Below are positions 1 to 34,128 of a DNA stretch of 34,128 nucleotides, piece by piece. Where the stretch lies: NCBI GenBank assembly GCA_002049895.1, contig MVCW01000001.1, positions 1-34,128 of the forward strand, in the 5' to 3' direction. The translations under genes and the position numbers were made by a program. The notes below the pieces were generated by a model. The model was not told where the DNA came from. It did not search any database and saw only the letters and a program-made list of their open reading frames with translations. The DNA is from Candidatus Omnitrophica bacterium 4484_171 (lineage in GTDB: Bacteria > Omnitrophota > Gorgyraeia > Duberdicusellales > 4484-171). Position 1 is the first letter of the stretch, and each line of letters starts with the position of its first letter.

Positions 1-330
1 ATAAGCAGGTGGAAGCAAGAACTTCTTAAGCGGGCAGGAGAATTATTTAGTAAACCCCGTCAGAGAAAACCGCTGACAGTGCAAATTGTTGGAAAATGAA
101 ATTCCCTAACGGGGTGAATTGAAGCGGAGCTGCCTTGTTACAGGGGGCCGGATCAGAGTAAACCCTGGGCAGGTGTTTTACATAAGCCGGCCCGGTTAAG
201 ACAGTTGTCATAGGAGTGTAATTAAAATATGGCTGCTCAGTTAACGGGTATAACAAAGGCCCGGAGAAATCAACGCTCTGGACCATTACGAGTCAAGGAT
301 GAACCCTAAATTTTAGGCAGGGTAAGCGGA
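1..330 (+). mobile_element. Possible decayed IS3-family transposase relic (no intact ORF)
   Basis: Frame 1 from nt 1 reads ISRWKQELLKRAGELFSKPRQRKP, then a stop. This resembles the W-K-x-x-LL-x-x-A-x-ELFS stretch of IS3-family OrfA (HTH_Tnp_1) proteins. Around 225-320 a reading YNK / RPGEINALDHY, split over two frames, resembles the YN-x-x-RPH-x-AL tail of DDE transposases. Stops occur in all frames. Part of this stretch is also a repeat found at 22650-22693, so the similarity could be coincidental. Confidence 0.25.
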
Positions 331-549
331 CGGCTTTAACCTTAACTTTTTAAGGCCGCTAAAAAACTACCTGCTAAAACTTGAAAGTTCTCAGTATATA
401 AGCGCAAAAACCCTCCCATTAAGTTTTTTGGCGAGTGGCTGCATAAGGAAGGCCTTTCAGCAAAGAAAGTAAAAGTTGCCATAAAAGGCAATAATACTCT
501 CATAAGATATACTCCTTTTCCCAAGGTTGACAAAAAGACCTTAAAGGAA

Positions 550-1272
550 GTGTTTGGATACGAAATATCAAAATATATCCCTTTTAAGGCAGAAGATATT
601 TATTTCGATGTCGCTGTGTTAGATGAAAATTATTCTGCTAAGGAGTTTTTTCTTCTTGTTGCCGCGGCAAAGAAATCATATGTCGATTCTTTAATCAATG
701 AGTTTCAACAAGAGAAGATTAACATCGATACAATCACGTTAAATAATATAGCGTTAATCAATTTGTACCTTAACTCCAAAGATACCGAGTCCAATATAGC
801 TACCTTAGATATAGGCGCATCGTCAACCCTTCTTAACTTATTCAAAAAAGGCACTCCCTCGCTAAGCAGAGAGATAAAAATATCCGCCGGCGAGTTCTCC
901 GCAAGACTCATTAAACTAAAAGATATAAACGAAGAAGAAGCCGAACATATAATTACCAGCCTTGATGAGGCAAGAGAAACGACCGAAGTGCAGGAAATAA
1001 TAGAGATTATAGAGGAAATAGGCCTTGAGCTCGCTGAAGAAATAAAGAATTCTCTTGATTATTTCGAGGTTAATTCCGGAGAGAGGGTGCAAAAAATATT
1101 GCTTACAGGCGGTCTGTCCAAAGTAAAAGGTTTTAATAAGATTATTGAGAATTCTTTGGGGGTAGACGTCGAACTTTGGAATCCTTATCTTTATGCTTCT
1201 CATTATAATGTGAATGATTCTATAAAGAACTATAAAGAATTTCTGGCTGTAGTATTAGGCATGAGCTTATAG
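550..1272 (+). CDS. pilM: Type IV pilus assembly protein PilM (actin-like fold), apparently 5'-truncated
   Basis: PilM hallmarks are present: IATLDIGASSTLLNLFKKG (second actin-fold phosphate loop) and ILLTGGLSKVKGF near the C-terminus. The frame stays open and PilM-like back to nt 385 (KFFGEWLHKEGLSAKKVKVAIKGNNTLIRYTPFPKVDKKTLKEV). There is no ATG, GTG or TTG before the GTG at 550, and a TGA sits at 382-384. The N-terminal ~55-60 aa, which carry the first G-x-DIG loop, are missing. Confidence 0.8.
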   Translation: MFGYEISKYIPFKAEDIYFDVAVLDENYSAKEFFLLVAAAKKSYVDSLINEFQQEKINIDTITLNNIALINLYLNSKDTESNIATLDIGASSTLLNLFKKGTPSLSREIKISAGEFSARLIKLKDINEEEAEHIITSLDEARETTEVQEIIEIIEEIGLELAEEIKNSLDYFEVNSGERVQKILLTGGLSKVKGFNKIIENSLGVDVELWNPYLYASHYNVNDSIKNYKEFLAVVLGMSL

Positions 1273-1311
1273 ATTAGTACGGTATTTTACCGGAGTATAC
1301 TAAAAGAATTT

Positions 1312-1875
1312 ATGAAGAAAGTAGAGATAAACCTTTATCCATACCAGCCTAAAGAGGGCAATAAGTATATTAAGATAATAGAGAGATATACTCCCTTTGC
1401 ATTATTGGCAGCATTAGGGCTTATAGCTATCAACTTAATTCTTTTTTCTATTACGGCTTCAATGTCTTTTCCTTACCATAAGTTTAATTCTGAGTGGAAG
1501 CAGCTTCAGCCTAAAATAGGGAAAATAGAGGAGCTTAAGAAGGAGTTGAGTTCCCTTGCCGCGAAAAAGAAAGAGTACCGTAATGTTTTGAAATACAAAA
1601 TGAATATATCGCATGTTTTCGCCGATATCTACGCTTCTTTGCCCAAGAATATATGGCTTGGGAAAACCCGTTTTGATGAGGATACGATTTACATTAGCGG
1701 TTATGCCGTTACATGGAAAGATTCACCTTTGGTTTCTATAGATATATTTACAAGGAAATTGAGAAAAGCGAAATATTTTTCTAGTATTTTCCATAAAGTT
1801 AATCTTAAGAGTTCTAGAAGAACTATTTTTAACACCAGAGAAGTAATGAGGTTTGAGATAGAATGCAGAATATAA
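1312..1875 (+). CDS. pilN: Type IV pilus assembly protein PilN
   Basis: N-terminal EINLYP matches the PilN INLLP-type motif. One TM helix (FALLAALGLIAINLILF) is followed by a coiled coil and an alpha/beta domain (LPKNIWLGKTRF...IYISGYA). It lies directly after pilM. Confidence 0.7.
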   Translation: MKKVEINLYPYQPKEGNKYIKIIERYTPFALLAALGLIAINLILFSITASMSFPYHKFNSEWKQLQPKIGKIEELKKELSSLAAKKKEYRNVLKYKMNISHVFADIYASLPKNIWLGKTRFDEDTIYISGYAVTWKDSPLVSIDIFTRKLRKAKYFSSIFHKVNLKSSRRTIFNTREVMRFEIECRI

Positions 1876-2402
1876 AATTAAACAAAAAGGAAGTTATATC
1901 TCTGGTTATTTATGGAGTTTGTCTTATAGAAATATTTCTCATAATTCCGGTTCAAGTTAAGAATTTCTCTTCATTGCACCATAAGACAAGCGTTTTAAAG
2001 AAGAAAATAACCCAGGCGAAGAAAGATTTGTTATCAAAAGATGAATTTGCTAATAATAGGGAGAAGATGAAATTAGATATTATAGATTTAGAAAGTTCGC
2101 TTGCTACTTCACAGGATATCTCGGCTGTTCTGGCTTTTATATCCCGAAAAGCAAAGGAAAATGCTGTTGATATACTCGAGGTTACGCAGTCCCGCCCTAA
2201 ACTTTACAAGAAGATAGCAGGAATGAAGGTGTACTCGCTTCCCATTACAGTAAGGGCCAAAGCAGGATTTCATAATTTATGTCAATGCCTTAATGCTTTT
2301 CAGGGCGGGTTTTATTTCCTTAAGATAGACAGCCTTTCTATAAAAGGGAACAGTCCATATCACGAAGTAAAATTTGTTGTAACAGCTTTGTTTAAAGAGT
2401 AG
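1863..2402 (+). CDS. pilO: Type IV pilus assembly protein PilO
   Basis: It has one N-terminal TM helix, a coiled coil and a C-terminal region (YSLPITVRAKAGFHNLCQCLNAF...LKIDSLSI) typical of PilO. It overlaps the pilN stop by 13 nt and sits in the pilMNOPQ order. Confidence 0.65.
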   Translation: MQNIKLNKKEVISLVIYGVCLIEIFLIIPVQVKNFSSLHHKTSVLKKKITQAKKDLLSKDEFANNREKMKLDIIDLESSLATSQDISAVLAFISRKAKENAVDILEVTQSRPKLYKKIAGMKVYSLPITVRAKAGFHNLCQCLNAFQGGFYFLKIDSLSIKGNSPYHEVKFVVTALFKE

Positions 2403-2405
2403 ATT

Positions 2406-2768
2406 ATGGTAAGGTATAGAGAAAGAAAGGGCGTAAAGATATCGGCATTCTTGGTTTTATTCAGTGTAGTTACGTTTTCCACACAAGCCAAGGGATACAA
2501 ATATCCCTACAGTTCTTTTAAAGAAAGAGACCCTTTCAAGCCTCTTATAAATAAAAGAGGAGATATCCTTATAAGAGAAAAGAAAGGAATAGGTGATTTC
2601 GTCCTGCAGGGCATTATGTGCTCTCCCAAGGAAAGCCAGGTAATAATTAACAATGAGGTGTTTAAGGAAGGTGATATAGTCGAAGGATATAGAATAAAGA
2701 AAATAGATGTTTATAAGGTTATATTTGAGAAAAAGGGGGAGGAGTTTATTTTAAAATGGGGGGGATAA
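2406..2768 (+). CDS. PilP-position periplasmic protein with GspB/T2SSB-like C-terminal domain
   Basis: A signal peptide without a lipobox Cys is followed by the RDPFKPL motif typical of PilP. The last ~55 aa align with the C-terminus of ORF 5210..5626 (VLxGI...INxxVxxEGxxxxGxRxxKI). Confidence 0.6.
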   Translation: MVRYRERKGVKISAFLVLFSVVTFSTQAKGYKYPYSSFKERDPFKPLINKRGDILIREKKGIGDFVLQGIMCSPKESQVIINNEVFKEGDIVEGYRIKKIDVYKVIFEKKGEEFILKWGG

Positions 2769-4225
2769 TGAGAGTAAAAAGTCACAAGGTCACAAAGTCA
2801 CAAGGTCACCCCGTGAGTCCTTCGGGCAGCGGGGCAGGCAAAGCCACAAGGTCACCCCGTGAGTCCTTCGGGCAGCGGGGCAGGCAAGGTTACAAGCTGA
2901 TTACAATATTTTTGCTATTATTTGCTTTTTGCTTGGTTTATACGGCCGGTTTTGCTCAGGAAGCAGGGGTTATCGAGACGCTTAAGTTCAAAGACGCAGA
3001 TATCAGAGTAGTTTTACAGGCCATTACCCAGAAGGCAATAAAAGACGGTAAACATGTAAATATCATTTTAGGCGCGGATATCAAAGGGCTTGTTACTGTG
3101 GATTTGGAAAATGTTGATTGGGAAACGGCGCTTAAGGCGGTGCTTAAAACCTATGATTACGGCTATGAGTGGATAGGTAATAATATAATTCTTGTTGATA
3201 CACTGGATAATTTAGCAAGTAAACGAAAGAAAACAGAAGAAGCAAGGGTGGCTGAACCTCTGGATACAAAAGTTTTTGTTTTAAATTTTGCCAAGGTCGC
3301 TGATGTGCAAGGCGCGATACGCAGGGCTCTTACCCCCCGCGGAAGACTCACTTTTGACGCAAGGACAAATACTATCGTTATCACTGATGCTCAGTCAAAC
3401 CTTGTGGCTCTTGAGAAAATAGTTAAGGCACTGGATACAATTACTCCTCAGGTCTTAATTGAAGCCAAGATTATAGAGACTGATTTAGGAGTTACTGATA
3501 AGTTAGGGATAAACTGGAATATTCAGGCTTCTGCCGCAGGCAGCAAGCGTCCCATGACCTGGCCTACTACCGGCCACTCTGACAACAAATATTTAAAATC
3601 AAGCACACTTGACTTTCCCACGCCCGGCAGTACTTTGTTTACTTTCGGCACACTAGATGCTTCGAGTTTATCGGCAACATTGGATGCTATACTTACCGAT
3701 ACTCACACGAAAATATTGTCTATGCCGAAAATTACCACGATGGATAATAATACGGCGACGATAGATGTTATTACAGAAGACCCTGTGCCTGATTATACCT
3801 ATAATTCTGATACCGGTGCTTGGGAGATAAATGGTTATGACTGGAAAAAGTACGGGGTGACTTTAGAAGTTACTCCTCAGATAAATAAAGAGGGTTTTGT
3901 CACTTTGACTGTAAAGCCCAAGGTTAGTGAGAAGGTGGATGATAAGATCTTTACCAGTTCCGGAGGGACAACGGCTACCGTCCCCATACTCAATACGCAA
4001 ACTACTTCAACAAAAGTTATGATAAAGGATGGGGAGACCCTTGTTATTGCCGGTCTTATCAGAGATAAAGTAATAAATGTTACCAATAAGGTTCCTTTGT
4101 TGGGAGACATACCCGTTTTAGGGTATTTATTCAGACACAAGAATAAGACAACAGAGAAAAAGAATCTTATGATTTTTATTACTCCCAGGATTGTTACGCC
4201 TAAATTGGAGTCCGCTGAAAAATGA
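2768..4225 (+). CDS. pilQ: Type IV pilus secretin PilQ
   Basis: The C-terminal secretin signature is VPLLGDIPVLGYLFRHKNKTTEKKNLMIFITPRIV. N0/N1-like modules are present (DADIRVVLQAI..., KVFVLNFAKVADV...TNTIVITD, LIEAKIIE). The ATG at 2768 overlaps the upstream stop (TAATG). An alternative in-frame ATG lies at 2756. Confidence 0.9.
   Translation: MRVKSHKVTKSQGHPVSPSGSGAGKATRSPRESFGQRGRQGYKLITIFLLLFAFCLVYTAGFAQEAGVIETLKFKDADIRVVLQAITQKAIKDGKHVNIILGADIKGLVTVDLENVDWETALKAVLKTYDYGYEWIGNNIILVDTLDNLASKRKKTEEARVAEPLDTKVFVLNFAKVADVQGAIRRALTPRGRLTFDARTNTIVITDAQSNLVALEKIVKALDTITPQVLIEAKIIETDLGVTDKLGINWNIQASAAGSKRPMTWPTTGHSDNKYLKSSTLDFPTPGSTLFTFGTLDASSLSATLDAILTDTHTKILSMPKITTMDNNTATIDVITEDPVPDYTYNSDTGAWEINGYDWKKYGVTLEVTPQINKEGFVTLTVKPKVSEKVDDKIFTSSGGTTATVPILNTQTTSTKVMIKDGETLVIAGLIRDKVINVTNKVPLLGDIPVLGYLFRHKNKTTEKKNLMIFITPRIVTPKLESAEK
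2781..2887. repeat. Tandem nucleotide repeats inside the 5' end of pilQ: 3.5 copies of the 8-mer GTCACAAR, then two exact 43-nt copies with a 46-nt period
   Basis: GTCACAAG, GTCACAAA, GTCACAAG and GTCACCCC lie at 2781-2812. The unit cacaaggtcaccccgtgagtccttcgggcagcggggcaggcaa occurs identically at 2799-2841 and 2845-2887. It contains a ccccg...cgggg stem around a c(ttcg)g tetraloop. Confidence 0.95.
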
Positions 4226-4231
4226 ATATTT

Positions 4232-4400
4232 ACGCTTCGCGTCAACACAGATGGACACAGAAAGGATAAATCCCGTGAGCCTTGCGGACAACGGGGCAGG
4301 TAGATGACCGCAGATAATAAAATGTGACATTGGCAATTAGCATTTTAAAATAATAATATATCTGTGCAGTTCTGTTATAAATCTGCGCTAATCTGTGGTA
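4232..4400. repeat. Composite intergenic repeat: hairpin acgcttcgcgt, CRCAGAT words, a REP-like hairpin and inverted ATCTGYG words
   Basis: Forward words are CACAGAT (4246), CACAGAA (4256) and CGCAGAT (4309). Their reverse complements are ATCTGTG (4360), ATCTGCG (4381) and ATCTGTG (4391). Positions 4271-4300 (tcccgtgagccttgcggacaacggggcagg) are a third copy of the hairpin found twice at 2808-2887. Positions 4232-4262 align with 8892-8921 at about 24 of 31 nt. Confidence 0.8.
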
Positions 4401-4415
4401 TAGACAAGTGAAACC

Positions 4416-5213
4416 ATGTACTACGATTTTTACGGCATAAAACATTCCCCTTTTAATATTACCTCCAATCCTGATTTTTTCTTTGAAAGCACATCTCATC
4501 GGGAAGCTCTTGCTACCCTTTTGTATGGGATAAAAGAGAAAAAAGGCATAATTTTAATTACAGGCGAAGTCGGAACAGGCAAAACTACTCTTTGTAAGAC
4601 TTTACTTGGACGTCTGCCCCGCAGTGTTAAGACGTCTTTGATTCTTAATCCATATTTTAGCCAGGTCCAGCTGCTGCAGGCCATAGCTGATGATTTTGGG
4701 TTATCCCTGCCTGCAAAGAATAAGCTTAGTATCGTTAAGGAACTTAATTCTTTTCTTTTAAACCTTGGCAGAGATAATTCAACGGCGGCGGTTATTATTG
4801 ATGAAGCTCAGGATTTGACGCCGCGTCAGCTTGAGCAGGTGCGTCTTCTTTCCAATCTTGAGACTTCCTACAACAAACTCCTTCAGATTATTCTTGTGGG
4901 ACAGCCGGAGCTTAAGTATAAACTCAACCATCCCAATTTGCGCCAGATACGCCAGCGCATATTTGTTAAATGCGAGCTTTCTTCTTTAAAAAACGGTGAA
5001 GTTAAAGATTACATATATTTTCGGCTTAATAAAGCGGGAATCAAAGATGTGGATATACCGCAGGAAAGTTTCAGCCTTATATGTGACTTCTCGCGCGGCA
5101 TACCGCGCCTGATTAATATGCTCTGTGACAGGGCTTTGCTTGGTGGTTTTGTAAGGGGGAAGAAAGTATTGGATCAGGAGATATTCAAGGCCTGCATAGA
5201 GGAATTAAAATGA
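4416..5213 (+). CDS. ExeA/GspA-like AAA+ ATPase (secretin-assembly type), no peptidoglycan-binding domain
   Basis: Walker A is GEVGTGKT and Walker B is AAVIIDEAQ. The ExeA-type N-terminus is YYDFYGIKHSPF. At 265 aa it contains the ATPase module only. Confidence 0.8.
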   Translation: MYYDFYGIKHSPFNITSNPDFFFESTSHREALATLLYGIKEKKGIILITGEVGTGKTTLCKTLLGRLPRSVKTSLILNPYFSQVQLLQAIADDFGLSLPAKNKLSIVKELNSFLLNLGRDNSTAAVIIDEAQDLTPRQLEQVRLLSNLETSYNKLLQIILVGQPELKYKLNHPNLRQIRQRIFVKCELSSLKNGEVKDYIYFRLNKAGIKDVDIPQESFSLICDFSRGIPRLINMLCDRALLGGFVRGKKVLDQEIFKACIEELK

Positions 5214-5626
5214 GCATTATTTACGATGCCCTAAATAAGGCAGAGAAAGAGAATAATAACATACATAATAAGCAAAGCCCGAAACCGAACAGGCGCTTTA
5301 TAATTACAGGTATAGCGGTTTTAATTATTATCTTAATATTAAGCGTTATTTTTCTTAATAATAAAAAAGTCCATGTTTCACAGATAAAGAGTCGTCGGGA
5401 AACAGTTAGAAGGCATGTTAAGTTTGTAGAGAAAAAATACTCTCCGGGCAGTTTAGTTTTAGAGGGAATTATCTATGATAAGGGGGTACCTACAGCAGTA
5501 ATTAATGGTAAGGTTCTTGCTGAAGGCGGTAAAATATCAGGGTTTAGGGTGGATAAAATCAGTAAAGACAGTGTACAATTATTTGATTCTCAAGATGATA
5601 GAAAAATAACCCTTTCGTTTCAATAA
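5210..5626 (+). CDS. GspB/ExeB-like membrane protein
   Basis: The N-terminus MSIIYDALNKAEKE matches the GspB-type start. One TM helix (FIITGIAVLIIILILSVIFL) is followed by a C-terminal beta domain. The start overlaps the exeA-like stop (ATGA). Confidence 0.6.
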   Translation: MSIIYDALNKAEKENNNIHNKQSPKPNRRFIITGIAVLIIILILSVIFLNNKKVHVSQIKSRRETVRRHVKFVEKKYSPGSLVLEGIIYDKGVPTAVINGKVLAEGGKISGFRVDKISKDSVQLFDSQDDRKITLSFQ

Positions 5627-5662
5627 CCCAATTATTATTTTAAAAATTAATTAAAAAATTAT

Positions 5663-5689
5663 TGACTTTTTAACAGAAGATAGTAAAAT
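5663..5689 (+). promoter_or_regulatory. Putative sigma70-type promoter for the acyl-CoA ligase operon
   Basis: TTGACT (5663-5668) and TAAAAT (5684-5689) lie in an AT-rich 190-nt gap. The 15-nt spacer is short, so this call is weak. Confidence 0.3.
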
Positions 5690-5710
5690 TTTACTAATTA
5701 AATTTTACCA

Positions 5711-5727
5711 ATATTCTTTTAGAATAT
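5711..5727. promoter_or_regulatory. 17-bp perfect palindrome (candidate operator)
   Basis: ATATTCT-ttt-AGAATAT lies about 22 nt downstream of the putative -10. Confidence 0.35.
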
Positions 5728-5818
5728 AGTTTCGGGCCTATTGTAAGATGCCTGCTTTACAATAAAGCGGGCGAGAGTCTTTTATGCATATTCCAAGTGA
5801 GGCGGATGGTTTAAGGTT

Positions 5819-7324
5819 ATGGATATAAAGGCATTATTAAATAAACAGGCTTTAAATTTTGCCGATAAACCCGCGGTTGTTTTCAGAGGGCGAAGCATAA
5901 ATTTTCAACAGTTAAAAGACGCCTCTTTTGCCCTAGCTAATTACCTGCTCAAGGCTGGTGTACAAAAAGGAGACAGGGTAGCAGTTTTTTCTCCCAACAC
6001 GCCGGCGGCATTGGTAAGTATCGTTGGTATCTTTGGTGTCGCTGCTACTTTAGTGCCATTAGATTTTATGCTGTCTCAGGAAGAAATTATTGATTTTATC
6101 AATCATAGCAAGGCCAAAACCCTATTCGCGCATTTCCGCAGGGGCATAAATTTATCACAGGTCAAGAAACACTGTCCTTCGCTAAAGAAGGTTATTGTTT
6201 GGGGCAAGAAAACCGATTCATTTTCTTACTGGGATGATATGGTTGGAAAATATGAACATAACGAGCCTCCGTCCCGGATAGACAATAGTGATTTGGCCGT
6301 TATACTTTATACGTCAGGTTCCACCGGCCACCCCAAAGGGGTTATGCTTACTTTCGGCCATCTCGATAATCCTATAAAAGCTATAGAGTACTGCTTGGAA
6401 ATGTCAAAAGAGGATGTTTTATTATGTCCGGGCATTCCGTTTTCTCACATTGGCGGTCTGGATTATATTTTTCTGATGCTTCATTTTTCTTCAAGTCTGG
6501 TTCTTATGGAAAGATTCCAGCCATACAAATTTCTAAAGAATATTCAGGAATATAAGGCAACTTTATTCTGGATTGTACCTGCGATGTATGTGGCAATATT
6601 ATCTTTAAAGGATTCCGATAAGTTCGACCTATCTTCTTTAAGACACGCGGTTGTTTTTGGCGCGCCCTCATCGCCTGTTCTTCTAAAGAAATTCCATAAA
6701 ATGTGTCCCAACGCATATTTGCTTAACGGGTGGGGAATGACCGAGACATCTGCCCCCAATGCGGTTTTGCCCTTAGGCTCAAAGAGGATTGAAAGTGTAG
6801 GAAAATTTGTTCCCTGGATGAAGGCAGAAATTGTCGATGAAGATGGTAATAAATTAGGCCCTGGCCAGAAAGGAGAGTTACGGGTTAAAGGGGAAGGGGT
6901 AATGCTTGGATATTACAAGGAGCCGCAGTTAACAGCCGCGGTTTTGGCTAAAGATGGCTGGCTTAAGACAGGAGATATTGCTTATTATGATGAAGATAAC
7001 CTTTTTTATATTGTAGGAAGAATTAAAGATATGATTAAAGTTGGCGGAGAAATTGTTTTTTCTACAGAAGTTGAAGAAAAGATACATCGTCACTCTAAGG
7101 TTAAGGAGGCAGCGGTTGTGGGCGTTACTGATAAGTTAAGGGGAGAGGTGCCTAAGGCGTTTATTGTGGTTAAGGAAACAGAGAGCTTAACGGAAAAAGA
7201 ACTTAAAGAATTTCTAAAGAAGTCCCTCGCTCATTTTAAAATGCCTCATTACTTTGAGTTTGTTGATGAATTGCCTAAAACGAGAACGGGGAAAATTGAT
7301 AAAAAGAAATTAAAAGATTATTAA
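5819..7324 (+). CDS. Acyl-CoA synthetase / AMP-dependent ligase
   Basis: Adenylate-forming motifs are present: ILYTSGSTGHPKGV, GWGMTETS, TGDIAYYDEDNLFYIVGRIKDMIK and the C-terminal PKTRTGKIDKKKL. Confidence 0.88.
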   Translation: MDIKALLNKQALNFADKPAVVFRGRSINFQQLKDASFALANYLLKAGVQKGDRVAVFSPNTPAALVSIVGIFGVAATLVPLDFMLSQEEIIDFINHSKAKTLFAHFRRGINLSQVKKHCPSLKKVIVWGKKTDSFSYWDDMVGKYEHNEPPSRIDNSDLAVILYTSGSTGHPKGVMLTFGHLDNPIKAIEYCLEMSKEDVLLCPGIPFSHIGGLDYIFLMLHFSSSLVLMERFQPYKFLKNIQEYKATLFWIVPAMYVAILSLKDSDKFDLSSLRHAVVFGAPSSPVLLKKFHKMCPNAYLLNGWGMTETSAPNAVLPLGSKRIESVGKFVPWMKAEIVDEDGNKLGPGQKGELRVKGEGVMLGYYKEPQLTAAVLAKDGWLKTGDIAYYDEDNLFYIVGRIKDMIKVGGEIVFSTEVEEKIHRHSKVKEAAVVGVTDKLRGEVPKAFIVVKETESLTEKELKEFLKKSLAHFKMPHYFEFVDELPKTRTGKIDKKKLKDY

Positions 7325-7395
7325 CTAGCTCGTAGTTAATAGTGAGATATCGGAAGATGCAGGTCATCAAGAGCTAAAAATATGGAGGTGTAGCA

Positions 7396-13979: not shown

Positions 13980-16343
13980 ATGGGTAACAAAGGTTTATCG
14001 GGAAGCTGGCAATACCGGCTGGCGAGAAGAATCGTCCACTTAAGGATATATATCATTCTTATTTGCACCATAACCACTCTATTTTTTATAAACGTATTAA
14101 GAGATATAAAAGTTGAGACTCACCTTCAGGATTTTCTTCCCCAAAAACATCCTTTTATTAAGGTTCAGCACCGCCTGACCGATGTGTTCGGCGGGCTTAA
14201 TCAGGTATCCATCGCTCTTAAAGTAAAGAAAGGCGACATGTTTGATAAAAAGTTTATTGATAAGATTATATCATTGACTGAAGACTTATATCTTGTCAAC
14301 GGCGTGAATATAGCGCGTGTTAATTCCATTGCCTCACGCCACGTAAAGTATGTCACGGTAAACAGCGAAGGATTCTTTGTCCAAAGGCTCCTAAGGTATT
14401 CTCCCAAAGATAAAGAAGGCATGGAAAAATTAAGAAGAAGAATAAAGATGAATCCCAATATTTACGGGAAAATGGTATCGCGTGATTTTAAGTCAACTTT
14501 TATACAGGTCGATTTTGAATCAAGTGCAAAGACTTCATATATATTCTCTACACTTCAGAGCTTAAAGAAAAAATATGAAGATTCAAATACGAAAGTTTAT
14601 ATTGCCGGCCGGCCTATTCTGGAAGGATGGCTCAATTTTTATCTCCCGCATATGTTTAAAATATTGTGGATGAGTTTTTTGACCATTGTCGTTATTCTTT
14701 ACCTTACTTTCCGCTCAAAAAGGGGGGTTATACTTCCCCTTCTTGATTCTTCTATGGCTACAATCTGGGGAATGGGGGCGATGAAGCTCTTAGGCCTGAG
14801 GCTTGACCCTGCTACTATTTTAGTCCCCTTTATTGTATTATCTCTAGGTATAAGCCATTCCGTGCATACCCTTAAGCGTTACTATGAAGAGATGCGTTCG
14901 CCCGCGATGAAAAGCAAACACGCGATAGTCAACACAATGGCGCACCTTTTTCTTCCCGGCATTGCCTGCGTGCTTACTGACGGGTTCGGGTTTCTTTCTT
15001 TGACGATAGTACCGCTTTCTACGATAAAAAGCATGGCCCTGGCAAGCGGATTTGGGATATTCGCCAATTTCTTTACTTCGTTTATGTTTACTCCCTGTGT
15101 GCTTTCTTTTCTTCACAGGCCGAAAATCTTAGCGGTAAAACGGGAAGAACAGCACGCCTGGGTTGATAACATACTTTCTAAGATAAGTATTTTTTCTTTA
15201 AACAGAAAAGCCGGGACGATTCTTGTTGCCAGTTTCATTGCAGCAGCGGTTGTTTCTCTTTTTGGAATAAAACGGATTGTTATCGGCGACAACACACAAG
15301 GCTCAAGCTATCTTTATCCTTCAAGCCCCTACAATAAAGCAGAAGAATTTATAAATGATAATTTTGGAGGAACTAATTCTTACTATATTTTCGCAGAATC
15401 AAAAGATTCTATTCTTAAGGTAAGCAAGCTCAAGGCAATAGGCGCTTTCCAGAGATATTTATCAAAGGAAGTGCCGCAGGTTGGCTCATCTTTATCCGTT
15501 GTTAACGCGATAAAGGCGCTTAATATGTTTATGTTTGAGGGGAAAAGGGGATATTTTAAGATTCCGGACAAAGATGAAACAGTAGCCCAGTACTGGTTTC
15601 TATATACTGTAAGCGGTTTCCCTTCAGATTACGACCATCTAATAAGCCGGGACGAAACGATGTCTAATATTAAGTTTGATTTGCGTAACCATAAATCAAG
15701 CGCGGTTAACCTTGCTGTTAGAAAGACAAAAGAATTCTTTAAAAATAATAAATTCAAGAATATAAAGTTCTCATATGCCGGCGGAGACATAGGGATTTTT
15801 TATGCGATAAACGATATTATAAGAAGGACAATCATACCCAATGCTTTGTTTATTTCCCTGATAATTTTCTTATATGTAAGTTTTATTTACCGTTCTTTTA
15901 TTGCCGGTTTGTTTCTGCTGCTGCCTCTTATTTTCAGTAATTTGCTGATTTTCTCACTTTTTGGGTTCGCGGGTATCCCGATTAATACCGAGATGCTTCC
16001 CCTTGTATCTTTGAGCGAAGGCTTAGGTATAAATTATGGAATTTATATTCTTGCCCGCCTTTTTGATGAAATGCGCGCTAAGAAAAAAACCTACAGGAAT
16101 ATTCTCGCCCTTACTTTGGTTACAAGCGGCAAAGCCGTATTTTTTAGCGGCTCAATAGTATCTTTAGGGATATTTGTATGGGTTTTTTCTCCTATTCTTT
16201 TTCAGGCGCGGCTTGGAATCACGCTTTGTCTTTCTCTAATATTGAATATGGTTACTTCACTGGTGATGGTTCCGGTTTTGGTTTGGTGGATAAAACCGGA
16301 GTTTTTATTCGGGAAGCTGCGCCGCAGATTAAGACTAAGATAA
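13980..16343 (+). CDS. MMPL/RND-superfamily exporter (HpnN-like architecture)
   Basis: The 787-aa protein has two homologous halves, each a TM bundle following a soluble loop. MMPL-type blocks are LSLGISHSVHTLKRYYEE and SLSEGLGINYGIYILARLFDE. Confidence 0.85.
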   Translation: MGNKGLSGSWQYRLARRIVHLRIYIILICTITTLFFINVLRDIKVETHLQDFLPQKHPFIKVQHRLTDVFGGLNQVSIALKVKKGDMFDKKFIDKIISLTEDLYLVNGVNIARVNSIASRHVKYVTVNSEGFFVQRLLRYSPKDKEGMEKLRRRIKMNPNIYGKMVSRDFKSTFIQVDFESSAKTSYIFSTLQSLKKKYEDSNTKVYIAGRPILEGWLNFYLPHMFKILWMSFLTIVVILYLTFRSKRGVILPLLDSSMATIWGMGAMKLLGLRLDPATILVPFIVLSLGISHSVHTLKRYYEEMRSPAMKSKHAIVNTMAHLFLPGIACVLTDGFGFLSLTIVPLSTIKSMALASGFGIFANFFTSFMFTPCVLSFLHRPKILAVKREEQHAWVDNILSKISIFSLNRKAGTILVASFIAAAVVSLFGIKRIVIGDNTQGSSYLYPSSPYNKAEEFINDNFGGTNSYYIFAESKDSILKVSKLKAIGAFQRYLSKEVPQVGSSLSVVNAIKALNMFMFEGKRGYFKIPDKDETVAQYWFLYTVSGFPSDYDHLISRDETMSNIKFDLRNHKSSAVNLAVRKTKEFFKNNKFKNIKFSYAGGDIGIFYAINDIIRRTIIPNALFISLIIFLYVSFIYRSFIAGLFLLLPLIFSNLLIFSLFGFAGIPINTEMLPLVSLSEGLGINYGIYILARLFDEMRAKKKTYRNILALTLVTSGKAVFFSGSIVSLGIFVWVFSPILFQARLGITLCLSLILNMVTSLVMVPVLVWWIKPEFLFGKLRRRLRLR

Positions 16344-16367
16344 TATCGGACGCCGGACGTCCGATAT
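16341..16367. repeat. Stop-codon-fused palindromic hairpin, copy 2
   Basis: TAATATCGGACGccggaCGTCCGATAT begins with the MMPL stop codon. It has a perfect 10-bp stem. It differs from copy 1 only in the loop and at one stem base. Confidence 0.85.
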
Positions 16368-16386
16368 AAAAAGGAGGAGGTGTTGT

Positions 16387-17265
16387 ATGAGAAAGTTGTT
16401 ATTGTTTTTAGGGCTGATAGTATTTTCTTTAAGCGCGTCGGCTCAAGGGCTAGGGTATTATAAAGTGTATATCCCAAAAGAGGGGATGTCGGCTGATGAG
16501 ATTATGCGCATTATGTATAACAACAAATATTCGTTGTTTGCGCATGACTATCAGCAGACAGGAAAAGTATTTTATATTGATAAGTCAGGATTTACACGTA
16601 AAAGGATATGGAAGAGAATGCGAATTACCAAAGCCGGCGAAAACGGCATTTCTTACAAAGACATAGTAGCTTTTACTTACCCGACGGAGCTTAAAGGTTT
16701 GGCGGTTTTAACCTGGACATACGTAGACCCAAAAAGAGAGCAGGATGAGTGGCTCTGGCTTCCGTCTTTAAAGAAGGTAAGAAAAATATCTGCTTCTCAG
16801 AATGATGACGCATTTTTAGGCTCCGATTTTACAGTTGAAGAGGTATCTACCCGCCGTTTTGAGGATGAGACTTATAAGCTGTTGGGCGAGAAGGGGTTTG
16901 TAGGATATACTCTCCAGCAGACCGGCGAGGTTAAGTTTAAGGGAAAACCTTGCTTTGTTGTGGAGTGCCGTCCGGTTAGGAGTCACTGGTATTATTCAAA
17001 AAGGGTTGTCTGGGTTGACAAGGAAACCGGAGGAGAAATATTTGAAGAATATTATGATAAGACAGACAAGCTTTTTAAGACACTTTTCAGGGAATGGGCA
17101 TGGACAGCGGCAGGAGGTAAGAAATATGTTACCCAGCTTTCTTTGGAGTGTAAAGATTTAAGGACCGGACACCGCACTACAATTTTAATGAAGGATACTA
17201 AATATGACCAGGGAATCAGTGAGCAGAATTTTACGGTTAAGGCGCTTATGAGGTCAAGATGGTAA
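16387..17265 (+). CDS. LolA-like outer membrane lipoprotein-sorting family protein (periplasmic)
   Basis: A signal peptide is followed by the family core EWLWLPSLKKVRKISASQNDDAFLGSDFTVEEV, and later VVWVDKETG. A strong SD (AGGAGGAGG) is present. Confidence 0.8.
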   Translation: MRKLLLFLGLIVFSLSASAQGLGYYKVYIPKEGMSADEIMRIMYNNKYSLFAHDYQQTGKVFYIDKSGFTRKRIWKRMRITKAGENGISYKDIVAFTYPTELKGLAVLTWTYVDPKREQDEWLWLPSLKKVRKISASQNDDAFLGSDFTVEEVSTRRFEDETYKLLGEKGFVGYTLQQTGEVKFKGKPCFVVECRPVRSHWYYSKRVVWVDKETGGEIFEEYYDKTDKLFKTLFREWAWTAAGGKKYVTQLSLECKDLRTGHRTTILMKDTKYDQGISEQNFTVKALMRSRW

Positions 17266-17281
17266 TATATAATGGATAAAA

Positions 17282-17366
17282 CGCAGATGCCGCAGAATAT
17301 TCGCAGAGGATGCAGAAATAGAATCGCAAGAGATGCGGAAAACTCGCAGAGACTGTAGAGTATTTT
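17282..17366. repeat. Four tandem degenerate 20-23-nt units (consensus CGCAGAGnnTGCAGAAwa)
   Basis: Units start at 17282, 17302, 17325 and 17345. They read cgcagatgccgcagaatatt, cgcagaggatgcagaaatagaat, cgcaagagatgcggaaaact and cgcagagactgtagagtatttt. Inverted words (tcttctgcg, atccgcgg) follow at 17380-17400. Confidence 0.8.
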
Positions 17367-17433
17367 GCGCAATCGGCGGTATCTTCTGCGTAATCCGCGG
17401 AGAAATAAGAATTGAAAAAGGAGGTGTAAAGAG

Positions 17434-18864
17434 ATGAGGGGTAGAACTAAAATATTGTTTATATTATGCATAGCGGGTTTTATCACGGGGCTGTTTTTAG
17501 GAGGCGCCTTTGCCGTATCTATTGGTGATAATTTTGAGTATTCAGGATATTTAAAAACCGAAGTCTGGGTTAAAACAAACAACGATAATTCTCATCAGTT
17601 TCTATCTTCTTTTAAGAATACTTTTGATCTGGAAGCGCAGTATAAAATATCTAACGACTGGGTGTTTTTTGTGCATCCGCGCTATTTCTACGATTTTGCC
17701 TATAGCATAAGAGACGATATTTTTGATAAGAATCAGGTGAAAATGGGGACAACTCAGAGAACGGAGTGGCTCAGAGACTGTTATCTGGATTATACGTCGG
17801 ACGCTTTAGATGTAAGGCTTGGTAAACAGCAGGTGGTATGGGGACAGGCTGACGGCCTGCCGTTTTTAGACAGAGTTATGCCTTTTGATTTAACTAAGTA
17901 TTGGCTTCCGGATTTTGCCGATATCAGAATCCCTCTGTGGATGGTAAAGATAGAGTACTCACCTGTATTAAACTCAACTCTGCAATTTCTGTTTATTCCT
18001 GATTTTGAAGCATCGCGCTCCACTCCGGCAAATGGGACATTTGCTTTTAAGGCAGCCAATGATTTCGATGCTGTTAGGGGTATTATGGAGGCAAATGGAG
18101 GAAGTATGGAAACAAGCATATACCGTCCTTCTTCTAAATTAAAAAATTCACGCGTTGGTTTAAGATGGCGTTCTATGTTGGGAGACATAGACTATACTCT
18201 AAACTGGCTCTATGGATATTCAACAAGCGCGTATACATATTCAGATGGATCTACTATTACAGGAGGATTAATTCCTGCTTTAGGTATGCCTAAAGGAGAT
18301 TACTATTATTCCCGCCGGCACAAGCTTATGCAAATAATGGGTTTTTCTTTTAACAAATCCATTACAAACCCCGGGCCTTTGGAAGGGCTAACCATAAGAG
18401 GCGAGTTCGCGTATCTGCATAACGAACCCACATATTACGGGACTGCCGGCCACAGGAATTATACTGAAAAAAGCGACAAATACACTTATGTTTTGGGCTT
18501 TGATAAGTATTACTTTACCAATTGGCTCTTTTCCCTGCAGTTTGCCCAGTTTATCCACAACAGCCCTACCTTTAAAGGTAAGCATGTGCTTAATAGTTAT
18601 ACCTACGGGCTCATGGATAAGGTTGAGAGTTACCTGACTTTAAAGATAGCCACTGACTTTAAGCATGAACGCATAAAGCCTGAGGTATTGATAATTTACG
18701 GTGACGATAATGACGGAAGGATTTCTTTTAAGACAAGCTATGAACTGCGTGATAATGTATGGCTTGCTTTAGGGTATCATCATTTCTGGGGGCCGGCTTA
18801 CGGTTCAAACGGACAGTTCAGAAATAATGACCAGATATATGCTTCTGTTAAGTTTACTTTCTGA
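17434..18864 (+). CDS. DUF1302-family outer-membrane protein (predicted beta-barrel)
   Basis: A signal peptide is followed by the family motif LDVRLGKQQVVWGQADGLPFLDRVMPFD. The sequence has alternating beta-strand character and ends in an aromatic residue (VKFTF). SD AAGGAGGTG is present. Confidence 0.7.
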   Translation: MRGRTKILFILCIAGFITGLFLGGAFAVSIGDNFEYSGYLKTEVWVKTNNDNSHQFLSSFKNTFDLEAQYKISNDWVFFVHPRYFYDFAYSIRDDIFDKNQVKMGTTQRTEWLRDCYLDYTSDALDVRLGKQQVVWGQADGLPFLDRVMPFDLTKYWLPDFADIRIPLWMVKIEYSPVLNSTLQFLFIPDFEASRSTPANGTFAFKAANDFDAVRGIMEANGGSMETSIYRPSSKLKNSRVGLRWRSMLGDIDYTLNWLYGYSTSAYTYSDGSTITGGLIPALGMPKGDYYYSRRHKLMQIMGFSFNKSITNPGPLEGLTIRGEFAYLHNEPTYYGTAGHRNYTEKSDKYTYVLGFDKYYFTNWLFSLQFAQFIHNSPTFKGKHVLNSYTYGLMDKVESYLTLKIATDFKHERIKPEVLIIYGDDNDGRISFKTSYELRDNVWLALGYHHFWGPAYGSNGQFRNNDQIYASVKFTF

Positions 18865-18893
18865 TTATATTACGCACAAAGATGGTTCAAATG

Positions 18894-18918
18894 ATAGGGG
18901 GGGCAGCCCCCCTATTTT
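18894..18918 (+). terminator. Rho-independent terminator after the DUF1302 gene
   Basis: ATAGGGGGG-gcag-CCCCCCTAT is followed by TTTT, 30 nt after the stop codon. Confidence 0.8.
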
Positions 18919-19027
18919 ACTAGAACGCAGGGTTTACTTGTATAGTGTTTAGGTATTATTGATAGAGCTTTTTATAGATTAAATTAATATAATTGCGGAT
19001 GGTTTTTAGGTATAATTGTCTTAGAGT

Positions 19028-20068
19028 ATGAAGGATATAAAAAACTATACACTAAATGAGCTGGGTAATATCTTAGAAAGAGAGAGGTATCCTGCGTTTT
19101 GCGCCAAACAAATCTTCAGCTGGGTATATAAGAGAAACATTGATGATTTCTCTAAAATGTCTGATTTATCAAAAGCGGCGCGCCAGTATTTAAAAAGTAA
19201 TTTTTATATCTCTTCCCTAAAGACATTAGAAAGAAAGGTATCTGTTGATGGAACAGAGAAGTTTCTCTTTGCATTAGACGATAAAAATACTATAGAAACC
19301 GTTATTATACCGAAAGGCAACAGGAACACGCTTTGTGTGTCTACACAGGTCGGCTGCCGCTACGGTTGTAAGTTCTGCGTAAGTGGGCTCTTTGGTTTTA
19401 AGAGGAATTTAAAAGTGTCTGAGATTATAAATCAGTTTATTAAAATAAACAGCATTATAATTCCTAAGGCCATTACGAATGTGGTATTTATGGGCATAGG
19501 AGAACCTTTGGATAATTTTGATAACGTGATAAAAAGTATATCGATTATGACATCGCCTTTCGGTATCCATTTTGGCAGGCGCAGAATAACTATATCTACC
19601 TGTGGTATAACGCCTAAGGTAAAAGAACTATTAAACATGGATTTTGGGGTTAAACTCTCAATATCTTTGCACTCGGCTGATAATAGAAAACGCTCACTGC
19701 TTATGCCGGTGAATAAATTATATCCTTTGGCCGGACTTATAGACCAGGCAAAGCGGTATGCTAAGAAATATAGGTTCCCCGTCACTTTCGAGTATATCCT
19801 GATTAAGGATATTAATTCCAAAAGAGAAGACGCTTTAAATCTAAGCCGCATGCTAAGAGGATTGAGATACAAAATAAATATTATTCCTTATAATCCAGCC
19901 CCTGCTTTTAAATGGCAAGTTCCTTCTTTTTATGATATAAATAGTTTTACGAAAATATTAAAGAGAAAAGGTGTTTTCTTTACTTTAAGAAGACCGCGCG
20001 GACAGGATATAGAGGCCGCCTGCGGTCAGCTGCGTATAGCCATGATGAAGAATGAAAAAAGAGTTTGA
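19028..20068 (+). CDS. rlmN: 23S rRNA/tRNA adenine-C2 methyltransferase RlmN (radical SAM)
   Basis: Cluster motif is GCRYGCKFCVSG. Also present are MGIGEPLDN and the C-terminal catalytic Cys context DIEAACGQL. The N-terminal segment is FCAKQIFSWVY. Confidence 0.9.
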   Translation: MKDIKNYTLNELGNILERERYPAFCAKQIFSWVYKRNIDDFSKMSDLSKAARQYLKSNFYISSLKTLERKVSVDGTEKFLFALDDKNTIETVIIPKGNRNTLCVSTQVGCRYGCKFCVSGLFGFKRNLKVSEIINQFIKINSIIIPKAITNVVFMGIGEPLDNFDNVIKSISIMTSPFGIHFGRRRITISTCGITPKVKELLNMDFGVKLSISLHSADNRKRSLLMPVNKLYPLAGLIDQAKRYAKKYRFPVTFEYILIKDINSKREDALNLSRMLRGLRYKINIIPYNPAPAFKWQVPSFYDINSFTKILKRKGVFFTLRRPRGQDIEAACGQLRIAMMKNEKRV

Positions 20069-20726
20069 CAGCACAACGCTTCGTTTCTTATTTCTAATTG
20101 CATTATTAGCGATTATACTTATTATCGGCAGTACTTCCTCGGTGAACCCGGAGAGAATAAAGTCTTTTCTAAAGCACATGCCTCTTTTGTATTCTTCCCT
20201 GGCGTTTGTTTTTCTCTACGTTATCGGAACATTTTTTATATGGTACTTAAAAGACCCTCTGAAGATAGTGGGGGCGGTAGTTTTTGGTGCCTATATAAGT
20301 ACCTTTCTGATTTATATATCGGAAGTAATAAATGCGTTTATATTTTTCAATCTCAGTGCTATATTGGGGAAGGAATTCATAGAAAAGAAAGTACGTGGTA
20401 AATTCCGCCGGTTTTATGAGAAACTTGAGGGTGTTAATCTGGGATGGATATTTCTTCTTCGTGCCGTCCCGCTTATTCCTTACAGAATACTGGATATGAG
20501 CTTTGGCCTTAGCAAGGTAAAGCTTGGGAAATATATCGTTGCTGTTCTTCTGGCTTCACTGCCGAGGATATTCTGGATTCAGTTCATACTCTCAGCTGTG
20601 GGAGGATTCTCTATGGATAAACTGATGCGGTATTTTTCGGAGAATACAGTTATTTTAGTGTTAAGTTTTGTTTATTTTATTGCCGCCTTAGCTGCCGCAT
20701 TCAGGATAAAAAGGAAATTTATGTAG
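20052..20726 (+). CDS. TVP38/TMEM64 (DedA-related, SNARE-associated) membrane protein
   Basis: A multi-TM protein with the family core FLLRAVPLIPYRILDMSFGLSKV. It overlaps the rlmN stop by 17 nt. Confidence 0.65.
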   Translation: MKKEFDSTTLRFLFLIALLAIILIIGSTSSVNPERIKSFLKHMPLLYSSLAFVFLYVIGTFFIWYLKDPLKIVGAVVFGAYISTFLIYISEVINAFIFFNLSAILGKEFIEKKVRGKFRRFYEKLEGVNLGWIFLLRAVPLIPYRILDMSFGLSKVKLGKYIVAVLLASLPRIFWIQFILSAVGGFSMDKLMRYFSENTVILVLSFVYFIAALAAAFRIKRKFM

Positions 20727-20748
20727 TTTTTGCCGGTACGCAGCAGCT

Positions 20749-21645
20749 ATGAGAGCAGGTATAAGAATCAGCCGTCAGGAGAAAATACAAAAGGCAAGGG
20801 ACGTTCTAATAGAAAGATTAGCAGCTTGTGATTTATGCCCCCGCGCCTGCGGCGTAAACCGTATGAATAATGAAGAGGGCTTTTGCAAAACGGGCCGTCT
20901 GGCAAAAGTAAATAGTGCGTTTTTGCACTTTGGAGAAGAGAGAGAACTTACAGGAGGCGGCGGTTCGGGGACAATATTCTTTTCTAATTGCAACTTAAAC
21001 TGTGTTTATTGCCAGAATTATGAAATTTCACAGTTGGGGTCTGGAGAAATTGTGTCCAGCGGGAAGTTAGCGGATATGATGATTAGACTGCAGCAGGATG
21101 GTGCTGAGAACATTAACTTTGTTACACCGACGCATGTTATTGCTCAAATTGTAGAGGCTTTATGTATAGCTTATAAAAGAGGCCTTTGCATTCCCCTTGT
21201 TTATAATTGCGGCGGTTACGAAAGTTCCGGCACCTTAAAACTGATAGATGGTATTTTCGATATTTATATGCCCGACATAAAGTATTCCGATAATAGGTTA
21301 GCCCGTACTTTATCAGGTGTTTATGATTACTGGGAGGTATCAAGGAGTGCCGTATTAGAAATGCACAGACAGGCTGGCGATTTAATCATAGATAATGGCG
21401 CGGCAAAAAAAGGCTTGCTTATTAGGCATCTTGTCCTTCCCGGATTATATAAAGGCGCTTTTAAGATTATTGATTTTATAAGAAATGATATTTCGGTTGA
21501 TACATATGTAAATATAATGGATCAGTACAGGCCTTATTACAGGGCATATGAATTTAATCAGCTGCAGCGGGTTCTTGCAGAAAACGAGTATAGGGAAGTT
21601 ATAAATTACGCCCGCGACAAAGGGCTCTATAGGGGGCTATCTTAA
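20749..21645 (+). CDS. PflX-type radical SAM protein (pyruvate formate-lyase activase-like)
   Basis: An N-terminal Cys cluster (CDLCPRACGVNR...GFCK) is followed by the radical SAM motif CNLNCVYCQN. Confidence 0.75.
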   Translation: MRAGIRISRQEKIQKARDVLIERLAACDLCPRACGVNRMNNEEGFCKTGRLAKVNSAFLHFGEERELTGGGGSGTIFFSNCNLNCVYCQNYEISQLGSGEIVSSGKLADMMIRLQQDGAENINFVTPTHVIAQIVEALCIAYKRGLCIPLVYNCGGYESSGTLKLIDGIFDIYMPDIKYSDNRLARTLSGVYDYWEVSRSAVLEMHRQAGDLIIDNGAAKKGLLIRHLVLPGLYKGAFKIIDFIRNDISVDTYVNIMDQYRPYYRAYEFNQLQRVLAENEYREVINYARDKGLYRGLS

Positions 21646-21651
21646 TTTAAA

Positions 21652-22596
21652 ATGAAAGAATCAGTATATACTCTGCCGGAGGAATTCTTAAGGAGGATAA
21701 AAATTATTTATCCTGCCCATTTTAACCGCATATGCGAAACTTTCTTGAATAAAAGGAAACAGACGTTCAGAATAAATTATCTTAAGACCGACCTGAATTC
21801 TTTAAGAAATTTTCTAAGGAAAGAGGGTATAAAGTATAAAGAGCTTTCCTGGCCTAAGGGAGCATTCATTTTGAATTCTGACATAAGACATTTTCAGAGG
21901 TCGTTTATCTATAGAGACGGGCTTGTATATCTTCAAAATGTGTCCAGCATGATTGTTCCTTTTGTTTTAGGTGCCAAAGCCGGTGATAGAATTCTCGATT
22001 TATGCGCGGCCCCCGGGGCTAAAACAACCGAAATAGCTTCTCTCGCCGGGCGTGATACAGAGATTGTCGCCGTAGAGAAGATTCGCACAAGGTATTATAA
22101 ACTTCTTGCCAACTTAAAGATACAGGGGGCGGATTTTGTTAAAACTATTATAATGGATGGTATTTTTGTAAGAAAGAAATTCCCTGAGTATTTTGACAAG
22201 GTATTGCTTGATGCCCCCTGTTCGAGTGAAGGCCGTTTCTATACACGCAATCCACGCAGTTTCAGATATTGGAAATATAGAAAAGTAAAGGAGATGGCGC
22301 ACAAACAGAAGAGATTGATTTCGTCAGCATATTATGCACTCAAGCCGGGGGGGAAACTTTTGTATTCAACCTGTACTTTTTCGCCTGAGGAGAATGAGGA
22401 AGTAGTGGATTGGGCACTCAATAAGTTCAAAGATAAAATTGAGCTTTTGCCCATAAATATTCCTATTAAGAATGCGAGAAACGGGCTTATAAAATGGAGA
22501 AAAAAAACGTTTCTTAAGAGTTTGAGCTATGCGATTAGAGTAATCCCCAATGATTATATGGAAGGTTTTTTTATAGCCTTATTTAATAAATTATAA
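21652..22596 (+). CDS. RsmB/RsmF-like (NOL1/NOP2/Sun) RNA cytosine-C5 methyltransferase
   Basis: SAM motif is ILDLCAAPGAKT. Catalytic motifs are LDAPCSSEG and YSTCTFSPEENE. There is no NusB-like N-domain. Confidence 0.8.
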   Translation: MKESVYTLPEEFLRRIKIIYPAHFNRICETFLNKRKQTFRINYLKTDLNSLRNFLRKEGIKYKELSWPKGAFILNSDIRHFQRSFIYRDGLVYLQNVSSMIVPFVLGAKAGDRILDLCAAPGAKTTEIASLAGRDTEIVAVEKIRTRYYKLLANLKIQGADFVKTIIMDGIFVRKKFPEYFDKVLLDAPCSSEGRFYTRNPRSFRYWKYRKVKEMAHKQKRLISSAYYALKPGGKLLYSTCTFSPEENEEVVDWALNKFKDKIELLPINIPIKNARNGLIKWRKKTFLKSLSYAIRVIPNDYMEGFFIALFNKL

Positions 22597-22666
22597 TACC
22601 TGCTAGCAGAATAGATGAGGGTAGCTAAAGGATACAGAAGCAGAATTTCTTATTTAGCAGGGTAAA

Positions 22667-22693
22667 CCCCGTTAGAATGACTGCCTAACGGGG
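22667..22693. terminator. Hairpin between convergent rsmB-like and hup genes (probable bidirectional terminator)
   Basis: CCCCGTTAG-aatgactgc-CTAACGGGG is a perfect 9-bp stem. On the minus strand it is followed by TTTA. Confidence 0.55.
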
Positions 22694-22726
22694 CGTTCTT
22701 ACATAGTTCTAGGCTGTAAAAAGTTA

Positions 22727-22996
22727 TTATTTTACTATTTCTTTTAATTCTTTGGATGCTCTGAAAGCTATTTTCTTCTTAGCCGGAATCTGAATAGCTT
22801 CGCCTGTTTTGGGATTCCTTCCCATTCTTGCCTTTGTTTCTTTTACCTTAAATGTCCCGAAACCGGAAATGGTTACAGGCTCTTTCTTTTTAAGAGAACC
22901 CCTGATAGCGTCAAGAAGTGTTTCTACCGCTGTTTGTGCTTCCTTCTTGGTGCAGGTATTCTTGGCTACTGCTTCGATTAATTGAGCCTTGTTCAT
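22727..22996 (-). CDS. hup: Histone-like DNA-binding protein HU
   Basis: MNKAQLIEAVAK...ISGFGTFKVKETKARMGRNPKTGEAIQIPAKK is a canonical HU sequence. I place the start at the internal ATG (22996) because AAGGAGG lies 7 nt upstream of it. The ORF-track start at 23026 lacks an SD. Confidence 0.9.
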   Translation of the reverse strand: MNKAQLIEAVAKNTCTKKEAQTAVETLLDAIRGSLKKKEPVTISGFGTFKVKETKARMGRNPKTGEAIQIPAKKKIAFRASKELKEIVK

Positions 22997-23052
22997 ACAG
23001 GTACCTCCTTTTGTTTGGTTAAACAATAAAATCCCTTAGCCGTATTAGATAT

Positions 23053-23080
23053 TTTATAGTCTAATATAAATATTTGTCAA
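23053..23080 (-). promoter_or_regulatory. Promoter of hup
   Basis: On the minus strand, TTGACA (23080-23075) is separated by 16 nt from TATAAA (23058-23053). This leaves a ~50-nt leader carrying the SD. Confidence 0.55.
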
Positions 23081-23102
23081 GTGATTTTAATGATTTTATA
23101 AT
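23074..23102 (+). promoter_or_regulatory. Promoter of the 23112 methyltransferase gene (leaderless geometry)
   Basis: TTGTCA (23074-23079) is separated by 17 nt from TATAAT (23097-23102). The ATG lies 9 nt after the -10 and there is no SD. Confidence 0.55.
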
Positions 23103-23111
23103 AGTAACGCT

Positions 23112-23945
23112 ATGGTTGTTGTATATAGGGATATAAAAGCACTGTATAATAAGGTTGATAGCCAAGGTTCGTATGTAGATGTTGATTTCGGAACGAGGAG
23201 GGTAAAGGCCGAGATTAGAAACGGTTATATAATATTAGGGGGGCGCTACCCCGTAGACCTTAAGAGAAGACTTAAGGATAATTTATGTTATTTGCTTAAA
23301 AAAGACGGCCCTCTACCAATAGCTTTCTTTTCTTCGTCAACCAACAGGTTTTATAAGCTTATTCCTACCCGGGATTGGCCCTCAGTAGCTATCGGTTCTG
23401 TGCCAATGCATAGAATAAAGGGTATTTCTCCCAAAGAAGATACAGAAAACAAGATAAAACTTATTAACCCGAAAGGCATGGTTCTTGATACCTGTATGGG
23501 GCTTGGTTATACAGCGATTATGGCATCTTTGGTGAGTAGAAAAGTCTACACTTTCGAGTTAGATGAAAATATATATTTTATAGCAAGATTAAACCCTTTA
23601 TCACAAGTTCTCTTTGAGGGAGACAACAATATCGTTGTCAGAAAAGGAGATATATCAAGGCTTATACGCAAGTTTAAAGACGGTTTTTTTGACTGCATTA
23701 TCCACGATCCTCCCACGTTTAAGCTTGCCCCTGTGCTTTATTCTCAAAAGTTTTACAGAGAGCTTCAGAGAGTGTTGAAAATAGGAGGCCGATTTTTCCA
23801 TTATACTCCGCTTTACGGCATAAAAAGAGGACAGTTTTTCCCCGCTAAAATCAAGAAGAATCTTGCAGAAACCGGTTTTAAAATCATTTCTTTTTCTCCG
23901 GATAAAGGTGGAATTCTGTGTCAAAAAGAGGCAAGAAAACTTTGA
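23112..23945 (+). CDS. Class I SAM-dependent methyltransferase (RsmD-like DPPTF motif) with an uncharacterised N-terminal domain
   Basis: The SAM-binding loop is VLDTCMGLGYTA. The acidic strand is YTFELDE. The motif IV-like sequence is CIIHDPPTF. Confidence 0.6.
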   Translation: MVVVYRDIKALYNKVDSQGSYVDVDFGTRRVKAEIRNGYIILGGRYPVDLKRRLKDNLCYLLKKDGPLPIAFFSSSTNRFYKLIPTRDWPSVAIGSVPMHRIKGISPKEDTENKIKLINPKGMVLDTCMGLGYTAIMASLVSRKVYTFELDENIYFIARLNPLSQVLFEGDNNIVVRKGDISRLIRKFKDGFFDCIIHDPPTFKLAPVLYSQKFYRELQRVLKIGGRFFHYTPLYGIKRGQFFPAKIKKNLAETGFKIISFSPDKGGILCQKEARKL

Positions 23946-23954
23946 CGATATTAT

Positions 23955-26390
23955 TTACTGCAGGAGTCCCTTAAATAAGTCTTTGATACTGTTTATCGGA
24001 GAAAGCAGTATGGATTTGAATTTATAACGGGGTTTATCAATAGTGCCCTTTATCTCTATGGTAAGGCCGGTTTTCCCCGCAACGTTGGTGAATATTTTTC
24101 TTAGTCCTTCTGAGGCGCTGATAAGATAGGGGTTAAAATCAGGATAAAGCATAAAATCTAAGTTTCCTGCAAAAGTTATATTCCCTTCGCCCGCTAAGCT
24201 CATCTGGGGAGATTCAAGCTGCAGGTTGCTGATAAATATTGTTTTATTTTTTATTGTGAATTCTGTAAATCCCCTGCTGAATATGATATTCTCAAAGTCG
24301 GGGATAAACAGAAATTCTCCAAGCCCTTTCATAAAACTCATTTCCCATATATTGCCGTCTTCAACCATTGCCGCACCGGTTGCATTTATAGAATCCATAT
24401 CTTTTGGCTGGCGGTTTTCTCCCTGTATCTTAAAAGAAAGTTTTCCCGATAGTTTCTTATTCCTCAATGCCAGAACTTTTTTTAATAGAACAAGGTCGAT
24501 TTCTTTGGCAACAATGTCAAATATATAGTGGTTATCTGACAAATCGAATTTAAAGTCCATCTGAGCTTTGCCCTTGCATATGTCAGCGTTAAAAGGAGAA
24601 ACGATAAGTTCATCTTTATCGGCGTACAGGGTAAACTTTATATTTCGCAGTTTTGCCTTTCTTGGTTCTTTTCTTAGCTCTATAATATCAGAGCTGCCGG
24701 ATATCTTTGCTTGCCACTCGTTACTTCCTAATTTTCCGTTAGCTTTTCCGTCTACATTTATGGTCCCCTCTAAAGATATATTATCAATAATGCGCGATGG
24801 AATGATGTCTAGCTCCTTGAATGTATTTTCTATACTGTCAATAGATATATATCCCGATAATGATGCGTTTATAGCACGGTTTTCGGTATTGATATAGCCT
24901 TTCGTTTTTAACTCTGAGCCCTCTCCTTTAAGTAGTATTTCGTTTATGGTTAATACACCGCTTTTGTAGAGTGCTTCTATTGCTGTGTTAAAAAGAGGAG
25001 ATTTTATATCTGCCTTTATAGATGCCGGAACCAATCTCTTTATTTGTATGCTTCCGGTTAAAGGGATGTTTTTGTACAACAGGCTCAGGGTTTTTATATT
25101 TATGCTTTCTTTGTCAAATGTACCATCACACTGTATTTGGCTGACATTATTTAACTTTGCTATACTCGCATTCTTCAGCGAGAATAAACCGTGGTAACTG
25201 TAATTGTTTTCTTTAGGATTACCTTTTATATTAATCTCAATGGCGGGGTTTGCGGTTAGAGGAATATTTAGAGAAAATAGTTTGGCTTTTTGGAGGATGG
25301 TTTTTATGTTATCCAGTTTTCCTTTATATTTTATATTTAAATCTATAAAAGGGTTGCTGAAATCGTTTATATTTCCGCTTGCTTCTATTTTGTTTTCTCG
25401 CCAGATTGTTTCAAGGGATGAAAACGTGAGATTATCTTTATTCAGGTTAAAAGATAAGTTTAAGTTTCCGAAATTATCTAAATAAGGAACATTTTCAAGC
25501 TCACCTTCATATAAGGAGCCGCTTACATTATACGAGAATCTTTTTGTTTTAATATCAAAAGAGAAATTAGGCCTTATATAGGCTTTGCCGTTAAATGTGA
25601 TTGATTGTTTTAATATATCTATTTTCTCAAGCTTAATTTCACCTTTGATAGAATATATGTCTTTTCCGTTGACAACGAGACTGCTTTCTTCAATTATCGC
25701 ACTGTTTAAATCAGCTATTTTATTAAGATACGCTTTATAATCGGAAAGCTGGACTTTTGATAAATATACAGAGGCATTCAGTTTATTTTCCGCAGGGTCA
25801 AATTTCCCCTCGACCTTTATTACATCTTTTTGTCCGTTATTAGTTTCTAAACGGAATAGGATTTTAGGGCCGAAAGAGAATCTTAGAGATACGGTTATGT
25901 TACGAAGAGTTTTCTCTAAAGTAGCATATTCATCGGTTAACTTAAGGGTACCCGCGCTTACGTATATCTTCTTTATAAATATCTTTCTTGGAACGGAACT
26001 ATTTTCCTGTTTTATGTATGGTAGATTTAATTTACCCTTTTCATTGCGTATTATATGGAGATATATGCCTTTTGCTTTTATCGATGAAATAATGAATATT
26101 CTTTTTGATAATAGTGATGGATAGAAGGGGAAGATAGATATCTCCTTAGCCGCCAGGTAAGGTTCACTTGTCTTATATTCGTATATTGTAATTCCTTTTA
26201 ATGTGATGCTGCCGTCTAAGTTAAACCTTACGTTTTTTATTTCTACATTTTTATGGAGGGATGTTTCTACTGCCGATGACACAGTCAGCCTTATTTTCTT
26301 AGGTAGAATTATATTTAATATTGCTGTGGCGATAGCGGCTGTTGCAAAGAGTATTACAAATACAACAGGTAGTATTTTAAACAATTTCAT
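23955..26390 (-). CDS. AsmA-family / TamB-like envelope protein
   Basis: An N-terminal TM anchor (ILPVVFVILFATAAIATAILNII) precedes ~780 aa of beta-rich, Asn/Lys/Ile-rich sequence. The C-terminal AsmA-like end reads GLTIEIKGTIDKPRYKF. Confidence 0.55.
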   Translation of the reverse strand: MKLFKILPVVFVILFATAAIATAILNIILPKKIRLTVSSAVETSLHKNVEIKNVRFNLDGSITLKGITIYEYKTSEPYLAAKEISIFPFYPSLLSKRIFIISSIKAKGIYLHIIRNEKGKLNLPYIKQENSSVPRKIFIKKIYVSAGTLKLTDEYATLEKTLRNITVSLRFSFGPKILFRLETNNGQKDVIKVEGKFDPAENKLNASVYLSKVQLSDYKAYLNKIADLNSAIIEESSLVVNGKDIYSIKGEIKLEKIDILKQSITFNGKAYIRPNFSFDIKTKRFSYNVSGSLYEGELENVPYLDNFGNLNLSFNLNKDNLTFSSLETIWRENKIEASGNINDFSNPFIDLNIKYKGKLDNIKTILQKAKLFSLNIPLTANPAIEINIKGNPKENNYSYHGLFSLKNASIAKLNNVSQIQCDGTFDKESINIKTLSLLYKNIPLTGSIQIKRLVPASIKADIKSPLFNTAIEALYKSGVLTINEILLKGEGSELKTKGYINTENRAINASLSGYISIDSIENTFKELDIIPSRIIDNISLEGTINVDGKANGKLGSNEWQAKISGSSDIIELRKEPRKAKLRNIKFTLYADKDELIVSPFNADICKGKAQMDFKFDLSDNHYIFDIVAKEIDLVLLKKVLALRNKKLSGKLSFKIQGENRQPKDMDSINATGAAMVEDGNIWEMSFMKGLGEFLFIPDFENIIFSRGFTEFTIKNKTIFISNLQLESPQMSLAGEGNITFAGNLDFMLYPDFNPYLISASEGLRKIFTNVAGKTGLTIEIKGTIDKPRYKFKSILLSPINSIKDLFKGLLQ

Positions 26391-26411
26391 TTTTACAAGG
26401 AAGCAAACCCG

Positions 26412-29060
26412 TTAGCCAACCGTTATATCTATAGTATGTTGTTTGTTCTTAGACAATTTATTTATTTCCGAAATTGGAACTACCAATTTATTACCCGATA
26501 GTCTTATCTTTTTACCGTCAATAGAACCATTGATAATAGGAGAGGGCTTGTTTGTTTTTATAAGATAATTTATCTTTAAAATTTTATTTTTTATAGTCAA
26601 ATCAACGGATATGTTCCCTAAAGGACTTTTCTTGTTTATTTTAGGCTGTATTATTAAATCTCCAAGGATGTATTTTATTCCAAGGGTTTGGCGTATTAAC
26701 GTATGGATATACCAGCTTGCCGATCCTGTGAGATAAAAATAAAGGCCGCGACCATCATTGTTAAAATATTCCGGTATCATGGGATATATTTTTGACTTTC
26801 TGGATACAGCCATCTTGTATATAGAATCAAACACTTCACGCGCTTCGTTAATAAAGCCGCGTTTATACAGAGCAAAACTCAACATTATTGTCATATGATT
26901 AAAGAACGCCCCATTTTCTTTATCGCCGTAGGAGAAACCAAATGCCCTGCCCAATTCCATATATAGCTGTTTGAAATCAGTATTTAAGCGGAATCCCTTT
27001 AAGTTTTTGTCATAAAGATATTTTCTTATAGATTTCCAAATTTCCTTTATCTGTTCCGATTTGGCTACGCCGCTCATAATGGCAAATACCTGAGAAGCAA
27101 GCATCATACGCATAAGAGAGCCGGTTTTGCCTTCAACGCGTTTCCCTCTATTATCATAGTAGCCGTTGAAGAAACCGTATTTTAACCATTCTTTCCTGCG
27201 GATAAAACTTTTTAGCCATTTTGATTTTATCTTTAAGTCATTTGCGATTAGAGATAAACCGACTTCTTTTTTTATTCCCGATACCGATTTATTTGTTTTC
27301 TCAAAATAATGGTTCAACAGTTTTATTTTTTCACCGGGACGGCTATAATTTATGGGTTTATTAATCGTATCTAAAAGGAGAACCACTTCTTCCAGCAGTT
27401 TTACACTTTTTCTTTTCTTGGATAATTCATTTACAATATAAGAAATGTTTTCTAAATTATCAGCATACATAGAGCTAAAAGTAACACTTTCCCCGAGACC
27501 AGGTGCCATATCAAGCCCATCATTCCAATCTGCATTTTCAAGCCTTGTGATATTATGTTTTCCCACATTAAAAAACTGAACCAGATTTTCAACTAAAATA
27601 TGTTCAAGTATGCTGCCCTTATATACTGCACCGTTTATTGCCTTGAGCATATTTTTATTATCTGTAAACCTATAATCTATCTCTTTTGCCCTTTTAAATT
27701 GGTGGTCACAGAAGTAAGGAATTTCTTTTAGCAGGATATCTATGTCGCCGTTTTTATGCATATATTCACGAAGCGCAAAATAAGGCCATACGCCGTGGTC
27801 AGACCAAACTCTGGGTATACTGTTTCTGTCTGATATAAAATTTCCGTCTTTGGTGATTATTGTGGCGTTTGAGCCATCTATACGCACTCCTTTAAAGCTG
27901 TTAATAATTAGTTTTTTTGTACTTTCGGTGTCGATAAGAAGGAGGCTGAGAGTATCCTGCCATAGATCGCGCCACCCCCGCCCGCCTTTTCCGTAGTCAA
28001 AGTGGGGCAAGAATGAACATCCAAAGAGTTTTCTTAAGGTAGGCTGCAATATTACCCATTTAAGCCATCCGTTATAGTTTTTGTTGCTCGATGTTATATT
28101 AAACCTGTTTTTCGGCCTAATTGTTCCGTCTTCCGTATTTTGCCAGTAACTTTTAGTCTTATCAAGATAAGAATTTATTTTGTCAGTGCTGTTTAATTTT
28201 ATAAAGGTACTCTTTAGATAATTTTTATCAGTTGTTATTCCTGCGATAAATACATATTCTGCTACATGCCCTTTTTTAAGGCGTATCTTTTTGAAGCGTA
28301 GTGCTGCACAAGCTTCTTTTCCTTCAGATGCAGATATTTTCTTTCTTAAAACGGGTTTATTTCTGTATATCGCCGCAGGATAAAACAGGTTTCCTTCTTC
28401 TCCGCAGAAATCGAACAATGTTGGAAACTGTCTCGCAGGAGCATCTTTTTTTCCGTCATACCCAAACACAAAATAAATAGTTTCATTAACGCTATGGACT
28501 TTCTCGTTGAAAGACATTGTCGGCTTTAATATTATGCCGTATTTATCAAGTTTTACACGATTTAGCAATGAGGTTACATGGCGGTGGTCTCTTAAATTGT
28601 TCTCTCCGCGTCCGTATAATGGCATGAAGAATGTCGGTACAAATTCAACGGTTTGTCTGCTCTTTACGGTTATATGCGTTATTTCTACATCTAAATCATA
28701 GGGGATAAAGGTTAGAACGGTTATGGAGACTTCGGGATAGTAATATACCATTTTGTGGTAAAGCATGCCTGCTTCTAGAGTTGTTTTCTGCGCTTGTGAT
28801 GTCCTTATTATTTTGTTTCTGTGTGATAATAGTTTTAGAAAGAATTCTCTTCTTGAAAGAGGGTTGTTTTTTATGTCTTCGATACTCGCGGGAGGCATTA
28901 AGAAATGGTCATTGTCTTGTTTTATGTCGCCACTAAGGTTTGGGCTGATAGAACTTAATAATGTGCCTCCTGAATTAGTGAGAGGAAAGTATAGATAAGA
29001 AATATTATGTGCGTTTTTTACAACAAAAGTACCGTTATTATCTATAAACTTATAAATCAT
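26412..29060 (-). CDS. GH94-like glycoside phosphorylase superfamily protein (cellobiose/beta-glucan phosphorylase-like)
   Basis: 882 aa with no signal peptide. GRGWRDLWQD resembles the RD-x-x-QD motif, and ENADWNDGLD resembles the catalytic ADWND motif of cellobiose phosphorylases. Confidence 0.55.
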   Translation of the reverse strand: MIYKFIDNNGTFVVKNAHNISYLYFPLTNSGGTLLSSISPNLSGDIKQDNDHFLMPPASIEDIKNNPLSRREFFLKLLSHRNKIIRTSQAQKTTLEAGMLYHKMVYYYPEVSITVLTFIPYDLDVEITHITVKSRQTVEFVPTFFMPLYGRGENNLRDHRHVTSLLNRVKLDKYGIILKPTMSFNEKVHSVNETIYFVFGYDGKKDAPARQFPTLFDFCGEEGNLFYPAAIYRNKPVLRKKISASEGKEACAALRFKKIRLKKGHVAEYVFIAGITTDKNYLKSTFIKLNSTDKINSYLDKTKSYWQNTEDGTIRPKNRFNITSSNKNYNGWLKWVILQPTLRKLFGCSFLPHFDYGKGGRGWRDLWQDTLSLLLIDTESTKKLIINSFKGVRIDGSNATIITKDGNFISDRNSIPRVWSDHGVWPYFALREYMHKNGDIDILLKEIPYFCDHQFKRAKEIDYRFTDNKNMLKAINGAVYKGSILEHILVENLVQFFNVGKHNITRLENADWNDGLDMAPGLGESVTFSSMYADNLENISYIVNELSKKRKSVKLLEEVVLLLDTINKPINYSRPGEKIKLLNHYFEKTNKSVSGIKKEVGLSLIANDLKIKSKWLKSFIRRKEWLKYGFFNGYYDNRGKRVEGKTGSLMRMMLASQVFAIMSGVAKSEQIKEIWKSIRKYLYDKNLKGFRLNTDFKQLYMELGRAFGFSYGDKENGAFFNHMTIMLSFALYKRGFINEAREVFDSIYKMAVSRKSKIYPMIPEYFNNDGRGLYFYLTGSASWYIHTLIRQTLGIKYILGDLIIQPKINKKSPLGNISVDLTIKNKILKINYLIKTNKPSPIINGSIDGKKIRLSGNKLVVPISEINKLSKNKQHTIDITVG

Positions 29061-29130
29061 TTTTCACTGTCGTTTTCTCTTTTTTACTTTTTTATCCGCT
29101 ACCTCTACATTACTATTCTATAGTTTTTTA

Positions 29131-29160
29131 TTGTTACGGCAATGGTTTTTTTGATATAAT
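29131..29160 (+). promoter_or_regulatory. Extended -10 promoter, leaderless geometry
   Basis: TTGTTA (29131-29136) is separated by 18 nt from TGaTATAAT (29152-29160). The ATG at 29169 lies 8 nt after the -10 and there is no SD. Confidence 0.55.
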
Positions 29161-29168
29161 ACAAAAAC

Positions 29169-30329
29169 ATGAAGCATTTATTTCTGAAAAGGACGGTATT
29201 ACTGGTATTAAGTGCGGCTATTTTTATTTTTCCCTCCCTTAACGTTTTATCCAAGGACCAGAAGCTGAAAGTTATTTTATTTTATTCTTCCCATTGCGGC
29301 CATTGTATAAAATTGGAGAAAGAATTTATGCCGAGAATTATAAACAGATATAAAGACAAGGTAGATTTAGAGACTCTAAATGTGGAAGACAGTAAGAACT
29401 TAAATGTTTTAGTATCATTATCGCGGCAATACGGCAAAAACAGAGCTGGTGTCCCTTCGGTATTTGTTGGCAACGATTTTATTGTCGGGACAAGAGAGAT
29501 AGAGAATAATTTAGAGCGTTTAATAGATAAATATTTGCGTAAAAGGCCAGTTTTGCCTTATTTATTTTCCGGCGTTAATTTAGTAGAACAGTTTAAAGCT
29601 ATTTCAGTCCTTACTATTGTAAGCGCGGGGCTGATCGACGGGATAAACCCCTGTGCTTTTGCGGTTATTGTGTTTTTTATATCTTTTCTAAGCGTTTACG
29701 GATATAACAAGAGGGAAATCGTATATATCGGCCTGTCTTACGTTTTAAGTGTCTTTATTACTTATATCCTTATCGGTTTAGGATTGTTTGAGTTTTTTTA
29801 TTCAATGAGCCATTTTTATTTTATTATGAAGCTTTTTTATTACTCTATAGCAGTATTTTGTTTTGTACTTTCGGGTTTTGCCCTGTATGATTTTATTAGG
29901 TACAGGAAAACCAAAGAAAACGACGGTCTTATCCTGCAACTTCCGCTGTTCCTGAAAAAAAGAATCAATTTTGTAATTGGAGCCGGCCTGCGCAGGAAGA
30001 GCTATACCCGTATTATTGAACTGTGTGGTATTTCTCTATTAGTAGGTTTTTGTGTTTCTCTCCTTGAGGCCGCATGCACAGGGCAGGTTTATGTTCCTAC
30101 GATAGCTTTTATCCTGAAACTTCCTCAGTTACGGATAAGGGCGGCCGCTTATCTCATTCTTTATAACCTTATGTTCATACTCCCGCTTATAATAATCTTT
30201 GCTCTTTCTCTTTTGGGAGTGAGCTCTAAGAAGTTTAATCTATTTTTAAAGAACAATTTAGCCAGGATAAAGGTGTTAATGGTATTCTTCTTCCTTGGCA
30301 TGGGTATGTTTATTTTATGGTTAAGTTGA
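29169..30329 (+). CDS. Thioredoxin-fold domain fused to a CcdA/DsbD-type thiol-disulfide transporter
   Basis: A signal peptide is followed by a thioredoxin CxxC (SSHCGHCIKL). The membrane domain has GLIDGINPCAF and a second conserved Cys in LLEAACTGQVY. Confidence 0.75.
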   Translation: MKHLFLKRTVLLVLSAAIFIFPSLNVLSKDQKLKVILFYSSHCGHCIKLEKEFMPRIINRYKDKVDLETLNVEDSKNLNVLVSLSRQYGKNRAGVPSVFVGNDFIVGTREIENNLERLIDKYLRKRPVLPYLFSGVNLVEQFKAISVLTIVSAGLIDGINPCAFAVIVFFISFLSVYGYNKREIVYIGLSYVLSVFITYILIGLGLFEFFYSMSHFYFIMKLFYYSIAVFCFVLSGFALYDFIRYRKTKENDGLILQLPLFLKKRINFVIGAGLRRKSYTRIIELCGISLLVGFCVSLLEAACTGQVYVPTIAFILKLPQLRIRAAAYLILYNLMFILPLIIIFALSLLGVSSKKFNLFLKNNLARIKVLMVFFFLGMGMFILWLS

Positions 30330-30376
30330 CAGTTTTAACATATTTATTCCGGTGCAATAAAAGACATAAATGAGCG

Positions 30377-30405
30377 TTGGCAATAAAACAATATTCTGAT
30401 ACAAT
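30377..30405 (+). promoter_or_regulatory. Promoter of the NIL-domain protein / trmJ pair
   Basis: TTGGCA (30377-30382) is separated by 17 nt from TACAAT (30400-30405), which is preceded by TG (extended -10). SD AGAGGAGAG follows. Confidence 0.55.
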
Positions 30406-30422
30406 CTAAAGAGGAGAGATAT

Positions 30423-30644
30423 ATGACGACAAAGGATGTGGAGCTTATAATTCCGGGAGATTTAAAGAGCGAGCCTATTTTCTATTACATAATTAAGCAT
30501 TTTGATGTCATACCTAATATAAAAGAGGCGTCGTTCTCTACAGAAATGGGGTGGGCCATCGTGCGTTTTGAAGGCAAGGACGAAGAGTTAAAAAGAATGT
30601 TTAAATTCTTGGAAGAAAAGAGTGTGCGTATCAACTTCCGATAA
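30423..30644 (+). CDS. NIL-domain (ferredoxin-like fold) small protein
   Basis: The 73-aa protein contains PIFYYIIKHFDVIPNIKEASFSTEMGWAIVRFEG, as in the NIL domain found at MetN C-termini. Confidence 0.6.
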   Translation: MTTKDVELIIPGDLKSEPIFYYIIKHFDVIPNIKEASFSTEMGWAIVRFEGKDEELKRMFKFLEEKSVRINFR

Positions 30645-31344
30645 AGAAAGAGTTATTAAGAATATTTCTATTGTCCTGGTATCTCCCCAAGTTCCTGAGA
30701 ATATCGGTTTATGTGCACGGGTTCTTAAGAATACGTCCTTCTTTAATTTGCTTCTGGTTAATCCCAATCTTAACGGTAAATCATTCGAAGTATCAAAAAG
30801 AGCGCGTGATATCTTAGAAAAAGCAAAGATATGCAAAAGTTTAAAAGAGGCTGTTAGAGATTCCCATTTTGTGTTTGGTACTACCAGGAGAAAAAGAGAA
30901 TACGCTTCGGTTTATAATTTTGGCGGTATACTGCCTATGCTTGCTGCTTCCGCCAGGAAAAAGAAAATCAGCATTGTTTTTGGCAGAGAAGACTTTGGCC
31001 TTTCAAAAGAGGAAATGGAATATTGCGACAGTGCCTTTTATATACCGGCGGACCAAAAATTTGCCTCTTATAATTTAGCATTTTCTGTGGGAATAGTGTG
31101 TTATAAAATATTTGAATACTTAGAGAATATTAGTAGTATTTCTTCGTTGAGCCTTGCTAAGAATAAGGATATCGAGGCTTTATATATAAACATAGAGAAT
31201 GTGCTAAAGAAGTTGAAATTTAAAAGTAATATTACGTCCGGGAGCCTGAGTACAATTAGAAGAATTTTTAAGCGCACTCATCTTACAAGAAATGAAATGA
31301 AGCTTCTTAAGTCGATTTTTCTTGCAGCAGGCAAAAAGGCCTGA
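30622..31344 (+). CDS. trmJ: SpoU/TrmH-family tRNA 2'-O-methyltransferase (TrmJ-like)
   Basis: Motifs are ISIVLVSPQVPENIGLCARVLKN, ISIVFGREDFGLSKEE and NLAFSVGIVCY. The GTG start overlaps the NIL ORF by 23 nt, and the start position is uncertain. Confidence 0.75.
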   Translation: MCVSTSDKERVIKNISIVLVSPQVPENIGLCARVLKNTSFFNLLLVNPNLNGKSFEVSKRARDILEKAKICKSLKEAVRDSHFVFGTTRRKREYASVYNFGGILPMLAASARKKKISIVFGREDFGLSKEEMEYCDSAFYIPADQKFASYNLAFSVGIVCYKIFEYLENISSISSLSLAKNKDIEALYINIENVLKKLKFKSNITSGSLSTIRRIFKRTHLTRNEMKLLKSIFLAAGKKA

Positions 31345-31357
31345 ATTGCATTTTTCC

Positions 31358-31385
31358 TTGCATTATATTTATTTTAAGTTATAAT
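31358..31385 (+). promoter_or_regulatory. Promoter in front of the trpB2 relic (leaderless geometry)
   Basis: TTGCAT (31358-31363) is separated by 16 nt from TATAAT (31380-31385). The ATG lies 8 nt after the -10. Confidence 0.45.
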
Positions 31386-31393
31386 CACTTTCT

Positions 31394-31657
31394 ATGAATA
31401 AGGTAAAAATTACATTTAGTGAGAAAGATATTCCCAGACGCTGGTACAACATTCAGGCAGATTTGCCGTCTTCTCTATATCCGCCGGTTCATCCGGCGGT
31501 AAAGAAACCTTCATCTTCAAAATTAACAAAGTCAGGAAGAGATATATTAAAAAAACATCCTCATTCATTCGGGAGTTTAGACATTGCTATATCGGAAGCT
31601 GTAAAGGACGCGGGTGGCCATGTTGAAAAACTATGCATATCCCCAGAGTGCGGTTAA
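31394..31657 (+). pseudogene. Remnant of a TrpB2-type (TrpB-like PLP enzyme) gene with a large internal deletion and 3' truncation
   Basis: The N-terminus KDIPRRWYNIQADLPSSLYPPVHP matches the TrpB2 start (IP-x-x-WYNI-x-x-DLP). It is followed directly by GRDILKKHPHSFGSLDIAISEAVKD, which matches a mid-protein TrpB2 block (...NHPGSLGIAISEAIED). The ORF is 87 aa against roughly 450 aa for an intact enzyme. Confidence 0.65.
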
Positions 31658-31706
31658 TAAAGCCTTGAAAGAAATCTCCTCTTTAGGATAATAATTATTA
31701 ATAACT

Positions 31707-31988
31707 ATGGTCGATAAGAAAACTGTAGAATATGTTGCTAACTTGGCACGGATAGATATACGTGAAGACCAAAAGTCCCGATTTACAGATGAGTTATCCA
31801 GAATTTTAGAATACATAGATAAATTAAAGGAACTTAATGTGGAGTCAATCCGTCCCACACGGGGAGCGTTCACGGAAGAAAACGTTCTAAGGCCTGACAG
31901 GCAAAAGAAGAAGGAGTATTATACGGATATTCTAAATAATGCCCCCGCCAGTGAAGATAACCATTTTAGGGTTCCTAAGGTAATTTAA
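31707..31988 (+). CDS. gatC: Glu/Asp-tRNA amidotransferase subunit C
   Basis: VEYVANLARIDIREDQ...ILEYIDKLKELNV is a typical GatC sequence. Its stop overlaps the gatA start (TAATG). Confidence 0.88.
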   Translation: MVDKKTVEYVANLARIDIREDQKSRFTDELSRILEYIDKLKELNVESIRPTRGAFTEENVLRPDRQKKKEYYTDILNNAPASEDNHFRVPKVI

Positions 31989-33391
31989 TGGCAAAAGACC
32001 TCCTTAAACTAAGCGGTTTAGAGATTGCTGAATGTATAAAAAATACCGAAGTATCAAAAGATGAAGTGCTTTCTTTCTTCCGCAAAAGAATCGACAGTAT
32101 AGACCCCCGTATAAAAAGTTTTGTCGAGGTATATTCCGAACCTGTTAAAACCCTGGGGGGTTCAAACCTTGCCGGTGTTCCGATAGCTCTTAAAGATAAT
32201 ATATGCATTAAGGGTAAAAGAATTAGCTGTGCTTCACGTATTTTGAGTTCTCATATTTCTGTTTATGATGCGACAGTGGTAAAGCGTCTTAAAGAAGCCG
32301 GCCTTTTGATTGCAGGTACGACCAATATGGATGAATTCGCTTTTGGTTCCTCTACAGAAAGTTCTTGTTACGGACCTACTCGTAATCCATGGGATTTGGA
32401 GCGTGTTCCCGGAGGCTCAAGCGGAGGTTCAGCGGCGGCTGTAGCGATGCGGCTTGTTCCCTTTGCGTTAGGCTCAGACACCGGAGGTTCTATCCGCCAG
32501 CCGGCATCTTTTTGCGGAGTTGTAGGTTTTAAGCCGACATACGGAAGAGTTTCCCGTTACGGGCTGGTTGCGTTTGGATCAAGCCTTGACCAGATAGGTC
32601 CTATAACCACGAATTTTATTGATTGTGCGTATCTTCTCAATGTAATATGCGGTTTTGACGAACACGATTCCACATCATCCCGCAAAGATACTCCCGATTT
32701 TACACAATTTCTAAGGAAGGACATTAAAGGTTTACGCGTCGGAATTCCTAAAGAGTATTTCTCAGCCGGTCTGGATAGAGAAGTGGAGTCAGCACTTAAA
32801 GAGGCAGTTAATATTTTTAAGAAGCAAGGGGCAAAAATAGTAGATGTTTCTCTGCCGCATACGGAATATGCCGTTGCCACTTATTACATAATTGCTCCTT
32901 CTGAGGCAAGCTCAAACCTGGAGCGTTTTGACGGCATAAGATACGGAATGCGCAAAGATGCTTCTGCTTTGATTGAGCTTTACAAAAAGACGCGTGGAGC
33001 CGGGTTCGGAGACGAAGCTAAACGCAGGATACTTATTGGAACTTATAGCTTATCAAGCGGATATTATCAGGCGTATTATATGAGAGCGGCAAAGGTGAGA
33101 ACGCTCATTAAGAAGGATTTCGAAGATGTTTTTAGAAGCGTGGATGTTATTTTGACTCCTACGTCTCCTGCCGCGGCATTTAAAATAGGAGAAAAGACTA
33201 AAGATCCCTTGAGCATGTATCTTTCAGATATTTATACTATCCCAGTTAATTTGGCAGGCATCTGTGCGGTGTCTTTTCCATGCGGTTTTACCAGAAATAA
33301 TTTACCTATTGGAGCGCAGCTTATAGGCTTATTAACGCAGGGTTTAGTTTCCAACAGGAGACAGATTATCACAATAAGATTCCCGTCATAA
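31988..33391 (+). CDS. gatA: Glu/Asp-tRNA amidotransferase subunit A (3' end possibly frameshifted)
   Basis: The amidase signature is [12 protein letters not shown], with [16 protein letters not shown] and IALKDNI also present. The last ~20 aa of this frame are not GatA-like, whereas the +2 frame is. Confidence 0.93.
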
Positions 33392-33403
33392 ATATGTAAG
33401 GTT

Positions 33404-34128
33404 ATGGAATACGAGGTTGTAATTGGTTTAGAGGTTCATGTCCAGCTTGCTACGGAATCGAAAATATTCTGCAGCTGCTCTACGGATTTTGAAAGCAAGC
33501 CCAATACGAACATTTGCCCTGTTTGCTGCGGGTACCCCGGTGTTCTTCCTGTCCTCAACCGCCGGGCCGTTGAGCTTGCTGTCAGAACAGCCCTTGCTCT
33601 TAACTGTAAAATAAATAAGAGGGTATATTTTGAACGCAAGAACTATTTCTATCCCGATTTACCTAAGAACTACCAGATTTCTCAGTATGAACTGCCCCTG
33701 GCTCATGACGGATACATTGTTTTGCCGTCTTTAAAAAGAATAGGCATTGAGAGAGCGCATCTTGAAGAAGATGCCGGAAAGCTGGTACATAAAGGGAATT
33801 ATTCCCTTGTTGATCTTAACCGTACGGGGATTCCTCTTCTTGAAATAGTAAGCCGTCCTGACATAAGGAGCGCTGATGAGGCATTTGACTATCTTAACTA
33901 TCTTAAACTTACTATACAGTACATCGGCGCATCAAGCTGTGATATGGAGAAGGGATATCTTCGCTGCGATGCTAATATTTCTGTCAGAAGAAAAGGCGGC
34001 GATATTTTAGGCACAAAAGTTGAGCTTAAAAACATGAATTCTTTCAGGGGCGTAAGAGATGCCCTTTTATATGAAGCGAAGAGGCAAATTAAGTGTCTGG
34101 ATGAAGGGAAGAAAATTTATCAGGAAAC
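33404..34128 (+). CDS. gatB: Glu/Asp-tRNA amidotransferase subunit B, 5' part (runs off the window)
   Basis: The ORF is not in the track because it has no stop in the window. It reads [29 protein letters not shown]...[17 protein letters not shown]...[19 protein letters not shown], which is a canonical GatB N-terminus. Confidence 0.93.

What the first reader, a model, noticed from the sequence alone, without database searches (positions are those of the whole stretch)
5819..18864. Single-strand 13-kb locus linking acyl activation, a B12-radical SAM enzyme and an inner-to-outer-membrane export set (MMPL + LolA-like + DUF1302)
Ten genes run on one strand and end at one clear terminator (18894-18918). 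They are an acyl-CoA ligase, a class B (cobalamin) radical SAM enzyme and a four-gene sugar-phosphate salvage set. An aldehyde dehydrogenase, an MMPL exporter, a periplasmic LolA-like carrier and a DUF1302 outer-membrane protein follow. MMPL proteins are known lipid exporters (mycolates, hopanoids). LolA-like and DUF1302 partners next to such exporters look like a periplasm-spanning route for a hydrophobic cargo. Class B radical SAM enzymes often methylate or cross-link unactivated carbons in lipids and cofactors. An SCP2 lipid-binding domain also sits in the middle of the locus. Taken together, this suggests an undescribed pathway that activates an acyl chain, modifies it by radical chemistry and delivers the product to the outer membrane. 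The function is inferred, not read from the sequence.
Basis: partly seen in the sequence, partly recalled or inferred. Interest (0 to 1): 0.75.

Follow-up and report, generated by a model that had tools for sequence, protein, structure and literature searches.

The report
Radical SAM, deoxynucleoside-processing and lipid-transport cluster
This is a real gene cluster, not found described in the papers searched, that recurs in Omnitrophota and a few other anaerobic bacteria: it joins a B12-type radical SAM enzyme to enzymes that break down the deoxy-nucleoside such enzymes leave behind, and in some lineages to a fatty-acid-type activating enzyme and a transporter for greasy molecules, but what it makes is still unknown.

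Summary
Ten same-strand genes (5819-18864) belong to the stated families and end at a clear terminator. The set is not a one-off: all ten families recur together in six other de-duplicated loci, and at least nine in eleven, in at least five gene orders.

The locus is a mosaic of separable modules, not one fixed operon. These are an MTA-phosphorylase-like PNP, an MtnA-type isomerase, a degenerate isomerase paralogue and a class II aldolase fused to SCP2, followed by a hydrolytic aldehyde dehydrogenase. Together they form a phosphorylase-type 5'-deoxyadenosine "DHAP shunt". The ligase and the RND/LolA-like/DUF1302 trio (AmeABD-like) are accessory; the trio is in 21 of 148 locus groups.

Most likely (about 0.42), the radical SAM enzyme modifies a hydrophobic substrate and its 5'-deoxyadenosine by-product is recycled next door. 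A more novel reading (about 0.27) is that the adenosyl group is attached to a lipid and trimmed to a two-carbon extension. The conserved SCP2 fusion and the non-acetate-type ligase are hard to explain otherwise.

The radical SAM protein falls in no named family, and its BchE annotation is an over-call.

The parts
5662..5689 (+). Promoter-like site upstream of the ligase gene (TTGACT-16-TAAAAT, 10/12)
   Evidence: Consensus scan only. A hairpin at 5749-5773 lies between this site and the ATG. No Rfam match.
5819..7324 (+). Acyl-CoA/acyl-AMP ligase (ANL superfamily, 4CL/luciferase/FadD-like), accessory module
   Evidence: PF00501 + PF13193. Best NCBIfam hit is the long-chain-fatty-acid-CoA ligase subfamily PRK06187, 435 bits, below its 476 cut-off. 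Nearest solved structures are luciferases, 4-coumarate-CoA ligases and fatty-acyl-CoA synthetases. The motif GWGMTET has Gly where acetyl-CoA synthetase has its gatekeeper Trp (sequence, own knowledge of Acs). A relative lies near the rSAM in 12 of 35 loci with full flanks.
7396..8865 (+). Class-B-fold (B12-binding domain) radical SAM enzyme of an unnamed, BchE-like family
   Evidence: PF02310 + PF04055. TIGR02026 BchE scores 217 bits against a 481 cut-off, and HpnJ 135 against 578. C209/C213/C216 are invariant. 1254 relatives at E<=1e-20 among the candidates scored. AF2 model pLDDT 84.7. Fold neighbours are AprD4, OxsB, MgmA, TsrM, CysS and TokK at 14-18% identity.
8975..9715 (+). Hexameric-PNP-type nucleoside phosphorylase, probably a 5'-deoxyadenosine/MTA-type phosphorylase
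   Evidence: PF01048. Best solved relative is Sulfolobus 5'-methylthioadenosine phosphorylase 1JDS. The phosphate-site residues G32/R36/R97/S100 and D212 are present. HpnG model scores only 37.6 bits against 187.
9708..10631 (+). MtnA-type (5-deoxy/5-methylthio)ribose-1-phosphate isomerase
   Evidence: PF01008. Aligns with T. maritima MtnA 1T9K over residues 16-295, and the catalytic TxCN Cys and GADR Asp motifs are kept. It is the gene most often found with the rSAM (19 of 35 loci with full flanks).
10606..11079 (+). Small degenerate paralogue of the isomerase's C-terminal subdomain (non-catalytic, possible partner subunit)
   Evidence: 23% identical to residues 145-268 of the neighbouring isomerase (E=2e-7) and lacks the Cys/Asp motifs. 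Conserved in the same position in many loci.
11076..12092 (+). Class II (metal-dependent) aldolase fused to a C-terminal SCP2 lipid-binding-type domain
   Evidence: E74/H93/H95/H154 are invariant in 36 sequences. AF2 pLDDT 89.9, two domains with a disordered linker at 190-212. The N-domain matches FucA and the 5-deoxyribulose-1-P aldolase DrdA 6BTD/6BTG. The C-domain hits PF02036 in 14 of 14 members, and the weak top PDB profile hits are SCP2 and alkylsulfatase C-terminal domains. The family is small (212 clusters) and mostly from Omnitrophota.
12093..12459 (.). 367-nt gene-free gap, possible internal transcript boundary
   Evidence: No ORF, no Rfam match, not conserved. Weak hairpin at 12182-12194 and a promoter-like site at 12336-12363.
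12460..13893 (+). Hydrolytic NAD(P)+ aldehyde dehydrogenase (aldehyde to carboxylic acid)
   Evidence: PF00171, 423 bits. Catalytic Cys277 in GQMCIG, general-base Glu243 in ELGG, and Asn147 (sequence, own knowledge of ALDH motifs). Co-located with the rSAM in 13 of 35 loci with full flanks.
13980..16343 (+). HAE3/MMPL-type RND inner-membrane transporter (AmeD-like, 787 aa)
   Evidence: PF03176, plus weak sterol-sensing domain hits. TIGR00921 HAE3 scores 202 bits, below its 352 cut-off. The only solved relative is HpnN 6WU0. AmeD is also 787 aa (PMC6394551).
16387..17265 (+). Periplasmic LolA-like/DUF1329 protein (AmeB-like) with a signal peptide
   Evidence: PF17131 140 bits and PF07044. The N-terminal signal-like sequence is visible.
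17434..18864 (+). DUF1302 outer-membrane beta-barrel-type protein (AmeA-like)
   Evidence: PF06980 91 bits. Signal-like N-terminus.
18897..18923 (+). Intrinsic terminator closing the cluster
   Evidence: GGGGGGG-CAG-CCCCCCT followed by a T-rich tail.

Best explanation
The stretch is a mosaic of three modules that recur together but can be separated.

**Module 1 (7396-13893).** This holds a BchE-like, class-B-fold radical SAM enzyme together with a complete phosphorylase-type "DHAP shunt". The steps I propose are:
1. Each radical SAM turnover leaves a 5'-deoxynucleoside.
2. The MTA-phosphorylase-like PNP removes adenine with phosphate.
3. The MtnA-type isomerase, perhaps paired with its degenerate small paralogue, makes the 1-phospho-ketose.
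4. The class II aldolase splits it into DHAP and an aldehyde.
5. The aldehyde dehydrogenase oxidises the aldehyde to an acid.

**Module 2 (5819-7324).** A FadD/4CL-type ligase that activates a carboxylic acid larger than acetate.

**Module 3 (13980-18864).** An AmeABD-like set (HAE3 RND, LolA-like, DUF1302) that moves a hydrophobic compound from the inner membrane outward.

**Most likely working.** The radical SAM enzyme abstracts hydrogen from an unactivated carbon of a hydrophobic substrate (acyl or polyketide type). It consumes SAM stoichiometrically. The inhibitory by-product, 5'-deoxyadenosine, is recycled in cis to DHAP plus acetate. The modified lipid, or its precursor, is handled by module 3.

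**Shown:** family identities, intact catalytic residues, and recurrent co-location. **Inferred:** substrates, cobalamin use, direction of transport, and coupling between the modules.
For: - **Families and active sites:**
- **Published precedent:** phosphorylase/isomerase/aldolase clusters are the 5'-deoxyadenosine salvage route to DHAP + acetaldehyde (PMC6079011).
- **Co-location anchored on the rSAM:** of 35 rSAM loci with at least 8 kb on both sides, 19 have the isomerase, 18 the aldolase, 15 the PNP and 13 the ALDH.
- **Co-location anchored on the aldolase:** about 13 of 18 aldolase-anchored loci with full flanks have this rSAM.
- **Co-loss at the same site:** relatives without the rSAM also lack the isomerase, the small paralogue, the SCP2 domain and the ALDH.
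- **Generic pairing:** the same cassette sits beside a different B12-rSAM in L152, and it stands alone among housekeeping genes in L109/L128. That is what a generic by-product salvage unit would do.
- **Enzyme class:** all characterised class B radical SAM enzymes work by H-abstraction and release 5'-deoxyadenosine (own knowledge).
- **Link to the trio:** the trio was found only where the core is present (5 of 5 against 0 of 17). In some lineages the core is nested between the transport genes.
Against: - Plain salvage of 5'-deoxyadenosine gives acetaldehyde. That does not explain an SCP2 lipid-binding-type domain fused to the aldolase in essentially the whole family. It also does not explain why the SCP2 domain is lost together with the rSAM.
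- The ligase is not acetate-type, so it is not the last salvage step.
- A dedicated by-product line of five or six genes, co-inherited with one biosynthetic enzyme, is unusually lavish.
- The trio and ligase persist without the rSAM in L141/L163/L166, so coupling between modules 1 and 3 is not obligatory.
- No substrate can be named.
Confidence: 0.42

Rival explanations
1. **Adenosylate-and-trim (two-carbon extension).**
1. The radical SAM enzyme adds the 5'-deoxyadenosyl radical to a hydrophobic substrate R. This is what HpnH does to diploptene and MqnE does to an enol ether.
2. The PNP removes adenine.
3. The isomerase and the SCP2-tethered aldolase cut away C1'-C3' as DHAP, leaving R-CH2-CHO.
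4. The ALDH makes R-CH2-COOH.
5. The FadD-type ligase makes the acyl-CoA.

The RND/LolA-like/DUF1302 trio moves the hydrophobic substrate or product across the envelope. The net result is SAM used as a C2 donor, either to functionalise or extend a lipid, or as an oxygen-free way to activate a hydrocarbon.
For: - It uses every gene in a single thermodynamically downhill order: reversible PNP, isomerase and aldolase steps are pulled by a hydrolytic ALDH (Cys277/Glu243) and an ATP-driven ligase.
- It explains the conserved SCP2 fusion on the aldolase and the co-loss of SCP2, isomerase and ALDH with the rSAM.
- It explains why the ligase resembles fatty-acyl/4CL enzymes and has Gly at the Acs gatekeeper position.
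- It fits the links to hydrophobe transporters and to KAS/ACP modules.
- HpnH followed by HpnG (a PNP homologue) is a published precedent (PMC13459092). The futalosine pathway (MqnE/MqnB/MqnD) retains C4'/C5' in the same way (own knowledge).
- The top fold neighbours include non-methylating enzymes with this fold (AprD4, OxsB), so the fold does not force methyl transfer.
Against: - No enzyme with a B12-binding domain is known to adenosylate. HpnH and MqnE are not class B.
- The PNP resembles generic MTA/purine phosphorylases, not HpnG (37.6 bits).
- ALDH is missing within 10 kb in the L027/L064/L081 lineage although the ligase is present. The ligase is missing in L006.
- The cassette occurs without this rSAM (L109, L128) and beside a different rSAM (L152).
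- No candidate R is identified.
Confidence: 0.27
2. **Independent neighbours.** The rSAM-plus-shunt unit, the ligase and the RND/LolA-like/DUF1302 cassette have unrelated jobs. For example, the trio could be a general solvent/hydrophobe efflux or outer-membrane lipid system, as proposed for Pseudomonas and Castellaniella. They would sit together only because of shared ancestry at a variable chromosomal site in Omnitrophota.
For: - The modules are separable at the very same site between the Pil/secretin genes and RlmN. L141/L163/L166 keep the ligase, an aldolase and the trio without the rSAM. L109/L117 keep only the isomerase, the small paralogue and aldolase-SCP2.
- The trio accompanies only 21 of 148 locus groups.
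- There is a 367-nt gap with promoter-like and hairpin signals just upstream of the ALDH-trio half.
Against: - The trio recurs with the core in lineages only about 45-50% identical and in at least five gene orders, including the core nested between MMPL and LolA-like/DUF1302 (L004, L120, L127). That is hard to get by inheritance alone.
- In rSAM-anchored loci the trio was never seen without the core (0 of 17).
- 20 of 21 trio-bearing groups also carry the aldolase.
Confidence: 0.13
3. **Starter-unit supply from a nucleoside.** The radical SAM enzyme acts on the nucleoside or sugar phosphate itself, as OxsB acts on deoxyadenosine phosphates, for example by alkylating the 5' position. The shunt, ALDH and ligase then convert the product into an unusual short acyl-CoA. 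In most Omnitrophota that acyl-CoA would prime the neighbouring KAS-KAS-ACP (KS/CLF-like) module.
For: - In about 45 loci this rSAM family lies in one same-strand block with ApbA-KAS-KAS-ACP-cyclase-SRPBCC-MFS-SDR-Amidohydro_2, often flanked by the shunt, ALDH and ligase.
- OxsB, a class B enzyme acting on a nucleotide, is among the top fold neighbours.
- The ligase is the kind that would load an acid onto CoA or ACP.
Against: - The window itself has no KAS/ACP module within 34 kb.
- This reading does not explain the SCP2 domain or the hydrophobe transporter.
- There is no direct evidence for nucleoside alkylation.
- The fold similarity to OxsB is only 16% identity.
Confidence: 0.08
4. The radical SAM protein is BchE, the anaerobic Mg-protoporphyrin IX monomethyl ester cyclase, as several database annotations of its relatives state.
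For: BchE is the best-scoring named model (TIGR02026, 217 bits). JGI names several relatives this way.
Against: - The score is less than half the equivalog cut-off of 481.
- There are no bacteriochlorophyll genes in the window or in any of the loci examined.
- The hosts are Omnitrophota and other non-phototrophic anaerobes.
- The conserved partners are nucleoside-processing and lipid-type genes.
Confidence: 0.01

Closest known systems
Phosphorylase-type 5'-deoxyadenosine/MTA 'DHAP shunt' (MtnP-MtnA-Ald2; DrdK/DrdI/DrdA 5-deoxyribose salvage)
   Same: The enzyme families and the order of reactions are the same: nucleoside phosphorylase, MtnA-type isomerase, class II aldolase giving DHAP plus an aldehyde. 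Catalytic residues are intact. The aldolase domain matches DrdA, and the PNP matches an MTA phosphorylase (PMC6079011).
   Different: - The aldolase carries a conserved SCP2 domain.
- An extra degenerate isomerase paralogue is present.
- A hydrolytic ALDH and often a FadD-type ligase are co-inherited.
- The whole set is tied to one particular B12-type radical SAM family.
- In some lineages it is tied to hydrophobe transporters or KAS/ACP genes.
- All NCBIfam scores are below the equivalog cut-offs.
AmeABCD of Castellaniella defragrans (HAE3 RND + DUF1329/LolA-like + DUF1302 + COG4447 protein) and the Pseudomonas DUF1302/DUF1329/BNR/RND set
   Same: It combines an HAE3-type RND protein of the same length (787 aa), a LolA-like/DUF1329 periplasmic protein and a DUF1302 outer-membrane protein. 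It is embedded among genes for the metabolism of a hydrophobic compound (PMC6394551; bioRxiv 10.1101/2020.07.04.188060).
   Different: - There is no AmeC/BNR-type fourth component in the window.
- Gene order is reversed (RND first).
- The HAE3 model score is below its cut-off.
- I did not compare sequences with AmeA-D directly.
- The cargo is unknown.
Aryl-polyene (APE) gene clusters: ApeH acyl-ACP synthetase, KS/ACP genes, ApeL (LolA-like), ApeM (RND), ApeN (LolB-like)
   Same: An adenylating enzyme activates an acid, a lipid-like product is built, and a dedicated RND plus LolA-like set is proposed to take it to the outer membrane (PMC8253772).
   Different: - APE clusters have no radical SAM enzyme and no nucleoside-processing genes.
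- They use a LolB-like DUF3261 protein, not DUF1302.
- The window has no KS/ACP genes.
- This is an analogy only. No homology was tested.
Hopanoid side-chain pathway HpnH-HpnG(-HpnJ)-HpnN, and the futalosine pathway MqnE-MqnB-MqnD
   Same: A radical SAM enzyme, a PNP_UDP_1-family enzyme that removes adenine, and (for hopanoids) an HAE3 RND exporter occur in one pathway. Both pathways keep carbons of the adenosyl ribose in the product (PMC13459092; own knowledge for Mqn).
   Different: - The rSAM here is BchE/HpnJ-like (class B fold), not HpnH- or MqnE-like.
- The PNP is not HpnG-like (37.6 against 187 bits).
- The RND is only distantly related to HpnN (E=1.5e-7).
- The isomerase, aldolase and ALDH steps have no counterpart in those pathways.
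BchE and other class B (cobalamin-dependent) radical SAM enzymes
   Same: An N-terminal Rossmann/B12-binding domain plus a radical SAM barrel with one CxxxCxxC cluster. BchE is the best-scoring named family.
   Different: - All named families score far below their cut-offs.
- Identity to solved members is 14-18%.
- The genomic context is unrelated to chlorophyll, hopanoids, phosphonates or RiPPs.
'Ladderane-like' fatty-acid-type BGCs called by antiSMASH in Omnitrophota, Desulfobacterota and others
   Same: In most relatives this rSAM family sits with a KAS-KAS-ACP block, which is probably what such calls pick up (PMC9902471).
   Different: - The window lacks that block.
- The rSAM scores only 78 bits on the ladderane-associated model TIGR04072, against a cut-off of 360.
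- I did not run antiSMASH.

Membership tests
Class B (cobalamin-dependent) radical SAM | CxxxCxxC motif binding the radical SAM [4Fe-4S] cluster | tested here: met
   C209-x3-C213-x2-C216 is invariant in 20 sequences. PF04055 scores 63.8 bits.
Class B (cobalamin-dependent) radical SAM | N-terminal B12-binding (Rossmann) domain | tested here: met
   PF02310 scores 32.8 bits against a 32.1 cut-off. The AF2 model's best fold matches are OxsB, TsrM, TokK, CysS and MgmA.
Class B (cobalamin-dependent) radical SAM | Cobalamin actually bound and used | not testable with these tools
   The top fold neighbour, AprD4, has the same architecture but, from my own knowledge, does not use cobalamin (fold match). 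No diagnostic ligand motif exists for this class.
BchE (Mg-protoporphyrin IX monomethyl ester anaerobic cyclase) | Score at or above the TIGR02026 equivalog cut-off | tested here: not met
   217.1 bits against 481.35.
BchE (Mg-protoporphyrin IX monomethyl ester anaerobic cyclase) | Bacteriochlorophyll biosynthesis context or phototrophic host | tested here: not met
   No bch genes in the window or in the related loci annotated. Hosts are Omnitrophota, Desulfobacterota and Deferribacterota.
Lipid-modifying class B rSAMs (HpnJ, HpnR, ladderane-associated TIGR04072) | Score at or above the family cut-off | tested here: not met
   HpnJ 135.5 against 577.6, HpnR 86.2 against 650, TIGR04072 78.3 against 360. 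HpnP is not among the hits.
5'-deoxyadenosine/MTA DHAP shunt (phosphorylase type) | 5'-deoxynucleoside phosphorylase with a phosphate-binding site | tested here: met
   PNP_UDP_1 family. The best solved relative is Sulfolobus MTA phosphorylase 1JDS. G32/R36/R97/S100/D212 are present. Substrate preference was not tested.
5'-deoxyadenosine/MTA DHAP shunt (phosphorylase type) | MtnA-type aldose-ketose isomerase with catalytic Cys and Asp | tested here: met
   Full-length alignment to MtnA 1T9K, with TxCN and GADR conserved. NCBIfam scores are below the equivalog cut-offs (157 against 271).
5'-deoxyadenosine/MTA DHAP shunt (phosphorylase type) | Class II aldolase with the metal triad and catalytic Glu, DrdA/Ald2-like | tested here: met
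   E74/H93/H95/H154 are invariant. Fold match to DrdA 6BTD/6BTG and FucA, TM about 0.8 on the target.
5'-deoxyadenosine/MTA DHAP shunt (phosphorylase type) | Activity on 5'-deoxyadenosine, 5-deoxyribose-1-P and 5-deoxyribulose-1-P | not testable with these tools
   Needs enzyme assays.
AmeABCD-type HAE3 cassette | HAE3-family RND inner-membrane protein | tested here: inconclusive
   TIGR00921 scores 202.5 bits against a 351.9 cut-off. PF03176 MMPL scores 101.5 bits, above its cut-off. The length of 787 aa equals AmeD's (PMC6394551). There was no direct comparison with AmeD.
AmeABCD-type HAE3 cassette | DUF1329/LolA-like periplasmic protein and DUF1302 outer-membrane protein encoded alongside | tested here: met
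   PF17131 140 bits plus PF07044 63.6 bits, and PF06980 91.3 bits.
AmeABCD-type HAE3 cassette | Second periplasmic protein (AmeC, COG4447/BNR-like) | tested here: not met
   No such ORF lies between 13980 and the terminator, or elsewhere in the annotated window.
SCP2 sterol/lipid-carrier domain | Match to PF02036 and an alpha/beta SCP2 fold | tested here: met
   14 of 14 C-terminal domains hit PF02036 (best E=1.4e-8). The best PDB profile hits, all weak (E 0.13-0.9), are SCP2 1C44/2C0L/1QND and alkylsulfatase C-terminal domains. The secondary-structure pattern fits. Lipid binding itself was not tested.
HpnH/HpnG-type adenosylation pathway | HpnH-like (non-B12) adenosylating rSAM and an HpnG-family phosphorylase | tested here: not met
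   The rSAM has class B architecture and HpnH is not among its hits. HpnG TIGR03468 scores 37.6 against 187.1. The resemblance is one of logic only.

The most novel reading that the evidence does not exclude
The cluster encodes an undescribed "adenosylate-and-trim" route. A B12-domain radical SAM enzyme attaches the 5'-deoxyadenosyl group of SAM to a hydrophobic molecule. DHAP-shunt-type enzymes then pare the adduct down so that only C5'-C4' remain, as a -CH2-COOH extension. The key step is an aldolase that holds the lipid tail with its SCP2 domain. The extended acid is then activated as a CoA thioester. This would be SAM used as a two-carbon donor for lipids. It could also be an oxygen-independent way to functionalise hydrocarbons or alkenes, with an AmeABD-like RND system handling the hydrophobic cargo.
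Probability: 0.27. Interest if true: 0.9.

Novelty: new variant of a known kind. Interest (0 to 1): 0.62.

Why it matters
Radical SAM enzymes are poisoned by their own by-product, and it is still unclear how cells couple high-flux radical SAM chemistry to by-product removal. This cluster is a clean natural example. One radical SAM family is co-inherited, and co-lost, with a full nucleoside-to-acid processing line. It occurs in a phylum (Omnitrophota) with no pure cultures and essentially unknown lipid chemistry.

The SCP2-fused aldolase is a concrete handle on the question. Either it reveals an unexpected lipid link in deoxynucleoside salvage, or it marks a new way of building or activating lipids from SAM.

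The work also corrects a widespread mis-annotation of these proteins as "BchE". It gives a genomic context to the poorly understood HAE3/DUF1329/DUF1302 transport cassettes and to the "ladderane-like" clusters reported in anoxic metagenomes.

Tried and rejected
- **BchE identity:** rejected. The score is far below the cut-off and there is no phototrophy context.
- **Reverse (synthetic) direction:** I considered ligase, then acyl-CoA reductase, then aldolase condensation, building a polyhydroxy-alkyl nucleoside. I rejected it because the ALDH keeps both the catalytic Cys and the ELGG general-base Glu typical of hydrolytic, non-acylating enzymes.
- **Ligase as the last salvage step (acetate to acetyl-CoA):** disfavoured. 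It has Gly at the Acs Trp gate, and its nearest structures are 4CL, luciferase and FadD.
- **Riboswitch or other known RNA:** none in the 5' leader or the 367-nt internal gap. One chance-level snoRNA hit was ignored.
- **Hidden gene or pseudogene in the gap:** none. The gap is not conserved.
- **Fold search with the full aldolase-SCP2 model:** it returned only aldolase-domain hits. I therefore tested the SCP2 domain by profile instead.
- **Domain interface in the model:** I could not inspect the SCP2-aldolase interface because model coordinates are not exposed.
- **Literature:** searches for DUF1302/DUF1329, radical SAM + 5-deoxyribose + aldolase, Omnitrophota + radical SAM, and HpnH/MqnE adenosylation found no description of this cluster.
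- **Failed call:** one alignment call failed on wrong coordinates and was redone.

Full report

Yes. The window has ten consecutive + strand ORFs from 5819 to 18864.
- AMP-binding ligase.
- B12-binding + Radical_SAM.
- PNP_UDP_1.
- IF-2B/MtnA-like.
- A 157-aa ORF with weak IF-2B similarity.
- Aldolase_II + SCP2.
- Aldehyde dehydrogenase.
- MMPL/HAE3 RND.
- LolA_like/DUF1329.
- DUF1302.

A strong G/C hairpin plus T-run at 18897-18913 closes the set.

Intergenic distances are short or negative: 71, 109, -8, -26, -4, 86, 43 and 168 nt. The exception is a 367-nt gap between the aldolase and the ALDH genes. That gap has no ORF, no Rfam match and no conservation. It contains a weak hairpin and a promoter-like site. 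A single transcript is therefore plausible but not shown.

The flanks are unrelated housekeeping genes. A PilMNO/secretin/AAA_22 set lies upstream. RlmN, a DedA/VTT protein, another radical SAM gene and RsmB lie downstream.

**2. Whose DNA is it?**

The closest relatives of the radical SAM protein and of the whole locus are metagenome-assembled genomes of Candidatus Omnitrophota, at 80-85% identity (L001, L012, L013). Some are labelled "uncultured Planctomycetia".

**3.

I anchored one scan on the radical SAM protein (79 reference-genome loci). I anchored a second on the aldolase-SCP2 protein (80 metagenome loci). I then searched all loci with the ten window proteins.

After removing near-identical loci, 148 groups remain:

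| Content | Groups |
|---|---|
| rSAM + isomerase + aldolase | 59 |
| rSAM + PNP + isomerase + aldolase + ALDH | 38 |
| Transport trio (at least 2 of 3 genes) | 21 |
| of those, also with the aldolase | 20 |
| of those, also with the rSAM | 17 |
| All ten families | 6 |
| At least nine families | 11 |

Among the 35 rSAM loci with at least 8 kb on both sides, the counts of each neighbour were:

| Neighbour | Loci of 35 |
|---|---|
| Isomerase | 19 |
| Aldolase | 18 |
| PNP | 15 |
| Small paralogue | 14 |
| ALDH | 13 |
| Ligase | 12 |
| Each trio gene | 5 |

The trio appeared only where the core was present (5 of 5 against 0 of 17).

Gene order differs between lineages:
- Window type: ligase-rSAM-PNP-isomerase-small-aldolase-ALDH-RND-LolA-DUF1302.
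- L004/L120/L127: RND-rSAM-PNP-isomerase-small-aldolase-ALDH-LolA-DUF1302-ligase. Here the core is nested inside the transport genes.
- L064/L081/L103: ligase-PNP-isomerase-rSAM-small-aldolase-RND-LolA-DUF1302.

Recurrence at 45-50% protein identity with shuffled order argues for functional linkage rather than inheritance alone.

**4. The locus is modular**

Three observations show that the parts can be separated.

(a) The rSAM family has clades that lack the nucleoside-processing genes entirely, for example the 495-aa Velamenicoccus type.

(b) At the window's own chromosomal site, between the Pil/AAA_22 genes and RlmN/RsmB, some relatives (L141, L163, L166) carry only four elements:
- The ligase.
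- A PNP-like gene with a degraded phosphate site.
- An aldolase with an intact active site but no SCP2 domain.
- The trio.

Other relatives (L109, L117) carry only the isomerase, the small paralogue and aldolase-SCP2.

(c) In L152 the same PNP-isomerase-aldolase-ALDH-ligase cassette lies beside a different B12-type radical SAM gene (29% identity), a SPASM radical SAM gene and glycosyltransferases.

Comparing the syntenic loci, the rSAM, the isomerase, the small paralogue, the SCP2 domain and the ALDH are present or absent together.

**5. What the "sugar-phosphate set" is**

- *PNP.* Its best solved relative is the hexameric 5'-methylthioadenosine phosphorylase of Sulfolobus, and it keeps the phosphate-binding residues.
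- *Isomerase.* It aligns along the whole of T. maritima MtnA with the catalytic Cys and Asp motifs.
- *Small ORF.* It is a degenerate copy of the isomerase's C-terminal subdomain without those motifs.
- *Aldolase domain.* It has the invariant Glu plus three-His metal site. In a confident AF2 model (pLDDT 89.9) it superposes on FucA and on DrdA, the 5-deoxyribulose-1-phosphate aldolase.

This is the phosphorylase-type 5'-deoxyadenosine/MTA "DHAP shunt". Published work assigns it to disposal of the 5'-deoxyadenosine made by radical SAM enzymes (PMC6079011).

The downstream ALDH has the Cys/Glu/Asn set of hydrolytic aldehyde dehydrogenases, so flux runs from nucleoside to aldehyde to acid.

The set is therefore not an incidental insertion between "lipid" genes. 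It is the radical SAM enzyme's closest functional partner.

**6. What does not fit simple salvage**

- The aldolase is fused to an SCP2 domain in essentially the whole family. The family is about 330 aa, has 212 clusters and is mostly from Omnitrophota. All 14 C-terminal domains tested hit PF02036. The best PDB profile hits, all weak (E 0.13-0.9), are sterol carrier protein 2 and the SCP2-like tail of alkylsulfatases. Acetaldehyde-forming cleavage needs no lipid-binding domain.
- The ligase is of the 4-coumarate/luciferase/fatty-acyl type. It has Gly where acetyl-CoA synthetase has its gatekeeper Trp.
- The set associates repeatedly with hydrophobe transporters (this window) or with a KAS-KAS-ACP-cyclase-SRPBCC-MFS-SDR-Amidohydro_2 block (about 45 loci).

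**7. The radical SAM enzyme**

It has one CxxxCxxC cluster and an N-terminal B12-binding-type Rossmann domain.

BchE is the best-scoring named family, but at 217 bits against a cut-off of 481. HpnJ, HpnR, the ladderane-associated model and the P- and C-methyltransferases all score lower and far below their cut-offs.

The AF2 model (pLDDT 84.7) resembles AprD4, OxsB, MgmA, TsrM, CysS and TokK at only 14-18% identity. The class B fold is confirmed, but neither methyl transfer nor cobalamin use can be assumed. From my own knowledge, AprD4 does not use cobalamin and OxsB rearranges a nucleotide.

The family is large (1254 relatives at E<=1e-20) and has no name. The "Mg-protoporphyrin cyclase" labels on its members are over-annotations.

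**8. The transport trio**

An HAE3-type RND protein of 787 aa, a signal-peptide-bearing LolA-like/DUF1329 protein and a DUF1302 protein make up the published AmeABCD cassette of Castellaniella defragrans, minus AmeC. That cassette confers monoterpene tolerance and sits inside a catabolic island (PMC6394551).

In Pseudomonas the DUF1302/DUF1329/BNR/RND genes are co-fit on Tween 20. They have been proposed to export a cell-envelope component (bioRxiv 10.1101/2020.07.04.188060).

The only solved relative of the RND protein is the hopanoid exporter HpnN.

Outward transport of a hydrophobic cargo is thus a reasonable inference, but nothing here identifies the cargo.

**9. How it most likely works**

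My best-supported model (about 0.42) has three parts:
- The radical SAM enzyme carries out H-abstraction chemistry on a hydrophobic substrate.
- Its 5'-deoxyadenosine by-product is phosphorolysed, isomerised, cleaved and oxidised by the co-inherited line.
- The ligase activates the acid substrate, and the trio handles the lipid.

The main rival (about 0.27) is more novel. The enzyme transfers the adenosyl group to the hydrophobic substrate, as HpnH and MqnE do. The PNP removes adenine, as HpnG and MqnB do. The isomerase and the SCP2-tethered aldolase then remove C1'-C3' as DHAP. The ALDH and ligase convert the remaining R-CH2-CHO to R-CH2-CO-CoA. This uses every gene in one downhill sequence. 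It also explains the SCP2 fusion, the ligase type and the co-loss pattern.

Against the rival:
- No B12-domain enzyme is known to adenosylate.
- The ALDH or the ligase is missing in some lineages.
- The cassette can occur without this rSAM or beside another rSAM.

Lesser rivals are independent neighbouring modules (about 0.13), starter-unit supply to the KAS module (about 0.08) and true BchE (about 0.01). The estimates sum to 0.91, which leaves about 0.09 for readings I have not named.

**10. Novelty and verdict**

I found no description of this cluster in the papers searched. Each module belongs to a known kind.

New are the conserved combination, the SCP2-fused aldolase, the degenerate isomerase paralogue, and the tie to a particular unnamed radical SAM family. 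I therefore rate it a new variant of a known kind, with a substantial chance of something categorically new.

The genes do belong together in several lineages and a hydrophobic cargo is likely. However, the centre of gravity is the rSAM-deoxynucleoside link rather than the export set, and the pathway as written remains conjecture.

Noticed in passing
L003, L007, L014-L020, L024-L026, L030, L046, L079 and about 35 more loci; absent from the window: A second conserved same-strand module accompanies this rSAM family in most Omnitrophota and some Desulfobacterota. It runs: small 91-aa ORF, ApbA-type reductase, KAS, KAS, ACP, PF04199 cyclase, SRPBCC/Polyketide_cyc2, MFS, SDR, (CBM11), Amidohydro_2. 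It looks like a type II PKS/FAS-like cluster, and is probably what antiSMASH reports as 'ladderane' BGCs in these phyla.
   Followed up: partly
L141 4932-12000, L163 and L166 7802-15196: A reduced variant sits at the same chromosomal site as the window's cluster. It has the ligase, a PNP-like gene that has lost its phosphate-binding Gly/Arg, an aldolase with an intact active site but no SCP2 domain, and the RND/LolA-like/DUF1302 trio. It has no rSAM, isomerase or ALDH. Its function is unexplained.
   Followed up: partly
L109 7838-11940; L117; L128 8166-12516: The isomerase, the small paralogue and aldolase-SCP2 (with or without ALDH) occur without the rSAM or PNP within 10 kb. Their neighbours are a class IV aminotransferase and RsmB in L109, and a DsbD-like protein and an SBF (bile-acid/Na+ symporter family) protein in L128.
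   Followed up: partly
L152 787-6015: The same PNP-isomerase-aldolase-ALDH-ligase cassette lies beside a different B12-binding radical SAM gene (452 aa, 29% identical), a SPASM-domain radical SAM gene and two family-2 glycosyltransferases.
   Followed up: partly
window 10606-11079: A GTG-start 157-aa ORF overlaps its neighbours by 26 and 4 nt. It is a degenerate, apparently non-catalytic duplicate of the C-terminal subdomain of the adjacent MtnA-like isomerase and is conserved across lineages. It may form a heteromeric isomerase.
   Followed up: partly
window 5749-5773: An 11-bp hairpin followed by a T-rich tail lies between the promoter-like site (5662-5689) and the ligase start codon. It could be a leader or attenuator structure. 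It has no Rfam match.
   Followed up: partly
window 19028-22596: Immediately downstream are RlmN (a radical SAM rRNA methylase), a DedA/VTT membrane protein, a further small radical SAM/Fer4_12 protein (20749-21645) and RsmB. That makes three radical SAM genes within 14 kb. This block is syntenic in L095, L141 and L166.
   Followed up: partly
window 23955-26390 (-) and 26412-29060 (-): An 811-aa protein has a weak N-terminal DUF748/YhdP-like match, below Pfam cut-offs (an AsmA-family lipid-bridge type). Next to it is an 882-aa GH94-like glycoside phosphorylase. The first may be another envelope-lipid transport gene in the same window.
   Followed up: no
window 550-5626: A PilM/PilN/PilO/T2SSB-like/secretin/AAA_22 set plus a 138-aa ORF forms a type IV pilus or type II secretion-like block. 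It is conserved upstream of the cluster in L001, L013, L090, L141, L163 and L166, and is inverted in L056, L109 and L117.
   Followed up: partly
L004 (LR991655.1), L078, and many 'uncultured Planctomycetia' records: Contigs carrying this bacterial-type cluster, including a DUF1302 outer-membrane protein, are labelled Methanoperedenaceae or Methanosarcinales archaeon, or Planctomycetia. These are probably mis-binned or mislabelled Omnitrophota-like or other bacterial DNA.
   Followed up: no
P0004, P0017, P0019, P0020, P0026, P0046, P0058, P0066: Public annotations name members of this rSAM family 'anaerobic magnesium-protoporphyrin IX monomethyl ester cyclase' or 'YgiQ'. Scores and genomic context indicate these are over-annotations.
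   Followed up: yes
window 12143-12175 and L105 10993-11025: A 33-nt stretch of the otherwise unconserved aldolase-ALDH gap matches (88%) the equivalent intergenic position in L105. It may be a short shared regulatory or repeat element.
   Followed up: no
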